Below are positions 1 to 64,000 of a stretch of DNA of 64,000 bases, one piece after another. The position numbers and the translations under genes were made by a program. The notes under the pieces were generated by a model. That model worked only from the letters and a program-made list of their open reading frames with translations. It was not told the origin of the DNA and did not search any database. The stretch spans positions 1 to 64,000 of IMG/VR virus record IMGVR_UViG_3300027832_000011; one strand, written 5' to 3'. The stretch comes from an uncultured virus (IMG/VR IMGVR_UViG_3300027832_000011) (lineage: Duplodnaviria > Heunggongvirae > Uroviricota > Caudoviricetes). Numbering within the stretch: position 1 is the first letter of the stretch; the number at the start of each line of letters is the position of its first letter.

Positions 1-42
1 CACGGGTTTGGCAAAATGGCTGTTTAGTTCTTCTATCAACAT
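1..42 (-). CDS. 5' end of an ORF starting inside the hairpin (MLIEELNSHFAKPV...), runs off window
   Basis: ATG at 42-40; same 14 codons as the N-terminus of ORF 3802-4491. Confidence 0.55.
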   Translation of the reverse strand, partial: MLIEELNSHFAKPV

Positions 43-116
43 TTGTTTTTAATTTTTAAGTTTAGTTTTTCAATTTAGCATTCGGTTCAGCCACTTCGCC
101 AAGCCCGAACCCGTTA
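1..116. repeat. attC-like hairpin, exact direct-repeat copy of 4450-4565 (left end cut by window)
   Basis: 116 nt identical to 4450-4565; arms cgggtttggcaaaatggctg / cagccacttcgccaagcccg; ends in GTTA. Confidence 0.9.
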
Positions 117-908
117 GTGGCAATACTCCAAAGCCCTCCGAACAGCTATATCGAAATATTGTTTTTCCTTTTCTATCCCTATTGATTTGCGATTTAATTT
201 GATACAAGCCAAATTAGTTGTCCCTGACCCCATCGTATTGTCTAAAACTATATCGCCTTTATCAGTATAAGATTTCACAAGCATTTCAAGTAAAGCAATA
301 GGTTTTTGTGTCGGGTGAATAGTTCCATCAAGTTTAGTTTTCTGTTTATCCGAAGCAAATACTTGTACGCTTCGTGGGTATCTATCAGTTTCTCCACCAC
401 CGCTTACGTCTTGTTTTACTTTTCCATATACTTCTGTTTTATTACAAACTTCCGCTCTTTTTGTATAAGTATTTATAGGGCTATGCCCTTCGGTTTTTTG
501 TGGGTTAAACTTTGGGCTTTTCTTATAAAACACTAAAATATTTTCGTGTGCTTTCATAGGCATTTTCTTTGCGTTAAAATATCCAGTTGCCTGTGTTTTC
601 TCCCAAATCCATTCGTATTTTAACCATTCTAAATTTGAGCATCCAAGCACTTTATCAAATGGTGTTTGAGCAAATAAAATCACTACCCCATTTTTTTTAA
701 GTATTCTTTTGTATTGCTCCCAAAGTTTTCCCAAATCTAAAACCGAATCCCATTTGCAGTTAGTAGTTCCGTAAGGTAAATCACAAATTATGGCATCAAT
801 AGTATTGTCCTCTATAAAAGGAAAAATATCGAAGCAATCAGCATTAAGAAAAGTACTGCCACTAACATCGGTTTGGCAAAATTGGGGGTTTATTGGTTTA
901 TTAAACAT
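114..908 (-). CDS. DNA methyltransferase, N4-C/N6-A (beta class)
   Basis: DLPYG catalytic motif, HPTQKP, VLDNTMGSGTT SAM-binding motif, IGIE. Confidence 0.93.
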   Translation of the reverse strand: MFNKPINPQFCQTDVSGSTFLNADCFDIFPFIEDNTIDAIICDLPYGTTNCKWDSVLDLGKLWEQYKRILKKNGVVILFAQTPFDKVLGCSNLEWLKYEWIWEKTQATGYFNAKKMPMKAHENILVFYKKSPKFNPQKTEGHSPINTYTKRAEVCNKTEVYGKVKQDVSGGGETDRYPRSVQVFASDKQKTKLDGTIHPTQKPIALLEMLVKSYTDKGDIVLDNTMGSGTTNLACIKLNRKSIGIEKEKQYFDIAVRRALEYCH

Positions 909-988
909 TTATGATTTTAATTAACATTAGTGATAATTTGAGCGTTTCGTTTTCAAAGCCCCCAACTTCGCCAAGTCGAGGCTTGTTA
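863..988. repeat. attC-like hairpin
   Basis: TAAC-atcggtttggcaaaattggggg ... cccccaacttcgccaagtcgaggctt-GTTA. Confidence 0.85.
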
Positions 989-1192
989 GGCGACAGCTTC
1001 CACTACCGCAGAAAGTAAGCCGTAAAATTCAGGATTTCCACAATTTGGGCAAACTAAATTAGTCCAACCTTCACTATCTTTTTGCTTTGCTTTTTGTTCG
1101 TCTGTACCTTGCCATTTACATTTCTTTTTTGAGCATTCGTAATGTGTGATTTTAACTTTATCAGACATTATTGAGTATTTGCGTTTTGCCAT
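986..1192 (-). CDS. small Zn-ribbon-like protein
   Basis: CxxxxC...CPNC. Confidence 0.7.
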   Translation of the reverse strand: MAKRKYSIMSDKVKITHYECSKKKCKWQGTDEQKAKQKDSEGWTNLVCPNCGNPEFYGLLSAVVEAVA

Positions 1193-1464
1193 TACGATTG
1201 ATTTATAGTTTCAGAATCTTCATACAAAGGCTTTCCAATAAATGGGCAAAATTTTGCGTAAACCATCATTTCTTTGTAAGTCTTAGAATAGTTTTCTCCT
1301 TTTTTTGTTCGATACATACACGGTATCATTAAATGCCTGCCTTCTGTACTTCCTAAGAAAAAAGTTGAAGCATTAAAACCCGCTTGAGGGTCGTTTGTTT
1401 TTTCTCTAACTGCTTTTTCAGTTTCCGTAATTGCACTCCAATTTTCTGAAATTTTCTTTTCCAT
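1192..1464 (-). CDS. hypothetical phage protein
   Basis: 90 aa ORF coupled to 986-1192; FCPF motif. Confidence 0.7.
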   Translation of the reverse strand: MEKKISENWSAITETEKAVREKTNDPQAGFNASTFFLGSTEGRHLMIPCMYRTKKGENYSKTYKEMMVYAKFCPFIGKPLYEDSETINQS

Positions 1465-1520
1465 TTTTGTATTTATTTAATAATTAATATTTGTTGTTGT
1501 AAATAAAAAGCCGAATCGCC

Positions 1521-1646
1521 TAACACGTGTTTTGCGACATTGTGAGTTTGCTGGTTCAATCGTGTTCAGTGTTCGCATTATATTTATTTTTGAGTTCATG
1601 TTTAATTTTTCCGAAGTTCACAACCTCGCAAAGCACGGAAACGTTA
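1521..1646. repeat. attC-like hairpin
   Basis: TAAC-acgtgttttgcgacattgtgag ... ttcacaacctcgcaaagcacggaaac-GTTA. Confidence 0.85.
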
Positions 1647-1655
1647 TAAGCAACC

Positions 1656-1976
1656 CTAAAACAAGCGTAACGACCTGAACCAATTTAAAATTCTATTCTT
1701 TTCACCGAGAGGATAACCCCATTTTCCAGTAACAATAAAGGCAAACGGTAACGCTATAAGCATTAGTAACATAAGCACAATTGCGAACGGTAACGTTAAT
1801 CGCATCCACACGTTTACAGGTGTCTTTTTTTCAGTGAAGAAATCAACTCCTAATTCTTGCCATCTATCACACATTTCTTCGCTAGGCACTTTGTTTAATT
1901 CAGGGAATATTTCTCTGAATTTTGGAATGTAATTCGCATCGTTGTGCGACCAAGTCCGTTTTAATTTTCTATACAT
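1656..1976 (-). CDS. hypothetical membrane protein
   Basis: 106 aa with one long hydrophobic segment. Confidence 0.7.
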   Translation of the reverse strand: MYRKLKRTWSHNDANYIPKFREIFPELNKVPSEEMCDRWQELGVDFFTEKKTPVNVWMRLTLPFAIVLMLLMLIALPFAFIVTGKWGYPLGEKNRILNWFRSLRLF

Positions 1977-2018
1977 ATTTTAGTTTTAATTGATTAATTC
2001 CGAAAGAAGGGCAGCTTA

Positions 2019-2081
2019 TAACCGCACCTACACGCAATTTTTGTGAAAAACAAAAACTGCAAGTGTAGCTGCGAAGCGTTA
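2019..2081. repeat. attC-like hairpin (short)
   Basis: TAAC-cgcacctacacgca ... tgcaagtgtagctgcgaagc-GTTA. Confidence 0.85.
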
Positions 2082-2091
2082 TAAGAAATAG

Positions 2092-2283
2092 CTAACTAAT
2101 ATCTATTTCATTACCACTTTTAGGATGAACTCGCATGTAATCGTCAGTTCCATCTAAAGATATTTTATTGATTGTTAATCTACCATCTATTGATTCAGAT
2201 AACCTATATCTATTGCCGTTTATCTCTATGGTAGCATTTCTAACTTCGATGTATTCTTCGTCCCTTTTTATTTGTATTTTCAT
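2092..2283 (-). CDS. hypothetical protein
   Basis: 63 aa ORF filling one cassette unit. Confidence 0.7.
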   Translation of the reverse strand: MKIQIKRDEEYIEVRNATIEINGNRYRLSESIDGRLTINKISLDGTDDYMRVHPKSGNEIDIS

Positions 2284-2318
2284 AATTACTTTTGGTTTAA
2301 TTTACCCGCTACTTCTTA

Positions 2319-2392
2319 TAACAGGTGTTTGTAAATACCAGCCGAATTTATGTTGGTGTGTAGGCTGGCATCTACAAGCAACGGGAACGTTA
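2319..2392. repeat. attC-like hairpin (short)
   Basis: TAAC-aggtgtttgtaaataccagcc ... ggctggcatctacaagcaacgggaac-GTTA. Confidence 0.85.
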
Positions 2393-2401
2393 TGTGCAAG
2401 G

Positions 2402-2839
2402 CTACTTCTCGTTTTCAAAACAACCTATTCTCTCAAGATAATTCTCAATTGTTTTCCAACAAGCAAATGGTCTTTGAGATAATTCTAAATTGTAAATTAA
2501 AGGGCAACCTAGCGCACTATCATCAATCATTAATTCAGCATAACTTTTCGGAGAAGTTGTCCAATTTAATTGTGTTGGATTTTTTTGAATACCGTAAAGT
2601 TTAATTTCATTTTGATTAAACCAATTTACAGCATCTGTTAAAAATTTACCTGTAACATTTTGAATTGTTGGGTCAATAACTGGTTTTGCTTCTTTTCTGT
2701 CTGAACGCATAGTAAATAATATTAATTGATGTCCGTTATCAACTAATCTTTTTAATACTTTTTCAGCACCAATACCTTTTCCAATATTTGGGAAATCGTG
2801 AGTTACACAAGTTCCGTCAAAATCAATATTTATTGTCAT
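2402..2839 (-). CDS. HAD-superfamily phage protein
   Basis: IDFDGT motif I, LILFT-R, MIDD motif IV. Confidence 0.8.
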   Translation of the reverse strand: MTINIDFDGTCVTHDFPNIGKGIGAEKVLKRLVDNGHQLILFTMRSDRKEAKPVIDPTIQNVTGKFLTDAVNWFNQNEIKLYGIQKNPTQLNWTTSPKSYAELMIDDSALGCPLIYNLELSQRPFACWKTIENYLERIGCFENEK

Positions 2840-2868
2840 AATTTAGTTTTAATTACCCGTCCAGCACA

Positions 2869-3141
2869 TAACAAGTGTTTGGCAAAAAAGCGGGTTTGGT
2901 TTATAATTCAAGTTTTTTTATTCTAATTGCGTTTATTGGTTTCTGAAAATCTCGTTTTCGAAATCCGCTTCTTCGCAAAGCACTCGGACGATGAGAAAAA
3001 GACTCCGTCTTTCCCTCATCAAGCCTCGACTACGTCGGACGACGAGAAAAGTCCTTTCAGTCCTTCTCTCATCTCCAACTTGGACTCATTTCTTTCGAGA
3101 GAAATCTCTCTCAGAAACGAAGACCAAGTCGAGGCTTGTTA
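2869..3141. repeat. compound attC-like hairpins with variant GAT/ATC cores and two ORF-less mini-units
   Basis: Hairpin 2869-2992 ends GATGAG; tcggacgaYgagaaaa at 2984 and 3035; ttcYctcatc at 3011 and 3064; ccaagtcgaggcttgtta at 3124 identical to 971. Confidence 0.7.
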
Positions 3142-3150
3142 TAGGAAATA

Positions 3151-3705
3151 TTATTTTTTCAGAACGTTCTCGAATACTATGACGTTTTCCAAAACATTAC
3201 TACATAAAAATACACTTGAAAAAGGTGGATTTAAACTTGGTTTTTGGTCGTCATAACTTTTAAAATAACTTATTCTTTTATCGAAATACATTACTTCAAT
3301 TTTATTATTCTTAAACATTTCAAATCGTTTTTTACTTTCAAACAATCCTACAACTCCAACAAGCATTGCAAATGGTATTCCTAATTCAAATAGTTTCAAA
3401 AAAACTTATGCTTTTATTGAGTAAGGTGGATTTGAAATAATATAATCAAAATTTTTACACTTTTCTTTATTTGCGTCAAAAAAATCAAAACCATCTTCAA
3501 TATGGCTATTGCTCACAATATGTCCTTGTTTGGTTAATAATTTCACAAAGTTACTTTCTTTAGTATCAAATGGACACCATATTTTACTATTTGATTTTAA
3601 GTGTTTTAATAATGGTTCAATCGCATAAGTTGGAGTGTAAAACTCATCATTTGGATTTATTTTTCCTTGCTTTTCAGCTTTGTTTGTAATCAAATCTAAT
3701 TTCAT
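3151..3705 (-). pseudogene. adenine methyltransferase-like gene (NPPY) interrupted by one in-frame TAA
   Basis: NDEFYTP, WCPFD, DFF, ISNPPYSIKA*VFLKLFELGIPFAML; ORFs 3406-3705 and 3151-3399 are in the same frame. Confidence 0.8.
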
Positions 3706-3743
3706 ATTTAGTTAATTTAGTTTATAAAAAATAATACATCCTA

Positions 3744-3804
3744 TAACAGCACCTAACCAAAATTTTTGCAAGGGCAAAAACTATCGGTTAGCTGCAAAAC
3801 GTTA
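3744..3804. repeat. attC-like hairpin (short)
   Basis: TAAC-agcacctaacc..tttttgc/gcaaaaa..ggttagctgcaaaac-GTTA. Confidence 0.85.
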
Positions 3805-4491
3805 TCGGCAAGCGTAAGACGACCACTGCACAGCCATAGCGTTTGCAATTCCATCAAATGTTTTGCTTCTTAATTTTGCTCTTTCATCTTTCGGTAACTT
3901 CCAAGCATCGGCATACCAAGTAGGCATACTTTTACCGCTCGCAAATTCAGTTCGTTTGGGTGGCTCAACAATATTTGTTGGTTCTAATTTTGGCAATCCT
4001 TTCAACCATAAGCAAGTCTTTTTTTCAAACGCATCGCCAAATTGATAAGGGTTTATAATTTGGTCAGGTTTTCGCCATTCACTACTCATTATGCCTACGG
4101 GGTTTTCAATCGCTATAAATTTGCAATCAGCATCAGCAAACATTTTAAAGAATTTAATTGCAAACTCTCTGTCTTTGTGCCTTTGTATTGCTTGTTCTCC
4201 ATAGCGTTCAATATTAAACCATCTATTCCCTGTTACGGTAATATAAGTGCAAGGCGGAAACGCAATTATCATATCCCATTTTAATTTTAGCAAGTCTGTT
4301 ACATCTTCTTGTAAATGCCATTCAGGGTGTCCACCACTTTCAGGCAGTAAATCACAGCTAAATGCTTCGTGTCCTAATTTGCGTAACTCCTTTGTAACAG
4401 ATTGGCTTTCCTCACAAGCAACAAGCACTCGGAGAACGCCAGCCGATAACACGGGTTTGGCAAAATGGCTGTTTAGTTCTTCTATCAACAT
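3802..4491 (-). CDS. phage DNA cytosine methyltransferase-like protein
   Basis: VLVACEES, SCDL, AFPPCT (PC motif), IENP, KKTCLWL, RSKTF. Confidence 0.8.
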   Translation of the reverse strand: MLIEELNSHFAKPVLSAGVLRVLVACEESQSVTKELRKLGHEAFSCDLLPESGGHPEWHLQEDVTDLLKLKWDMIIAFPPCTYITVTGNRWFNIERYGEQAIQRHKDREFAIKFFKMFADADCKFIAIENPVGIMSSEWRKPDQIINPYQFGDAFEKKTCLWLKGLPKLEPTNIVEPPKRTEFASGKSMPTWYADAWKLPKDERAKLRSKTFDGIANAMAVQWSSYACR

Positions 4492-4565
4492 TTGTTTTTA
4501 ATTTTTAAGTTTAGTTTTTCAATTTAGCATTCGGTTCAGCCACTTCGCCAAGCCCGAACCCGTTA
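4447..4565. repeat. attC-like hairpin, identical to 1-116
   Basis: Exact direct repeat; contains the ATG (4491) of the neighbouring gene. Confidence 0.9.
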
Positions 4566-4632
4566 TATGAAATAGGGTGGCAGAGCTTCGATTGAACATT
4601 CTGTTAGAAAAATCAAATAAAAGCCCAACCAC

Positions 4633-4698
4633 TAACAGCATATATAAAAAATGGTGGGTTCGCTATTTACGTAACAGACACAAAGCGATGGACCGTTA
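4633..4698. repeat. attC-like site with non-matching (chimeric) arms
   Basis: TAAC-agcatatata ... gatggacc-GTTA; arms pair poorly. Confidence 0.6.
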
Positions 4699-4702
4699 TA
4701 GG

Positions 4703-5038
4703 TTATTTTAGAACAGACCCTAATAAGTCCAACATTTCCTCAATAGACCAATCTTTTTTTACAAATTTGTAAGACCCATTTTTTAACTCTTTAAATTTTG
4801 GGAAAAGGTAAAATTCGTGAATAACGCTTCTAAACTCTTTACCTATAAAAGAAATTTCATACCCTGTTTTTTCAAAGTGTTTGTTTAATTTATTTGACAG
4901 TCTTGTGCATTTGTTTTCTGTGTCGGCTTTTTGCCAGCACTTTAAAAACGGAATATATTTTCCTTCTTCCCAAAGCGGGTAAGTGATAAATTCTTCACTT
5001 ATGAATGGTATTAATTTTTCTATTTTTTGATTTATCAT
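4703..5038 (-). CDS. hypothetical protein
   Basis: 111 aa ORF filling unit 4695-5077. Confidence 0.7.
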   Translation of the reverse strand: MINQKIEKLIPFISEEFITYPLWEEGKYIPFLKCWQKADTENKCTRLSNKLNKHFEKTGYEISFIGKEFRSVIHEFYLFPKFKELKNGSYKFVKKDWSIEEMLDLLGSVLK

Positions 5039-5073
5039 ATTTTTAAATTTAATTCGTGAATAAAAACAACCTA

Positions 5074-5150
5074 TAACGCACGCTTGGTAAAAGTGGTGGT
5101 TTGAAAATTTGCGCTTCTATGCCCCACCTGACACAAACCCGAAAACGTTG
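5074..5150. repeat. attC-like site (degenerate)
   Basis: TAAC-gcacgcttggtaaaagtgg ... ccacctgacacaaacccgaaaac-GTTG. Confidence 0.65.
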
Positions 5151-5174
5151 TGTGTAAGACTAAGATTTCCTTTA

Positions 5175-5360
5175 TTAACACGATTGGTCGCATCCGTTAC
5201 CTAAACAACAAGATAATCCACACCAACCTGTTTTATTATCGTAAATTTCATCACATTCTTCGCAAATATCTTTTCCAGTGTATTCACCATATTTATCACA
5301 ATACTCATCGCATCCTTCGCAATATAATTGACATTGTTATGTTTTTTCGTAACTTTTCAT
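5175..5360 (-). pseudogene. Cys-rich small protein gene with TAA at codon 8 (not in ORF track)
   Basis: MKSYEKT*QCQLYCEGCDEYCDKYGEYTGKDICEECDEIYDNKTGWCGLSCCLGNGCDQSC*. Confidence 0.65.
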
Positions 5361-5399
5361 AATATATTTAGTTTTATAAACCCACCAAGCACTAGGACG

Positions 5400-5669
5400 T
5401 TAGTGGTAATTTAATAGAACGGCAGACTTTAGATTACTCGCACCATCTGACGTGTCTATAAACATTCCATAATTGAAGTAAAGATTATTTTTAGTTTGTA
5501 AAATAATTTCCTTTGTTCTTGTCTTTACTTCAACAATTTCAAACACCTTAAATCGAAATGATTTTCTTGGGTAGTCGTGCATATCTCGGTGAAATTCACA
5601 AGCTATTGTGTCGCCTTTTTGCAAACCTTCAAAGTCTGCTACTGTTTTTAATTCTTTACTTTGTATCAT
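5400..5669 (-). CDS. hypothetical protein
   Basis: 89 aa; stop codon is the TTA of a GTTA core at 5399. Confidence 0.7.
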   Translation of the reverse strand: MIQSKELKTVADFEGLQKGDTIACEFHRDMHDYPRKSFRFKVFEIVEVKTRTKEIILQTKNNLYFNYGMFIDTSDGASNLKSAVLLNYH

Positions 5670-5844
5670 TTTTGGTACTTTACGAGTGTTTTGTCGATTA
5701 AAAATCTAACCTTAAATCTTCCTAAATTGTCAGTTTTTATAGTTTGTTTGGAGTTCTCCCCAAGTCTATTTTTAAAATCTATTGCGTGTTTTTCACTATA
5801 AAAAACTTTAGTCGCATATTTTTGAATCCCTTTCATAATTAAAG

Positions 5845-6339
5845 CTACTTATAATATTGGTGAATAGAATGTCGTTTTTCGTTTTGAGAATCAATTTTAT
5901 TAGAATGCCCGATAAACCATATTCCATTTGATTTTTTACACCACAATTTTTTATTATTTACTGTTCTTTGAAAAATCCCATCAGTTTCTTTTTCTTTTCT
6001 TGTATTGAAAGCATTCCATTTGTATTTACCGTAGGCAATAAATAACGTTATAGTTGATTCTCCTTTTATCTCATCAATTCTATGATAACAGGAATGCTTT
6101 CTTTTTATAATTGATAAAAAACCATGGCTACGCACTTTTTCAATCTTATTCTCTATAAAAGTTTCACTGTACCCACCTTTTAAAATTATTGATATATAGT
6201 TGAATGGGTGATTATGAAAAAGAGTTGTTCTGTCTTTATCAGTAATTTTATGTAATCTTATATGTAAATTTCTGATTTTTACTAAAGTGTATCTCTGTAA
6301 AAAATCTTTAATGTTTGTGTATGGTTTGAATAAAGTCAT
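5845..6339 (-). CDS. cupin-like phage protein
   Basis: LH...FHNHPF..ISIILKGGYSE...HRI...TLF pattern. Confidence 0.65.
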   Translation of the reverse strand: MTLFKPYTNIKDFLQRYTLVKIRNLHIRLHKITDKDRTTLFHNHPFNYISIILKGGYSETFIENKIEKVRSHGFLSIIKRKHSCYHRIDEIKGESTITLFIAYGKYKWNAFNTRKEKETDGIFQRTVNNKKLWCKKSNGIWFIGHSNKIDSQNEKRHSIHQYYK

Positions 6340-6508
6340 TCTATTAAAATTTATTGTTTAATAATCCGAAACGAGAGCATAACAACACCTAAACAAGATG
6401 ATTGGCTCGGTGCTTCGTTTTAAAGTTTATCGTTTGAATTACCCATTGTTCTTCTTATTAAAATCAACCACCTCGTTTAGCTTCGAAAAGTAACTGTCTA
6501 TGCTGCAA

Positions 6509-6859
6509 TTAAGTAATTAAGAAAATTTTAAAATCTAATAGTTGCTTTTCCGCTTCTTCTAAAGTGTGAAAGCTTCCTAACCCTATTGTTTTACCTTTAA
6601 ACTCCATAGACACATAAAACAATCTGTTTTTTTTATTATAATATATTCTTTTTGGCATTATTTTACTATGTTCATTATAAAATAATTTACTAAATTCAGA
6701 ATAAATATTATAATCTAAATCTTCAATACCTGTGCTTTTACCTAAAGATAATTGTTTTTTATTAACTCTATCGTAAAATTTTATATACCCGTTAATGTCT
6801 ATTCTGATAAATTTCATAATATTTTTTATTTTTAAAACCCGCACAAATGATAACAGCAT
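6509..6859 (-). CDS. AP2-like DNA-binding domain protein
   Basis: C-terminal FYVSMEFKGKTIGLGSFHTLEEA. Confidence 0.55.
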   Translation of the reverse strand: MLLSFVRVLKIKNIMKFIRIDINGYIKFYDRVNKKQLSLGKSTGIEDLDYNIYSEFSKLFYNEHSKIMPKRIYYNKKNRLFYVSMEFKGKTIGLGSFHTLEEAEKQLLDFKIFLIT

Positions 6860-6941
6860 ATTTGCGCTATTGCCGTACTAGGATTTGGTTGTTATTTTGT
6901 ATTTCAATAAATTCGGTATTTTATAACTTCAGGTAGGTTTT

Positions 6942-7220
6942 TTACATTAACTTTATTTTAAGGTTTTTAAGTATTTCTTTCCCAATTATCACATCAACTT
7001 CTTTATGATGTTTTATGTCGTCATATTGCTCTTTAAATTGCCATTCGCACTTATCTTTTATTTGTTCTGTGTATCCATCACGTATTACACCATACACTGA
7101 TTGTAACGCATATTCCTCATCCTTTATAGTATCATCATAAACATATCCTTTAATGTTTTGGGAAAATATTTTCTGAATATCAATTTCAACTTCTGTTTCT
7201 ATTTTAAACTTCATTACCAT
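6942..7220 (-). CDS. hypothetical protein
   Basis: 92 aa ORF in array. Confidence 0.65.
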   Translation of the reverse strand: MVMKFKIETEVEIDIQKIFSQNIKGYVYDDTIKDEEYALQSVYGVIRDGYTEQIKDKCEWQFKEQYDDIKHHKEVDVIIGKEILKNLKIKLM

Positions 7221-7348
7221 AATAAAAGCTACTTATAACAGCAATTACACGCAATTGCTACATTGTGATTAATTTAATGTTTATTTTGTACCTTTCAAAT
7301 CCGTGTTAATCTGAAAGATGGGTTTTGTGTTTTTACGCAACGGGAATG

Positions 7349-7636
7349 TTAGCGGTAATGCTTCCTAAAATACCATAAACAAGCAGTTAATGATTCCCAT
7401 CCTATTTCTTCACCAACTCTAATCCAAGTATCTCTATCAAACTCCGCACCTTCCCATCTGCTTGTATATTTCTTTATTACCTCAAGATTGTTTTTTGTCA
7501 ACCCAAATGTAACTTTAGCACTACCAATAACATCGGTTTTATTCAATTCCGAATCTTGTGGTATATTCAAATCTTCCTTCATAATTACGTTTTGTTTAAA
7601 ATTAAAATTTAGTTTTTTAAGTTCGGTACTAAACAA
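7349..7636 (-). CDS. hypothetical protein (true start possibly the later ATG, MKEDL)
   Basis: stop at GTTA core 7348; N-terminus (LNKTDVIGS) read through a hairpin arm. Confidence 0.6.
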   Translation of the reverse strand: MFSTELKKLNFNFKQNVIMKEDLNIPQDSELNKTDVIGSAKVTFGLTKNNLEVIKKYTSRWEGAEFDRDTWIRVGEEIGWESLTACLWYFRKHYR

Positions 7637-7815
7637 AGCCGAAAATCTTATCGGTAAGGATTATTAAAATCTATTTCGATAACCATATATCGTTTGATAG
7701 TTATAGTTGGTTTAATATGTGGATACTTTAGTAATTCTAACAATCTTCTTATCATAATTTAAACTTTTGTATTTCAATGCCGCTACTGACAGCAACACTC
7801 GAACGTTATGACCAA

Positions 7816-8121
7816 TTATCTAACCGAAACCTCGACCCAATAACAACCGCTTATGTTTGAAAGTTTATTCCATCTTTCAAATTTAGTGTGAATATGTTCA
7901 TCAGATATCCAAGTCATTATTCCGTATTTTTGCGTCTCAAATTGTTTATAATAGGCTTTCCATTTTTTTAAAATTTTATTAAATTTGGTACAATATTTAG
8001 TAGCTGTTGTTTTCTTACTTGTTGTGAAAATTACAACGTCAAAGTCATTTTCATAACTTCCACCCGAATATCTAACCAAGTAATAACTGGTCATAACGGC
8101 TTGTTTATTCAATTGTGGCAT
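7816..8121 (-). CDS. hypothetical protein
   Basis: 101 aa; unit bounded by GTTATGACCA/TGGTCATAAC. Confidence 0.7.
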   Translation of the reverse strand: MPQLNKQAVMTSYYLVRYSGGSYENDFDVVIFTTSKKTTATKYCTKFNKILKKWKAYYKQFETQKYGIMTWISDEHIHTKFERWNKLSNISGCYWVEVSVR

Positions 8122-8146
8122 GGTTGATTAATTTATTGATTAGTTA

Positions 8147-8290
8147 ATTTTTGTTATTGTTAAATCTCTCATAAGTCCTATATTTTAGTGTTTCGCTTTA
8201 TTGCTGGTGTAAAGATACAACCAATATTTATATAAACAACACTTTTTTGTGATTATTTTTAAAATATTTACTAATTTAACATAAATCAGC
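8147..8290 (-). promoter_or_regulatory. repeated promoter-like block (copies at about 9586-9670 and 10256-10400)
   Basis: ~140 nt near-identical to 10256-10400; minus strand carries TTGTATCTTTAC resembling the Bacteroidota -7 box. Confidence 0.65.
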
Positions 8291-8502
8291 AACGTTGCGA
8301 AGCAAATTACCGTTATGTGTAATGGCTACGGAACATCTACCCAAGCCGCTGCTATTTTGAAACTTAATTCTTTTTTTAGAGTCTAATTTTGAAAATACTT
8401 CTATTATTTGATTTGTTTTCATAAATTTAAATATTTTTATATGAAATTAGTAACTGTAAATATAACTTTCCAAATTTTACCACTTATTATAGCTGTGAAA
8501 CG

Positions 8503-8832
8503 TTATAACTCAGTTGTCGTACTACCAAAATCTTCGAGTTTTTTTAATTGCTCATAATGTAAAGCCTTTAATAAGTAATCAAACCCACTAAATTGATAAA
8601 GAGAGTCTTTAAGTCTATTGAAATAACTGTCAAATTTAATAATTTCATCAAAAGTCAAGTCTGGTAATTCTTTAGATAAATAACCTTTAAAAAATTCAAA
8701 TCTTTTTTTAAATTCTTCATTAGTTCCTATGTCGGCAAAGTTTAATCTATTACCCGAGCTGTCTGATGACATTTTATCTATCAAATCGTCAAGTGAAGCG
8801 CATTTTAATAATAAGTTTTCTTCTATTTTCAT
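8503..8832 (-). CDS. hypothetical protein
   Basis: 109 aa; stop at GTTA core 8502. Confidence 0.7.
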   Translation of the reverse strand: MKIEENLLLKCASLDDLIDKMSSDSSGNRLNFADIGTNEEFKKRFEFFKGYLSKELPDLTFDEIIKFDSYFNRLKDSLYQFSGFDYLLKALHYEQLKKLEDFGSTTTEL

Positions 8833-8930
8833 AATTTTTGTGATTTAAAAAGCCTAAGTGATAACAATGGATAATACTAATTAAGTTCTCGTTACGTCTT
8901 CTTATTATAACTACAAAACGTTAGTAGTGA

Positions 8931-9128
8931 TTACCTATTAATGGTAAGTTGAAGACGTTTTATTCTACCTAACCAAACATCTCTATAGCAAACATTACTA
9001 CCAACAGCATATATAAATTCAATTCCTTTTTGATTTAATAACATTTCTTTTCTTTGCTCGTATTTTAGTGCTTTTTTACAGCAATAGTTTATAAGCTGTC
9101 TAACTAAATATTGTTTTATTTTACTCAT
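8931..9128 (-). CDS. hypothetical protein
   Basis: 65 aa ORF in array. Confidence 0.55.
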   Translation of the reverse strand: MSKIKQYLVRQLINYCCKKALKYEQRKEMLLNQKGIEFIYAVGSNVCYRDVWLGRIKRLQLTINR

Positions 9129-9281
9129 ATTTTGTGTGTCATAACTAACGCTAAAAGTATAATACTAATTACAGCATCGGTCTTTAATTTATAGTTTGTT
9201 TTGTGTTTACCCCGTTTAACCCAAAAATTTGTCTGTACTTATCGGTAACAGCGCAAGATATATGAAACGTTATGTGAGATG

Positions 9282-9533
9282 CTAGTAGGAATCTAAAAAC
9301 ACCTCAAAATCATCTCTTTTTAACGAACCATAATTTTGTTTTTTATGCCATTCAAAAAAATCATTAAACATTTTTTTTCTTAAATCATAATCTTCTTTTG
9401 GTGGAACTATTGAATTATCTTCATTAAAAAGAAATTCAATAATATGTGTTGCAATTTCTCTTTCTGTTTTTTCATTTTTTTCTGAAATAATAATTCCAGT
9501 TAATACGTTTGTCAGCTCTTTTATCGTCCTCAT
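9282..9533 (-). CDS. hypothetical protein
   Basis: 83 aa ORF in array. Confidence 0.65.
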   Translation of the reverse strand: MRTIKELTNVLTGIIISEKNEKTEREIATHIIEFLFNEDNSIVPPKEDYDLRKKMFNDFFEWHKKQNYGSLKRDDFEVFLDSY

Positions 9534-9585
9534 TTTGTTTTAATTTGTTAATTACTAAAAAGCACAATATTTGTTTATTTCTATG

Positions 9586-9670
9586 GCGTAAAGATACAAC
9601 TAATAGTTATATAAAAAATACTTTTTCATGATTATTTTTAAAATATTTACAAATTAAAAATAAACAGCGG
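9586..9670 (-). promoter_or_regulatory. diverged copy of repeated promoter-like block
   Basis: gtaaagatacaactaata...attatttttaaaatatttac...taaacagcgg shared with the other two copies. Confidence 0.6.
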
Positions 9671-9719
9671 TTAACATCACATAAGTGCAACCAAAAGGTA
9701 TGCACCTATGTGTCAACCG

Positions 9720-9965
9720 TTATAAAGAATTATACATCTCGATTAACAACTTATCTACAACTAAAATAGCTTTCTTTTTATCTGAAAAACACTTACCACC
9801 TAAAAACAAATCTAATTCTTCGCATGTCGCAAATTCACTTATGTAATCATATTCATCATCATTAATCCACCAAGCTGCCTTAATTGCATCATCAAATGCG
9901 TCAGTAACCCCGCCAAACCCCTTGATGATTATGTCAGTTCTATTCTTTCTACCTTGTCTACTCAT
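9720..9965 (-). CDS. hypothetical protein
   Basis: 81 aa; unit bounded by GTTATAAAGA/TCTTTATAAC. Confidence 0.7.
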   Translation of the reverse strand: MSRQGRKNRTDIIIKGFGGVTDAFDDAIKAAWWINDDEYDYISEFATCEELDLFLGGKCFSDKKKAILVVDKLLIEMYNSL

Positions 9966-10005
9966 AATAACTCTTTATAACAGCAATTACTGCATTTTGA
10001 TTAAT

Positions 10006-10281
10006 TTAAAGTTGGGGAATCACCCTTTCAATTCCGTTATCTACAATATCTAAATCGGAATAACAAAGATAATGCCTTGTTATCGTTTTTTGATGTATAA
10101 TTCGAATGTCTAAATGTTCATATCCGTCTTTACCTAAAATATATTTCATCCCTGCTTTTACATCAACTTTTGAAGAAGCTAGAAACCCATTGTCATAATA
10201 TTTAACAAATTTTAGTTTATGAGTTTTACAATATTCTTTTATTTTTACCTTCAAAATTTTTGTTGTTGTTAAATCCATCAT
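10006..10281 (-). CDS. hypothetical protein
   Basis: 91 aa directly downstream of the promoter block. Confidence 0.65.
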   Translation of the reverse strand: MMDLTTTKILKVKIKEYCKTHKLKFVKYYDNGFLASSKVDVKAGMKYILGKDGYEHLDIRIIHQKTITRHYLCYSDLDIVDNGIERVIPQL

Positions 10282-10400
10282 AAGCCCTATATTTTAGTGT
10301 TTCGCTTTATTGCTGGTGTAAAAATACAACTAATATTTATATAAATAATACTTTTTTGTAATTATTTTTAAAATATTTACTAATTTAACATAAACAGCGG
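10282..10400 (-). promoter_or_regulatory. copy of repeated promoter-like block
   Basis: near-identical to 8173-8290. Confidence 0.65.
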
Positions 10401-10442
10401 TTTTATTCAATTGAGAGTTTACTTGTAAAACGTTAGGCACAA

Positions 10443-10658
10443 TTAAGTCACACCTAACCAATTTCCGTTTTCATCGCACAATACCATATCATTACTAAAG
10501 TACGCAGATACTTTATCTTCTTCCCCGTAAGGTTTGAAGTAAAGTTGTCCATCGTATTTTTTATAAACTTGGTGAACACCATCTTTTTGTACATCAACAA
10601 AACTCCCTTCTTTAACTTCATTATCAAATTTATCGGTACATTTTATATATTTTTCCAT
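10443..10658 (-). CDS. hypothetical protein
   Basis: 71 aa; unit bounded by GTTAGGCACA/TGTGCCTAAC. Confidence 0.7.
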   Translation of the reverse strand: MEKYIKCTDKFDNEVKEGSFVDVQKDGVHQVYKKYDGQLYFKPYGEEDKVSAYFSNDMVLCDENGNWLGVT

Positions 10659-10816
10659 AAATAACTGTGCCTAACAATATGTATAAGCAATAGCTGTTAG
10701 GTATTTTTAACTATTGCGGTTGTTTAATTATTTATTTTGGTTCTATTTACTAACTTATGCGAGATGCCACACGAACCGCATAGCGTGAGCATTGGAGTTT
10801 TTAAATGTGTTATCGG

Positions 10817-11188
10817 TTATTTTAGAGTAACGTTTTCCAAAATGTTAAGTTCTTTAAACTTTAAATAAACAATCATTTTTTCTTCATCAGTAAAATTCTT
10901 AAAGTTGAACCATTGTCCAATAAATTGTCTTTCATTTTCTTTTCTTACTTTAATTAAAACTTCCTCTGTTTGTAGAAACCATTTTCTATATCTGTCTCCA
11001 TATTCACAAAAACTTGTTTTTGTGTTATGCCATTCCGTAGTAGGTTCATTTATTATTTTTCTACCGTTAGACAAAACCGCTTGTGTTTTTGTCAGTCTTA
11101 CAACTTCACCAAGTATGTAATTAATTCTTCCTGTCCATCTTGAAGTTTCTGCGATATATATTTTATCGCCTATTTTTAATTTTTCCAT
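10817..11188 (-). CDS. hypothetical phage protein
   Basis: 123 aa, LKIGDKI...VVRLTKTQAVL SH3-like start. Confidence 0.7.
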   Translation of the reverse strand: MEKLKIGDKIYIAETSRWTGRINYILGEVVRLTKTQAVLSNGRKIINEPTTEWHNTKTSFCEYGDRYRKWFLQTEEVLIKVRKENERQFIGQWFNFKNFTDEEKMIVYLKFKELNILENVTLK

Positions 11189-11262
11189 TTTATTTTTGAT
11201 TTAGTTTGTTGTTAAAATAACCAACTTCTTATGGCTGTAAAATGTTATAAGAAATAGCTATG

Positions 11263-11463
11263 TTAATAGTCCCCAGATAAATATTCAATTACTTGAGGTT
11301 TATTAATCACCATTTCATTAACGACCATTTCTGAAGTATGGGTAATCGTTTTTATCGCCATTTCTTCAGCTTGTTCTTGATTAAATGCTGCTAATACTAA
11401 ACAATTCCCCACTGGGTACACCCCATTAAATTCTACTCTATATATTTTCAACCGTTCAATCAT
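11263..11463 (-). CDS. hypothetical protein
   Basis: 66 aa ORF in array. Confidence 0.65.
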   Translation of the reverse strand: MIERLKIYRVEFNGVYPVGNCLVLAAFNQEQAEEMAIKTITHTSEMVVNEMVINKPQVIEYLSGDY

Positions 11464-11520
11464 AATTTTAAATATTAATTTGTATTTGTGATTGTGAGGG
11501 TAGTTTTTAATTTGGTAAAA

Positions 11521-12141
11521 CTACTCATGCCTTCCAATCGTTAATTTATTTTTTAAAATATCTTTTATTTCTAGCAACGAAAATATACTATACTCCCCAA
11601 ACATATTGTAATAACTGTCAACCCCCACGTCCATAGTCTTGTATTTGTGAACTTCTTTCATTATGGTATTTTCATCCCCATGTAAGTGTCCGTGTAAATG
11701 AAAAGACCCCTCGTCTTGATTGTTCCAATTGAATTGTGGGTAATGTGAACAACTAATAAATTGTTTATCTACAAATAATTCTAAATAATCCCCAGTATGT
11801 AACAACTTTTCTATTTGACAATCAGTAACAACTTTTAGTAGCTTCCCTCTGTTACAGTGATTCCCAAACAACATAATCACATTTTCACACTTAATCCCAA
11901 GTAAGAATTCCACATAATTCTTTTCTCCCATCATAGTATCCCCAAGTAAAACTAATAAGTCGTTTTTCTCAACTTTCCGATTAATCTCCGCAATTAAATC
12001 ACTATTCATTTCTTCTACACTACCAAAATCTCTCCCGAATTTGATGACCGCTTCGTGATTTAAATGTAGGTCAGAACTGAAAAATACGTTATCAACTTCA
12101 ATGGTTTTCTTGGGATATGTTGAATTTATTTTAATTTTCAT
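11521..12141 (-). CDS. calcineurin-like metallophosphoesterase
   Basis: SDLHLNH, LGD, GNH, SHYP, HGHLH, DVGVD. Confidence 0.9.
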   Translation of the reverse strand: MKIKINSTYPKKTIEVDNVFFSSDLHLNHEAVIKFGRDFGSVEEMNSDLIAEINRKVEKNDLLVLLGDTMMGEKNYVEFLLGIKCENVIMLFGNHCNRGKLLKVVTDCQIEKLLHTGDYLELFVDKQFISCSHYPQFNWNNQDEGSFHLHGHLHGDENTIMKEVHKYKTMDVGVDSYYNMFGEYSIFSLLEIKDILKNKLTIGRHE

Positions 12142-12189
12142 AAGTTTTAATTTTATTGTTAATTTTTACCTAAACAGGTTAATTTAATA

Positions 12190-12197
12190 CAAAGATA
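12190..12197 (-). promoter_or_regulatory. Bacteroidota-type -7 promoter box (TATCTTTG)
   Basis: matches TAnnTTTG upstream of 12141; same box at 14143, 15972, 17045, 17318, 18199, 20011, 21357, 22397, 25252, 34554, 40794, 42344. Confidence 0.7.
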
Positions 12198-12266
12198 GTA
12201 ATTATTTTTAATTATACAACTATAATGATTATAAATAAGGTTATCACAAGACAAAACCTCAGGACG

Positions 12267-12584
12267 TTATGCGCAACTTATGTCAGTAATTGTAATTATA
12301 TCTTGTTTGTGATATTGGTCGGTTATTATATTTGGTTCGCTATGAAAATCAGTTACTCTAATGTGAACTTCATTTTTAGTGAAAAGTATGGGGTACCTAA
12401 TACTTCCAGCGTTTTTAGAAAAAGACCCTTTAATTATTTTTACGTTTTTATGTAAGTACAACCCTTTGTATTTATCATTTTTAGCAACTAAGCAAGTTTT
12501 TCCGTTATATATAACTCGCATATCATCAAGCGTGCAGTTTTCCCTTTTGTACGGCTTAATTATTAATGTAAATGAATGTTTCAC
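12267..12584 (-). CDS. hypothetical protein
   Basis: 105 aa; stop at GTTA core 12266. Confidence 0.6.
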   Translation of the reverse strand: MKHSFTLIIKPYKRENCTLDDMRVIYNGKTCLVAKNDKYKGLYLHKNVKIIKGSFSKNAGSIRYPILFTKNEVHIRVTDFHSEPNIITDQYHKQDIITITDISCA

Positions 12585-12585
12585 A

Positions 12586-13050
12586 TTATAATTGGTAAAA
12601 TTGCTTAATTAATCCTTCGTGTTTTTCCATAAATTCAGCTGCAATCTCGAGAGTGTTAAATGTTAAAAAGTTAAATGTGTTGGAATAAACTTGAATACTT
12701 AATTGATTTTCATAAATTTCTAGGCAATACTTACTATTTGATTTACCCCAGTCAACATCACAATCTCCACAATCATACATTAATTGTGTTAATTGCGCAT
12801 AAGCTAATGTGGATTTTGCTTGTTTTTGTGTTTTAAAAACGTTTTTGTTTACTACACTTGTGATTATCGAAAATGAAGTTTTTGAAATACAAGAGACTTC
12901 TTCAATATAGTAACCATCTATTTCATCTAATTGCTCCCAACTATCCGCAACCTTTGAGGGTTTTAATTCAGGATAATCTATGTAAATTTCAGTAGCCATT
13001 TCAGGCATTTTGTTAAGCATTATTAAAGCTTGTTCTTTTGTTATTTTCAT
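12586..13050 (-). CDS. hypothetical phage protein
   Basis: 154 aa, A.AQL.QLM...DW...FL.F...A..F pattern. Confidence 0.7.
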   Translation of the reverse strand: MKITKEQALIMLNKMPEMATEIYIDYPELKPSKVADSWEQLDEIDGYYIEEVSCISKTSFSIITSVVNKNVFKTQKQAKSTLAYAQLTQLMYDCGDCDVDWGKSNSKYCLEIYENQLSIQVYSNTFNFLTFNTLEIAAEFMEKHEGLIKQFYQL

Positions 13051-13143
13051 TTTATATTAATTTAGTTATTATTCCGACAGCTAAGGTAGTTGGGTACTTG
13101 ATGTTACCAGCAAGGGATAAACCGTTAATAGAGATAGCTACGT

Positions 13144-13350
13144 TTAGTAATTTTCAAGCTCTTCTTTTACCTCTACCCACCACTCTTTACCCAAGAAAGA
13201 ACCAAATGGTTTGATTGCATTTATAATTTCATCAACTAAAATTAACGCACATATAACAGCATCTTCCGTATATATTGTAGTGCTATTATTTTTGAATAAA
13301 TCACCTTGTATTTTATTTACTATTTGTTTTGCTTTTTCTTTTGGTTCCAT
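13144..13350 (-). CDS. hypothetical phage protein
   Basis: PKEKAK...CALILVDEII...W.EVK.E pattern. Confidence 0.7.
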   Translation of the reverse strand: MEPKEKAKQIVNKIQGDLFKNNSTTIYTEDAVICALILVDEIINAIKPFGSFLGKEWWVEVKEELENY

Positions 13351-13578
13351 AGTTACTTTTGAAAGATTGTGTTCTTAAATTTCATCAAAATTTGTTACGA
13401 TTTTAATTTTACATTATTTAAGTCGTAACTGTTTTAACATATTCAACATATTCAACCTCTTTTTCAATAATTCTTTCATAATCTTATATTTAGTAAACCG
13501 TTTTACGGGTTTTTGTGGTTAATTGGTATTTATGTTACTCGAAGGTATTTTATTTACTAAATTATATAGTTAAACCAA

Positions 13579-13923
13579 CTATTTGTTATGGTCAATCGTT
13601 ACGTGATGCTGTGCGACCCAAAAAACAACAGCTTCGTAGACCGCGTCAAGTTTGGTTTCACCAACAAATTCCATATCACCTAATTGGACGCAATTACCGA
13701 AAATATCAAGTTCGTTATCATCCCCACCAAAACTTTCTATTTTAATAACAACAGGCATCAACTCATCCCAAGTATTGTAAAATGGTAATCCATCATAATC
13801 TTTAAATTCTAAATTATTGTAATAATAATATTCACCACCTGTATTCACGCTTATACCTTTAATGGGGGTAATCCCCATAAACCTTGCTATTTTTAACGTA
13901 TTTTCTGTGTATTCGTATTTCAT
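13579..13923 (-). CDS. hypothetical phage protein
   Basis: IARFMG...WDELMPVV.KIE pattern. Confidence 0.7.
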   Translation of the reverse strand: MKYEYTENTLKIARFMGITPIKGISVNTGGEYYYYNNLEFKDYDGLPFYNTWDELMPVVIKIESFGGDDNELDIFGNCVQLGDMEFVGETKLDAVYEAVVFWVAQHHVTIDHNK

Positions 13924-14413
13924 TTCTTATATTTTAAAATTACCTTTAAAACCCCTATTTTTAAAATTTAATTTTTCTTTAGGTTTTTTATTTTTAAAAA
14001 TAATTTTATTTAAGTTAAAGAAATAAAATAATTCCCTAAATAAATAAATAAACATACATATTATTATAATTTTAACCACCATTGTTTTACATATTTTAGG
14101 GTTACAGTTCCATCAAATAAAGGTTTTAACTTTACCATGATACAAATGTACTTATTTTTTTTTAAATAACCAAATTTATTTTTTAAATGTATTAGTAAAT
14201 AAAGCTGAATTTATAACCATCAAAAATAATGTGGTGCTGGATATGATAAAACATTTTACTAAAATTACTATACATAACGAAATTAATGTGTCTAATTCAC
14301 TCTCACCATTTTTAATTGAAAACTCAGATATTGGTAATGTGAATGCCCAAATTAATATCCCAATGAAAAAAAATGTTTTAATAATGTTATGGTTAAAAGT
14401 TGCGATTTTATAT

Positions 14414-15631
14414 TTAAATTCCATCATAACTATCCTTGTTCTCTTTTTCTTTAAACTTATAATAATATTGTGAAGCTCTTCGATATAAATATTTTCTATC
14501 CTTATCACTTATTTTATCCCAACCTACGAAATAACTCTTAAAGTTAGCCAAGTAGTTTTTTAAAGTTATGAAATTATTAGGTTCAGAACTATCATCTAAC
14601 GGTATTTCATCTATTGTTTGTGTAAACCTAGCGTTTATTTCGTGTTTCAACTTCAGGTAATTTGTAAATGCTGATGTTTTCCCATCATCTTTTAAATTTT
14701 CAACATTTGAGTAGTATTTTTTTGAGGATTTGTCTGATACGTATTTACCATCACTAATGAAATTATCATAAGCATGTTGTAATTCATGTTTTAGAACAGT
14801 TAATAAATTAGAGGATGTTAATAAGCTATAAATTTTACTTTCAACAATACCCCTATCATCATATTTGGTTACCATTTTTTTATACATATTAAATATTGTA
14901 TCGTGTGGTATGTTTAGTATAATACCACCAGATTTACCATCAAAACTATTGAATTGCCCGAGAGATGGTATTGATATAAACCTAAAGGCCAAATTAAATC
15001 CACCAACAAAATCATTCATAACCCCATAATCACCTTTTAACCCTTTAAATGGGTTTGATATAACCGAATTTGGTGATTTACCTCCATTATTTAAAATTTC
15101 ATTTATGAAATAATTAATGTGGGCCTTAACCACGTCAATCGCTAAATTACCAATATTATTTTGCGATTCAAAATCCTCATCTATTAATTTAACCCCATCA
15201 CTAAAAGTGTTTAAATCAAATATTATCTTATCAACCCTCAATTTTTCGATTAGATTACCCTCATCTCTACTCTGAATATCTTTTCTTAACATAAACGTTG
15301 TTACTCTATCGTTTCTAACAATAACCCAGAATTCATTACCTGTAGAATCCTTAAGTAATTCATTATTTATGCGATAGTATTCCCTATCACCTATCTTTAG
15401 GTAATATTTAGATTGTGGGTTAATTTTGAACCCACCTAACTTTATACCATAAGATTTGGTGGGTTCAAATTTGATAGTGTCTAATAAGTTTAGATTTTTG
15501 ATAATATTAAATTTATCGGTGTCATCCAAATCTGTAGGTGCTAAAACTGAAAACCTACTTTTTATCCTTCCAACCTCATGGCTAGTTTTATAAGCTTCCT
15601 TTAAAATCGTGTTTTTCTTCTTTAATCTCAT
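14414..15631 (-). CDS. putative zincin-like (HExxH) protein
   Basis: HELQHAYD plus downstream HEINARF. Confidence 0.6.
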   Translation of the reverse strand: MRLKKKNTILKEAYKTSHEVGRIKSRFSVLAPTDLDDTDKFNIIKNLNLLDTIKFEPTKSYGIKLGGFKINPQSKYYLKIGDREYYRINNELLKDSTGNEFWVIVRNDRVTTFMLRKDIQSRDEGNLIEKLRVDKIIFDLNTFSDGVKLIDEDFESQNNIGNLAIDVVKAHINYFINEILNNGGKSPNSVISNPFKGLKGDYGVMNDFVGGFNLAFRFISIPSLGQFNSFDGKSGGIILNIPHDTIFNMYKKMVTKYDDRGIVESKIYSLLTSSNLLTVLKHELQHAYDNFISDGKYVSDKSSKKYYSNVENLKDDGKTSAFTNYLKLKHEINARFTQTIDEIPLDDSSEPNNFITLKNYLANFKSYFVGWDKISDKDRKYLYRRASQYYYKFKEKENKDSYDGI

Positions 15632-15668
15632 TTTAAAATCGTGTTTTTCTTCTTTAATCTCATTTTAA
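15600..15668. repeat. 32-nt tandem duplication over the start codon of 14414-15631
   Basis: tttaaaatcgtgtttttcttctttaatctcat twice (15600, 15632) plus partial third. Confidence 0.9.
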
Positions 15669-15704
15669 TAAATATAAAACTGTAATCTAGATAATTTATT
15701 TTTT

Positions 15705-15887
15705 TTATCTTTCCCCATCTTTTTCTAACTCAACAAAAACCACTATAAAGCCACCTTCTTTTTTAAATACTAACTCCCCATTGTAATTAGAAGCATCAGA
15801 TATTTTTCTGTACTTATCGACAATGAAATCGAAATCATTTATAAAATTAATATGTTTTTCCCTACCTAAAATTCTAACGTGTTTCAT
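15705..15887 (-). CDS. hypothetical protein
   Basis: 60 aa ORF. Confidence 0.6.
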   Translation of the reverse strand: MKHVRILGREKHINFINDFDFIVDKYRKISDASNYNGELVFKKEGGFIVVFVELEKDGER

Positions 15888-15908
15888 AATCTCTAATTGT
15901 TTAATTTT

Positions 15909-15966
15909 GTGAACTACTAACCCACTTAAAAAAGGTGGGTTAGTTTTACGCTCTGTTCTATAAATA
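15909..15966. repeat. intergenic hairpin, possible IS200/IS605-family end remnant
   Basis: 10-bp inverted repeat actaacccac/gtgggttagt flanked by gtgaact and tttacgctc...tataaa. Confidence 0.4.
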
Positions 15967-16065
15967 TATTACAAAGTTACTAAAAATATAGATTAATCGT
16001 AATATTTTTTAATTTATTTAAAACACACGATAAGCAAAAAAAAATGTGTTTTTCGCTATCTACTT

Positions 16066-16404
16066 TTACAACGCATATAACTTACTTTTATAAGTTAAAA
16101 CAGCGTCTAACTTAACCCCATCAAACTTGTTTTCTTTGAAAATCCAATAAGGTGATGATTTAGGGTTATATTTAATTTGTTGACTTTCGTTGATTTCAAA
16201 AGTGTTAACTATTATCGAATTTTGTATTTGTATTTCCTCAGCTTCAATCCAAGAACAAACATTTTTCTCATTATTAAATTTAACATTTAGTAATAATAAC
16301 TCATATTTGTTTGGGTCTAGAATCGTAACACTTTTATCTGGGTTAATTACTTTCCACTTCTCATAATCAACACCTTTACTTAAATTAAATCTTATCTTAT
16401 ACAT
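16066..16404 (-). CDS. hypothetical phage protein
   Basis: 112 aa, IRFNLS.G..Y.KWK...YNP...PYW. Confidence 0.7.
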   Translation of the reverse strand: MYKIRFNLSKGVDYEKWKVINPDKSVTILDPNKYELLLLNVKFNNEKNVCSWIEAEEIQIQNSIIVNTFEINESQQIKYNPKSSPYWIFKENKFDGVKLDAVLTYKSKLYAL

Positions 16405-16429
16405 CTATCCTATAAATTTAAATTACTAA

Positions 16430-17008
16430 TTACCCATCATATCTAACTAACGTAACATCCATGTCTTTCAACTCATCTTTAATTATTTGTAGTACTATGT
16501 TTTCATCACCCTTAGCCAAACCACAACCAATTAATGGGATACCAATACTTTTACCGTTAAATATTGAGTTTATCTTCCTAAGACATAGCGTAAGAGCTAT
16601 GTAGTCTAAAGGTATTTCACCAATTTTAAGGTTTTTGGTGCCATAATAATATTGTGTGTAAGAATTTACAACGAATAATATTTTTAATTTATCTTCATTA
16701 TCGTGTATAGATTGCCAAGCCCATTCTAAATTATCACCATATAAGTTGGACCCAGATTTTAAATGCTCTAATTCACTAGTGCTATCAGTTAAGTGTAACC
16801 CAAAATCTATCTGACCTAATTTGTTGTAAAACCCAGTATTTTCTTGTCTCTCCAAAGGATATTCATCACAATTAAAAGCTTTAGCTAATTTAGGTGCTAT
16901 ACCAGCACCCATATTACAAAAACAATTTACCCCATGAGTAATAACATCAAACTCACCATTTAAAGCCAATGTTATTAAATCACCCTTAACTTCTTTATAT
17001 TTACCCAT
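16430..17008 (-). CDS. macrodomain (ADP-ribose binding/hydrolase) protein
   Basis: GDLI, HGVNCFCNMGAGIA, NSYTQ, PLIGCGLAKG. Confidence 0.9.
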   Translation of the reverse strand: MGKYKEVKGDLITLALNGEFDVITHGVNCFCNMGAGIAPKLAKAFNCDEYPLERQENTGFYNKLGQIDFGLHLTDSTSELEHLKSGSNLYGDNLEWAWQSIHDNEDKLKILFVVNSYTQYYYGTKNLKIGEIPLDYIALTLCLRKINSIFNGKSIGIPLIGCGLAKGDENIVLQIIKDELKDMDVTLVRYDG

Positions 17009-17086
17009 AAAATTATTTGTTTTAATTTATTATCATTTAAGTTACAAATATATGTAAATTTTAACCAAAAAACAACTTTAAAATTA

Positions 17087-17302
17087 TCATTTTTCCAATT
17101 CAGGAAACTCTTCAACGATTATATAAATTTCTTTATTTGGGTTTAAACTGTAAATAACGTTCAATACCCTATAATATTTATCATTTGTTGTTAACAATAA
17201 TTCATTTTCTCTAGGTATAGATTTTAATTTAATGTTTTGATATAAAAAAACCCAATCAGAATTTATAATATTAACATTTACTTTACGATTTAAAATTCCC
17301 AT
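17087..17302 (-). CDS. hypothetical protein
   Basis: 71 aa with upstream TATATTTG box. Confidence 0.65.
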   Translation of the reverse strand: MGILNRKVNVNIINSDWVFLYQNIKLKSIPRENELLLTTNDKYYRVLNVIYSLNPNKEIYIIVEEFPELEK

Positions 17303-17391
17303 ATTTAATTTTAATTACAAATATACTAAATAATTAATAATTTAGGACTATTTATTATTATGTTAATAACGTATTTTAAAATTATAACTTT

Positions 17392-17508
17392 ATGTGTTCA
17401 TGTAAAAGAGGTACTAGTAATACAGTTACTGTATCCACTCCACAACCTAAACAACCTGAGTCATCAAAGACTTCGGTAAACTCACCTACTATACCAAATA
17501 GTAAATAA
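17392..17508 (+). CDS. 38-aa small protein MCSCKRG... (below ORF-track cutoff)
   Basis: ATG-TAA ORF with upstream TATTTATT motif (17350) and terminator immediately downstream. Confidence 0.55.
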   Translation: MCSCKRGTSNTVTVSTPQPKQPESSKTSVNSPTIPNSK

Positions 17509-17509
17509 C

Positions 17510-17541
17510 AAAAAAAAAGACCCTAGAGGGTCTTTTTTTTT
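17510..17541. terminator. bidirectional rho-independent terminator
   Basis: aaaaaaaagaccct-ag-agggtctttttttt between convergent genes. Confidence 0.85.
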
Positions 17542-17788
17542 ATTCTTCTTCATTCTCATCATTTGGTTTGACTTTTTTAACACCAGCAAAAAACTCTGAC
17601 GCTGTAAATCCCAAACCAGCAATAACAATATATGACATCGTATCATACATGTATTGGACAACAATTAAATTAAAAAATAAATTAGAGATAAATGCGATTG
17701 TTAAAAGTAAGAAAGCACTTATTGAAATAACTCTTTTACTTGAAACCCCTTTATCTGAGGAAAAACACTTTTTAATGAATTCTTTCAC
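17540..17788 (-). CDS. small two-TM membrane protein (holin-like)
   Basis: SSKR followed by two hydrophobic helices and a charged tail. Confidence 0.6.
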   Translation of the reverse strand: MKEFIKKCFSSDKGVSSKRVISISAFLLLTIAFISNLFFNLIVVQYMYDTMSYIVIAGLGFTASEFFAGVKKVKPNDENEEE

Positions 17789-17809
17789 TGTAATAATTTT
17801 TAATATATG

Positions 17810-18172
17810 TTATTTTACATCAAAAACAATTTTATCCACACGTATTAGGTTACCCATTGAATCATTATTGGTAACTTTAAACTTATATTTACCTTTATTA
17901 ACTCTCCAAGAAAGTCTAACTGGTTTATTATCGATTACTAACCTTAAATTATTATCATTTGAAAACTCAAAAACACCTTTATACTCACCAATAATTTCAT
18001 CTATCTCAATTATCTTAATAACCTTACATTCAACAGAACTTACAGTTAGAGTTATTAAATTATCTTTAGTGATTGATACAACCACATCATCTAAAATTAT
18101 TGTTTGAGCTACATTAAAAGATGATGTTAACATCATAATTAAAAAACATGCTAAAAATTTATATAGTCTCAT
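17810..18172 (-). CDS. hypothetical exported protein
   Basis: N-terminal signal-peptide-like segment ending VAQ. Confidence 0.65.
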   Translation of the reverse strand: MRLYKFLACFLIMMLTSSFNVAQTIILDDVVVSITKDNLITLTVSSVECKVIKIIEIDEIIGEYKGVFEFSNDNNLRLVIDNKPVRLSWRVNKGKYKFKVTNNDSMGNLIRVDKIVFDVK

Positions 18173-18247
18173 ATTATTATATTTAATGATTTATTATTCA
18201 AATATATGAAAAATTTTAACATAAACAAAATTTATATGGTACTATTT

Positions 18248-19567
18248 TTAATTGCAGTCACCTTTTATACTAAAACCAGTATTACCTACTGGTGAATAAA
18301 CCAATAATTTACCAACTTTACCATTATCTATATCGAATTTTGATTCACCACCGCTTTTACTGTAAAAAAGGAAACTTTTTTGCCCCATATCCCATAGTTT
18401 TTTTAGTAATTTTAAACCTTCTGAAATTTCACCCCTACTATCAGTGGAATAATCATGCGTTTTATCCTTTAACATAAACTTAACTAAGTTATCAAAACTA
18501 CTAAATGTTTTCACATCTCTCTCTAAACCACTAACAGCTGGTGAGTCTGGTGAGTTAACCATAATTTCAGTTAATTTAGCTATGTATAATGGGATAACAT
18601 CCCATTGTTTATAACTATGTTTACCATCCGCAAAATAACCTGTGTCAGATAAGATACCATCATCACTAATAACTTGCATCCTATCTGGTATCGAACCAGG
18701 TGTTAAGTTAATTCTACCCTTACCAATTAAATCTTGATTGAAGCTAATATAATCGTCTTCAACCGATGCAACCTTACCATCCTGATTAAATTTCATTTCA
18801 CAAGCAGTCATACCTTTAGGGTGTAATTCTATTATAACAAATTGGTCGTCAATATATTTAGAATCATTTTTATCACCACCATCCCAAATAGCATCACCTA
18901 TTTCAGTTGAGGACTCAACTGATAATCCATTAATATCATTCCCTTCCAAGTAATTCTTAATCAAACTAGAAAGTATAGAGGCCCTACGTTTAGCTAAATC
19001 ACCAGACTTAATACCATCTTGGTTTGGTACTTGAGATTCTGACGCTCTTACTTTTATTTTGAAGGAATTACCGTTATCCTTTAAGAATTCTTTCAAACCA
19101 TTTAATTTATCGTATACCACATTAGGTTCTATCTCATACGTACCACTTTCAAAGTTGTTTGTGAAATTAATGTTGAATTTTGATTCTTTACTAGTTTTAA
19201 TATTAGCAAGAGCATCATTCCCATCGGTTTTCATAAGTCTAGAGATTTGTGATTTTAAATTATCTGGAGCTTTTTCAACCGCTTGACTAAAAGCCAAGTT
19301 TGACATTAGTGATACCATAACAGTTGCGGTTATTAGTTTACTTTTACTAGATTTTAATACCTTAATAAACCTATTTAGAATTTCTTGACCATCAGCTTCA
19401 TTTATATCATTTACCTCCCCTAAAATGTACGATATAACCACGCTTGACTCATCACTTTCCTCTTCAATTTTATAAAACTCCAATAATGCTTTACGTATTT
19501 TATTATCGTTTAAGGTGTTTAACATTGTTTTAATTATAAATATAATCAAAACACAAAAAACCATCAC
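18248..19567 (-). CDS. hypothetical protein, possibly virion-associated (true start probably MLNTL near 19525)
   Basis: 439 aa; F.SG.Y...ASESQVPN...LAKRRA segment reminiscent of an OmpA-C-like fold. Confidence 0.65.
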   Translation of the reverse strand: MMVFCVLIIFIIKTMLNTLNDNKIRKALLEFYKIEEESDESSVVISYILGEVNDINEADGQEILNRFIKVLKSSKSKLITATVMVSLMSNLAFSQAVEKAPDNLKSQISRLMKTDGNDALANIKTSKESKFNINFTNNFESGTYEIEPNVVYDKLNGLKEFLKDNGNSFKIKVRASESQVPNQDGIKSGDLAKRRASILSSLIKNYLEGNDINGLSVESSTEIGDAIWDGGDKNDSKYIDDQFVIIELHPKGMTACEMKFNQDGKVASVEDDYISFNQDLIGKGRINLTPGSIPDRMQVISDDGILSDTGYFADGKHSYKQWDVIPLYIAKLTEIMVNSPDSPAVSGLERDVKTFSSFDNLVKFMLKDKTHDYSTDSRGEISEGLKLLKKLWDMGQKSFLFYSKSGGESKFDIDNGKVGKLLVYSPVGNTGFSIKGDCN

Positions 19568-19583
19568 AATGTGATGGTTTTTT
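19555..19583. terminator. rho-independent terminator downstream of tmRNA
   Basis: aaaaaaccatcac-aat-gtgatggtttttt. Confidence 0.8.
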
Positions 19584-19659
19584 ACTTTTTCATAATAGCG
19601 ATATATTATAAAACTTAAAAGACTATAGACTAAATGATTCTAAAATCAAAAAGGTCTAG

Positions 19660-19999
19660 TGGAGATAGAGGGAATCGAACCCTCGTGTAAGATACTTTTC
19701 AATAACTTTCTACATGTTTACCTAGTTTACTAAAACTAGTAAATCTTTTTAAATGTTTATAAAGTGTTACATCTATTCACTTAATCTATTTAACCATTAG
19801 ATTTCATGGTAATCGTAATACTATTTCTTAGGCAATAGTAACCTCTCTGTTTAACGTACCCATTTGAGCACCTTCGAAGATGTTTTCTGAAATACTAAAA
19901 GTATCTGCGTTTAAATTTTTTATAGTTTTTTTAAGTGATACTAAATAACACTACATGCTTATTATCTAAAACTATACCATATCGATACCAGTTACCCCC
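19660..19999 (-). ncRNA. ssrA: tmRNA (transfer-messenger RNA)
   Basis: 5' GGGGGTAACTGGTATCGA; 3' T-arm GAGGGTTCGATTCCCTC then TATCTCCA; acceptor stem with G3:U70; internal tag ORF ADTFSISENIFEGAQMGTLNREVTIA* (19908-19828). Confidence 0.92.
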
Positions 20000-20077
20000 A
20001 TTTATTAATACAAATATACTAATAAATATATATATAAAACCAAATAAATTTAAATTTATTTGGTTTTATGTGTTTAT

Positions 20078-20815
20078 TTATTTTCTTTTGGTGATTAAAC
20101 CATCAATAATACCATATTCTTTAGCTTCAACTGATGTCAACCATAAATCACGGTTAGCATCTCCCATAATTTGTTTAGGGTCTTTTCCAGTGTATTCACC
20201 CAACATATTAAATAAAGTCGTATTATATTTTCTACCTTCAGCTACTGATATATCAACATCTGCCATAGTTCCAGAAGCACCACATGATACTTGGTGTAAC
20301 ATTACCTTACTATTTGGTAGTGCGAGTCTTTTACCTTTAGTACCAGCACCTAGTAAGATACTACCCATTGATGCTGCCATACCAGTGTTTATTGTCATAA
20401 CGTCTGGTTTTATGTAGTTCATAATATCAACAATTGATAAACCAGATTTTACTGAACCACCTGGGGAATCAATATGTAATTGGATATCTTTACTAGAATC
20501 AATGTTATCTAGAAACATTAACTGAGCTTGTACAACTGTACTCATTTGGTCATTAACTGGTCCAGCTAACCATAGGATTCTATCCATCATTAACCTTGAA
20601 AATATATCCATCTGAGTAACTTGCATTTTTCTCTCCTCCAAAATGTATGGAGTTAATGAACCATTAGGTGATGTGGCTGACATAGTCTGTGGGTTACCAT
20701 ACAAACTATTTTGTAGTTTTTCCCAAGAATAAAATTGCATACCAGTGATGCCCATGTGTTTAATAGCGTAATTTCTGAACTCACTAAAGAATTCAACATT
20801 TGAATAGTTATCCAT
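20078..20815 (-). CDS. clpP: ATP-dependent Clp protease proteolytic subunit
   Basis: DIFSRL..DRI, IDSPGGSV, GMAASMGS (Ser), MLHQ (His), NRD (Asp), EAKEYGIID. Confidence 0.95.
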   Translation of the reverse strand: MDNYSNVEFFSEFRNYAIKHMGITGMQFYSWEKLQNSLYGNPQTMSATSPNGSLTPYILEERKMQVTQMDIFSRLMMDRILWLAGPVNDQMSTVVQAQLMFLDNIDSSKDIQLHIDSPGGSVKSGLSIVDIMNYIKPDVMTINTGMAASMGSILLGAGTKGKRLALPNSKVMLHQVSCGASGTMADVDISVAEGRKYNTTLFNMLGEYTGKDPKQIMGDANRDLWLTSVEAKEYGIIDGLITKRK

Positions 20816-20892
20816 AAATTTATTTTTTTTAATTATACAATTTTCTCAACAAATATTAGGGTAGAATATATTTAAACTACCCTACATATTAT

Positions 20893-21321
20893 CTACTTTT
20901 TATTTTTTTCTTTCTCAGCAAGATAAAGAGTTTTAATCGACTCTGTTAATACCTCATAATTTTCATATGTGTATTTCTTAAGGATAGAACTAAATGTTTT
21001 AACATCTGGTGTTAACATTATAACAGCATCTTTATCGCTATCATAAGAAACCTTAGCTAATTCTTCCTCCAATACCATGCGAGGAAACCTAGCGTTAGCC
21101 ATTTCTAATTGGTCAAAGATAGTCTCATTAATGAAAAGGTAGAAATCATTACCAGTCTCATGTTTTAATAGTGGTGTTGATTTTTTAATCTCCACAACAT
21201 TTTTTAGTGTATTATCAACTAAGACCTTAATCCTAATACCCATTCGCTCGATAATCGTGTTGTTTAACACCTCATTAAACATTTCAACTATTCCATCGTG
21301 TGCCTCATCAAATTTTGCCAT
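20893..21321 (-). CDS. hypothetical phage protein
   Basis: 142 aa with upstream TAAGTTTG box. Confidence 0.7.
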   Translation of the reverse strand: MAKFDEAHDGIVEMFNEVLNNTIIERMGIRIKVLVDNTLKNVVEIKKSTPLLKHETGNDFYLFINETIFDQLEMANARFPRMVLEEELAKVSYDSDKDAVIMLTPDVKTFSSILKKYTYENYEVLTESIKTLYLAEKEKNKK

Positions 21322-21385
21322 AATTACATTTTTAATTTATTATTAATATTATTCCACAAACTTACGCATAAAAAAATTATAAACC

Positions 21386-22369
21386 TTAAGATTCATGAAG
21401 TTTTTTAATTAAATTTAAATAATTTTCTTCTTCATCACTAATAACAACACTTGAAACGCTTTTTAATACCACATATAAATCACCTCTAATTTCACCACCA
21501 ACATATAGACCCTTACCTTTTAATCTAACCGAACTTTCATTTTTAGTATTTTTATTTATTGTGAATTTAACATTAATACCATCAATAATTGGTACCTCAA
21601 TCTCACCACCTAACATCATAGAATAGTAAGGTATTTCTTTAACCATCACCAAATTATACCCATCCACATCGTATAGGTTATTTTTACTAACTTTTAGATA
21701 TAAAGCTAAATCACCATGTTCTAACCCCTTTTTTTGATTACCTTCTTTTGGTATTATTATGGGCCTACCAGGAGCGTAAGAACATGGTATTGTAATAGTC
21801 TCTTCGTGAGAAATAATTCTCGTTTTTTTGTTATTACAAGTATTACAATGTACTTCATTAACACTACCAGTACCATTACATGTATCACATATGTGTTCTG
21901 AATACATATTATGTTGTATTTGAGTGTGGAAAATCCCTTTACCGTTACATTTAACGCATTTAACCATATTTTTATCAGCGCATGAATCACAATCAACTAT
22001 TTTATTATACCTAATTTTCTTCACAACACCATTAAAATATTCTTCTAATGTTAGTGTAATTTGGATATTACAATTCTCAGCTTTAGGTGCGTAGTTTGTC
22101 TCTTCTTTATAAAAACCACGCATAAAATCTCTAAAGTCACCATAGCCACCGTTATTACCATTATTAACGTTTTTTTCATCGCCAAACCTATCGTAATTAC
22201 TACGTTTTTTATCATCTGATAAAGTTTCATAGGCTTTACTGATATTTTTAAATACTTCCTCATCACCACCCTTATCTGGGTGGTGAATTTTAACTAACTC
22301 ACGATAAGCTTTTTTAATTTCAACTTTATTAGCTATTTTTGGGACACCTAAAATTTCGTATAAATCCAT
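21386..22369 (-). CDS. dnaJ: DnaJ co-chaperone
   Basis: J-domain with HPD, CxxCxGxG repeats, GDL C-terminal domains. Confidence 0.93.
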   Translation of the reverse strand: MDLYEILGVPKIANKVEIKKAYRELVKIHHPDKGGDEEVFKNISKAYETLSDDKKRSNYDRFGDEKNVNNGNNGGYGDFRDFMRGFYKEETNYAPKAENCNIQITLTLEEYFNGVVKKIRYNKIVDCDSCADKNMVKCVKCNGKGIFHTQIQHNMYSEHICDTCNGTGSVNEVHCNTCNNKKTRIISHEETITIPCSYAPGRPIIIPKEGNQKKGLEHGDLALYLKVSKNNLYDVDGYNLVMVKEIPYYSMMLGGEIEVPIIDGINVKFTINKNTKNESSVRLKGKGLYVGGEIRGDLYVVLKSVSSVVISDEEENYLNLIKKLHES

Positions 22370-22461
22370 ATTTGTTTATTTATTTATTTATTTACACAAA
22401 TATACGTTTTTTTTTTTACTTCCAAATCTTTATTATTAATAAATAATAATTATATATTAAT

Positions 22462-23127
22462 ATGAGTAACTATAGAACAATATTAATGCGTAACGGTGAG
22501 TATAAAAAAACTTTACATAGAGCTACACTTAAGGAAACCGCTTTCATTAACTACCGAAAATTTAAAGAGGTTAGTGATAAAGTATTATTTGAAAAAAGAT
22601 TTATAAATACTAATGGTATCAAACCAGTTAAATATGAGATATTAATAGTTAAAAATCACAAAGAAGGTGATGTGGTTCGTAAAATTAGAAATTCTGATGG
22701 TCTTATGGTTGATGAAGAGGTAATGTTCGGTATTTGGACGGTTCTAGATTCACAACCTTATAGAGTTGAGGAAGAATTTAATGTGTATGGTTTTTGTAGT
22801 AGAAACGATAGGAAACAAATTAGTTACATAATAAAAATTTTATTACATAAAATGAACGTTGATAATAATAGTAAAGAATTGATTGTTGTAAACAATAAGT
22901 TAATTATTTACAATGAAGAACAATTTGATATGATAATATGTAAATGTAAAAAAGACGCTCAAAGATTACATCATACTTTACATGACGCAACTAGAGGTCT
23001 TAAGATTAAGAATATATTATTTATGGGTACTTGTCGCCCTTCTAATATTGGTATGCTATACGATGTTATACACGAGCAAACAGGTTGGGCTTACACCAAG
23101 ATTAGAAGAACTAGTACCAGACCTTAA
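22462..23127 (+). CDS. hypothetical phage protein
   Basis: 221 aa ORF, divergent from dnaJ. Confidence 0.75.
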   Translation: MSNYRTILMRNGEYKKTLHRATLKETAFINYRKFKEVSDKVLFEKRFINTNGIKPVKYEILIVKNHKEGDVVRKIRNSDGLMVDEEVMFGIWTVLDSQPYRVEEEFNVYGFCSRNDRKQISYIIKILLHKMNVDNNSKELIVVNNKLIIYNEEQFDMIICKCKKDAQRLHHTLHDATRGLKIKNILFMGTCRPSNIGMLYDVIHEQTGWAYTKIRRTSTRP

Positions 23128-23583
23128 TTACTTCAAGAATAATTCTTGAACTTTGATAATGAGCCCATCTATTTTACTTTGTAGGTTATTGATTTCAGTT
23201 TGCTTTTCATCAGGCATATTAATAAAGTAATTTGATTTTATTTTAGAAATTTCTCTTTGATACGCATCACTTTCCCTTAGATACTCATCATACTTAACAC
23301 CTTTTTCACTTTGATTTAATTTCATTATATTTTTTTTTATTAAATTAATTTTTTTTAGTTTTGGTAATTTTTTAATCTTATATTCTTCCTTACTAGCTTC
23401 ACTCCTATTTTCAAATTGTAAAACTAATAACAATATTAATGGACCTCTATTTTTAGTATATTTAGCACCAAGTCCTTTATTATGTTTATTTATCCTATTA
23501 ATCACGTTATTAGATATACCTGTATAGTAACTACCATCAGAACATTTTACAATGTAAACAAACCATTTTGGTGATACATGCAT
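23128..23583 (-). CDS. GIY-YIG nuclease family protein
   Basis: WFVYIVKCSDGSYYTGIS...R...HN.G.GAKYT..R.P...E..IKK. Confidence 0.88.
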   Translation of the reverse strand: MHVSPKWFVYIVKCSDGSYYTGISNNVINRINKHNKGLGAKYTKNRGPLILLLVLQFENRSEASKEEYKIKKLPKLKKINLIKKNIMKLNQSEKGVKYDEYLRESDAYQREISKIKSNYFINMPDEKQTEINNLQSKIDGLIIKVQELFLK

Positions 23584-23589
23584 TTACGT

Positions 23590-24099
23590 TTATTCACCTT
23601 TCATTTTATTTATATCGAAATTATTTTCAATATCATTAATCAAAGTATTAATTCTTTCAATTTGTTCACCACTAGCGATAGTTGGGTTTATACATTCAAC
23701 TCTCTCAACACCATTAGTTGGTAAGAATAAAGCCATTACATTATAATTATTATCATTAATGTAAAAATTAACGCTGTCAACAAATTCTTTAGCGATTTCA
23801 CCATTCTTTAATACCTCACTTTCTATGTAGAAACATAAAACTAGTGGAGTATCCCCATGAGATACGTTTAACTTCTCTTCAGTTATCGTAATTGGTGTTT
23901 CAATATTATTTTTCATATCACCCAAAGTTATCTTTACAATAATATCTTTAATTAATTCTTGTTTAGCTTCATCACCAATTACTGTTTGAGCACTTATTTT
24001 AGTATCATCGTCCATCATTTCATACACAATGTATTCTTTTATAACACCACTACAAACCAAACTTTTGTACTCATCTATTTGTTTACTAACTATCTTCAT
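23590..24099 (-). CDS. hypothetical phage protein
   Basis: 169 aa ORF. Confidence 0.7.
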   Translation of the reverse strand: MKIVSKQIDEYKSLVCSGVIKEYIVYEMMDDDTKISAQTVIGDEAKQELIKDIIVKITLGDMKNNIETPITITEEKLNVSHGDTPLVLCFYIESEVLKNGEIAKEFVDSVNFYINDNNYNVMALFLPTNGVERVECINPTIASGEQIERINTLINDIENNFDINKMKGE

Positions 24100-24145
24100 G
24101 TTTTTTTATTAAGGTTATTAAAAATAAATTTAATAGTAAACAATA

Positions 24146-24760
24146 TTACTGTTTTTTTAACCAAGTATTAACATATTTTTCCCTATGGTAAGATGTTGTA
24201 CCAAACTTTAGTATAGCCTCACCATGTTTCTTACTGTAATAACCCTTATTCCCACCAAAATCATATTCTGGGAATAAGTTACCAACTTTAGTCATGTATT
24301 CATCACGCTTAACTTTAGCTATTATTGACGCTGCTGCTATCGATAGATATGTATCATCACCTTTAGGTACACATACATATGGTATATCACCATATGGTGG
24401 CCATTCCGTGCCATCCACTAAAAGATATTCTGGTTTTAATGATAAGTTATCTAAACATTTATACATGGCCTTAAACGTGCTTAAATTGATTCCATCAACG
24501 TTGATGAATTTAGCTTGTATAGCTTCTATTGAAAAGGAGATTGCCTCATCACATATTAATTCAAAAGCTCGTTCCCTTTGTTTTTGGGTTAATTTTTTTG
24601 AATCCCTAATTAAACCCGATTTAAAGTCTTTAGGTAATATAACTGATGCTGTCACTATTGGCCCAGCAAAGGAACCTCTACCACATTCATCTAAACCAGC
24701 AATATGTGTTAAATGTTTTAAATCATCTGGTGAATAGGATAGTAACTTACTCGCTTTCAT
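24146..24760 (-). CDS. rnhB: ribonuclease HII
   Basis: GLDECGRG..AGP, RDSKKL, LVDG, KGD, IAAASIIAKV.RD, NKGY, HR. Confidence 0.95.
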   Translation of the reverse strand: MKASKLLSYSPDDLKHLTHIAGLDECGRGSFAGPIVTASVILPKDFKSGLIRDSKKLTQKQRERAFELICDEAISFSIEAIQAKFINVDGINLSTFKAMYKCLDNLSLKPEYLLVDGTEWPPYGDIPYVCVPKGDDTYLSIAAASIIAKVKRDEYMTKVGNLFPEYDFGGNKGYYSKKHGEAILKFGTTSYHREKYVNTWLKKQ

Positions 24761-25004
24761 TTATTAGGTTATTAGGTTCGTCTTCCAGCACGCCTATTGA
24801 TATAATAACACCTTCGATTTCAATCTCGATAACATCACTATGCGTAAATTTACCGTTATTATCACCATTTTTATAAAATAAGTGTTCATCTAATTTTATG
24901 TGCTTTTCGAATGGTATTAAATAACTTAAAGTTAAATTACCTTTCATTATTTTGTCGTTACTGATTATTTCAGAAACTGTTTCTATTAAATCTTGATACG
25001 TCAT
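24747..25004 (-). CDS. hypothetical protein
   Basis: 85 aa coupled ORF. Confidence 0.7.
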   Translation of the reverse strand: MTYQDLIETVSEIISNDKIMKGNLTLSYLIPFEKHIKLDEHLFYKNGDNNGKFTHSDVIEIEIEGVIISIGVLEDEPNNLINESE

Positions 25005-25005
25005 A

Positions 25006-25254
25006 TTAGAATTTTGTGAAAAAATTACGAATTAAATTATTTAATTTATGTAGTAATGTTAGTTTTGGTTTTTTAATCACGTCCACTTTATTACCAATGG
25101 TTCTAATTGAATCACCCAAACCATTTTTAATTTCATCAATTAATAAAACTTTATTATTTTTAAGTGTGAGATTTAACCTCTTACTCTCATTTAGTGATTC
25201 ATCAATTTCACGCTCTAAATTAATTTTACCCATATACCATATACTTTTAGACAA
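25006..25254 (-). CDS. hypothetical protein
   Basis: 82 aa coupled ORF (start likely MGKIN). Confidence 0.65.
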   Translation of the reverse strand: MSKSIWYMGKINLEREIDESLNESKRLNLTLKNNKVLLIDEIKNGLGDSIRTIGNKVDVIKKPKLTLLHKLNNLIRNFFTKF

Positions 25255-25285
25255 ATATACGTAAATTATATTAAAAACTTATATT

Positions 25286-25588
25286 ATGTTAAATTTAATT
25301 TTAATCACGCTAATAGCGTATGGTATTACGAATATTTTAATATTTGGTAGTATTTTCGAAAGCCTTAGGCTATATATAATTAAACACTCCAATTTCTTAG
25401 GGAAATTAGTTTCATGTATGATGTGTATGTCTTTTTGGGTGGGAGTTTTATTGTCTATAACCGTTAAGTCAATTACATATTCAAATGGACTTGTAGATGA
25501 TAAGATGTTGGCGATATTTTTAGATGCCTCCTTAATATCTGGTGTTGTATGGTTAATACATACATTACAAGAGTATTTTGAAAAATAA
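25286..25588 (+). CDS. small membrane protein (DUF1360-like)
   Basis: IFE.LR...L..CMMCMSFWVG, three hydrophobic helices. Confidence 0.7.
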   Translation: MLNLILITLIAYGITNILIFGSIFESLRLYIIKHSNFLGKLVSCMMCMSFWVGVLLSITVKSITYSNGLVDDKMLAIFLDASLISGVVWLIHTLQEYFEK

Positions 25589-25612
25589 AAGGGTTTTTAA
25601 ACCCTTTTTTTT
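25587..25612. terminator. bidirectional terminator
   Basis: aaaagggttt-tt-aaaccctttttttt. Confidence 0.75.
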
Positions 25613-25616
25613 GTTA

Positions 25617-26258
25617 TTACATTTCTAAACATATTTCACACATGTCACCATTTTGACATTTACAAACACTTTTAGTTGGTTCAAAAGTTTCCAACTCAAT
25701 TTTACTACCCCTTGGTGGTAAGTCAAATTCTAAATTATTAATTATATCGCTAGAAACAAACTTATTTTTTGTTTTTGGTAATATCACATCTTCAGTCTCA
25801 ACTGTTGGAGGTAATAACGGTAATAACGGTACTAATATTGGTTCCTCAACATTAATAATCACTTCCTCAACTTTAATACTTGGTATAACACTTAATTGTT
25901 TATTAAGGTCGTTAAAAGTGTAATTTAAAGATTGTAATACTTCTAACGAATTAGATTCGAATAAGTTCTCTAATTCAATTATCTTTTTACCTAATAACTC
26001 AATTTTATTTTCTTGCTCAACATTTTTATTTATAACTAACTCAATAAATTCTAATATTTGGTCAACATCTAAATCACCATCACCACTATAAACCATATAA
26101 TAGTTAGGTGTCTCCTCACTCTTACCAATTTTAATATTTTCAGTTTCATCCATCACCCAATGGTCTTTTAATATAACATCCACAATTGTTAAACCTTGTG
26201 TGAACCTAATACCAATTACATGTGGTTTTAATTTGTTAATTTTATCTTGAATCTTCAT
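25617..26258 (-). CDS. hypothetical phage protein
   Basis: 213 aa; C-terminal CxC...CxxC. Confidence 0.75.
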   Translation of the reverse strand: MKIQDKINKLKPHVIGIRFTQGLTIVDVILKDHWVMDETENIKIGKSEETPNYYMVYSGDGDLDVDQILEFIELVINKNVEQENKIELLGKKIIELENLFESNSLEVLQSLNYTFNDLNKQLSVIPSIKVEEVIINVEEPILVPLLPLLPPTVETEDVILPKTKNKFVSSDIINNLEFDLPPRGSKIELETFEPTKSVCKCQNGDMCEICLEM

Positions 26259-26464
26259 TAATATAATAATTTTATTCCATTTATTAAACCAGTTAAGATG
26301 TAAGAAATTGATAGACCTAGGAGGAATATTGATGGGTTATTAATTATGTATTTCCGATTTTCATCAGAGTAGTATGTTTGTATGAAAAAAAATAAGTGCC
26401 TCACACAATTTAAAATTGATAATATGTATAGTAATATTAATACGCTGTTTAAAAATCCTACCAT
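26258..26464 (-). CDS. small membrane protein
   Basis: two hydrophobic segments. Confidence 0.65.
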   Translation of the reverse strand: MVGFLNSVLILLYILSILNCVRHLFFFIQTYYSDENRKYIINNPSIFLLGLSISYILTGLINGIKLLY

Positions 26465-26471
26465 TAAGCTT

Positions 26472-26699
26472 CTATTTATTAATATTTACGTTATTTAACG
26501 GGTCCTCAGCATTTTTAGTTAATAACACCCATTTATTAAATTTAATCTCATTTAACGCTAACTCACCTAACACACGGTCAATATTATCTGACTTCAAACC
26601 TAAGCTTAAATTCCCATTAATAATATTTTCTAACTCACCTTCAAGTGTTATTCTATCTAACGATAGTTTAATATTCATTATGTTAACTATTTTTTCCAT
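26472..26699 (-). CDS. hypothetical protein
   Basis: 75 aa ORF. Confidence 0.65.
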   Translation of the reverse strand: MEKIVNIMNIKLSLDRITLEGELENIINGNLSLGLKSDNIDRVLGELALNEIKFNKWVLLTKNAEDPLNNVNINK

Positions 26700-26748
26700 T
26701 TACTTTTATTTTATTTTAAACTTAACAATTTTAAAATGAAAATAAAGG

Positions 26749-27222
26749 TTATTTAAAAGATTTATTAAAAACTGAGTATAACATTAAAAACATTTCCACA
26801 TCTAATTTTGTTTTATCTATTCTATAATTAAACAATTGTTTCCACACCCTCTCAACACTTTTTTTAGTCTTAATATCATATTTATCAGGCTCTTCTAAAA
26901 AGTAAAAAACCTCATTAAAAAAATCCTTAAAGTATTCATATAATTCTTGATTGTGGTGGAAATAAATATTCTCACATGTAAAACTATCACATACTCGATT
27001 CCAAACCCAATCAAAATGAATTTTTTGGATATGTGGTGGTGAAACGTCATCACCTAAATATGTTTCTTGCGTTAATTTATTTAAACTAAAAATAAAATCC
27101 AAATATAAATCAACTCTTAAAAAATCAACTCCATTATCTCTACAAACATTATAAATGTGGTGTGTATTTTTTGAATTATTTAACGCTAATAGAAAACCCT
27201 TAGTTTTATCTATTTCATCCAT
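26749..27222 (-). CDS. hypothetical phage protein
   Basis: 157 aa, TYLGDD...HF.W.W. Confidence 0.75.
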   Translation of the reverse strand: MDEIDKTKGFLLALNNSKNTHHIYNVCRDNGVDFLRVDLYLDFIFSLNKLTQETYLGDDVSPPHIQKIHFDWVWNRVCDSFTCENIYFHHNQELYEYFKDFFNEVFYFLEEPDKYDIKTKKSVERVWKQLFNYRIDKTKLDVEMFLMLYSVFNKSFK

Positions 27223-27270
27223 TTTTACTATAATTTACAATTTTCATTTGAAATATAAATAGCGTACACG

Positions 27271-27296
27271 AAAAAACCCCTATTTAAGGGGTTTTT
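27271..27296. terminator. rho-independent terminator
   Basis: aaaaaacccct-attt-aaggggttttt. Confidence 0.75.
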
Positions 27297-27345
27297 ATTT
27301 AAACTATTATAGTTCTATTAAATTAGGTTTTTAACCTTTTAATAA

Positions 27346-28488
27346 CTATTTTTTGTTTTTACTTAATTCTTTAGTTTTATTAATTAATTCATTTAATTTA
27401 TTGTTCTCATCAATCCTATCCTTACCTTTAACAGCACCTAAAGTATTTAATGAGCTATAAGCGATTAAATGTTTCATCTTACTCATTTCCTCACTAACTA
27501 ACTTTTTATTAGTACCAGAAACAACAATTCCCTGACCTTCTGTTAAACTTCCTTCCCATTTAACTCTATAAGTTTCATTACCATCAGTCATTTCAAAGAT
27601 TTTATTATCAACCTTATAACTTTCTGGGATTAAATTTAATGCGTTAGAAACTCCGTTGAACTCACTTTTAAATCTTAATCTTTTAATACCTTCCATCACT
27701 TTTAAATTATTAATTTTTTTAAATACCCAATTACTACCCATACCATCAGTTGTAACCCAATTACCTTTCTTATCTTTAAATCTATCCATTCCGTTAACAG
27801 AATCAACATAAGTTACTAAATAAGTATTATCATCGTTCTTATTCTTCATCTCGATAGTATCACCTTTATTAGCTTCGAAACCAATATGGAATGTTTCATT
27901 AACATTATCTTTTTCATTTGAAGCACCTTCAACCGCTATTTTTTTACCACCACCAACGGTTTTAGTTCCTTTTGGTAAAACCTCAATATCATCACCAAAT
28001 TGTGTAGTTGGTACTGTGGCTTTATTTCGCTTATCGTTAGAGGATTTTACTGTAGCTACTAATTCAGAACCGAAGTTATCGTTAGACGCACCCCAAACCG
28101 ATTCAGTGTTACCATTACCCTCACCAGTTTCAGGGTTCCATTTACCAGTTTTAACTGCATTACCCATAGTTGAATCACCAGTTAAAGATTTTTTTGCTCT
28201 ATCTTTGAACGTTTCGCTAGGCTCTCTGTCATATTTAAGCATTTCTTGCCCATTTCTGATTTCCATTTCATCATGATATTCTTTTTCAGAACCCTCATAA
28301 TTCATCTTCACACCATCTTCTAACTCGTTATCATCAGTTTTAGCGTAGTCAGCCATTTTTTTAGTAACCTCATCGTAATACTCTTTATTAACCTCATCTT
28401 CATCCTTCTGAACTTTTTCAGTACCTTGAGTTGAATTATGTTTAACAAACGCTTCAAAAAGGGCATTCTTAATTAAATCCTTATCCAT
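27346..28488 (-). CDS. hypothetical protein (probable virion-associated)
   Basis: 380 aa charged protein in operon behind a TATTTATA motif. Confidence 0.7.
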   Translation of the reverse strand: MDKDLIKNALFEAFVKHNSTQGTEKVQKDEDEVNKEYYDEVTKKMADYAKTDDNELEDGVKMNYEGSEKEYHDEMEIRNGQEMLKYDREPSETFKDRAKKSLTGDSTMGNAVKTGKWNPETGEGNGNTESVWGASNDNFGSELVATVKSSNDKRNKATVPTTQFGDDIEVLPKGTKTVGGGKKIAVEGASNEKDNVNETFHIGFEANKGDTIEMKNKNDDNTYLVTYVDSVNGMDRFKDKKGNWVTTDGMGSNWVFKKINNLKVMEGIKRLRFKSEFNGVSNALNLIPESYKVDNKIFEMTDGNETYRVKWEGSLTEGQGIVVSGTNKKLVSEEMSKMKHLIAYSSLNTLGAVKGKDRIDENNKLNELINKTKELSKNKK

Positions 28489-29923
28489 TATTTTTAGTTT
28501 TATTTCTTTTAATTATTTCTCTAACTTCATTAACAGTTCTACCAGTTTTTAATGCAACTGATTCATAAAAACCCTCAATTTTAACAACATCATCAACACT
28601 ACCAACACTACAACCACCATCTTGGGCTACCGTATTGTTATTTAATTTTGTGCAATCATCAAAAGAAACTTGACTATCCGTTTTTTTAAAATTCTCACCA
28701 ATACTACCAAATTTCCTTGGTTGAATGTTAGTTACTCTAGCATTTACATCAAATTTTTTATTTATCATTCTAGTAATACCAAAACCCTTAGCTTCGGCTT
28801 CCTCAATCGTATTACCATCAATATACATGTCTAACTCAACAACGAATCTTAATTTCTTACTATCATCTTTATCGTATCCATCCTCAATCATCTTACCACC
28901 TCTAACTATTGATTTCCTACCCAATGGTTGGACATAACTACCCCCAACGCTACCAGTAGTAGTCATCTCTTTTAAATTATTAAGATGTTGTTCAATCTCA
29001 TCTCTATCACCATCGAAAGTGTTACCCAAAAATTCTTCTTTATTAAATGAAGTTATTTTAGATATTACATTAGCACTAAATAATTTAGTACCTTTAGTGT
29101 CTAATTCAAGCTCACCGCTTTCAATCGCAACATTTATTTTATTGTTTAGGAAATCGTTATCCGAATTTGGGTCATAATGGAAATTCATTAAGTCAATGTA
29201 GTATTTACCACCATCATTATCAGATAATAAACCAAAATCACCATAATTTTTAATTAACATTACAACATTTTCTTGTGACTCCATTTCGTATTCTGGTCTC
29301 GCATCACTTTGATTCCAAGGTGCATTTGAATCATCCTCAGCACCAGATGGGTAATCACCATATTCATTCACATTCCCTAACTCTAAATCATCACCATATA
29401 AAACCTCATCAACTTTTTCACCATCTACATTAATAACTTTACCACCATTTTCCATATCATACCTATTCTCAACGAATTTATTATATAGATGTCTACCAGC
29501 TGTTTTAATAATCTTTAAAACTTCTTGTTTAGGTAATTTATTTATTAATTTTCTATTTAATTTTAAAACTTCACTACCACCAATAACTAAAGTTGTGAAC
29601 AACCCAGTTGATAATAGGAATGCTTTATAATCACCCCAAGTAACACCATTTTTAACCCAAAAAGGTGATAACCCTTTTTGTGATGGGTCGTTAATGAAAC
29701 TCTTAAAAGTACTTATTAAATTAGATAGAAATTCAGGGTCAACACTAGTAAGTGTATCCATAATACCCTCACTCACGTTATTAAGGGTCATTTGTTTTTC
29801 TTTTGACTCAAATAACCTTGAATACTGACCCTTATCTATTTTTAATATTATTCGTTTTCCAATTGAATCCTCATGCTCCTGAATCATTTTTACTTGAGAA
29901 TTAGTTAATTTTATTTTACTCAT
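28481..29923 (-). CDS. hypothetical protein (probable virion-associated)
   Basis: 480 aa; YPSGA..D..APWN and EMTTTGSVGG motifs. Confidence 0.7.
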   Translation of the reverse strand: MSKIKLTNSQVKMIQEHEDSIGKRIILKIDKGQYSRLFESKEKQMTLNNVSEGIMDTLTSVDPEFLSNLISTFKSFINDPSQKGLSPFWVKNGVTWGDYKAFLLSTGLFTTLVIGGSEVLKLNRKLINKLPKQEVLKIIKTAGRHLYNKFVENRYDMENGGKVINVDGEKVDEVLYGDDLELGNVNEYGDYPSGAEDDSNAPWNQSDARPEYEMESQENVVMLIKNYGDFGLLSDNDGGKYYIDLMNFHYDPNSDNDFLNNKINVAIESGELELDTKGTKLFSANVISKITSFNKEEFLGNTFDGDRDEIEQHLNNLKEMTTTGSVGGSYVQPLGRKSIVRGGKMIEDGYDKDDSKKLRFVVELDMYIDGNTIEEAEAKGFGITRMINKKFDVNARVTNIQPRKFGSIGENFKKTDSQVSFDDCTKLNNNTVAQDGGCSVGSVDDVVKIEGFYESVALKTGRTVNEVREIIKRNKTKNNG

Positions 29924-29994
29924 TTATAATATCTTTTAAGTTCTTACATATAAATATTAAAATAATTCATAAAAACACTAAATAAAGGGTTTTA

Positions 29995-30786
29995 TTAAAA
30001 ATTAAATAAATTATAACTGAAACCAACGCCTAATTGGGCTCCTAATCCAGCTGTACCCCTAAAATTATCAACGTAGATACCATAACCAGTATAAAATCCA
30101 ACACCAAACCTTCTTTTTTTAGTGTATTTACTCAAAACTGGGTGGGTTTGAGGGTCTATAATAACTGAGTTTAAATCCTTAAGAGAGAAATCAGGGTAAT
30201 TTGACCTTACAAACATCTCAACATTACCATCTTTTTCTCTTAAACCTTGTATTACGTCAAAACTAATCTCATCATTTATTATCTCAGTATTTAAAGGTCT
30301 TAACTCTAAATTAATTGTATCAACTATATATTTAGAAACGCCAGAAATTCTTCTATAATTTACTGAATCGTAAACTTTTTCATAATCCCATTTCAAACCT
30401 TTCACACCATTAGGGTAAATCGCAATATAGTTTGGTACTTTAATAGTGTCTTTTGGGTTATTCTTAATTGATATAACGTACTTAGTTAGCTGACTAACCT
30501 TACCCTTCTCTTTTGATAATTCATTAGCTAAATCACTGTTTAAATTCTTTAAATCTTTTTTTTCTGAAACTAGTATATTTTTACTATATTCAACATCACC
30601 AACTTTATTTTCACTAACCCTTAATGAATCACTTAAAGCTTTTAAATTTTGCTCAGTAATATTATTTTTAACTTGTAGGTTACTAGATTTATTACAATTT
30701 AAAACCGTTAATAAGATTAAACCTATCATAATAACAATTAACAGTCGGTTGGTTTTTTTATAATCCATTTTCATCCCTATCACCAT
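29995..30786 (-). CDS. membrane-anchored coiled-coil protein (possible lysis/spanin-like)
   Basis: N-terminal TM, coiled coil, C-terminal FGVGFYTGYG...GVGFSYNLF beta-hairpin. Confidence 0.55.
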   Translation of the reverse strand: MVIGMKMDYKKTNRLLIVIMIGLILLTVLNCNKSSNLQVKNNITEQNLKALSDSLRVSENKVGDVEYSKNILVSEKKDLKNLNSDLANELSKEKGKVSQLTKYVISIKNNPKDTIKVPNYIAIYPNGVKGLKWDYEKVYDSVNYRRISGVSKYIVDTINLELRPLNTEIINDEISFDVIQGLREKDGNVEMFVRSNYPDFSLKDLNSVIIDPQTHPVLSKYTKKRRFGVGFYTGYGIYVDNFRGTAGLGAQLGVGFSYNLFNF

Positions 30787-31225
30787 TTTTGTATTCAGTA
30801 TTTATTTTTTTAGCCCACTCGTCAGCCCATCTATCATAAAAACCTTTTAGTTTTTTAATCAAATTAATGGTTTCATCATCAAGTTGTAAATTATTAGCTG
30901 TTATATACAGACCATTAGATTCTTCTAATGATAATTGCCACTCCATACCATTTTGTAGTACACCACCAAATATTACATTACTAACATCAGGGTATATTTT
31001 AAATGTTGTGAAATCAACTCTAGCTGAAACCAAATCCCTAAATGTGTTGTGTTCTTGATTTAATTCTTCTTGACTAAGTGATACGGCTTTATTTTCATTG
31101 GAATCACCAACCCCATTTTCACCAAAACCCTCTTTGATTAACCTGTTTCCTTTGGTGTGATTTTCTCTAATAACATTTAACATCTTCCTAGTGATGTCAT
31201 GCTCATTATTTTGCTCTATACTCAT
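30758..31225 (-). CDS. hypothetical phage protein
   Basis: 155 aa ORF. Confidence 0.7.
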   Translation of the reverse strand: MSIEQNNEHDITRKMLNVIRENHTKGNRLIKEGFGENGVGDSNENKAVSLSQEELNQEHNTFRDLVSARVDFTTFKIYPDVSNVIFGGVLQNGMEWQLSLEESNGLYITANNLQLDDETINLIKKLKGFYDRWADEWAKKINTEYKNGDRDENGL

Positions 31226-31227
31226 TT

Positions 31228-31890
31228 TTATTTACTTTTTACAATTTTTTTATTAAACTCATTAAAATCGAATGCTGGTGAAACGTCATAATTAAATTTT
31301 GAAAAATTACTCCTAAACATTATACCATCAAAACCATTAGGATTCATTATCTCAACATTGTGACCAATACATTCTAACGGTATTTCGAATAATATGGATA
31401 AATCTTTACATAATGAAACTAAACTATTAAGTTGTTTCTCACTATATGGTGCCCAAAGTTCTTTATCACGCCATTTTTTACTAATTAACCTACTCTTCCT
31501 AATATAAATATCATTATTCCAAGTTAACTTATCTTTTTTTTCATTTTCAACATTAATATAACCTTCATTAACCAAAGTAATACCTATAATTGAGTTATCA
31601 ACTGATTCATCATTTATAAAATAACTAAAGTACTTGGGGTTAAAATGTTCGTAGATAACCCCATTTAAATCAATGGTATAACTTGATGTGTTCTTATAAT
31701 CACCAGATATTCTATTAACCCACCTATCAAAATGTTTCATTTCGGAAGTGTTAGAGTTACCAATAACAATTTTATTTTTAGGTGAGACTACCTTAATATA
31801 ATTCGACTCACCTAATTTATATTCTTTATTAACCATCCTATTTTCGATAAAACATGTTTTTAGTGTCTCCGTTAACATTAAACATATCAC
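31228..31890 (-). CDS. N-acetylmuramoyl-L-alanine amidase-like protein (Amidase_2 fold, first metal ligand apparently lost)
   Basis: Y.ID..G.IY..F, SI.I.L.NEG, YSEKQL.SL..L...L...F.IP, DVSPAFDF. Confidence 0.7.
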   Translation of the reverse strand: MICLMLTETLKTCFIENRMVNKEYKLGESNYIKVVSPKNKIVIGNSNTSEMKHFDRWVNRISGDYKNTSSYTIDLNGVIYEHFNPKYFSYFINDESVDNSIIGITLVNEGYINVENEKKDKLTWNNDIYIRKSRLISKKWRDKELWAPYSEKQLNSLVSLCKDLSILFEIPLECIGHNVEIMNPNGFDGIMFRSNFSKFNYDVSPAFDFNEFNKKIVKSK

Positions 31891-33094
31891 CGTCTATTCT
31901 ATTAACCGAATTCTTGATATCGGGTATTGAGGTTGGGAAACCTCTATCACGTTCATTAATCTCTCTTATTTCCTTGATATCATCCCTCTGAACCTTCCTA
32001 GTCTTATTTAAAATATCAACAATACTATCAATTAATTCCTCATTTACAACCTCATTTACAACCTCACTATCTAAGTTTACAGCCTCATTTACAACCTCAT
32101 TTACAACCTCATTTACAACCTCATTTGTAACCTCTTCATCTAATTTTATAGTCTTACTAGTAAGTTCATTAAAATGTTCTACACTCTTGAAAGTATCGAT
32201 AGGTTCATCAATCAAATTATTATCCTCTTCTATTGTTAAAGTATCAAAATCTAATTTGGTTTCTTTAATCTCACCTACATTTTTATTTGCTTCAGGTTTG
32301 ACCAATAAAGCTTTTCTATTCTTATCGAAAACCCAATTAGTTGCTATTACCAATGCAATGGCTAAAGGGTCGAATACGAATATTAGTAATAGTATAAAAT
32401 AATTAACTATCTTATCCATAGATGTGTTAGTTAACTCTGAAATATATTTTAAAGGGCCTATCTCCCCAGCAACCTTGGAGTTACCTACTATTTTAAATTT
32501 TTCATTTTTTAATGATGAAATTGAATCTAATAGTTTGTTATTTTCAGAAACTAAATTATCAATTTCTGAATTCATAGTTTGTATTTCAGAACTAGCTTGT
32601 TTAATATCATTTCTTATCGCCCAACTATTCTTACCCAAGTCTAATCTATTTTCTTGACTAACTCTAGAGTTATTCAATTGATTAACACGCTTAGATTTCA
32701 ACTCAACTAATTTATTATTTGAGCTTACCTTACTATCAAATTGTCTAATCTTATTATCATATAAATTAGATTCCCCATTTAACATGTCTAAATTATTCGC
32801 TGTAATTTGATATGCGTTAGATAGGAATCCATAAATACCAGCAGAGGTTATCGTGACTAGCACGGCAACCCCTGTTGTTAAATATATTTTTAATGATTTA
32901 CTTATCTCTTTCCAATATATATGTAAAAAACTAGTGGCGATTATTTTACTAAACTCTAGTGCTGATGCCATTATAATAACAGCTAAACTAGCTCCAGCAA
33001 ATAATTGACTAAGACCATATACAGAGAAAAAAGCTGCGCAACCAGCTACTAATAAAGCTGATAATCCGAGTAAATATCCAAAATGTAACTTCAT
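31838..33094 (-). CDS. multi-TM coiled-coil membrane protein
   Basis: AAFFSVYGL, LEFSK, ITSAGIYGFLS, GPLKYI, LIFVFDPLAI. Confidence 0.75.
   Translation of the reverse strand: MKLHFGYLLGLSALLVAGCAAFFSVYGLSQLFAGASLAVIIMASALEFSKIIATSFLHIYWKEISKSLKIYLTTGVAVLVTITSAGIYGFLSNAYQITANNLDMLNGESNLYDNKIRQFDSKVSSNNKLVELKSKRVNQLNNSRVSQENRLDLGKNSWAIRNDIKQASSEIQTMNSEIDNLVSENNKLLDSISSLKNEKFKIVGNSKVAGEIGPLKYISELTNTSMDKIVNYFILLLIFVFDPLAIALVIATNWVFDKNRKALLVKPEANKNVGEIKETKLDFDTLTIEEDNNLIDEPIDTFKSVEHFNELTSKTIKLDEEVTNEVVNEVVNEVVNEAVNLDSEVVNEVVNEELIDSIVDILNKTRKVQRDDIKEIREINERDRGFPTSIPDIKNSVNRIDGDMFNVNGDTKNMFYRK
32037..32133. repeat. 12-nt coding tandem repeat (NEVV)n
   Basis: cctcatttacaa repeated within 31838-33094. 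Confidence 0.85.
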
Positions 33095-33095
33095 A

Positions 33096-33941
33096 TTATT
33101 TATCTAATATTTTTTGTAAATTTATTGTGTTATGTCTAAGCTTTCTAATAGCCTTTTCTTTAATTTGTCTAATCCTCTCTTTAGTAAGATTAAACTTATC
33201 ACCAATATCTTCCAAGGTCATAGGTTCGTATTCATAGTCTAGACCAAAATAAAAGCTGATGATTTCTCTCTCCCTAACATTCAAAACTTTTAATGTTTCA
33301 ATTAAAGCATTTCTTAGTTTATCGCTATCAGTTTTATTGATTATTAAATCCTCGATATTTATATCATCGGATATTAAATCAGATAACTCATCACCATCTT
33401 CATTTATATAATCATTCAAAGAGCTACAAGAGGAAACGTTAATCTCCTCGAATATTAAATTTTCACCATTAAAGTCAATCTCTTCATTATCCGTTGGTAG
33501 TCTCCCATTCTCGAACTCAAAACTAGCCATATGTTTTTTAGTTAAGTTAATCTTACTAATAACATTAACTGGTAACCTAATCGTTCTACCATGCTCATTT
33601 AGATATTGCATGATAGATTGTTTAATCCAATATACAGCATATGAAATAAATCTAAAACCTCTAGTTGGGTCAAACCTATAGGCTGCTTTTATTAACCCAT
33701 AATTACCCTCATTGATTAAATCACTAAATAAAACACCACTATTCTGATATTCTTTAGCTACTGAAATCACAAATTTTAAATTTGCCTCAACTAATTCGTT
33801 AACAGCTTTTTCATCACCACTCTGGATTCTATTACCTAACTCCACTTCTTCGTCAATTGTTAATAAATCAACTTTTTTAATTTCCTTAAAATACTTAATC
33901 ACACTATCAGTATTATCAAGATTAACATAATTACTCCTCAT
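33096..33941 (-). CDS. RNA polymerase sigma-70 factor (RpoD/SigA family)
   Basis: region 2 DLINEGNYGLIKAAYRFDPTRGFRFISYAVYWIKQSI; region 4 TLEDIG..FNLTKERIRQI. Confidence 0.95.
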   Translation of the reverse strand: MRSNYVNLDNTDSVIKYFKEIKKVDLLTIDEEVELGNRIQSGDEKAVNELVEANLKFVISVAKEYQNSGVLFSDLINEGNYGLIKAAYRFDPTRGFRFISYAVYWIKQSIMQYLNEHGRTIRLPVNVISKINLTKKHMASFEFENGRLPTDNEEIDFNGENLIFEEINVSSCSSLNDYINEDGDELSDLISDDINIEDLIINKTDSDKLRNALIETLKVLNVREREIISFYFGLDYEYEPMTLEDIGDKFNLTKERIRQIKEKAIRKLRHNTINLQKILDK

Positions 33942-34011
33942 TAAATTAATTAATTAATTTTACCTTATACTTAACTATATAACATACTAAATGTTACATA
34001 AAAGTAAAGAT

Positions 34012-34530
34012 TTATTTTTTTATACTGTTTAATTTAACTAGTAAGTTTTTATCATACTCAGTTAAATTAAAAAAGCCTTTATCTAATAATAAATCTATTG
34101 ATTCCTCAATTTCAGAATCTGTCATAAACCTAATGTCTAAATTTGAACCTTTAGTGTTTACTGATTTAAAAATTGGGGTTTCAGTTGTTGTGGCACTGAA
34201 TGGATTACCATTTAAATCATCGTAAGATTCTGAAATGTCTACTGTGTTTATGTAATCAATGTAATCACCGAAAAGATGCTCATCGAATTTCTTACTACCT
34301 AATGAAACACTTAAAGTTTTCTTATTTATTTCCGAAATGAAAAAAGTTCTTCCCTCAATAGAGTTTAAATAAGTTTTAATCTCATTACAATTTAACCCTG
34401 ATTTAAATGTGCTCATAAAAACGTTTTTAGCGTTTATATATTTTGGGTGACCTTCAGAAATTTCTAATAAATCCTCTTTAATACCATCAATAGCACCTAA
34501 ACTAACTAACAAATAATTTTTTAAACCCAT
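34012..34530 (-). CDS. hypothetical phage protein
   Basis: 172 aa; C-terminal ID.LLDKG...LT..DK..L. Confidence 0.7.
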   Translation of the reverse strand: MGLKNYLLVSLGAIDGIKEDLLEISEGHPKYINAKNVFMSTFKSGLNCNEIKTYLNSIEGRTFFISEINKKTLSVSLGSKKFDEHLFGDYIDYINTVDISESYDDLNGNPFSATTTETPIFKSVNTKGSNLDIRFMTDSEIEESIDLLLDKGFFNLTEYDKNLLVKLNSIKK

Positions 34531-34573
34531 ATTCCTTATCTTTATTATTAATACAAATATACATATAAAATTC

Positions 34574-36811
34574 TTACTTAACGTATATTTCTGATATATT
34601 ATCAGTTTTGGTTATTGATATTATATTGTCAGACCAATCTTTCACAATGTCGTTGTGTGTGATTAAAAATACAATCTCGTACATGTCACGTATCTTCTCA
34701 AACATTGGTTTCAATTTTTCAATATTAATATCAGCTATTTTACCCAAAACTTCGTCAAACGTAATGAAATTTGGCATTGGTAGGTGTGACATCTTACCTA
34801 AAACACATCTTAAAGCCAAACTAGCTATGGTTCTTTCTAAACCACTACCAGATTTTAAAGGTTTTAAAATATCATCCTTTTCTAATAAATACTCAACTTC
34901 GTTTTTTGAGTTAATAATTAATTCAATATTAAAATCACAAGACTCATCAAGTAATCTATATAACTCAGAATTTATGATAGGTAATACTGACCTTAACACT
35001 AGTTTACTAATACCCTTTTTACCAACCATTTCAATGTAAACTTTAAATATCTTATCAACCTCTTCCTCGTTCTTAATCTTGGAAACTAAAACATTGTTTT
35101 TCTCAATTAATAATTTCTTATCCCTTAATAAAGTTTCAATCTCACTTATTTTTTTAAGTAATTCAGATTTATTATATTCCTCAATCTGAATATCAGATTT
35201 AATCTTAGAAACCATCAAATCAACGTCTAAGTTAAATTCTATGGAATCTTTATTTAAGTTATACTCAGTTAAAAGTTTATTTTGGTCAACATAATCAACC
35301 TTTAATTGCGCTAACTCCAATTCATTTTTACCAAGTAGGTTTTCTAACCTCATTCGCCTATCAACTAATAATTTATTTGTATTTAAATCCTCAATAACCT
35401 TATTAATTTCAATTAATTTAGCTTCAAATTTTATAATATCACCAATTTTAATAAGTAATAACGCCTTATTATCTTTTATCTCAGTAGAATGGTCCACATC
35501 CTCTAACGGTCTACTACATGTAGGGCATAACTCACCATTTTCCAAATCTGAAACCAACTTTTCAATTCTAAGTTTATCCAGACCAGAATTTGATATTTCA
35601 TTATTTATAATCGCTCTATCCTCAATTAATTTAAAATATTTAGATTCATCATAATCAACAGCTAATAATGATTTAATCTCAACATTTAAATTTGCAATCT
35701 CAACATTTTTATTTTTACCAGCCAAACCAATAGCTGATAATTTACTCTCTAAAGTATCTGGGTTTAGAATTGATATTTTCTCATTAACATTCTTTTTGGA
35801 TGATAATTTAATGTCTTTAGATTCATTTAAATTACTAAGCTTGCCATTTAATACTCCCATAGTTTCGTTTTGATTACTAAATGCAATATCTAGTAACTCA
35901 ATTTTCTCACCACAATCATTTATCTCATCAAATAATGTTGTAATATCATAAATATTAGCAGTTTTAGTTTTAGCAAATTCATTGTACATATCCCTAGCTG
36001 ATTTTTCTTTCAACTCAATTATTTCAAGACCAATGAATTTAGTTAATAATTTACCACTCTCAGTTGGTGTTGAGTCGATTAAATCCTCAAGGTTACCACC
36101 AGTTGCTAATATTGTAATATCAAAATCTTTCTCAGAACCAATCGTATTTTGAATTGTCATAGTTGAAGCCTTGCTATCCTCATCATTCAATAAAACCTCA
36201 TCACCATCTGGTAATAACTCAAAATAATTAAGTTGATTCTTCACAGCCCAACCACCTTCTTTTTTAAGCGTTCTACTCATCTTTCTCTCGATTATAATTT
36301 CCTTACCATCGAATTCAATCATCCCTCTAACCTTCAACTCATTTTCATCGGTATATGAGTTAAAAATTTGTTCATTCTTATCAGTTTTAGTTGTTCTACC
36401 AAAAAATAAGAATTTTAATGCGTCAACACTAAAAGTTGTATTATGTGAAACTATACCATTGGAGTAGTATTGATGAACTTCAGCCACTTGAATGTCATAT
36501 AATGTATCTTTGGAAGACATCAACTCAATGGATTTAACGTTAGACATCCCATTAACTGTTTGAATCGACTCACCAACCTCAACTTCCTTTAAAAGAACGA
36601 AATCCCCATCCTCTTTTTTTAACCTATGGTAATCAGCACCCTCAACGTATTTACCATCTTCAAGTTCACAACGATATACATCAGCATTTTCTTCGGTTAT
36701 ACCACACCAAGTTATATCTTTATATCCATATGGTGTCTCAACCTTAAAGTTTAAATCACCATATTTTTCATATATAGAATTTAATTCACCAATTGTTATT
36801 TCTTTATTCAT
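34574..36811 (-). CDS. SbcC/Rad50/gp46-like ATPase, C-terminal part, preceded by C-intein
   Basis: 124-aa intein ending SHN/T, coiled coil, CPTC zinc hook, SGLER signature, FITFDE Walker B, ITH H-loop. Confidence 0.92.
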   Translation of the reverse strand: MNKEITIGELNSIYEKYGDLNFKVETPYGYKDITWCGITEENADVYRCELEDGKYVEGADYHRLKKEDGDFVLLKEVEVGESIQTVNGMSNVKSIELMSSKDTLYDIQVAEVHQYYSNGIVSHNTTFSVDALKFLFFGRTTKTDKNEQIFNSYTDENELKVRGMIEFDGKEIIIERKMSRTLKKEGGWAVKNQLNYFELLPDGDEVLLNDEDSKASTMTIQNTIGSEKDFDITILATGGNLEDLIDSTPTESGKLLTKFIGLEIIELKEKSARDMYNEFAKTKTANIYDITTLFDEINDCGEKIELLDIAFSNQNETMGVLNGKLSNLNESKDIKLSSKKNVNEKISILNPDTLESKLSAIGLAGKNKNVEIANLNVEIKSLLAVDYDESKYFKLIEDRAIINNEISNSGLDKLRIEKLVSDLENGELCPTCSRPLEDVDHSTEIKDNKALLLIKIGDIIKFEAKLIEINKVIEDLNTNKLLVDRRMRLENLLGKNELELAQLKVDYVDQNKLLTEYNLNKDSIEFNLDVDLMVSKIKSDIQIEEYNKSELLKKISEIETLLRDKKLLIEKNNVLVSKIKNEEEVDKIFKVYIEMVGKKGISKLVLRSVLPIINSELYRLLDESCDFNIELIINSKNEVEYLLEKDDILKPLKSGSGLERTIASLALRCVLGKMSHLPMPNFITFDEVLGKIADINIEKLKPMFEKIRDMYEIVFLITHNDIVKDWSDNIISITKTDNISEIYVK
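36440..36811 (-). mobile_element. split intein, C-fragment (124 aa)
   Basis: block B GADYHRL, block F TLYDIQV, block G YYSNGIVSHN followed by Thr. Confidence 0.9.
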
Positions 36812-36838
36812 TTATTTTCTTCTTAAAATTATCGTTAA

Positions 36839-37474
36839 TTATTTCAATTCATCTGGTAGGAAACCTAGTTTTTTTACTATGTCATCAACATTATAACTAA
36901 TTTTTATGTTAGTGTTTGCCCTAACGCATTTACCACCTTGATTTGATGGGTTTGACGTTACAACATTAAGCCCTTTTAAATTAGCGAATGATATGAAGTT
37001 TTGTTTTGGACCATAACATAAGAAATTGTTTAACATTAACCACTTCAAATTCCAAGACCTATGTGTTTTTTGTGTTAAATCAATATTTAATGAATTATTT
37101 ACCTTATCATCTAATTTCATTAACCTATCTAAATCAACACTTTTAGCTTCCCTAACGAACCATTCCTTCATCAAGCTACGTTGATATGAAATATCCATTA
37201 TATTATCAATAGAAGCTCCTTTAACCTCTATTAACTCACCTTTAGAATTTACCTTAAAAGGTCTGAAAATTATATTAACGTTATTTTTATCAACCCCGTA
37301 TTTTTTTGCGAAATCATTTCTAACTTTAATTTTATTCTCACGACTGTAATTCTCACCTTTATCACCCCAATGTACTTTAATTTTAGCACTTTGAGGAATA
37401 TTTATAATTTTATTCATCTTCTCCGTAAATATTTTTATTAACCTTATTAACCTTATTAATTTTAACACTTTCAA
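36839..37474 (-). CDS. SbcC/gp46-like ATPase, N-terminal part, followed by N-intein (start probably MNKII near 37417)
   Basis: L..L.LNNFLCYG, GLNVV...SNQGGK (Walker A first half) then CVRANT. Confidence 0.88.
   Translation of the reverse strand: MKVLKLIRLIRLIKIFTEKMNKIINIPQSAKIKVHWGDKGENYSRENKIKVRNDFAKKYGVDKNNVNIIFRPFKVNSKGELIEVKGASIDNIMDISYQRSLMKEWFVREAKSVDLDRLMKLDDKVNNSLNIDLTQKTHRSWNLKWLMLNNFLCYGPKQNFISFANLKGLNVVTSNPSNQGGKCVRANTNIKISYNVDDIVKKLGFLPDELK
36842..36928 (-). mobile_element. split intein, short N-fragment (29 aa)
   Basis: CVRANTNIKI block A directly after GGK. Confidence 0.85.
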
Positions 37475-37670
37475 TTTTAATCACGTCAATAACCTTTGGT
37501 GGTTCCACTTTTTTGTTTTTAATCGGTATTGTAACTCTATGTCCATACTTAATACTATTAAAACCAACCCTAATAGCTTTACTGATGAATAATGTTGTGT
37601 CTAAAACATCATTCAACTCACAATATTCTTTAATATCACTAATTAACTTATCATCAATCTCTATTAACAT
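37410..37670 (-). CDS. hypothetical phage protein
   Basis: 86 aa, DI..YC.LN...GF...KYG. Confidence 0.7.
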   Translation of the reverse strand: MLIEIDDKLISDIKEYCELNDVLDTTLFISKAIRVGFNSIKYGHRVTIPIKNKKVEPPKVIDVIKIESVKINKVNKVNKNIYGEDE

Positions 37671-38488
37671 TATTCGTTTATTAATTTTTCAACATTATTT
37701 TGAACATCATCAACCGAAGTTATTTTAAAATGGTAGAACGAATAATCATTTTCTAACTCATAATCAACATTACTTTTAGTGTTAACATCCCAAATTGTAT
37801 AACCATGTTTAGATACCGTTTCACCAAAATTTTGTTGGATTAATGAACCAGAAAACTTAATTGGGATACCATTATGGTTGAACTCACTGCGTTTGTGTAT
37901 GTCACCTAACAATACCATATCACAACCATCAAAATATTCTAATGACGTACCATGTTCAAATTCATAACCAACATCAGTTTTAGCACCAATTATTGGACCG
38001 TGAAATAAACCAACGTATGTTTTATCACCATATTTAGCTCTACCATCTTCTATGTTCGGTCTAGCGTTTTCTTCGAAAATAGAGTAATTACACCAAACAA
38101 TGTTCTCATCTGGATAACATATACTTTCTTTTAAATAACTAATATTATTATTATCCAATAATTGAATCATTGGTGATATTGAATCTAACCTATCTTTGTT
38201 ATTCTCTAATAAATCGTGATTACCAGCTATTATCACAACTGGTGCTATCTTTGAAAGTTTAGTTAGAAAATCGCAACATAGGATTAATTGCTCATTTGAA
38301 ATTGTTATTTTTTGGTGAACTAAATCACCAGCTACAACGATTCTAACCTCATTATACTCAAAACCTAACATATACTCTCTTAGTTTAATATAAAGCTTAT
38401 TAAAAGATTCGTTATACTCCGTGTGTAATTTATAGGTCCTAATATGTATGTCAGCTAAGTGTATTATTGATTTAATTACCATACCCAA
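37670..38488 (-). CDS. SbcD/Mre11/gp47-like nuclease
   Basis: HLADIHIR, AGDLVH, AGNHD, LFHG, LGDIH, GSLIQQNFGE. Confidence 0.92.
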   Translation of the reverse strand: MGMVIKSIIHLADIHIRTYKLHTEYNESFNKLYIKLREYMLGFEYNEVRIVVAGDLVHQKITISNEQLILCCDFLTKLSKIAPVVIIAGNHDLLENNKDRLDSISPMIQLLDNNNISYLKESICYPDENIVWCNYSIFEENARPNIEDGRAKYGDKTYVGLFHGPIIGAKTDVGYEFEHGTSLEYFDGCDMVLLGDIHKRSEFNHNGIPIKFSGSLIQQNFGETVSKHGYTIWDVNTKSNVDYELENDYSFYHFKITSVDDVQNNVEKLINE

Positions 38489-39119
38489 CTAATTTTAATA
38501 CCCTAACTTCATTTCTATTAGTAAGGGAAATTAAATTATCACCTATATTAGAGTTAACCTTAATTTTTATCTTATTTAAATAATAAGAGTTATCAATTAA
38601 CATAACTAATTTTTCATTATCTAAAACTCTAAATGTTTTTTCACTTATGACAGCAAAATCAATCGGTGAGCCAGAATCATTTGAAAGGTTATTATTTATA
38701 GAGTCTACCATCTCAATAATGGTTTGGTTCGATAATAGTTTATCGTGCATGTAGTCAGACTCACTATCCATCTCAATTAGTGTGTCCAAGAAACCAATTT
38801 CCCATTGTAAAACCCAATCACCGTCAACATATGTTTTAGATAATGGTTTATCTAAAACAATTACAACACCTAACTCTAAATCATTGAAAATACCTTCTAA
38901 GATTTTAATGTCCACGTTAAATAATTTAGTACTACCCTTTTTAATCCTACCATTAACAACTTCTTTACCATTGTAAAAGTTAATTGGTTCTACGTTGTCA
39001 TTCTCAATATCATATGAGAATATTGGTTTATCTATAAACCTAACCTTACTCATATTAACCCCATTGTCTGATAACATCTCGCTGTAATCAGAAACTAATT
39101 TTAAAAATTCTTTTTCCAT
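38472..39119 (-). CDS. hypothetical protein
   Basis: 215 aa coupled ORF. Confidence 0.7.
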   Translation of the reverse strand: MEKEFLKLVSDYSEMLSDNGVNMSKVRFIDKPIFSYDIENDNVEPINFYNGKEVVNGRIKKGSTKLFNVDIKILEGIFNDLELGVVIVLDKPLSKTYVDGDWVLQWEIGFLDTLIEMDSESDYMHDKLLSNQTIIEMVDSINNNLSNDSGSPIDFAVISEKTFRVLDNEKLVMLIDNSYYLNKIKIKVNSNIGDNLISLTNRNEVRVLKLVGYGN

Positions 39120-39122
39120 AAT

Positions 39123-40775
39123 TTATTTATATAATTGTGTGTACTTGTGTATGTCTAGCAATTTTTTAGCGTCAGACTTTAAATACATTACTGGTATCTT
39201 TTCAAACACCTCATTTACTTTATCCCAATATCCAATCCATATTTGTCTACATTTCATACCAGTTTCCATTTCACACATCAAAGCGTAAGTACTTAATTGC
39301 ATTGAATATATAGAATATTGGCAGTCTTGGAGATGGTCAAAAGGTTTGTTTAGTGTTTTATAACCAAATTTATTGAAGAAATTGAATTCCTTATTTGTGT
39401 TATGTGTTACACTAAAACTAAACCCATATAAAAAAGTACTAGTTAAACTTCCCACTTCGATACATCTAGTTGGCACTGATTCTACTTTACTAACCCTAAT
39501 AATATTTTTAAATGTTTTATTATTATACTCAACATTTAACACCTCTTTACTTAAAAATGGGTTTAAATTATCTGTACTAAAGCAAATATCAATTACGTCA
39601 ACAATTTCACCATTAACCTTTTTATTATATTTAATAACAGTTGTTTTAATACCTAGTGAAGACGCTAACTTATTAAATTCATTTCCTTGCCACTCTATAG
39701 TTGTTGACATAACAAATCTTTTACGTGACTTGTTATAATGACCATTAACATCCATAAACCCACGTAATAAACCCACACGTTGTTCATATGATGACATAAA
39801 AAATGTATCTGGTATACGTTTATCATTTACCAAATTTAATTCTAACCAAACATTTTCATCAACGATTATCGTTTTGGTAATATCTTTATCCCCATCACAT
39901 AACCAAACACCCAATAAATAAGGGTCTAAAGGTAAATCAATGTGTTGATTATCCAAAGCTTTACATATTTTAACCTTAGGTATTTTATATGACCATCTTT
40001 TAGTACCTAACTTATTAGTGTGTTCAAATAATTCTTCTGATGTCATAACTTTATCAGTTAAATTCCCACTACGCATAAATGAAACCAACCATCTATGCTC
40101 ATGGTCAGATATTATTACTTCACCATTATCAAATTCAATTTCAAAACAATCTTTATTTTTTATTTCGGAAAAATGTAAAATATCACATAATTTACCATCC
40201 ATATCATAAACTTTATCACCATGTGATAAGCTAGCCATAGTTTTCCAACCATTATTAGTGAATATTGGTGTGTCTATTGGTAAACCTTTCCAATCCCCAA
40301 TATCAAAGTATGTTTCATTAATATCAATCTTTAAATCAGCAGTGCCAGCTAATTCGTACTCTTCTGAAAACATAATCCTCTCTGGGTATATTTCAATACC
40401 TTCATCAACCTCTAAATCTTCATAAGCTTTAATCACCTTCAATTCAAAAGGGTCGCTAGTGAAATACATTTTATTAGCTAATAGATATCTCTCAACTATT
40501 TCATGAACCATAGTACCGTATATATTAGCAGTGTCATTCAACTCTTGCCAATAATCTAATATTTGTTCTTTATTCATCCCAATATAAGCTGGGTTTTTTT
40601 TTGGGTTTGAGTCTGATTGTTTAGCGATATTACCAGCTATTCTATCACCCTCGAAATGAGGTTCTATTGAAGATAGAACTTTGGTTACCGATGTGAAACG
40701 CTTTCCACTCTCCCTATGAATATAAACATGTTCTATTGGTTCTAAATAGACCATACTTTTCTCAATTTTCGCCAT
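39123..40775 (-). CDS. PD-(D/E)xK exonuclease containing an intein
   Basis: SVT, GT.VHE..E, E, AGTADL, DWK|T, Y..QLS.YA. Confidence 0.88.
   Translation of the reverse strand: MAKIEKSMVYLEPIEHVYIHRESGKRFTSVTKVLSSIEPHFEGDRIAGNIAKQSDSNPKKNPAYIGMNKEQILDYWQELNDTANIYGTMVHEIVERYLLANKMYFTSDPFELKVIKAYEDLEVDEGIEIYPERIMFSEEYELAGTADLKIDINETYFDIGDWKGLPIDTPIFTNNGWKTMASLSHGDKVYDMDGKLCDILHFSEIKNKDCFEIEFDNGEVIISDHEHRWLVSFMRSGNLTDKVMTSEELFEHTNKLGTKRWSYKIPKVKICKALDNQHIDLPLDPYLLGVWLCDGDKDITKTIIVDENVWLELNLVNDKRIPDTFFMSSYEQRVGLLRGFMDVNGHYNKSRKRFVMSTTIEWQGNEFNKLASSLGIKTTVIKYNKKVNGEIVDVIDICFSTDNLNPFLSKEVLNVEYNNKTFKNIIRVSKVESVPTRCIEVGSLTSTFLYGFSFSVTHNTNKEFNFFNKFGYKTLNKPFDHLQDCQYSIYSMQLSTYALMCEMETGMKCRQIWIGYWDKVNEVFEKIPVMYLKSDAKKLLDIHKYTQLYK
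39399..40286 (-). mobile_element. 296-aa class-3-type intein with degenerate LAGLIDADG domain
   Basis: starts GLPIDTPI; HEHRW (block B Trp), TRCIEV (block F Cys), VTHN/T (block G Thr); PYLLGVWLCDG and LLRGFMDVNG. Confidence 0.88.
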
Positions 40776-40845
40776 TATTGCTTTATTTTATCACAAAAAT
40801 ACTAATCTTTTAATTAAAATCCAAGTATTTATATTAAAAGAAATT

Positions 40846-41376
40846 ATGATAGTTTTTATAAAAGAATCATTAAGGGTTAAATTATTAGAGAATTCTATGG
40901 GTATTAAACCTCTTCAAGTTAAAGAATTAATAGATTTAGGTATGAGAACAGCTTTTAGTGATAAGGATATAGCTAAAGATTTTCTTAAACAAAATTTGGA
41001 GATTGTGGATAGGTTACCAAATACCCTTACACTACATAGAGTGGTTTTTTTAAAAAATAAAAAAGATTTGAATTATAATGAGGTTGGTACCCATTATGTT
41101 ATAAATAGACGTGAACTAGAGCAATCACATAACCAAGCTAGTCATGTTGGCGGTGGTAAACCTTACATGCTAACTGTTAAAGCACCAAAAAAATTGGTAG
41201 ATGTAATGGCCACTTTATCAAATAAAATGCAACACCCTCACGAAAATGAGATTTCACTATTAAATCAAGGTTTTGGAGCGAAAATTATTAATATCGAAGT
41301 TTTTAAAACGTCTAATGATGTGGATTTTGAGATGGATGATTATGATGAATACGATGATGATAGAATTGGTTATTAA
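40846..41376 (+). CDS. hypothetical protein, possible ADP-ribosyltransferase-like fold
   Basis: LHRVV...GTHY...HENEI; upstream TATTTATA. Confidence 0.5.
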   Translation: MIVFIKESLRVKLLENSMGIKPLQVKELIDLGMRTAFSDKDIAKDFLKQNLEIVDRLPNTLTLHRVVFLKNKKDLNYNEVGTHYVINRRELEQSHNQASHVGGGKPYMLTVKAPKKLVDVMATLSNKMQHPHENEISLLNQGFGAKIINIEVFKTSNDVDFEMDDYDEYDDDRIGY

Positions 41377-41385
41377 AACCATTAA

Positions 41386-42354
41386 TTATAACTCACTCTC
41401 TGGAATAATATTAGCAGTCTTTAATACAGCTATAATAGCCTTCCTACCGAACTTTTCATTGATTAATGATAAATCATAAGCTTCTTTTAATTTAATCATT
41501 CTAACCCTGTTATATAGGTTTAGTGTGTTAATACGCTTATAAATTATTTTAGCGTCCTCATAAGCATCACCATCTAGGGCCACAACTATTAAACCCTTTG
41601 CTTTAGTTTGTAATTTATATAATAACTCAATTGGTAATACCTTACCTAATAAAGGTATTGAGTTTGGTATTACGATGCCATCAAAAACACCTTCAACTAA
41701 ATATATTGTAGCATCCCAATTAATAAAGTTCTCACTAAATGTTATCAACTCTTTTCTAAACGTAGGGTTAAGATATTTTGGTTTACCCCACTTAGTAAAG
41801 GCTCTACCAACGAAAAAATTTAAATTACCATCAGCACAATATGATGGGATTATGATTCTATTAGCGTATTCACCAATAGTTGTGAAACCGATATTATATT
41901 TTTCTATAATATCATGAGTTATATTTCTATTACTTAAATATTTGGACGCTTCGGAAAAGCGGAATAGTTTTTCATCACAAGAAGCTAATGGTGTGAAACC
42001 ATCAGGTAATGATAATTCTTTTAACTCATCAATAACATATTCCTTATCATAGTTGTAATTTGGGTTTATTAAAACGTACTCATCAAAATCTCTACGACTA
42101 CCGAACCTTTTAATTAACCTAGAAATTGAACCACTCATGTTATTCGTTTCATAACACGCCCAACATTTGAAAACACCTTTATTAATGTTTACCTCCAAAT
42201 TACCCTTACCCACACTTTTTTCACTACCATTAATTTCAGCGCAAGATGGACAGTCAAATTTTATTTGACCTGAATCGTGGTTATGACCTCTATCAACACC
42301 TAAAAAATTACCTAATATACCTAAAATTAATTGTGACATTATGCAAATATACAA
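41386..42354 (-). CDS. DNA primase (Zn-finger + TOPRIM)
   Basis: CPSC...CWAC, YL..R, RIIIPS, KYLNP, LVEGVFD, LDGDA. Confidence 0.9.
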   Translation of the reverse strand: MYICIMSQLILGILGNFLGVDRGHNHDSGQIKFDCPSCAEINGSEKSVGKGNLEVNINKGVFKCWACYETNNMSGSISRLIKRFGSRRDFDEYVLINPNYNYDKEYVIDELKELSLPDGFTPLASCDEKLFRFSEASKYLSNRNITHDIIEKYNIGFTTIGEYANRIIIPSYCADGNLNFFVGRAFTKWGKPKYLNPTFRKELITFSENFINWDATIYLVEGVFDGIVIPNSIPLLGKVLPIELLYKLQTKAKGLIVVALDGDAYEDAKIIYKRINTLNLYNRVRMIKLKEAYDLSLINEKFGRKAIIAVLKTANIIPESEL

Positions 42355-42400
42355 AAAAAAATTACATAACCTATTTAATTATATAATTTTTAATTTAATT

Positions 42401-43060
42401 TTATTCCCACAACCCCATTTTCTTCATATACCCTAAAGTTGCGCATACACTATCTGCCATATCAAAATTCTCTTTAGTTAGAATATTCTTTTTGTTGTAT
42501 ATCCAATTTATTTGTGGATAAGTCTCAGCAACCTTATCCCATAGAACGCTTTTTTTATCAATGTCCCATTTATACCCACCAAACAAAACTGGTTTTTGGG
42601 TGGATAACTTCTTATCGCTATACCTAACACCCTTTTTATCAACCTCTCTAATCGCCATCAATTCTGGGAAAGCATATTTCCTAGCGTCATAAGATGATAC
42701 GTATTCTGGTACCACGTTTAACATCTTATAGATGGCCCTAGAAACTATTCCATTAAATTTTAATAATGTTGCGACAGTATTAACATTATTGGACCTTAAC
42801 AATGGTTCCTCTATAATAACTTTATGGATATTAAAATTTGTGTAATCTTTTAAAAAATCATTTTCAAATATATCACCTTTTAGGAATAACAACTCCATTT
42901 TATTTGTTGGAATTGGTTTAACATTTGGTGTTACATGGTGTAGTAAAACTAATTTCCCATAACTACCAAAATCCTCATATAGCGCAATACCTATAGTTTT
43001 GGTTGATATATCTAACCCAAGTATAAACTTCTTTTCATTTTCTACCATAACTTTTTTCAC
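42401..43060 (-). CDS. RuvC-like Holliday junction resolvase
   Basis: LGLDIST..IG, IIEEP, DMADS acidic motifs. Confidence 0.8.
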   Translation of the reverse strand: MKKVMVENEKKFILGLDISTKTIGIALYEDFGSYGKLVLLHHVTPNVKPIPTNKMELLFLKGDIFENDFLKDYTNFNIHKVIIEEPLLRSNNVNTVATLLKFNGIVSRAIYKMLNVVPEYVSSYDARKYAFPELMAIREVDKKGVRYSDKKLSTQKPVLFGGYKWDIDKKSVLWDKVAETYPQINWIYNKKNILTKENFDMADSVCATLGYMKKMGLWE

Positions 43061-43105
43061 TTAATGTAAATAATAAACCAATAAAATAAAGGTTATTAAA
43101 TAATA

Positions 43106-44296
43106 TTATATAGTAACTTTAACACCTAAAGCCATAAATTGGTTAGTCCCTATCGTTATATGTTTGTTCATCTTAGCTATCGCTATTAAATTACCATTTG
43201 AGTTATATAAACCTACCTCACTAACCCTAATCAAATCACCATTACTGTAAGTTTGATTTTTAGAAGCTATAAATTCACCTCTATTCACAATACATATGAT
43301 ATCTTGTGACATTTCGGTTGATAGACTATCAAAACTAACACTCACACTTAGAGATGCATCTAACGAATCTAAAATGCTTTGGTTATTAATAACTATTAAA
43401 CCCTTATCCAAATGTATTAACCCAACTGGCGTATCAGCGTATTTCTGTATCGTATTGTTAGTTGTTAAGTTAAATAATTCTTTATTATTAACACTAAATG
43501 GTTTATTTAAATTGTACCCAGTACCCCAACTTTTCAATGGGTTGTTATTTGGCTTTTTAATAGCATCGCAGAATAAGAACGCTATGTTGTTACCAATTAA
43601 ACCACTTTTTATTGATGATTCCCTAATATTAACATCTTGCGTTGTTTTTGATGTTAATGAAGATTGGAATGTTGAGTAAATAGTAAATGTACTAGTTGAA
43701 GTTGTTAATTCTATTTTAACAGTCTTACCATCTATTATCTCACCATACTCTAAATTACTAATATCTATTACTAACCCTTCGTTAACATTAAGTAATGCTA
43801 TCCCAGTATCCGAAAACCCACCGTTAGCATCGCTTACTGTGTTAAATAAAGCTTTCTGAGTGACAGTTATAGGTAGTCCTAGTGAATTAAATAAGTTACC
43901 ACTGGATGAAATTAAATCATTTTTACTAATTAACTTAAAATTAACATCTGGTGATACTAAATTTTTAAACCCAACACTTCTTAAAGTACTACTTATTTTA
44001 CCCGCATTAGGTTCTACTGGTTTAGTTAAATCACCGATAGAGTTTACTATTACCTTATCCCTTATTTTGTAGTTAGTTGGTGAGCTATTATTAACACTAC
44101 CTAAAACACCAATTTCACCAGATATACTCGGTACTTCACCACTTTCTAATATATTAGATACGTAGTAATTAGCGTCTGAATCACCTAAACTAAAGTTCGT
44201 AATTATTTTATTACTCTTTGATAACAATTCTTCTCTACCAAATGGCGTTAATTTCGCTATAACCGTAACAGTTGTTGCACTTTGTATGTAACCCAT
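43106..44296 (-). CDS. virion structural protein (tail/baseplate), paralog of 44341-46452
   Basis: AKLTPFGRE..F.LGDSDANY N-term; VSEVGLYN..GNLIAIAK C-term. Confidence 0.65.
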   Translation of the reverse strand: MGYIQSATTVTVIAKLTPFGREELLSKSNKIITNFSLGDSDANYYVSNILESGEVPSISGEIGVLGSVNNSSPTNYKIRDKVIVNSIGDLTKPVEPNAGKISSTLRSVGFKNLVSPDVNFKLISKNDLISSSGNLFNSLGLPITVTQKALFNTVSDANGGFSDTGIALLNVNEGLVIDISNLEYGEIIDGKTVKIELTTSTSTFTIYSTFQSSLTSKTTQDVNIRESSIKSGLIGNNIAFLFCDAIKKPNNNPLKSWGTGYNLNKPFSVNNKELFNLTTNNTIQKYADTPVGLIHLDKGLIVINNQSILDSLDASLSVSVSFDSLSTEMSQDIICIVNRGEFIASKNQTYSNGDLIRVSEVGLYNSNGNLIAIAKMNKHITIGTNQFMALGVKVTI

Positions 44297-44340
44297 ATTT
44301 TATTTTTTTATTTATTATTAATATTTTTAAGTAATTATAA

Positions 44341-46452
44341 TTAAAAGTCGATACCAAGCTCTACCATTATTGTATTACCACCACCTAATTCTAATGGCTC
44401 ACTTAGTTTACCAATTAAAACCAACTCATTGTTATTATCATAAATACCAATCTCACTCACTTTAATGCTAGGTGGGTTGGTTAAGAAATCACTACTTCTA
44501 GTAGGGTTAGTGGTTTTAGTGAATTGACTAGAATCAATTCTAATGTCAAATATAGTTTTAAATATCGTAGCACCAATGAATGTCTGAATGTTACCATAAA
44601 AAAACCTTTCATCACCAAATTGTAATAATTCAGGTTGAGTAATAGGTGGTAAATTTAGTTTATCAATTAAATTATATGGTAATGCGATATCATCATCTAA
44701 TATTGTAATTACTTGGTTGTTATCATTGTGATTTTGAGACTCTAATAATAATGGGTCTATCGTTTCATTAACACCACCAGTAATATTAGTTGATGTGTAA
44801 TCCAAAACTTTCCAACCATCCGATGTAGGTCTAGAATCATCAGCTACTATTTGATAAATAACTTTAAACTCATACCCATAGAAACCAGTATTATCATACC
44901 CAACATCTTCAATTTTCTTCAAATAAGGTAATAAATTAACACCCTCTAACCTAAATTGAACATCCTTAGCTGTTGATAAACTATTTTTAATTCTACCATA
45001 TTTCTGACATGGTAATGCTGATGTATAACCAACACCACTATTATTTTCAATACCATAAGTTATATACATAGTCTCACCATTTTGTAATAAACCCGTTGAC
45101 GCACCACCAGATGGTGACGCTAAATTAGTTAGTAAACTAGGTAGTGTCCAATTTCTATTAGATTTATAAGATATAGCACTAATAATCTCAGCATCCTCAA
45201 AAACAACTATTTTTAACTGTGGAAACACTTTACCAACAATTAATGGAGTCCCATCTATTATTAAAGTAGGGCTCTCAATTAAATCATAATATTGAATATT
45301 GGAAGTACCAATTAATTTTATATTACCACTTGAAATAAAAGTCATACCCATGGTAGTACCACTACCGCTACCAACCGAATTTCTTCTATGGTACATCAAA
45401 TCAGGTATTTGAACCTTTAAATTCTTATTATTAGTGTTATTAATATAGAAAAACTCACCATATAAATTAGATATAGTATTATTAGTGTAGTGAATAACCG
45501 CAAATGATTTATCATACCCATCATAACCACCAATCCCAGTTATCTCATCACATGTAAATGTTATTTCATTTACCAAACCCCCATTATCATTACCCAACTC
45601 TAGATATTGCTCACCTAAACCAATGTATTCATACGAACCATATCTTGTGTGGTCCTCGTAATTAACACCACTAATACCTAACATAGTTTCCATGAAAACA
45701 TTATTCATATTAAAAACAGGGACATCTTCCCTAGTTATATCACAACTACTATCAAATGATAGTGTTCCAGTATCCCAATAAGCCGTTGTGTTATTCTCAC
45801 TAAAAGAACTGTCAGATATCTCACCACCATCATATACGATAACTTGTACATTACCACTTAAAGTTAAATTAGGTAATTCCCTATCAACATTAATGATTGT
45901 ATTAGAAACTGATTGAGCTTTAAACCATAAATGTGGTACTGGCATATTATTACCATTAATCTCTTCACCACATTTTATTAAAATTAAATTACCCTGAGTA
46001 GCACCACTAACGCCAATATCAAATGATGTCCCGCCACTAAAAGTTGTAGCTAAAACTATCTCACTTAATATGGTATACGGTGTACCGCTTAAAGTAACAT
46101 AAGCATCTGGATTACCCTCGAAAAAACCTCTTTCAGTTGCCTCATTATTCACAACAATTTTCATCGTTTTAATGTTAGACGGTTGAAGTGAGTTTAATGG
46201 GGTTTCACCACCAGTATTTACGAAATACTTAATATTTGGTTGCCTATCTTTTGGTTTTAAAATCTTATCGATTCTAGAGTACGCCTCATCTAATGGATAT
46301 GAATTTGTTAATATCGCTCTTTCATAATTAATCTCAGAATCACCAATAGCCCAAGAGTTGAAGGTTAATTCACCTTTTGCTAATTTTTCACGACCCTTTT
46401 CGGTTAATTTAGTACTAACAAATGGGTTAGTTGTGTTTATTATATAACTCAT
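44341..46452 (-). CDS. virion structural protein (tail/baseplate)
   Basis: TKLTEKGRE..WAIGDSEINY N-term; VSEIGIYD..NELVLIGK C-term. Confidence 0.65.
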   Translation of the reverse strand: MSYIINTTNPFVSTKLTEKGREKLAKGELTFNSWAIGDSEINYERAILTNSYPLDEAYSRIDKILKPKDRQPNIKYFVNTGGETPLNSLQPSNIKTMKIVVNNEATERGFFEGNPDAYVTLSGTPYTILSEIVLATTFSGGTSFDIGVSGATQGNLILIKCGEEINGNNMPVPHLWFKAQSVSNTIINVDRELPNLTLSGNVQVIVYDGGEISDSSFSENNTTAYWDTGTLSFDSSCDITREDVPVFNMNNVFMETMLGISGVNYEDHTRYGSYEYIGLGEQYLELGNDNGGLVNEITFTCDEITGIGGYDGYDKSFAVIHYTNNTISNLYGEFFYINNTNNKNLKVQIPDLMYHRRNSVGSGSGTTMGMTFISSGNIKLIGTSNIQYYDLIESPTLIIDGTPLIVGKVFPQLKIVVFEDAEIISAISYKSNRNWTLPSLLTNLASPSGGASTGLLQNGETMYITYGIENNSGVGYTSALPCQKYGRIKNSLSTAKDVQFRLEGVNLLPYLKKIEDVGYDNTGFYGYEFKVIYQIVADDSRPTSDGWKVLDYTSTNITGGVNETIDPLLLESQNHNDNNQVITILDDDIALPYNLIDKLNLPPITQPELLQFGDERFFYGNIQTFIGATIFKTIFDIRIDSSQFTKTTNPTRSSDFLTNPPSIKVSEIGIYDNNNELVLIGKLSEPLELGGGNTIMVELGIDF

Positions 46453-46505
46453 AATTTTAAATTGTTTTTATATCTTAATAATAAATACTCAATAGTCAAT
46501 TATAT

Positions 46506-47942
46506 TTAGTAAGAATTTAATGAATTTGTGTTAATTATTAATGGAATGACCTCACTGTATGCAATTGACTCAATGACATCACCACTTAATGTTATGTAAT
46601 TTTTTTGATTTACGACCCTATAATACCTCTTATCACCTATATCACCCGAAACTTCTAAAGTTGCTGAATATACTTTAATACCAACTTCATAAGGTTTTAC
46701 CACTGAATATAAAATATTAGTAAAATCATTAGTATCCGATAATTGTAAGGTGAAAATACCATTATTCTTATCTGGATAATCATCAGTATTCCAACTCACA
46801 TCAAATATAGGTTCAGTAATAGAACCAACATAACTCCCAAATGAATTATAAAATATTGCTATTACATCACCGATTAGTAAACTACCTTCTAAAATGAACC
46901 TCTTTCGATTAGTAATTGATTGAAAGTAGTCTATATTATTAGTTAACGTAACACCATTTAAACTGATTATAACATTAGAGTTATCAATTGGTGATGTTTT
47001 TGTGAATACCTCGTATTTACCAGAATCAGTGTTTAAATATATTGAATTATCACCCTCACCGTTAAACGGTCCGCTAGGTATTACATTATTAATTAATATC
47101 ACATCATTTTGCAACCCATTCCCAGTGGAACCAGCAACGAATATTATCGTTAGTATATCACCATGATAAGTTGAACCTAATAATGATATAGTGTTATCGT
47201 TAGTAAAAAGATAATCATCTTCAATCGCTAATGTTAAACCATTTAAAGTTACAATTGGAAACCCACCTATCGTTTGTGACGTTAAAAAAACAGTGTGTCC
47301 TGATGGGAAGAAACTTTCAGTTGTTAAAACCCCAATAGGACCACCACCATTAGGTGTTAGGTTAAATATTGGAGAATTAGCGTTTTTTATCGCAACAAAG
47401 TAATAATCAAAATCTTCATTAAAATTACCATATGGTAACCCAACTTCATTTGTGTTAGTAAAATGTCTTAAACCTAACCTACCTAGAATATCAGTGCATA
47501 TTGGGTATGAAAACTCACCTTTTAAAATATACTCACCATCTAAATTTAAATTAGTTATAGGTATGTAATTTTGGAAAATAAAGGCATTGTTATATAGCTC
47601 ATCACCTGTTTTAAATGGTGATGAGTATATTACCGTACTTTTAAAAACATTATCGCTACTTAATTTGTGTAAATTAAACTTAAATAGTAATTCCGAATTA
47701 CCCATAAAACCACTTGTGTTAGTGGTAAATAATAGTGATAAATCAATATTGGAATCACCATCAATAATGTGTACTGAATCACTAGAACTAGTTAACCCAG
47801 ATAAAACATTAGTAGCACCACTCATTACAAAGTTAGATGATTTGAATACACAAACATCAGAACTTGTGTTAACGGTCAAAATATCCTTATTCCTAACACA
47901 AGAATGTGATGTTTGCACGTATATATTTTCTTGTCTCCTCAT
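46506..47942 (-). CDS. putative virion structural protein
   Basis: 478 aa; duplicated V.LNG.TL....DY...GD.(L/I).I module. Confidence 0.65.
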   Translation of the reverse strand: MRRQENIYVQTSHSCVRNKDILTVNTSSDVCVFKSSNFVMSGATNVLSGLTSSSDSVHIIDGDSNIDLSLLFTTNTSGFMGNSELLFKFNLHKLSSDNVFKSTVIYSSPFKTGDELYNNAFIFQNYIPITNLNLDGEYILKGEFSYPICTDILGRLGLRHFTNTNEVGLPYGNFNEDFDYYFVAIKNANSPIFNLTPNGGGPIGVLTTESFFPSGHTVFLTSQTIGGFPIVTLNGLTLAIEDDYLFTNDNTISLLGSTYHGDILTIIFVAGSTGNGLQNDVILINNVIPSGPFNGEGDNSIYLNTDSGKYEVFTKTSPIDNSNVIISLNGVTLTNNIDYFQSITNRKRFILEGSLLIGDVIAIFYNSFGSYVGSITEPIFDVSWNTDDYPDKNNGIFTLQLSDTNDFTNILYSVVKPYEVGIKVYSATLEVSGDIGDKRYYRVVNQKNYITLSGDVIESIAYSEVIPLIINTNSLNSY

Positions 47943-48223
47943 TAGTAAGATATTTCTAAATTTATTACGTTATCACCACTTTTAAGACCATATTTATTTT
48001 TAGTGTTACTACTAATTAAACCAACTTTAATAACACTTGAGAAATTTTGAGTGAAACCAATAAAATTATTAAGTTTCACATAATCTTCTAAACCTATAGT
48101 ACCAACTAATTTTTTATAAAAATAATTTTCACCTATGAAATTATTAAATATCTCCCCTTCTACTTTCTTTACTAAATATGGCATATTATATTGATTTTTG
48201 TATTGTTGAACTCTCTGATTCAT
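47942..48223 (-). CDS. hypothetical protein
   Basis: coupled ORF (start likely MPYLVKK). Confidence 0.6.
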   Translation of the reverse strand: MNQRVQQYKNQYNMPYLVKKVEGEIFNNFIGENYFYKKLVGTIGLEDYVKLNNFIGFTQNFSSVIKVGLISSNTKNKYGLKSGDNVINLEISY

Positions 48224-50333
48224 TTAATATTATCACATCACCAGAATTTCTAAGTCGGATATTCTGATACTGCCATCCAACTATATTCACACTCCCTATG
48301 AATTCAGACCCATCATTAATTTGTGAAATATAAACAGTACTACATTTTGTTGACTCCTCAACCAAGACCCCATCATTTTTATCATCATAATAATACGATG
48401 TGATATCAGCATCAACATTATTATTAATACCTATTATAGGTAATGTCGGTGTTGAAGATGGTGTGCAATTGAATAAACTACTTTTTCTATATTTAAACTT
48501 ATTATTATCAAAAATTGTATTATTATACTTATAAGTTGAACCCCAAATAGTGGTTGATGGGATAACTTGTTCGATTAAATCCACCCAATACGCTCCAATC
48601 AACGAAATGAAGTCATTCATGGTGGTATAACTTAATTTAGATGAGTTGACACCACAAATAGCGTAACTATTCAAATAAGCATCGTATAAGGCTTTTAGGA
48701 GTGGGTAACCACTAATTGTTTTCCTAGATTTAACATCTATTAACTCCGAATATAAAATATCCTTAAATTCATTTATAGTAATACCAGCAGTAAATATGTT
48801 AGTCGTTAAAACACCAGAGAATGAGTCCATCAAACAAGGGTTATTTTTTATAAAACTTTGGAAATCACTCTCAATAGCTAAACTAGGGTTTAAATTTATA
48901 TCAATCTCTTTACTATTAATACCTAATTTAGAATTATTTATAAGATAACCAGTTTCTCTCTTAGGTAATAAGAATTTTCTTTTCTCAACATTATCATTAC
49001 TAACCCAAGATTTTTTATTATCTATTACTCTATTTAACTCAAATGATGGGCATGTGTTTATAAATGTCTCAGTTTTTTCAATTACACTACAAGACCTATT
49101 AAACTCAACGTTATCTAATAATATTGATAACTCACATAAACTATTTTCAACGTATAAACCTAATTTTAAATACTTATTCTCAATTAATTTCAGTGTATTC
49201 GAATCCTCAATCTCCATTTTAAAATGAACCCATTGTGAGTTTAAAGATTGCTCTAACTTAGTGAAGCTAACTTCACCAGCTAAGTTTTCATTAATTGAGT
49301 TAATAATAAAATTACAATCACCCGAATCATTATTTAAAAATAATCCAGTATTCGTAGAGTTATTAAAATACTCAGTAAGGTCGTCAACATCATAAAGTTT
49401 CTCAGTGAGTATAGGCCTATAAACTTGAGGGGTCTCAAAATTGGTGTTAGTGGAAACAACACTATCAATATTAGTAAGTACGTCTAAAGTCATGCTTAAC
49501 TTAAGATTGGTTAAAATATCAGCTAACATTATTTTAGGTGGTACTAATTCCAAATCAAAACCCCACTCCGCACTTTCAGATATCTTTAAATATTTAACAA
49601 ATTTAACTTTATTTATCGAACTACCATAATAATTAATCCTAGATTGTAATTCAATATCTAAATTTTGGTTAACACCTTTAACAGTATCTCTCTCAACATT
49701 AATAATGTCAATCTCATTTTTTAAAATTGTTAATGTGTTATTATAATTAATCTTAGTTATTGGGTCAGACTCATCGTTAAGTAAGTTATTCACTCTACTA
49801 ACCTCACTATTATTAAATGTTAGTCTATCATCTAAAACTTCTAACTCTAAAACACCATCACTAATTTTAATCTCAAAAGCCTCACGAACCCTTTTAAAAT
49901 CAGAATTTAACGCTATTATAGATTCATCATCTTCATTAATTAACGCATCATTATTCGATATTTTACCATTAATGACACCAACCTCATTTTCATTAGACTC
50001 ATTTCCCGCTAAACATTCACTTAAAGCACCACAATTTAACTCAATCAAATAATCAAACTCAATAGTTAATTTACAATCATCATTTTCATTTACTTGGTAA
50101 AAAAGCCCATCATCCCCATCTGGTGATATTAATATTTTAACATCATCATCAAATTCACACGGTTTTTTCCAATAACAAACACCATCAACAGAATCAAATT
50201 GGTGGTTTAAAGAGTTGCAACAATTATTATCAACCGATGATTTAATATTGATATCATCAAAACCATAAACAATACCATCATCACCAAATTGGAAGGATTT
50301 AATTACCTCACCATTTATATTTTTACACTCCAT
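48186..50333 (-). CDS. putative virion structural protein
   Basis: 715 aa; YWVDLIEQVIPSTTIWG...N.IF...KFKY. Confidence 0.65.
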   Translation of the reverse strand: MECKNINGEVIKSFQFGDDGIVYGFDDINIKSSVDNNCCNSLNHQFDSVDGVCYWKKPCEFDDDVKILISPDGDDGLFYQVNENDDCKLTIEFDYLIELNCGALSECLAGNESNENEVGVINGKISNNDALINEDDESIIALNSDFKRVREAFEIKISDGVLELEVLDDRLTFNNSEVSRVNNLLNDESDPITKINYNNTLTILKNEIDIINVERDTVKGVNQNLDIELQSRINYYGSSINKVKFVKYLKISESAEWGFDLELVPPKIMLADILTNLKLSMTLDVLTNIDSVVSTNTNFETPQVYRPILTEKLYDVDDLTEYFNNSTNTGLFLNNDSGDCNFIINSINENLAGEVSFTKLEQSLNSQWVHFKMEIEDSNTLKLIENKYLKLGLYVENSLCELSILLDNVEFNRSCSVIEKTETFINTCPSFELNRVIDNKKSWVSNDNVEKRKFLLPKRETGYLINNSKLGINSKEIDINLNPSLAIESDFQSFIKNNPCLMDSFSGVLTTNIFTAGITINEFKDILYSELIDVKSRKTISGYPLLKALYDAYLNSYAICGVNSSKLSYTTMNDFISLIGAYWVDLIEQVIPSTTIWGSTYKYNNTIFDNNKFKYRKSSLFNCTPSSTPTLPIIGINNNVDADITSYYYDDKNDGVLVEESTKCSTVYISQINDGSEFIGSVNIVGWQYQNIRLRNSGDVIILNESESSTIQKSI

Positions 50334-50341
50334 ACCATTAA

Positions 50342-52114
50342 TTAATTACACGCATTAGCTTCGAAATCACCAATGGTTATATTATTATATTTAATATCTA
50401 AAATAGCACTAACAGGAACGCAAACATCTCCAACACCGTTAGTGTTGTTAGCGCACACAGTCCAAACAATAACGAAATAACCATTTGATGGAATTATGAA
50501 ACTTCTATAAGTTGAGATACTTTCACTTTGTGAAACACCATTTATCGTTATTACATTAGTTAAACCTGAAAGACCATTGTTACTAATAATAGTTTTAAAT
50601 TCAACCTTAGAACCAACATCACCAGTAACCCTTATTCTTTGAGTATCACAACCTTCAATCTCGAAACCTGTGTTAGGTTCAAGTGTGGCTCTAACAGTGT
50701 TATTTGGACCACAAACAATAGTGTTACTAAAAATATACTCAACCCTACTAGGGTCATCACCAATTATCACCAGCGAACTTTCTTTAACACACCTTTCAAT
50801 TTGTAAATTAGTTAGAGTACCTGCATCTGGGGAAAGTTCACTTGATAAAGTACGAGTAAAATTTTCACCATCACAATATTCACCAGACACTGATATCGAA
50901 TTGTCAGTTTGGTTTACATTACCAGGTACTATTGATATAACAGATAAGTGACGGCAAATATCAATTGATGGGTTTGGTCTACAAGCATAACCACTTCTAG
51001 TTAAAATGGCGGTTGTCTTAGTCGGACAACACTCACTAGTTGGGACATATATTGTACGTGAACCAGATATTTTATCAAAAATTAAAAAACCATTATCATC
51101 AAGTTCTTCAGTTGGTGTGAAAATAGAACACTCATCAAAAAATATGTTTTTACATTTGGTTACAACAGTCGCACCAAAAGGTTTTGAGATATCTTGTGAG
51201 TTAGGTTGTGACCCACTTTGTACAGTTACTGGAACTGGTGAAGTTAATGTCGGACAACAATTACCACTTGGTACCGCTTCAAATGTTTCCCCGTTGTAAT
51301 CAACAAAGACCGCTATTCCCAAAGAATTAAATTCGTAACTATCGTAACTTTTACATGGTGAACAATATATCAAACCATTCAATTGAATAGGTTTATAGTC
51401 GAATATCGAACAACACTCGATAGACGGTACTGTTGATGATGTTGTATCTTCATCTATATAATAGAACAGAACGTAACCATCATTATCAAGTGAACCAGAT
51501 GGTGTGTAATCTGAACATGAATCATTTTCCTTGATAATCAAACAACGATAACCAAAATTACTTACCTCAGGAACACTATTAGTTGGGCAACACTCGATAG
51601 ACGGTACATAAGTCGTGCTTGAACCATCCGAGGTTTGAAAATGAACAAACCCATCAGATTCACCTAAAACCACGAAACCACTACATGGGTCAATTTCAAT
51701 TTCTTGCCACCTACATTGGGATAAACCATTACTAGAATTTATTTCTGATGTGAAACCTAAAGACTCACAACATTCTGGTGCTGTGAAAAAGGTGTTATTA
51801 CTGTTAACAACAAAAAGAACTAAACCACTATCATCTAAAGTAAATTCACTAATTTCACATTTTGGACCTTCAGGTTCAATTTTCTTAATCGTAATTCTAA
51901 GGGAACCTTTTTGACAAACATTAATAGGGCAACCACAATCATCAAAATACTTGATTGGTGGGTTAGTTTTGATGACCTCAGTGGTAACTAAGGTGCATTC
52001 TGATATATCTAAATTGTCAGAATCAACAACAACCAAATTAATAGCCGTTGTAGAACCAGAGACTTCAAAAGTGTCGGTAGTTATTATAGTATTATTTATA
52101 TTACCCGTAATCAT
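50342..52114 (-). CDS. Cys-rich repeat protein in tail module
   Basis: five ~55-60 aa repeats C...G...F...VPS.ECC...C. Confidence 0.7.
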   Translation of the reverse strand: MITGNINNTIITTDTFEVSGSTTAINLVVVDSDNLDISECTLVTTEVIKTNPPIKYFDDCGCPINVCQKGSLRITIKKIEPEGPKCEISEFTLDDSGLVLFVVNSNNTFFTAPECCESLGFTSEINSSNGLSQCRWQEIEIDPCSGFVVLGESDGFVHFQTSDGSSTTYVPSIECCPTNSVPEVSNFGYRCLIIKENDSCSDYTPSGSLDNDGYVLFYYIDEDTTSSTVPSIECCSIFDYKPIQLNGLIYCSPCKSYDSYEFNSLGIAVFVDYNGETFEAVPSGNCCPTLTSPVPVTVQSGSQPNSQDISKPFGATVVTKCKNIFFDECSIFTPTEELDDNGFLIFDKISGSRTIYVPTSECCPTKTTAILTRSGYACRPNPSIDICRHLSVISIVPGNVNQTDNSISVSGEYCDGENFTRTLSSELSPDAGTLTNLQIERCVKESSLVIIGDDPSRVEYIFSNTIVCGPNNTVRATLEPNTGFEIEGCDTQRIRVTGDVGSKVEFKTIISNNGLSGLTNVITINGVSQSESISTYRSFIIPSNGYFVIVWTVCANNTNGVGDVCVPVSAILDIKYNNITIGDFEANACN

Positions 52115-52141
52115 ATTAATTATTTAATTTATCTACCAATG

Positions 52142-54640
52142 TTATTGTAAACTACCTATCGTTGCGTAACAATTAAAACCACCTTGTACCGCTTTAACTT
52201 GATAACCTAAGTTGGTACAACATTCGCTATCAATTAAAATATTATCAACTAAACCACTAAATGTAACCAACCCACAATAAAAATACAAAACCCCATTAAT
52301 CATTTCACTAACTGGACATATAAATGTAGGTTCAACGCTAATAACTGGTTTACAATCGTTACAAGAATAGTCTAAGTTTAATTTTAATTCAACCCTAATC
52401 ACTTTACCCAAATAATAAGGCGTGTAGACCTCACATTGACCACTTTCCTCAACAAGACTATAACTCAAATTACTCACTTCTGACGTTATCGGTGCGTAAT
52501 TACTATTTAACTCATTATAAAACACATTTAAAGCACCCAGATATTGAGACGCTAAGTTATTATAGTTAACCAACACACCATTTAATAGTGAATCACCACC
52601 TAATAAAGTTGATGATGTAACTAACTCATTATCTAGGTAACAATCTAAAACCCAAGTTGTTGTCCCAGAACAACCACTTAATTCTGGTTGTATTTCATAA
52701 CCTTGCAAACTTTCAACTATTTGTGTATTTACAATACCACTAAAATTAACATTTAAATCAATGTTAGAAACAATGTTGCTATCATATATCGAATCAAAAG
52801 TACCATTATCATAATTAATGAATAAATTAGTAGTTTCATCTCTAGTCTTCTCACTAATTAAAGTAACTGGCTCAAAATCAGGTATAAGACAATTAAATTG
52901 GTTCATGTATTCTTGACCACCATCGTATGGTCCAATATGTGGGTTATTACCCACTAAGATATCAACATTTGAGTTAACACCTCCAGTTTCTCTATACCAC
53001 AAACCAGCTTTTTGGAAATACATCTCACTATTATTCCTATTGACAACTGGAAAACCATCATCATCAACATTTAAATCTTGCAAGTTATCAGTACCATTAC
53101 TCTCACTTAATATAGTTCTAAATGAGTTCATATCCAAAGAATTGTTAGCAACGTAGATGTATTCATTAAAAGAAATTAACCCATCTGGCGTTCCAATAAA
53201 TTTAAATAAAAATTCAATCGATTTCCTAGTACCTTTAGATTTCCATAACCATGGGGTATTCATTATTAACCTGCGATATAATTCAACTTCCTTCTCAACT
53301 GGTGATAAACCTCTAGAATGACCAACATAAGTGCTATCGCCAACCGATAAGTAGTTTTTTAATAAATCAACTTCTAAAATTGATGAAATTAAATCCCAAC
53401 CTAACACTTTGGCTAAATTCTTTATTAGTAAATTTGGTACGTTATCATTACCATCATAAGTTACAACATTAGCAAATCCAATACCGTCAATATATTTTTT
53501 AACCTCATCAAATTCTCTACCATATATTTTTAAAGTACTATTAACTTTTTGACCACTCGTTAAATCATCAAAATTAAGATTAGGTAGTGTATCAAATTCC
53601 GATATTGATTCACTAACAAAAAATCTATTAACTAAATTTGTGCTAGTTAAATCACTATTATCTGACATTTCTATTAACTGAGAAACAAAGTTAACATAGC
53701 TTTCACTTTGAAAGTCAATGTTATAACCATCCGATATAGGCCAAGTTATAGTTTTACTACCTAAGATAATATTACCACTATCAGCCTCATAATTGAAATT
53801 ATAACTTGAAGTGTATATTGGTGATGAAAACCTATTTAACACATTATTTTCAAAATCACTTAATTCAATAAAGAATTTCTCAATTAACGAATCATTTGGT
53901 CTAATATGGTAGTTTATCTTAAAATTAGTTAAACCATTAAATAAATTACCCTTAACCTTAACCTCAATGTAATCATTAATATTTGAATTGGAACCTGTAA
54001 AATCAACTACTGGTACTGAAACACCGTTGTAGACAATAACGTAACTACTGTAATTAACAGTTAAGTTCCTTAAATCATTACCCTCAGAATATGAGTTTAA
54101 CGTTTCACCATTTTTTAAGAAATTAATATCAAAATTATTATTTAACCTATTAACATTAACCTTGAAACTACTAATATCAGATATGTCATCATATACATAA
54201 TCTTCAACAGTATTTTCATTAACTAAAACATTATCGTCATTTAAAGGAGATGCAAATAAAGACGCTGGCCATTTAATTATAATATTCTCAAGTGACACTC
54301 TAATATATTCCCTTAACGACCCGAAATAAGCGTAATTACTTAACTTATGCTTATTTAAGTTAAGAGTCATCTTCTTCTCATTAAGTGTTAAGTTTATACT
54401 TTCACCATTTTTAAGGTCTGATAACGTAAGAAAGCTACTAAAATTATTAGTATTGAAAATCTTACTAATCTTACTATCCAAATTAGTCGTAATATCAAAG
54501 TTACCAATAGTGAATAGTGCGCTATTATTAGAGTTAGTTAGTTGATTACCAACTAAATTACTTGAAAAATTTCTATACTCAATACCATCATTATAAAATA
54601 CTTTCTGAGCATAACCAGCTACCTTTATTTTCCCAGCCAT
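52142..54640 (-). CDS. baseplate/tail protein (P2 gpI-like segment)
   Basis: L.KNLA..LGW...YRRL..N.PWLWKSKGTRKSIEFL. Confidence 0.7.
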   Translation of the reverse strand: MAGKIKVAGYAQKVFYNDGIEYRNFSSNLVGNQLTNSNNSALFTIGNFDITTNLDSKISKIFNTNNFSSFLTLSDLKNGESINLTLNEKKMTLNLNKHKLSNYAYFGSLREYIRVSLENIIIKWPASLFASPLNDDNVLVNENTVEDYVYDDISDISSFKVNVNRLNNNFDINFLKNGETLNSYSEGNDLRNLTVNYSSYVIVYNGVSVPVVDFTGSNSNINDYIEVKVKGNLFNGLTNFKINYHIRPNDSLIEKFFIELSDFENNVLNRFSSPIYTSSYNFNYEADSGNIILGSKTITWPISDGYNIDFQSESYVNFVSQLIEMSDNSDLTSTNLVNRFFVSESISEFDTLPNLNFDDLTSGQKVNSTLKIYGREFDEVKKYIDGIGFANVVTYDGNDNVPNLLIKNLAKVLGWDLISSILEVDLLKNYLSVGDSTYVGHSRGLSPVEKEVELYRRLIMNTPWLWKSKGTRKSIEFLFKFIGTPDGLISFNEYIYVANNSLDMNSFRTILSESNGTDNLQDLNVDDDGFPVVNRNNSEMYFQKAGLWYRETGGVNSNVDILVGNNPHIGPYDGGQEYMNQFNCLIPDFEPVTLISEKTRDETTNLFINYDNGTFDSIYDSNIVSNIDLNVNFSGIVNTQIVESLQGYEIQPELSGCSGTTTWVLDCYLDNELVTSSTLLGGDSLLNGVLVNYNNLASQYLGALNVFYNELNSNYAPITSEVSNLSYSLVEESGQCEVYTPYYLGKVIRVELKLNLDYSCNDCKPVISVEPTFICPVSEMINGVLYFYCGLVTFSGLVDNILIDSECCTNLGYQVKAVQGGFNCYATIGSLQ

Positions 54641-55551
54641 TATATTGTAGTTATATTTTCAAAACTTTTTGTGAAATCAATACTATTTCTAATCTCTCTA
54701 ACCTCAAACAGTGGTTTACCAGAAAACTCATCTTTAATCTCATATAGATTAAATTGTTTGAATATCTCATTTTCGAAATTATAAATTGTGTATATCCCAT
54801 CTTCAATCGATTTAGTTTGCCCACCGAATAAACCTATCGCTAACGATTCAGTGTCATATTCAACCATTTCAACCTCCAACATGATTGGATTGAAAAAAGT
54901 ATTAGTTAGAATCACATCTTGATTTGATTCACCTATGTATGGTAATACGTTTGGCTTTACATTACTGGGTGAACTAGGTGTTACAGTGCAAAAAACTAAA
55001 TTTGAGTTATCATTAAATCGATATCTAATAGCTTTTTGACTAGTATTATTTAAGTTTTGCGTGATTGGCTCAGCCTTATTATTTGAGGTAATGATTCTAA
55101 AGAAATTATTAATCTTAGAATTAGTGGTTGTTGGTGTTGAACTCAAATATTCAATTCTATAACCTATCAAACCATTATTTTGGAATTTACTAATCAAATC
55201 ACTTGTAAGATTTGACGTATCAAATAATAAACCCTTTATATTTGGTTGTGATGATAAAACACCACTATCAATAATTTTAGTTCTAATCTCAATAGGTTTA
55301 ATCGCAATTGTGTAGATACCTTTAAGACCAAAAATAGTGGCTGGTAATTTAAGTGTGTATAAACCACCAAATATTTCAAATGTATTTTTATTATTAGGGT
55401 TTGAAATCCTCTGTAAAACATCGTTGGTGTTTAATTTAGTTAACCCAACATCACCCAAAGAACCCCTACTTGGTGAGAAATGTAAGAAAACCTCAACATC
55501 ATCAAGTGATACATCCGCTGGTCTCACTGTACCGTAAACTCCGTTAGCCAT
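54640..55551 (-). CDS. putative virion structural protein
   Basis: 303 aa in structural operon. Confidence 0.65.
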   Translation of the reverse strand: MANGVYGTVRPADVSLDDVEVFLHFSPSRGSLGDVGLTKLNTNDVLQRISNPNNKNTFEIFGGLYTLKLPATIFGLKGIYTIAIKPIEIRTKIIDSGVLSSQPNIKGLLFDTSNLTSDLISKFQNNGLIGYRIEYLSSTPTTTNSKINNFFRIITSNNKAEPITQNLNNTSQKAIRYRFNDNSNLVFCTVTPSSPSNVKPNVLPYIGESNQDVILTNTFFNPIMLEVEMVEYDTESLAIGLFGGQTKSIEDGIYTIYNFENEIFKQFNLYEIKDEFSGKPLFEVREIRNSIDFTKSFENITTI

Positions 55552-55591
55552 TTATATTGTATTTATATTTATTATCATTATTATCATAAAA

Positions 55592-55619
55592 ATTAACCCT
55601 GCTTATGAACAGGGTTAAT
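55592..55619. terminator. intergenic stem-loop
   Basis: attaaccctg-cttatgaa-cagggttaat; no clear U-tract. Confidence 0.45.
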
Positions 55620-55676
55620 GGTGTTACTAGAATATATTAAAAAAAAATAATAAGTAAGTACTAAAATTAAAAATTA

Positions 55677-56399
55677 TTAATATTTTATTATATTAAAAAA
55701 CCTATTGTTATAATTAACTAAGTGGTTTAAATTTTCTATTTCAGACATTCTTAAATGTTTTTCCATTACATTAACATTACCTCTATCTATAAATACATCG
55801 TTTTTAACTTCTGGACTAAAAATAATACCCATTAGGTATTCTTCTTTGTATAATGCTGATAAAGAAGTATTTGTTTGATTCCATCCTTCACCATAAAACC
55901 TAACATTTGTAGGTGTTTCACTAAAATTATCTGGGAATGGTTCAGAATAAAAAATACCAGAAGTTTGGGCTTCAGTTCCTATTAAATTATCAAGTTTAGC
56001 GTTTATTGTGTAATCTATCTCACCATCACCAATCCTAGTAACTCTATTAACACCGTCAACACCAACACCTTTAAAATTAACATAACTCTCATTTTCAACA
56101 TTAAAACCAGCGATAAAAGGACTTAAAATATTGTAATTCCTAACCTCCTCTAATTTAGAATCAGTAAAACTTCTAACCAAACCAGATTCGACATACCACT
56201 TATTAACACCAACACCCTCAATTCTGAAAAACTTATCTAGCGTTGATAACTCCCTATTTACAATTTCTTTAGGTGTGAAATTTAATTCACTAAAATCACC
56301 TATATTATCAAAACTTTGTGTTAAGAAAATTTTAAAATACACATATCTATTAGTCTTATTAAAATATTTTAGACTTATTTTTTTCTTAATTATTTCCAT
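55677..56399 (-). CDS. putative virion structural protein
   Basis: PEVKNDVFIDRG...E.H.R..EI C-terminal motif. Confidence 0.65.
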   Translation of the reverse strand: MEIIKKKISLKYFNKTNRYVYFKIFLTQSFDNIGDFSELNFTPKEIVNRELSTLDKFFRIEGVGVNKWYVESGLVRSFTDSKLEEVRNYNILSPFIAGFNVENESYVNFKGVGVDGVNRVTRIGDGEIDYTINAKLDNLIGTEAQTSGIFYSEPFPDNFSETPTNVRFYGEGWNQTNTSLSALYKEEYLMGIIFSPEVKNDVFIDRGNVNVMEKHLRMSEIENLNHLVNYNNRFFNIIKY

Positions 56400-57331
56400 T
56401 ATATCACATTCATTTCATATAGTTTTATTACACAATCATCATTAATAACACCGTTATTAGTAAAACTACTGTATGTTATATTATTAGAATATGTACTATC
56501 CACATTATAATAATACCCATCATTGTTTCTAACTAAAACATATTTAGTGTATAGCATGCTATTTAAGTTACTAATATCTTGCGCCACATTTCCAGTCATA
56601 AATGGTATTGTCTCACCATTTTTAGCGTTGTTAAACTCAGCTTTCATGTATAACACCTTTGGTAACCCAAAGTTCACCTCATCCTTATAATGGTAAATGT
56701 AATAACCCTCGGAAAAACCATCTGGGTATTTTACTGGGTTATTAAGTATAAAATTTACCTTAAAAGCGTTGGCTGGTAATGGTAAATTAATACCGAAACC
56801 AGAATTCACAATATCCCTCTTACTTACCCTAGAAAATATACTTAAAAATGATATTAACCTTTGGTTAGTTGCAACGTCATTATCATAAAAACTTAACTTT
56901 AAGAATGATTTTGTGAAATTATTTTTCCTAAATTTTAAATCTGAATTAATAAAACCTAAATCAGAGTAATATGAGTTTGGGTTATATGTATTGGTGTCAT
57001 TTAAAAAATTTAATTCATATTTTATATTTTCCAAATCATCACCTGAATTATTTATTGGTATGAATCTTAACTTTTCGTAATCGATAATTGGGTTAATAAG
57101 TTTATCAACCTCCTTACTTATAAAGTCTCTAGACACAACCTCATATTGGTCAAAATGAGCAAACTCTAAATTTAATGGTATTTTAATATATGAATTGGGG
57201 TCTAACCCATTCAAATCCTTAATATTCACTTTAATTTTATTAACACTCATCATCATTCGTTTTAAAAGTAGTCTTGTCATTAACGCCATTACCAAAAGGG
57301 TCTCTAGGTGCTTTTTCATAATATAACCCAT
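56399..57331 (-). CDS. putative virion structural protein (start probably MSVNK near 57250)
   Basis: SF.KL.FYD, YMKAEF.NAK.G motifs. Confidence 0.65.
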   Translation of the reverse strand: MGYIMKKHLETLLVMALMTRLLLKRMMMSVNKIKVNIKDLNGLDPNSYIKIPLNLEFAHFDQYEVVSRDFISKEVDKLINPIIDYEKLRFIPINNSGDDLENIKYELNFLNDTNTYNPNSYYSDLGFINSDLKFRKNNFTKSFLKLSFYDNDVATNQRLISFLSIFSRVSKRDIVNSGFGINLPLPANAFKVNFILNNPVKYPDGFSEGYYIYHYKDEVNFGLPKVLYMKAEFNNAKNGETIPFMTGNVAQDISNLNSMLYTKYVLVRNNDGYYYNVDSTYSNNITYSSFTNNGVINDDCVIKLYEMNVI

Positions 57332-58928
57332 ACTCAGAAAAAGGGTCTTGTCTTTTTAATTGAAAATTAAATAAATCATGCATGTAGTGAACACCATTAA
57401 CAAATGGGTAGTCTAAGGTATTTTCATTAATACCGTTAACGCCAATATCTAGTAAATCCCGCCAAATAATTCTCCCATCCTCTAAATCCTCAGCGTAATC
57501 TGGTATACCAACAACAGAAGAATCACCTTGTTCTACATAACTTGAGAAATCTCTAATTTTAATCAAGTGGTGAGGTTTATACATATAACCCTCATATCTT
57601 TTACCTAAATCTAAAACATAATTAGTAATACTGTTAACAACACTACCACCAGCATCTCTATTATTAGTGTTGAACCTGTGCCAAACATCGGCTAAGATAT
57701 TCTCCCTAACCTCATACTTATTATATTCCACCAAATCACCAATGAAATCATCATTACCAATCATAACATTACCCTCTAAATGTTCATGTGTAATGAGGCT
57801 ATTTGATATTCGTCTAATATCTGGAATTTTTAAATCCAAATCAATACCACTAATATTCGCCATTGATAAACCAGATTTTACCTTAGAGAAAGTATTTTCA
57901 GAATCAGTCTTTATGAAAGTTAGGTAAACCTCTGATAATGGTCTACCTAAATTATCAAGTAAACCATTAACATCAATATCCTCATTCATGTTAAATTGCG
58001 ATATAATATCATTGTAAATATTTTTACTAAATGCTAAAGGGTATATTTCATAATCATTATTACCAATAACGAAAGTGTTCTTAGTTTTAATTTTACTAAA
58101 AACTCTATAGTAATATTTTGACTCTTGACCACCAAAAACCCTAACCATTCTACTATCATTAGAAATGGTAACTAAATTTGGGTTTAAATCAATTATAAAA
58201 TAATATTCACTATCATCACCATTAGATAAACCCAAACTAAGAACATTATAATCATCATTAAAATTAATTTGGGGTAAACCCTTAATCCTAACTGTTGAAC
58301 CAACGGATAAACCATGCTTTACTGGGACCCCAAATATAGTCATTTCCCTACCATTAAAAATGATAGTATCTTTATATATAATCTTTAAACCACCATTAGT
58401 TAAATCACTATCAATGGTACTTTTAGGGTATACAATCGTTATATCCCAATTTTTAACACCATTATTAGGTGTTAAAGTGAATAAATCTCTAGATGGTGAC
58501 ATATCGTAAAATAAGCAATTACTAACTTTAGAAATATCTGGGTCGTAATAACCAAACCAACCATGTTTTTCAACTAAGTGGGTTTGAATTGACTCCCCAT
58601 ATTTTAAATCCTCTTCCTCATCTAAATCAATACCATTAGGTGGGTAACTCCTATCTCTAAATATAGGACCCATAAATGTTGCGTAACTATTTTCACCAGT
58701 AACATTAAACAAAGCGTTAGTGAAGATAGGGTTAATCGTAAAATTGAAACGATATAATTTAGACTTTTGTCTCTCCTTATTGAATACATCCCCAACATTA
58801 ACAATTTCATTTATATCACCAATAGGTAATAACCTACTAGTACTCTTAAAAGGTACTTTTATGAAAGAATCAATATTAACCCTATTAACACCCTTACCAT
58901 TATTTAAAATTATTTTCACATTGTCCAT
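57240..58928 (-). CDS. putative virion structural protein
   Basis: ERQ.S..YR, DNLGRPLSEVY, WRDLLD.G, DYPFVNG.HY. Confidence 0.65.
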   Translation of the reverse strand: MDNVKIILNNGKGVNRVNIDSFIKVPFKSTSRLLPIGDINEIVNVGDVFNKERQKSKLYRFNFTINPIFTNALFNVTGENSYATFMGPIFRDRSYPPNGIDLDEEEDLKYGESIQTHLVEKHGWFGYYDPDISKVSNCLFYDMSPSRDLFTLTPNNGVKNWDITIVYPKSTIDSDLTNGGLKIIYKDTIIFNGREMTIFGVPVKHGLSVGSTVRIKGLPQINFNDDYNVLSLGLSNGDDSEYYFIIDLNPNLVTISNDSRMVRVFGGQESKYYYRVFSKIKTKNTFVIGNNDYEIYPLAFSKNIYNDIISQFNMNEDIDVNGLLDNLGRPLSEVYLTFIKTDSENTFSKVKSGLSMANISGIDLDLKIPDIRRISNSLITHEHLEGNVMIGNDDFIGDLVEYNKYEVRENILADVWHRFNTNNRDAGGSVVNSITNYVLDLGKRYEGYMYKPHHLIKIRDFSSYVEQGDSSVVGIPDYAEDLEDGRIIWRDLLDIGVNGINENTLDYPFVNGVHYMHDLFNFQLKRQDPFSEYGLYYEKAPRDPFGNGVNDKTTFKTNDDEC

Positions 58929-61900
58929 TAGTAAATTGTTATTTCATTTGATTCACACCCATCCCTATGACTCACAAGGTATGCTTTATCACCAGCGGTT
59001 AGACCATTCGGTGGGAATGAATATACCCGTAGGAAAGAATTAGTGTCAAAATTATATACAATACCTATCGTAAACTCATAGAGTTTAACACTTGAACCGA
59101 CCTTAAATACATCAAATTTCTCGCCATCCCCAAACCCATTAAGTTGCCCAGCACGGGGTGAGGTAATACTGATTCTCCTCTTATCTATAATAAAATTTGA
59201 TTGTTCATTAGTTGCTATAGTTTCAAAATTAGATTCATCGAAATTTAACCCATTACCACCATACACACCATACCCACTAACCGAATTTGGTATGAATTTG
59301 TGGAAAGCATGTCCCATTCCGCTTAGAACCCCACCAGGAAAATAACTATATCTGAAATAATAATCTATATGTTGATTACTTAAATCATGTACAGAATTTT
59401 GAGCATTTAAAAAGTTAGCTAATGCATTACTTGACATAATAGAAATTCGAGATGGTAGAGTTATTACCTTAATCTCATAAAACCTAATTTTTAAAGCTGT
59501 TGGCATTACTATAGCTCCAGAACCAGTAACCACTTGACCAAATAAATCTGTTATAGTGATAGAAAAGGTGCCACTAGGTAACGAAAGATGGTTCATTAAT
59601 GTTGATGAATATGTTTCAGTACCACCGCTTTCATTCACAAAAGTTGGTCCAACAGTTTGTACTAAATATGGTGGTATCCCACCGTTTATTCGAATATTAA
59701 TTTCGGCATCATTATCATAATCAGGTGCGTAACATTCTGGCGATGTAAATGTTATGGTGGTCTCTAATTTAGGCGGTTTTAATATCTCAAAAACACTGTT
59801 ATAAGTCAAAGGTACGTTACTAGTATCAACGACTGTTAAGGTATATGTACCACTCGCCAACCCAGTAAATGTGAAATTGGGTATTGGGTTATTAACTGTT
59901 TGTGTAGTTGGGTTATTTGTTGGGCCCACTATTGTTACAAAATAATTACCATTACCACCAATAATCGAACTTAAAGTTAATGTACCATCACTACTTAATG
60001 GGGTTCTAGTGGTATTTACCACGATTTCAACCTTAATTGGTTTTGGTTGGCTAACTATAAACGTCTTTTTAACAACACTACCATTATCATCGGTAACGCT
60101 AACGGTGTACTCACCAGCGGTTAAATTAGATACCCCCTCAGTAATCTCACCATTACTCCAAAGATATGTGAATGGTTCGAAACCATCGATTATTGAGATA
60201 TTTATACTACCATCATTACCACCTAAATACGTTACATCACTAATCACACCCTCAATTATAAACTCATCTTCCACTACTTGTTCACAACTAGTAAAATATT
60301 TAGCGTTCATCTTATCAATAGCGCTATTATTTGGTGCTGTACCAAAATACATATAGAACGAATTACCCCTAGCTTGCTTTACAGTTCTTTTACCAAAATC
60401 TCTATAATTTTTATAATGTGAACCATTAAAACCACTATTTAAACCTGTAGTCGTTAAAGATAAAGTATTTGAATTTGAGACAATTAAACAATCCCTAACA
60501 AATTGGTTATCAATGTCTTCATCACCAATACTATTATTTTTAGAAACACCATTAGGTTCATCATTTCTATCTTCATCTAGACCAACACCAATCTCACATA
60601 ACCTTCTTATATTACTCATCTGATTATCACTAGCATTAAGCTTAGTACATGAAAATGTAAATAACAGGCCTCTATTGGGATTACTATCAGCCAATTTAGA
60701 TACATTAGGTTCATCTGTATTAGTTAATGGTGGTATCTTATATGATGTAGGTAGTAAGTATTCGTGAAAACTAGGTTTACCTTCCCAATCACATTTATTA
60801 ATAGCACCTAAGCAAGTTATATCGGTTGCGTATAAAATGTAATCTCTATCCTTATCATATGGGGCGTAAAATAATTCACCCTTAAAACTTTTAATGAACC
60901 CCTTATATATTTTTTCACTAGCGTGGTTTTTTAAATTACCATTAATTAAAGTGTCAACAATGTAACTATCCTCACTTACATCAACACTACAGAATTTCTC
61001 ATTATTCTTCTTTTTTTTATATTTTAATAAAAATGAAAATAATGTACCGTTAACCCAATCATTATAAAAATCAAACTCAAAAATATTTAAAGCTGAAGCA
61101 AGTTGAATTTTATAACACTCTTCTAAAGCATCTTTTGATGTACTTTTAGTACCATCAGGTTTTGCACGACTACCGCTACAACCTGGTGCGTACTTAACAC
61201 CATCACAATCTAAAGCTACACACCTAACACGCCCAAACAACCTAACTCTAGTGATAAGACTAAAAGCTCTGTTTGCTAACTCTAAAATCATTAAAATAAT
61301 ACCCACTATTAAACATATTATTAAGAATAATGGGTTGAAATCACCATCTAACTTATTAAATGGGAATGGGTTTTTATTACCAACACAATCATCAACATCT
61401 TTAACCCCAATCATTCTTCTGTTATCAGCACAACCACCTGAACAAGCAGATTGTATTCTAGTTATATGGTTTCTAACTGTGTATATTTTATTCCAAGATA
61501 AATCAGTAAAGTTATTACTTTTAGTGTCACTATTAAAATTATAATCAATATCATCAGCAGTTTTTGGGTTATGAGGGACTAAAAACTTAGCTCTACTTCT
61601 AATTCTACCTTCGCCACCAGTATCATCCATACCGATTTTAAATCTAACTTTAGCCCTAGTTGGTACACCTTTATTGGTGTCCTCACTAGGAATAAGTTCA
61701 CCAAATTCATCGGTAACAACATAATCTAAGTTCATAGGTATTTGGTAAGCCCAAGCACCGAACTCGTCAATTAAATTACCACCAGAAACATCAAATTTTT
61801 GAGTATTACCATCAATATCTTTCCTAATCATATTAATAGTACCCGAAGCGGATACCGTCTCACATAATTTACCCAAATCTTTTCTAGGTCTACAATTTTT

Positions 61901-62692
61901 ATTAAGTGAATTTTTCTCATTATCACCGAAAATACTACCGACAAATATTGCTGATGGTACTAAATTATAATTTAAATCCATATCAATTCTAGTTATACCA
62001 ATCTCACCCTCTTCACCCCAAAATGGTATTATATTGACACCTGCTTTTTGGTTTTTAAGTTGAGTTAGGGAATTTAGATTTTTACTACCTAGAAACACGG
62101 TAGATGATTTGAATAAATTTTCTGGGTTACCTTGTTCGATAAAATCATAAGGTTTTTGTGAGAATTGACCAATATCCGATAAATCAACATCAATATTTAT
62201 AATGTGATTACCAACTGGTACACCAAATAACATAAAATCACCAGCGTTATTAGTTGTTGTCGTGAATTTATAGTACTTGTCATACACCTCAAAAATAATA
62301 TTATTATCAAGTACCTCTCTCTTTTTTGGGAACGTACCTACTGGTGTGTGACAATCACCTTGATAGTCTTTTGGTAGAAGATTATACCTAACACCATCAA
62401 AATCTTCATCATTAGCCGTGTTAAATGGATATAAACTTTTAACCTCTTCCGAGTCAGAATCATTTAAAGGTATAAATAAGGATACTTTAGCGTTAGGTAC
62501 ACCCAAACCATTGTTTACGATAACTCTACCAACTACAACACCGTAATCAGAGTTAAAACGCCTATAAACATCTTCTTGGGATAACTTTAATGATAATATC
62601 TCAAGAAAATCGAAATCTTGTTCCAAATTAACCTTTAGATATTTATCAACACCTACATCCGTTTTTATCCTAATATTACTCATCGTCATCAA
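58928..62692 (-). CDS. large virion/tail protein with SprB-like repeats
   Basis: 1254 aa; N-terminal GVVVGRV..N.G.GVPNAKVS; DGSI.....G..PFTYLWSNG......NL.AG.Y.V.VTD repeats; internal hydrophobic helix. Confidence 0.7.
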   Translation of the reverse strand: MMTMSNIRIKTDVGVDKYLKVNLEQDFDFLEILSLKLSQEDVYRRFNSDYGVVVGRVIVNNGLGVPNAKVSLFIPLNDSDSEEVKSLYPFNTANDEDFDGVRYNLLPKDYQGDCHTPVGTFPKKREVLDNNIIFEVYDKYYKFTTTTNNAGDFMLFGVPVGNHIINIDVDLSDIGQFSQKPYDFIEQGNPENLFKSSTVFLGSKNLNSLTQLKNQKAGVNIIPFWGEEGEIGITRIDMDLNYNLVPSAIFVGSIFGDNEKNSLNKNCRPRKDLGKLCETVSASGTINMIRKDIDGNTQKFDVSGGNLIDEFGAWAYQIPMNLDYVVTDEFGELIPSEDTNKGVPTRAKVRFKIGMDDTGGEGRIRSRAKFLVPHNPKTADDIDYNFNSDTKSNNFTDLSWNKIYTVRNHITRIQSACSGGCADNRRMIGVKDVDDCVGNKNPFPFNKLDGDFNPLFLIICLIVGIILMILELANRAFSLITRVRLFGRVRCVALDCDGVKYAPGCSGSRAKPDGTKSTSKDALEECYKIQLASALNIFEFDFYNDWVNGTLFSFLLKYKKKKNNEKFCSVDVSEDSYIVDTLINGNLKNHASEKIYKGFIKSFKGELFYAPYDKDRDYILYATDITCLGAINKCDWEGKPSFHEYLLPTSYKIPPLTNTDEPNVSKLADSNPNRGLLFTFSCTKLNASDNQMSNIRRLCEIGVGLDEDRNDEPNGVSKNNSIGDEDIDNQFVRDCLIVSNSNTLSLTTTGLNSGFNGSHYKNYRDFGKRTVKQARGNSFYMYFGTAPNNSAIDKMNAKYFTSCEQVVEDEFIIEGVISDVTYLGGNDGSINISIIDGFEPFTYLWSNGEITEGVSNLTAGEYTVSVTDDNGSVVKKTFIVSQPKPIKVEIVVNTTRTPLSSDGTLTLSSIIGGNGNYFVTIVGPTNNPTTQTVNNPIPNFTFTGLASGTYTLTVVDTSNVPLTYNSVFEILKPPKLETTITFTSPECYAPDYDNDAEINIRINGGIPPYLVQTVGPTFVNESGGTETYSSTLMNHLSLPSGTFSITITDLFGQVVTGSGAIVMPTALKIRFYEIKVITLPSRISIMSSNALANFLNAQNSVHDLSNQHIDYYFRYSYFPGGVLSGMGHAFHKFIPNSVSGYGVYGGNGLNFDESNFETIATNEQSNFIIDKRRISITSPRAGQLNGFGDGEKFDVFKVGSSVKLYEFTIGIVYNFDTNSFLRVYSFPPNGLTAGDKAYLVSHRDGCESNEITIY

Positions 62693-63005
62693 CCATTTGA
62701 TAATCCATTAACTCGTAGTTATCTACATTGTCAATATCAATATCCTCAATTTCATTATCATCATTTAAATTTTCTTTATCTTTATTTTTATTAATAATTT
62801 TATATAAAAAAATCATGGAAGGTATGATGGTGTTATTCTTATTAAGAATAAAACTATTAAATATAAAATAGACCCCAATTAACCAAAAAAATGGTGTTAA
62901 TATAGTTAGCAAAAATAAGGTAACAATAAAAACAATAACTCTACTTAATATACTTTCTTTTTCACCATCCAATGGTGAATCCACATTACTTTTACAACAA
63001 CTCAT
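62676..63005 (-). CDS. small membrane protein
   Basis: MSCCK start, long hydrophobic stretch, acidic tail. Confidence 0.65.
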   Translation of the reverse strand: MSCCKSNVDSPLDGEKESILSRVIVFIVTLFLLTILTPFFWLIGVYFIFNSFILNKNNTIIPSMIFLYKIINKNKDKENLNDDNEIEDIDIDNVDNYELMDYQMVDDDE

Positions 63006-63011
63006 AACTTT

Positions 63012-64000
<989 letters not shown>

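Follow-up and report, generated by a model that had tools for sequence, protein, structure and literature searches.

Positions 1 to about 13,350 of the window, the stretch of 64,000 nt analysed here from a 76 kb IMG/VR record, form a cassette array at the left end of a large Bacteroidota phage contig. This array is probably the distal part of an integron-like system in which cassettes are exchanged site-specifically by an Xer-like enzyme. The arrangement is integron-like but its genes are reversed and, in related phages, it is adjoined by a simpler recombinase than integrons use, to which a role in exchange is assigned by adjacency. The contig also encodes a baseplate wedge subunit, ribonucleotide reductase, a UvsX-like recombinase, SSB, SbcCD and an amidase, so that the attC-type cassette array claimed for a phage by the first-pass annotation does lie beside phage structural and replication genes. 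The carrier is a large T4-like phage of Bacteroidota, probably with hosts of the Flavobacteriia type. The CheckV estimate of 22% completeness for the 76 kb record is compatible with the earlier label of jumbo phage and is the sole support for it. The search returned no close relatives of this phage for comparison of the array.

Each cassette unit extends on the plus strand from one G|TT to the next and comprises one or two small minus-strand genes followed by an imperfect palindrome of 55–135 nt. The palindrome starts with a cassette-specific box ending in TAAC, followed by an A, a 10-bp stem, a 4 × 4 internal loop, an upper stem and a variable loop, while the return arm carries a 4–5 nt bulge and then C-GTTA. 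The hairpins fold as had been proposed, with 55–125 nt between cores and one composite of 266 nt. Four window hairpins served to build a covariance model, on which the site calls rest. It recovered 13 sites at E<0.05 in the whole 64 kb, all on the plus strand and all within 1–8320; on the opposite strand their scores drop by about 100 bits, and nothing else in the 64 kb has E<0.2. The array is more weakly marked from 8.4 to 13.35 kb, where GTTA cores and two of the earlier-listed inverted-repeat pairs occur at noise-level model scores (E 0.39–5.3). The individual units are collected in Table 1.

Table 1. Cassettes and attC-like sites of the array, in window coordinates.
Feature	Position	Strand	Genes	Sites, ends and basis
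attC-like site cut by contig start at C of AAC	1..116	+		R1 109.6 bits; repeat family D2; 113 nt plus GTTA identical to 4450-4565; belongs to cassette left of window
Cassette 1	114..985	-	N6/N4 DNA methyltransferase ORF 114-908, 264 aa (PF01555 4.7e-35; phrog_67 8.8e-71)	Ends GTTAGTGGCA / TGCCACTAAC; 10-nt end match; attC-like site 860-991, R1 137 bits, loop holds the ORF's ATG (908)
Cassette 2	986..1643	-	ORFs 986-1192 (68 aa) and 1192-1464 (90 aa); phrog_38446 1.5e-35	attC-like site 1518-1649, R1 124.5 bits; 9-nt end match
Cassette 3	1644..2078	-	ORF 1656-1976 (106 aa); phrog_36118 5.6e-30	Short attC-like site 2016-2084, R1 20.8 bits, E 0.012; folds; 9-nt end match
Cassette 4	2079..2389	-	ORF 2092-2283 (63 aa)	Site 2316-2395, R1 34 bits; 10-nt end match
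Cassette 5	2390..3138	-	ORF 2402-2839 (145 aa), sugar isomerase-like PHROG; phrog_1238 2.3e-27	Composite site 2866-3144: first 3' half ends GAT, not GTT; about 140 nt of short palindromes, then second 3' half ending GTTATAGG; R1 64.8 bits for 2864-2998; 83% match from 2386 to 2908 in L041
Cassette 6	3139..3801	-	ORF pieces 3151-3366 and 3406-3705, possibly a broken gene; 3406-3705 has weak methyltransferase matches PF07669/PF13651/PF02384, all below cut-off	Short attC-like site 3741-3807, R1 30.7 bits; 9-nt end match
Cassette 7	3802..4562	-	DNA methyltransferase ORF 3802-4491 (229 aa); phrog_757 2.3e-69	attC-like site 4444-4568, R1 132 bits; loop holds methyltransferase ATG (4491)
Short cassette without ORF	4563..4695	+		75 nt plus weak 58-nt site, R1 9.7 bits, E 7; own ends unpaired beyond GTTA/TAAC
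Cassette 9	4696..5147	-	ORF 4703-5038 (111 aa)	Site 5071-5153, R1 69.2 bits; 10-nt end match
Stretch with decayed sites only	5148..7805	-	Six or seven small ORFs; phrog_4786 for ORF 5845-6339	Decayed sites 6375-6497 (19 bits), 7240-7356 (14.6), 7690-7806 (20) and 7523-7655 (55.8 bits; core GTT changed to CTT)
Cassette	7806..8312	-	ORF 7816-8121 (101 aa)	Ends GTTATGACCA / TGGTCATAAC; attC-like site 8176-8320 with 140-nt repeat copy; 81% match from 7804 to 8140 in L046
Distal decayed array part, cassette limits uncertain	8313..13350	-	Small ORFs between GTTA cores	GTTA cores read at 8501, 8921, 9269, 9719, 10432, 11244, 12257, 13122; unit-specific inverted repeats at 9719/9981 and 10432/10675; model scores at noise
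Phosphoesterase ORF	11521-12141	-	phrog_547 4.1e-38	

The folded structure is conserved across a wider set of 150 sites, drawn from the window and from 22 viral and 8 bacterial loci. In an alignment fitted to the covariance model, 94.3% of stem cells are paired, as against 29–45% in slid controls, and double-sided changes number 712 compared with 202 in shuffles. The TAAC...GTTA consensus is invariant in at least 148 of the 150 sites while length and loop vary, and a G follows AAC on the folded strand in 146. The R'' RYYYAAC and R' GTTRRRY boxes that delimit a variable central part in attC sites are likewise present. In 127 of the 150 sites, better folding is predicted for the complement of the model strand, which is the gene-sense strand (mean −16.96 versus −14.94 kcal/mol). 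Stem covariation and the energy difference between strands are compatible with recombination of a folded single strand. The predicted folds display no extrahelical bases (single-base bulges) on the R''–L'' arm; instead the arms of the L stem are equal in length and the 4–5 nt bulge lies on the R' side.

The two ends of a unit are complementary to each other. All 11 inverted-repeat pairs of the first-pass annotation were recovered at their positions, each forward motif with its reverse complement, and one forward motif, GTTATAAGAA, recurs at 11244. In the left 5.2 kb, contiguous complementarity was measured at the 10 hairpins, starting at the GTT/AAC cores and moving outward. The claim that the ends of each unit match holds in 8 of 9 consecutive units, with 9–10 nt, the exception being the ORF-less unit 4562-4636, and a match of at least 9 nt has a chance of about 0.0008 (200,000 random GTT/AAC pairs of the window). 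The outer ends of a single hairpin were said not to match, and indeed agree over 0–5 nt in 8 of 9 cases; one hairpin has an 8-nt outer-box match, where the neighbouring units are alike. The chimeric ends of 8 of the 9 units are those expected from exchange at G|TT as in integrons, at a resolution of the 5 nt CGTTA rather than the bond.

A recombinase gene adjoins several of the related arrays. Of 53 viral records with sites, 12 have a PF00589 match and the other 41 no tyrosine recombinase in the sequence analysed; in a 48-record set none occurs in 17 of the 20 records with a completeness rating of at least 90%. In 8 of the 12 records a gene of 265–302 aa abuts the array on the same side and the same strand. 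Its start codon follows the first GTTA at a distance of 20–55 nt; in 5 of the 8 records TATATAnnTA precedes this GTTA. Homologues stand beside sites in 10 bacterial loci. The recombinase scores 150–170 bits on TIGR02249 (cut-off 265; two stretches) and, aligned to VchIntIA (2a3v), has 37 aa where IntI has 85. Thus, the additional domain specific to IntI (I2 helix), a mark of classical integrons, is absent, and the array enzyme is most likely an Xer-like tyrosine recombinase of 265–300 aa without the IntI insertion, a candidate by adjacency to the arrays. An integrase had been predicted outside the window on its left; in eight complete related elements one is found at the end equivalent to the window's left, while a PF00589 profile search of the 76 kb record gave no match. 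Since the contig has no recombinase and starts inside the array, the enzyme would be encoded further left or supplied in trans by the host or a co-infecting phage.

The same neighbourhood allows another reading, in which a classical integron integrase of the host, bearing the IntI insertion, acts on what would be ordinary attC sites, with the Xer-like neighbour a bystander. The RYYYAAC/GTTRRRY boxes, the G after AAC in 146 of 150 sites and the chimeric ends agree with the attC rules described by Bouvier 2009 (PMC2727003), and IntI1 is reported to recombine attC sites from a Polaribacter phage (Qi 2023, PMC9892861). This reading is nonetheless unlikely, as the recombinase at all 18 abutting loci (8 viral, 10 bacterial) is of the short type, the 50-aa insertion being absent from every tblastn alignment, and as the predicted folds are devoid of R''–L'' bulges.

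Cassette exchange at the core is apparent among relatives that carry the same sites. As suggested by the first-pass annotation, a scan with the covariance model recovered the family in both phages and Bacteroidota, in more than 125 IMG/VR stretches and more than 125 Bacteroidota contigs, as well as in cultured, completely sequenced Flavobacterium phages, whose arrays have the same sites; 5 of 48 array-bearing viral records have direct terminal repeats. Twenty-two high-identity cassette pairs were found in differing contexts. Among the 12 pairs listed, 9 have both ends at (C)GTTA/TAAC cores and take in the hairpin that adjoins the start of the gene, and 3 have at least one end elsewhere than the core. 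Window positions 3797-4569 are 91% identical to L077 and L008, and cassette 7 with its hairpin is 89–92% identical in viral contigs with different flanks (L077, L008, L054, L015). The Flavobacterium phages mumin6-1, filifjonk9-1 and tooticki6-1 share blocks that are 99.6–100% identical and differ by cassette-sized insertions and deletions. Indel breakpoints off the GTT core, which would have spoken against exchange, were not seen, all 6 breakpoints listed in these cultured relatives lying at the GTTA directly after a hairpin. At the exchange points, which fall within the 5-nt core CGTTA, the hairpin sequences differ right up to the core. The ends of shared cassettes and the isolate breakpoints therefore support site-specific exchange, in which, as sequence comparison shows, cassettes of this family move at the GTT core as a gene plus the hairpin before it.

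The hairpins could instead be regulatory repeats (promoter, leader or terminator stem-loops preceding early genes), with genes shuffled by homologous recombination between them. They precede genes and hold start codons in their loops (908 and 4491 in the window, and the annotated gp006 of mumin6-1), a 140-nt leader-like repeat occurs three times, one copy being inside site 8176-8320, and the contig is T4-like. Exchange by homology would be expected to spread breakpoints over the repeats of roughly 130 nt, whereas 6 of 6 isolate breakpoints and both ends of 9 of the 12 listed pairs are at the core; nor would it account for the cassette-specific complementarity of the ends or for the recombinase and its fixed junction. 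Protein coding does not account for the conservation of the arms, since one arm sequence occurs in two cassettes in different reading frames. As the sole cause, regulation is thus very unlikely, and a regulatory role may exist in addition to recombination.

The genes run against the sites. In the window 5,703 nt of ORF are opposite to the site orientation and 702 nt along it, and in 37 viral loci the values are 90,006 and 9,780 nt. In integrons the top strand has the cassette ORF before its attC, with expression from a promoter at the integrase end; neither the window nor the viral loci follow this arrangement of ORF and site, and bacterial arrays of the same site family have the reverse orientation of the viral ones. 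Because phage cassette genes are antisense, the site stands at the 5' end of the gene and may hold its start codon. A bacterial array joined to phage DNA by misassembly of the metagenome contig would fit the position at the contig end, the 113-nt exact repeat at its very end and the GC content (33–35% in 1–6 kb versus 26–32% beyond), yet is most improbable given that cultured Flavobacterium phages and terminal-repeat viral records carry the same arrays, that gene orientation follows the viral pattern, that cassette proteins match phage families (PHROG) and that array and phage genes are all on one strand.

In the integron-like mechanism proposed here, the folded gene-sense strand would be cut at AA|C beside the bulge, as is the bottom strand in integrons. 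Recombination between two sites would release a circle in which both ends of one cassette pair, and this pairing would explain the unit-specific complementarity of 9–10 nt. The circle would then be inserted again, either at a different site or at a junction resembling attI that lies next to the recombinase gene, with the enzyme coming from further left or in trans from the host or a co-infecting phage. Integron integrases use extrahelical bases, which these sites lack, and the analogy may therefore fail in detail. The cargo consists of phage accessory genes, with DNA methyltransferases foremost; these probably protect against host restriction, and for Muminvirus cultures, the account of Nilsson 2020 (PMC7077304) has plating efficiency track with possession of a particular methyltransferase. 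It is an even call whether Bacteroidota phages, ranging from siphoviruses of 35 kb to T4-like phages of more than 200 kb, share a mirror-image cassette pool of their own, with a recombinase devoid of the integron-specific domain and a gene-sense hairpin before the gene. If so, the hairpin could double as gene leader, unrelated phages would trade anti-restriction methyltransferases and other early genes, and the phage pool would be separate from that of the hosts despite a common site family.

The array resembles integrons and CALINs in its promoter-poor small gene cassettes, its imperfect palindromic sites with RYYYAAC/GTTRRRY, GTT-core exchange giving chimeric sites and, in complete elements, a tyrosine recombinase gene and adjacent integration junction at one end. 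It differs in the short recombinase, the bulge beside the exchange core, the antisense genes with the site at their 5' end, and a downstream recombinase co-directional with the cassettes. A classical integron was rejected because the linked recombinase has no IntI insertion and the sites have no extrahelical bases, the latter a feature of the R''–L'' arm of the folded attC bottom strand (Bouvier 2009, PMC2727003); the antisense genes also disagree. The 76 kb record has 13 sites by our own covariance model and no recombinase; a CALIN, defined by two or more neighbouring attC sites with no integrase nearby, would look like this, and so might a longer array with a recombinase on its left, as the contig starts inside the array. 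Integrons had been held not to be described as phage accessory modules, a view superseded by the phage-borne integrons and the CALINs (attC sites without integrase) published by Qi et al. 2023 (PMC9892861). Phage CALINs share the methyltransferase cargo.

The Vibrio cholerae superintegron, a sedentary chromosomal integron with uniform VCR sites, is similar in its long arrays and homogeneous, lineage-typical sites of about 120–130 nt, and differs in host phylum, recombinase type and the gene orientation seen in phages; the present family is moreover found both in chromosomes and in numerous phages that are unrelated to one another. Promoter-stem-loop 'mobile regulatory cassettes' of T4-type phages, for which Arbiol et al. 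in 2010 reportedly proposed cassette-like shuffling, also place stem-loops before small accessory genes in hyperplastic regions. In contrast, the conserved 5-nt core, the cassette-specific complementarity and the linked tyrosine recombinase observed here point to site-specific rather than homologous exchange. In pdif modules Xer-type recombinases move small gene modules, and pdif sites are short, double-stranded and dif-like, whereas the present sites are covarying hairpins with a variable loop. The modules of Acinetobacter plasmids are described as Xer-dependent (PMC7399989). An Xer/dif-type module, with two conserved arms and a 6–8 bp spacer, was rejected, as the sites measure 55–135 nt and their stems covary rather than being conserved.

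The first-pass annotation had described the array as units bounded by unit-specific inverted repeats, and all 11 of the motif pairs that it listed were found exactly where it placed them. Measured over the ten hairpins in the leftmost 5.2 kb of the window, the bases following GTT are complementary to those preceding the next AAC over 9–10 nt in 8/9 units, and the outer boxes of one and the same hairpin match over only 0–5 nt in 8/9 cases, both as reported there; random GTT/AAC pairs reach at least 9 nt of complementarity at a frequency of ~0.0008. The covariance-model scan proposed at that stage was run with R1, a model built from four window sites with a structure of 21 pairs set by hand, and it returned 13 plus-strand sites at E<0.05, all within 1–8320. 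The opposite strand scores ~100 bits lower at these sites, no further match at E<0.2 was obtained in the rest of the 64-kb window, and no Rfam family matched 1–14,500 at E≤1. A crude scan of all AAC...GTT pairs with core pairing forced was discarded as unspecific, giving matches throughout the 76 kb. The extension of the array to 13,350 stands in part: GTTA cores and two repeat pairs are legible right of 8.4 kb but the R1 scores there are noise, and we take this portion to be decayed or atypical. In gene direction, each copy of a 140-nt direct repeat (Table) immediately precedes a small ORF of the minus strand (starts at 8121, 9533 and 10281); the repeat may be a leader or promoter module common to these ORFs, lying within or next to decayed sites.

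Table. Features located in the window, and bacterial loci sorted by recombinase direction.
Feature	Position or loci	Strand	Detail
Intact DNA methyltransferases, two	114–908 and 3802–4491
Probable methyltransferase fragment	3406–3705
Direct repeat of 140 nt, three copies	8146–8285, 9525–9664, 10255–10394		94% and 67% identity to first copy
tmRNA gene	19657–19999	-	ARAGORN, with tag peptide; Rfam RF00023, 63.1 bits (gathering 47), E 2.7e-22
ClpP-like protease, DnaJ, sigma factor	20078–22369 and 33096–33941		DnaJ full: J domain, zinc finger and C-terminal domain
Bacterial recombinase direction	L147, L163/L164, L166, L176, L187, L190, L191 versus L148, L203		Toward the array versus not

Read on the plus strand, a site opens with a cassette-specific box ending in TAAC, followed by A, a stem of ~10 bp (consensus nnnG TTTGGC), an internal loop in which AAAA faces CTTC, and an upper stem capped by a variable loop; the return arm comprises GCCAAG nnnn, a bulge of 4–5 nt (often AAAAC), GTTA and the box of the next cassette. 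In an alignment of 150 sites (from the window, 22 viral and 8 bacterial loci), whose fitting to the model favours structure, standard pairs occupy 94.3% of the pair cells and double-sided changes 712 cells against 202 in shuffles, with 29–45% paired when partners are slid, a large margin over the controls. Two cassettes use different reading frames across the conserved arm, so protein coding does not account for its conservation. The complement of the model strand gives the better fold in 127/150 sites (mean −16.96 versus −14.94 kcal/mol), because AAAA/CTTC becomes GAAG/TTTT, which is able to pair via G–T wobbles, and four window sites folded one by one display the same preference. This better-folding strand carries a G after AAC in 146/150 sites, as Bouvier 2009 (PMC2727003) reports for the attC bottom strand. 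The predicted fold differs from attC in that it would contain no single-base bulges on the R''–L'' arm, the bulge beside the exchange core being its sole asymmetry. Taking the plus strand as the bottom strand, as the extra bases on the 3' arm had suggested, was rejected since the other strand folds better. Window positions 2864–3144 are composite, with a complete hairpin whose 3' core is GAT in place of GTT, followed by two short palindromes (~140 nt) and then by a second 3' half ending GTTATAGG that resembles the 3' half of site 860–991.

An all-versus-all comparison of the loci gave 22 high-identity matches set in different contexts, and 12 were examined at their ends. In nine, identity runs from (C)GTTA to the (C)GTTA past the next hairpin, or in mirror image, and in the remaining three at least one end lies elsewhere than at a (C)GTTA core. 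Window positions 3797–4569 are 91% identical to two of the compared loci, L077 and L008, and the sequence to either side of the match is unrelated. The limits of the shared cassettes thus define the cassette as G|TT, gene, box ending in AAC, hairpin and G, and on sequence comparison a gene travels with the hairpin located at its start. The alternative unit, a hairpin plus the stretch to its right, was rejected because the hairpin of shared cassettes lies at the opposite end. Start codons lie within the site loop at 908 and 4491 in the window, in the compared loci L126 and L124 and for the annotated gp006 of mumin6-1.

Cultured Flavobacterium phages of the genus Muminvirus carry sites that share 89% identity with the window site at 4442–4570. 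The complete genomes of mumin6-1, filifjonk9-1 and tooticki6-1 share common blocks of 99.6–100% identity and differ through cassette-sized insertions, deletions and replacements. Indel breakpoints, which the exchange at G|TT put forward in the first-pass annotation would place at the cores, fall in 6/6 examined cases at GTTA directly 3' of a hairpin in these relatives of the site family. One Muminvirus cassette opens with the same bases as the methyltransferase cassette of the window. The available text of Nilsson 2020 (PMC7077304) records 15 methyltransferase genes across 35 genomes and links one to plating efficiency; the words integron and hairpin are absent from that text. A direct test of the system is feasible, since there are cultured Flavobacterium phages that differ in their cassettes and have a linked plating phenotype.

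The array suggests a cassette system common in Bacteroidota and their phages. A search pattern of two conserved blocks recovered more than 125 IMG/VR stretches and likewise over 125 from Bacteroidota genome contigs; among the matches listed, the genome contigs include Flavobacterium, Chryseobacterium, Riemerella, Pedobacter, Chitinophagaceae, Saprospiraceae and Cytophagales, with a few other labels. On the viral loci R1 gave 318 matches in 75 loci, with co-oriented arrays. When ORF orientation relative to the sites was scored with one HMM, taking viral loci with at least three co-oriented sites, ORFs ran opposite to the sites in 37/37 viral loci (90,006 versus 9,780 nt) and along them in 16/16 bacterial loci (80,133 versus 16,218 nt), counts that represent ~31 viral and ~13 bacterial independent contigs, several loci sharing a contig, and that retain any prophages among the bacterial loci and any misclassified contigs among the viral ones. 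The window displays the viral rule, with 5,703 nt of ORF opposite to the sites and 702 nt along them, and the array suggests that phage cassettes are built back to front. Comparison of 124 bacterial loci gave no informative shared cassettes, and a single hairpin-sized match (at least 140 nt) links the window to bacterial loci.

A recombinase had been anticipated left of the window. The 76-kb record contains no PF00589 match, but tyrosine recombinases occur in 12/53 viral records carrying sites and abut the array in eight of the twelve (G001, G002, G003, G016, G021, G025, G043 and G051; 265–302 aa), in 8/8 on the side matching the left of the window and on the strand of the cassette genes. In these eight records 20–55 nt separate the recombinase start codon from the first GTTA, and TATATAnnTA precedes that GTTA in five. 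One such enzyme, of 266 aa, is encoded at L126:131–931, and the corresponding junction in Muminvirus lacks an integrase. In 10 bacterial loci, recombinase homologues of 30–50% identity adjoin sites, and the array side that they occupy is the one seen in phages; by reading of the loci they point toward the array in 8/10 (Table), whereas the enzyme points away from it in 8/8 phages. The best-scoring model for the phage recombinase is XerA / 'integron integrase', under the cut-off, and TIGR02249, the integron-integrase model, matches it in two stretches with 150–170 bits against a cut-off of 265. In alignment with VchIntIA it has 37 residues where IntI has 85, and XerA-type structures align to it in one piece. 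Metagenomes contain very many close homologues, under the source name XerD, and a tree of 17 rows places the phage recombinases in at least two groups among the bacterial ones. Its adjacency to the arrays suggests that the recombinase acts on the attC-like sites.

The IMG/VR record (76,017 bp, classed as linear, CheckV completeness 22%) carries nearly all of its genes on the minus strand, and because the window is its first 64 kb the array begins at contig base 1. The hairpin copies at 1–116 and 4450–4565 are identical and differ in the bases after GTTA; the contig starts at the C of AAC, where the flank of copy 4450–4565 becomes cassette-specific, which is what an assembly break at a repeat boundary would leave. 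A search of metagenome contigs for leftward extension, with an exact 40-nt string from 181–220, gave no match. At least 96% of the sampled words are present in three freshwater sequencing runs, two of which may be the source. Outside the array, the record encodes a baseplate wedge subunit, both ribonucleotide reductase subunits, a DnaB/primase-like protein, an exonuclease, a UvsX-like recombinase and a gp32-like SSB, and SbcC/SbcD, primase, sigma factor, ClpP-like protease, DnaJ, RNase HII, GIY-YIG nuclease and amidase are also encoded. By gene content the record beyond the array looks like a large T4-like phage; 'jumbo', in the earlier label 'jumbo phage', is an extrapolation from the completeness estimate. 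Helicase identity between this phage and large array-bearing records is 28–42%, two neighbouring proteins used as queries retrieved no related viral loci, and these comparisons yielded no close relative of this phage. Besides methyltransferases, the window cargo includes a sugar-isomerase-like protein, a phosphoesterase and small proteins of phage families without known function. The methyltransferase cassette at 3802–4562 has an 89% identical counterpart in G004, a phage record of 142 kb with a replicative helicase that shares only 28% identity with that of this phage; this indicates exchange of the cassette between distant phages.

Integrons are held to depend on an IntI-specific domain and on extrahelical bases, and to be rare in Bacteroidota and marginal in phages; this array suggests otherwise. 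The first-pass statement that integrons are not normally described as phage accessory modules needs changing, as Qi 2023 (PMC9892861) already reports 17 phage attC arrays without an integrase and a few integrons, with a Polaribacter phage among the array carriers and methyltransferase cassettes among the cargo; attC arrays carried by phages are therefore no new kind of element. In the literature searched, which lies outside subscription journals, only these phage arrays of Qi 2023 came up, and no description was found of the short recombinase, the absent extrahelical bases or the reversed cassettes; for their integron-like subgroup, Smyshlyaev et al. 2021 only note that conservation of the insertion is incomplete. 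Integron cassette logic appears to run here with a simpler Xer-like enzyme and another site asymmetry. Such a cassette system would give phages a dedicated route for the fast trade of counter-defence genes.

The same 17 nt (GTTATAAGAAATAGCTA) open the window cassettes at 2078 and 11244 and also the first cassette of filifjonk9-1 (locus L262, ~1651). Many cassette starts have GTTRRRRGCAA..GCTA in common, which puts the TAG stop of the gene 13–16 nt from the core. The window contains an ORF-less unit of 75 nt at 4563–4636, and L127 and L131, which are complete phage elements, have as their first unit past the junction, immediately upstream of the recombinase start, an 'empty cassette' of 29 nt consisting of GTTAT plus 4 nt, 11 nt, and then the complement plus AAC.

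Follow-up and report, generated by a model that had tools for sequence, protein, structure and literature searches.

The first 116 bases of the stretch analysed here (the window, 64,000 nt) are one hairpin recombination site (TAAC...G/TTA, the slash marking the crossover) of an integron-like cassette array with reversed genes, carried by a large freshwater phage of the Bacteroidota type. An exact duplication had been noticed in the initial annotation, and sequence comparison confirmed that 4450–4565 equals 1–116 with 0 mismatches. This is the longest exact repeat within the 76,017-nt contig, far beyond chance, the runner-up being 37 nt. Position 1 is the first base of that contig, which is only 22% complete as a phage, and the left limit of the repeat is therefore an assembly edge. 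We explain the repeat as one site ending at the G/TT crossover, with its two copies joined to different cassettes, the edge copy likely belonging to a second whole copy of a methyltransferase cassette (M) made by integron-style copy-and-paste; we give this explanation about even chances. By itself the repeat is modest, since cassette duplication is known from integrons and this instance is truncated where the contig starts. What makes it valuable is the clean crossover map that it provides for a cassette system widespread among Bacteroidota phages.

Cassettes, crossover and fold of the sites

Copy 1 of the repeated site (site R; 1..116, + strand) is truncated by the contig start, missing the first three bases of TAAC, and its core, G/TTA, lies at 113–116. 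Copy 2 is complete (4447..4565, +), with the arrangement TAAC-N1-stem ... stem-N5-G/TTA, and the 116-nt repeat is this site minus its first three bases. Identity ends directly after GTTA, as first described (GTTA-GTGG in copy 1, GTTA-TATG in copy 2), and both copies encode MLIEELNSHFAKPV on the minus strand. The ATG at 42–40 opens an ORF running off the contig, and the one at 4491–4489 is that of cassette M.

Cassette D (114..985, +) follows copy 1 and holds a 264-aa N6/N4 DNA methyltransferase ORF (908–114, minus) and its own site (863–988); between its start, GTTAGTGGCA, and its end the pairing is 10/10. Next come a cassette with two small ORFs (986..1643, +; 68 and 90 aa, minus; site 1521–1646) and three with a single minus-strand ORF, of 106 aa (1644..2078, +; short site 2019–2081), 63 aa (2079..2389, +; site 2319–2392) and 145 aa (2390..2990, +; PHROG 1238; site 2869–2993, with the variant core G/ATG at its end). 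A multi-hairpin unit of unassigned strand (2991..3138) folds strongly (z −5.3), and lacks a minus-strand ORF; its final 18 nt are also those of site 863–988. In the cassette after it (3139..3801, +; short site 3744–3804) a stop divides a methyltransferase gene into 99 + 82 aa; its relatives are 184 aa long (PHROG 799). Cassette M (3802..4562, +) carries a 229-aa DNA methyltransferase ORF (4491–3802, minus; PHROG 757) whose cluster members bear the name DNA-cytosine methylase; pairing between the start of the cassette, GTTATCGGC, and its end is 9/9. The short degenerate unit after copy 2 (4563..4695, +), whose start and end fail to pair (1/6), is likely a deletion remnant, and it is followed by a cassette with a 111-aa ORF (4696..5147, +; ORF minus). 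The array extends, increasingly decayed, to at least 11.3 kb. An Rfam search of 1–16000 with E up to 1 gave 0 matches, and no relatives were found for the 405-aa ORF right of the array.

Among its relatives, cassette M keeps its limits (3802–4562) in 7 different contexts on the left and 7 on the right. In loci L002–L011, identity begins at G/TT in all nine that have a left flank; on the other side it stops at GTTA in 9/10, the exception, L011, having another site. For cassette D, 12 loci were tried, and in the 10 above the match threshold the left limit is always at GTTA (once ATTA). The crossover core predicted at the right boundary of the repeat is therefore where the M relatives and D loci place it, between the G and TT as in integrons, and the cassette limits in both sets are tied to the GTT core. 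Over 9 sites, the R'' (TAAC) box is paired at 44/54 with the start of its own cassette and at 23/54 with that of the next; together with the M limits in relatives, this supports the + polarity suggested earlier.

The bottom strand is better folded in 7/9 sites, with margins of only 0.5–4 kcal/mol; for copy 2 of site R the values are −14.9 (minus strand) vs −12.6 kcal/mol, and z is −2.7 for the bottom vs −2.2 for the top strand. Canonical attC sites have near-symmetric spacers of 5/6 nt and an L box with extrahelical bases. The array's sites depart from this geometry, as judged by ungapped stem offset: the arms of the best ungapped stem are shifted by 4 nt (1 versus 5) in 7/9 sites and by 5 in one, and one site has no such stem. 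Gene direction differs as well, as integron genes usually point away from the integrase, along the sites, and the cassette ORFs in 114–5038 are on the minus strand. The sites of cassettes D and M contain the ATG, and the ORF direction is the same in the related array of G001.

Junctions, depth and the origin of the edge copy

The initial annotation had one site joined to two different right-hand neighbours, and both junctions were found in other public assemblies. Runs X1 and X2, assembled separately, each give a contig of 87–892 (depth 15.1 and 11.6) that crosses from the site into cassette D unbroken and mismatch-free, and contigs from 4536/4537 onward cover the second junction (depth 10.2, 9.4 and 9.9). 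Contigs at both junctions begin 29–30 nt ahead of the two branch points. Adding up the depths of the two outgoing contigs gives 25.3 and 21.0, close to the 23.3 and 18.9 found within site R. X1 is possibly the source sample and X1–X3 possibly one campaign; runs X5–X24, with small shares, were left out of this comparison. Since both junctions occur in public runs at approximately single-copy depth, the repeat is no pure artefact.

De Bruijn assemblies break contigs at repeats, and in keeping with this one copy of the repeat starts with the contig itself and this site family is overrepresented near contig ends (11/98 within 160 nt, 2.2 expected). The count of 11 comes from 13 end-near matches, with L263 dropped (no contig end) and L251/L252 counted once; counting L202/L212, two ends of one contig, once as well gives 10 (P 1.2e-4). 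Such enrichment would suit an artefact in which the first 116 bases are an overlap glued to a neighbour not joined in nature, but the X1 and X2 contigs cross the junction, and G001 joins a same-family site to a D-like cassette start. To our knowledge 116 nt equals no usual assembler k value. The artefact reading is already largely refuted, and we consider it very improbable.

The body of cassette M has a depth of 20, 27 and 27.3 in X1–X3, against single-copy medians of 10.3, 9.3 and 9.9 (1.9, 2.9 and 2.8x), although contig depth is not copy number and some of the signal may come from other genomes in the same samples. M contigs begin at 3800 in X2 and 3801 in X3, and M therefore has more than one left neighbour there. 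Being deeper than its flanks, the M body fits a whole-cassette duplication; the excess favours this without proving it. An interior exact duplication of 420 nt spanning G/TT to GTTA, in L171, provides a precedent. Against a duplication, the M contig in X1 extends to 3776 unbranched at 3801, where a recent insertion behind another neighbour ought to have left a branch, and other genomes could account for the excess, as the M cluster has 728 members and run X4 contains an M variant at depth 84.5. In addition, no sequence left of position 1 was recovered among the records and loose ends listed.

If the copy-and-paste explanation is right, the site would fold as a single-stranded bottom-strand hairpin and be recombined by a small tyrosine recombinase like that found head-to-head with related phages' arrays. 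After excision with replicative resolution the old M copy would stay where it was, and the circle would integrate again closer to the array's entry point, which the polarity would put to the left of position 1; such a repeated unit would make the assembler break. The DNA methyltransferase cargo likely shields phage DNA from host restriction.

It is also possible, though we think it rather unlikely, that the two copies share a site and not a cassette, copy 1 sitting on a different cassette with the same allele, as in homogeneous chromosomal attC families, with no recent recombination implied and with the contig start as the point where two left flanks diverge. L001 has a 115/116 copy of site R attached to an unrelated body, and its sequence departs exactly at the base that precedes position 1; this 1-mismatch site is the closest of 89 to R and lies on another cassette, and the sites of M relatives differ by 7–14, which also speaks against a duplication. 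Of 148 close site pairs (<=3 mismatches), 114 are on different bodies, one of them with 0 mismatches, and two methylase paralogues in G001 have 85 + 112 nt in common around their sites. An assembly graph of this kind would be expected to yield a repeat edge of exactly 116 nt. On the other side, the M depth is at least 1.9x in all three deep runs, 0-mismatch pairs are rare (only 2 among 89 distinct site-plus-flank records) and the R allele is uncommon (1/89 within 6 mismatches). Since near-identical sites sit on unrelated cassettes, an identical site alone proves neither a duplication of the methylase gene nor recent activity; of the recent cassette duplication first proposed, the boundary, the polarity and the junctions stand.

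Excision at G/TT of block 117–4565 would give exactly the junction 113–117, and the phage may have a single M copy beside a separate 4,449-nt circle, or beside a co-occurring second array order, with the loop walked once by the assembler. We regard this as improbable. Short contigs would present the same graph for it as for a linear duplication, and L043, a 2.2-kb contig with a 127-nt terminal overlap, begins inside such a site. However, block depth outside D (8.6–13) equals that of the phage arm (8.5–10.3) in three runs, which is unlikely for a non-replicating circle, and a second left neighbour of D is absent in X1 and X2, where the contig starts at 87. A 167,329-nt contig has proteins from 3406 onward and 0/6 of those tested from 114–2839, as a path skipping the block might; we rejected it as proof of such a path because it includes the ORF 3406–3705, which places its limit between 2839 and 3406 and not at M.

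One site family has 98 matches in viral contigs and 13 in genome contigs. A metagenome scan found one locus only, and exact scans of viral contigs for the R allele and for the 3801 junction gave no match, which is not evidence of absence. Among cultured phages, 64 records match the methylase in part and none covers 80% of the cassette.

Recombinase and kinship with integrons

The accessible text of PMC8138268 gives an IntI integrase with an integron-specific insertion in its catalytic domain as the defining trait of an integron. Here no tyrosine recombinase lies within the 22%-complete contig, which is a further point against duplication; in related phages, such arrays go together with a small recombinase that is Xer-like and has no IntI insertion. 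In integrons, attI adjoins an integrase gene that is read divergently, and in this phage the corresponding region would lie past the contig edge. In 7/15 recombinase loci examined in relatives, the enzyme is head-to-head with a first G/TT just upstream of its start, which would offer a platform for whole-cassette duplication. The partner enzyme in G001 scores 154.8, below the TIGR02249 cut-off of 265, and is approximately 43 residues shorter than IntI4 (2a3v) between two aligned stretches. In integrase, site geometry and gene direction the system falls outside integron membership, and it nonetheless behaves like an integron.

More tentatively, and at somewhat less than even chances, a large Bacteroidota phage may just have made a second copy of a methyltransferase cassette by means of an integron-like system not yet catalogued, with a small Xer-type recombinase free of the IntI insertion, asymmetric (1-versus-5) hairpins that supply start codons, and anti-restriction genes shuffled by copy-and-paste. 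If the small recombinase truly moves folded sites, single-strand hairpin recombination would need no IntI insertion, and phages would possess a fast exchange system of their own for anti-restriction methylases. With enzyme, entry site and cassette sites all known from G001, the mechanism is directly testable. In the literature covered, we found no description of reversed Bacteroidota arrays with an Xer-like enzyme.

Cassette duplication by copy-and-paste is already known from integrons in the accessible parts of PMC8024014 and PMC3458562, and it prevailed among the outcomes of an experiment with a class 1 integron (PMC8024014). The present case is similar in its G/TT unit limits, in one site with two next cassettes and in a duplicate expected closer to the entry point; it differs in that the array is phage-borne, the genes are reversed, IntI was not found and the second gene copy is deduced. 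CALINs in virulent phages, such as Polaribacter phage P12002L (PMC9892861), likewise combine hairpin sites with AAC...GTT ends, DNA methyltransferase cargo, a Bacteroidota host and a record with no integrase, but the accessible part of that paper describes neither reversed arrays with a start codon in the site nor an Xer-like partner. It does report no recombination of the first P12002L site with IntI1. The occurrence of near-identical sites on unrelated cassettes also recalls the attC conservation in sedentary chromosomal integrons of the Vibrio VCR type, as far as PMC9892861 and PMC8618304 present it, whereas the phage site has a 1-versus-5-nt spacer beside the core and includes codons 1–14 of its gene.

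Cassette row and crossover position

The first 5 kb is a series of units, each of which closes with a hairpin that has TAAC at its opening and GTTA or a variant at its end. The TAAC boxes pair with the start of the left-hand unit at 44 of 54 positions, as opposed to 23 of 54 for the start of the next unit (9 sites). This fixes the proposed + polarity, in which each site belongs to the cassette on its left, without the missing flank. The cassette genes are found on the minus strand, and in the methyltransferase cassette D (114-985) and the methylase cassette M (3802-4562) the ATG is located inside the site, so the reading frame runs through the core. A better fold was obtained on the minus strand in seven of nine sites.

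Cassette M encodes a 229-aa methylase (PHROG 757) whose cluster members are named DNA-cytosine methylase. Its relatives were examined in 10 viral loci (L002-L011; 93-98% identity, among 80 kept of 155). DNA identity starts at the crossover core G|TT (3801) in all nine with a left flank, representing seven distinct contexts. Its other end is at GTTA (4565) in 9/10, again in seven distinct contexts, with L011 carrying another site. For cassette D, 12 loci were tried and 10 passed the threshold; in these its start falls at GTTA, once at ATTA. Since the M limits and the D starts in relatives fall at the core, the predicted crossover core withstands the possibility that repeat boundaries are unrelated to GTT. 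In three of the loci (L006, L007 and L010) cassette M lies between flanks with no hairpin site on its left, which suggests that GTTA can serve as a secondary insertion site in phage genomes.

The 116-nt repeat and its junctions

The initial annotation reported an exact duplication in which 1-116 equals 4450-4565 with no mismatch and identity stops after GTTA, and this proved correct; copy 1 of the site (site R) is the complete site at 4447-4565 minus its first three bases. No other exact repeat in the contig exceeds 37 nt. The record is classed as linear, 76,017 nt long and 22% complete, and because the window begins at its first base, the repeat is bounded on the left by the contig edge. Gene content includes a sigma factor, a ClpP-like protease, a single-strand binding protein and a UvsX-like recombinase, all typical of large tailed phages. 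A Bacteroidota label on 10 of the 13 genome loci carrying the family of site R suggests this group as host.

Three freshwater sequencing runs contain 95-97% of the words of 1-6000; X1 is possibly the source sample, and X1-X3 may come from one campaign. The first junction is crossed by mismatch-free short-word contigs from 87 in X1 and X2 (depth 15.1 and 11.6) and the second by contigs from 4536-4537 in X1, X2 and X3 (depth 10.2, 9.4 and 9.9), all starting about one word ahead of the branch points. Both junctions are supported, and these contigs speak against an assembly artefact, which is unlikely in its pure form and to which we give very little weight overall. A 167,329-nt contig carries exact proteins of 3406-3705, M, 4703-5038 and 11/11 tested further right, thereby linking 3406, M and the phage arm in a second assembly if the 167,329 nt are one contig. 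Six tested proteins of 114-2839 are absent from it.

Origin of the repeat

Duplication of the whole of cassette M has about an even chance of explaining the repeat, the weights here being judgements rather than computed values. By polarity, the array entry point would lie left of position 1 and a fresh cassette copy would be expected there; no sequence was seen left of position 1, which counts against duplication. In its favour, the M body reaches a depth of 20, 27 and 27.3 where the single-copy medians are 10.3, 9.3 and 9.9, the values within site R (23.3 and 18.9) nearly equal those of the two outgoing contigs added together (25.3 and 21.0), and M contigs begin at 3800 and 3801, the crossover, in X2 and X3. 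However, contig depth adds up other organisms, which weakens the depth argument, as do the 728-member cluster to which M belongs and an M variant at depth 84.5 in run X4. In X1, moreover, the M contig extends unbranched past 3801 as far as 3776. Such copies do arise in this system, as indicated by a Chitinophagales assembly (L171) in whose interior a 420-nt stretch bounded by G|TT and GTTA is duplicated exactly (10889-11308 and 17726-18145). Duplication of the methylase gene and recent activity are likely but unproven.

It is also possible, though we consider it the weaker explanation, that copy 1 belongs to a different cassette with the same site and that M was not duplicated. In all, 148 pairs of sites differ at ≤3 of 116 positions, and 114 of these have different bodies (89 distinct site-plus-flank records). 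The site closest to R has 1 mismatch and is carried by another cassette, that of L001, where the flank diverges at the base preceding position 1; M relatives differ by 7-14. Contigs also tend to break at sites of this family (11/98 within 160 nt of an end vs 2.2 expected). A circle or mixed array order seems improbable to us. One 2.2-kb contig (L043, 1-2203) with an M relative aboard starts in a cassette site and has a 127-nt terminal overlap; this could represent either a circular cassette or a loop in the assembly.

Candidate recombinase and relation to integrons

No tyrosine recombinase was found in the 76,017-nt contig (22% complete). In a 169-kb phage record (G001), a 298-aa recombinase and a methylase-rich array of this type are arranged head-to-head, and the first G|TT stands ~25 nt ahead of the recombinase start. 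This layout occurs at 7/15 recombinase loci examined (L003, L084, L088, L162, L185, L273 and L283); in the remaining eight the first G|TT is more distant or absent from the stretch read. Searches of three other large records (G002-G004) gave no such gene. The G001 recombinase scores 154.8, below the integron-integrase cut-off of 265, its nearest structures are archaeal XerA, and it does not have ~43 residues present in the IntI4 catalytic domain. Positions 100000-119999 of G001 (L280) hold a complete platform of small recombinase, entry site and cassette arrays with at least nine methyltransferase-like ORFs. A prophage-like region in the Lacibacter sp. MH-610 chromosome (L169) has three consecutive methyltransferase-like ORFs around a site of R's family.

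The array system appears to work like an integron yet departs from one in three defining respects: the insertion in the enzyme (judged on that of G001), the geometry of the sites and the direction of the genes, which here is opposite to the usual integron arrangement. Spacers in attC sites are near-symmetric, whereas here the stem starts 1 nt past TAAC and stops 5 nt short of the core in 7/9 sites. A search of the accessible literature for this integron-like variant found no description. Class 1 integrons are described as duplicating cassettes by copy-and-paste (PMC8024014; PMC3458562), phage CALINs with methyltransferase cassettes are noted, one in a Polaribacter phage (PMC9892861), and complete integrons are called rare in Bacteroidetes (PMC9024848).

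Several other features of the sequence were observed. Between two cassettes lies a multi-hairpin unit (2991-3138) with G|ATG-type cores (minus strand -36.2 kcal/mol, z -5.3), whose terminal 18 nt are the same as those of site 863-988; it falls in high-depth bins (36-67) of the runs and had no match among the fetched loci. A stop interrupts the methyltransferase gene at 3151-3705, leaving pieces of 99 and 82 aa where the relatives in its cluster have 184 aa; a variant of its cassette is present in X4 at depth 88. A second kind of repeat, non-coding and 140 nt long, occurs three times (8146-8285, 9525-9664 and 10255-10394; 67-94% alike) directly upstream of minus-strand genes within the array, and these are perhaps early promoters. 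At 15600-15668, a 32-nt tandem repeat duplicates the start of a 405-aa ORF.
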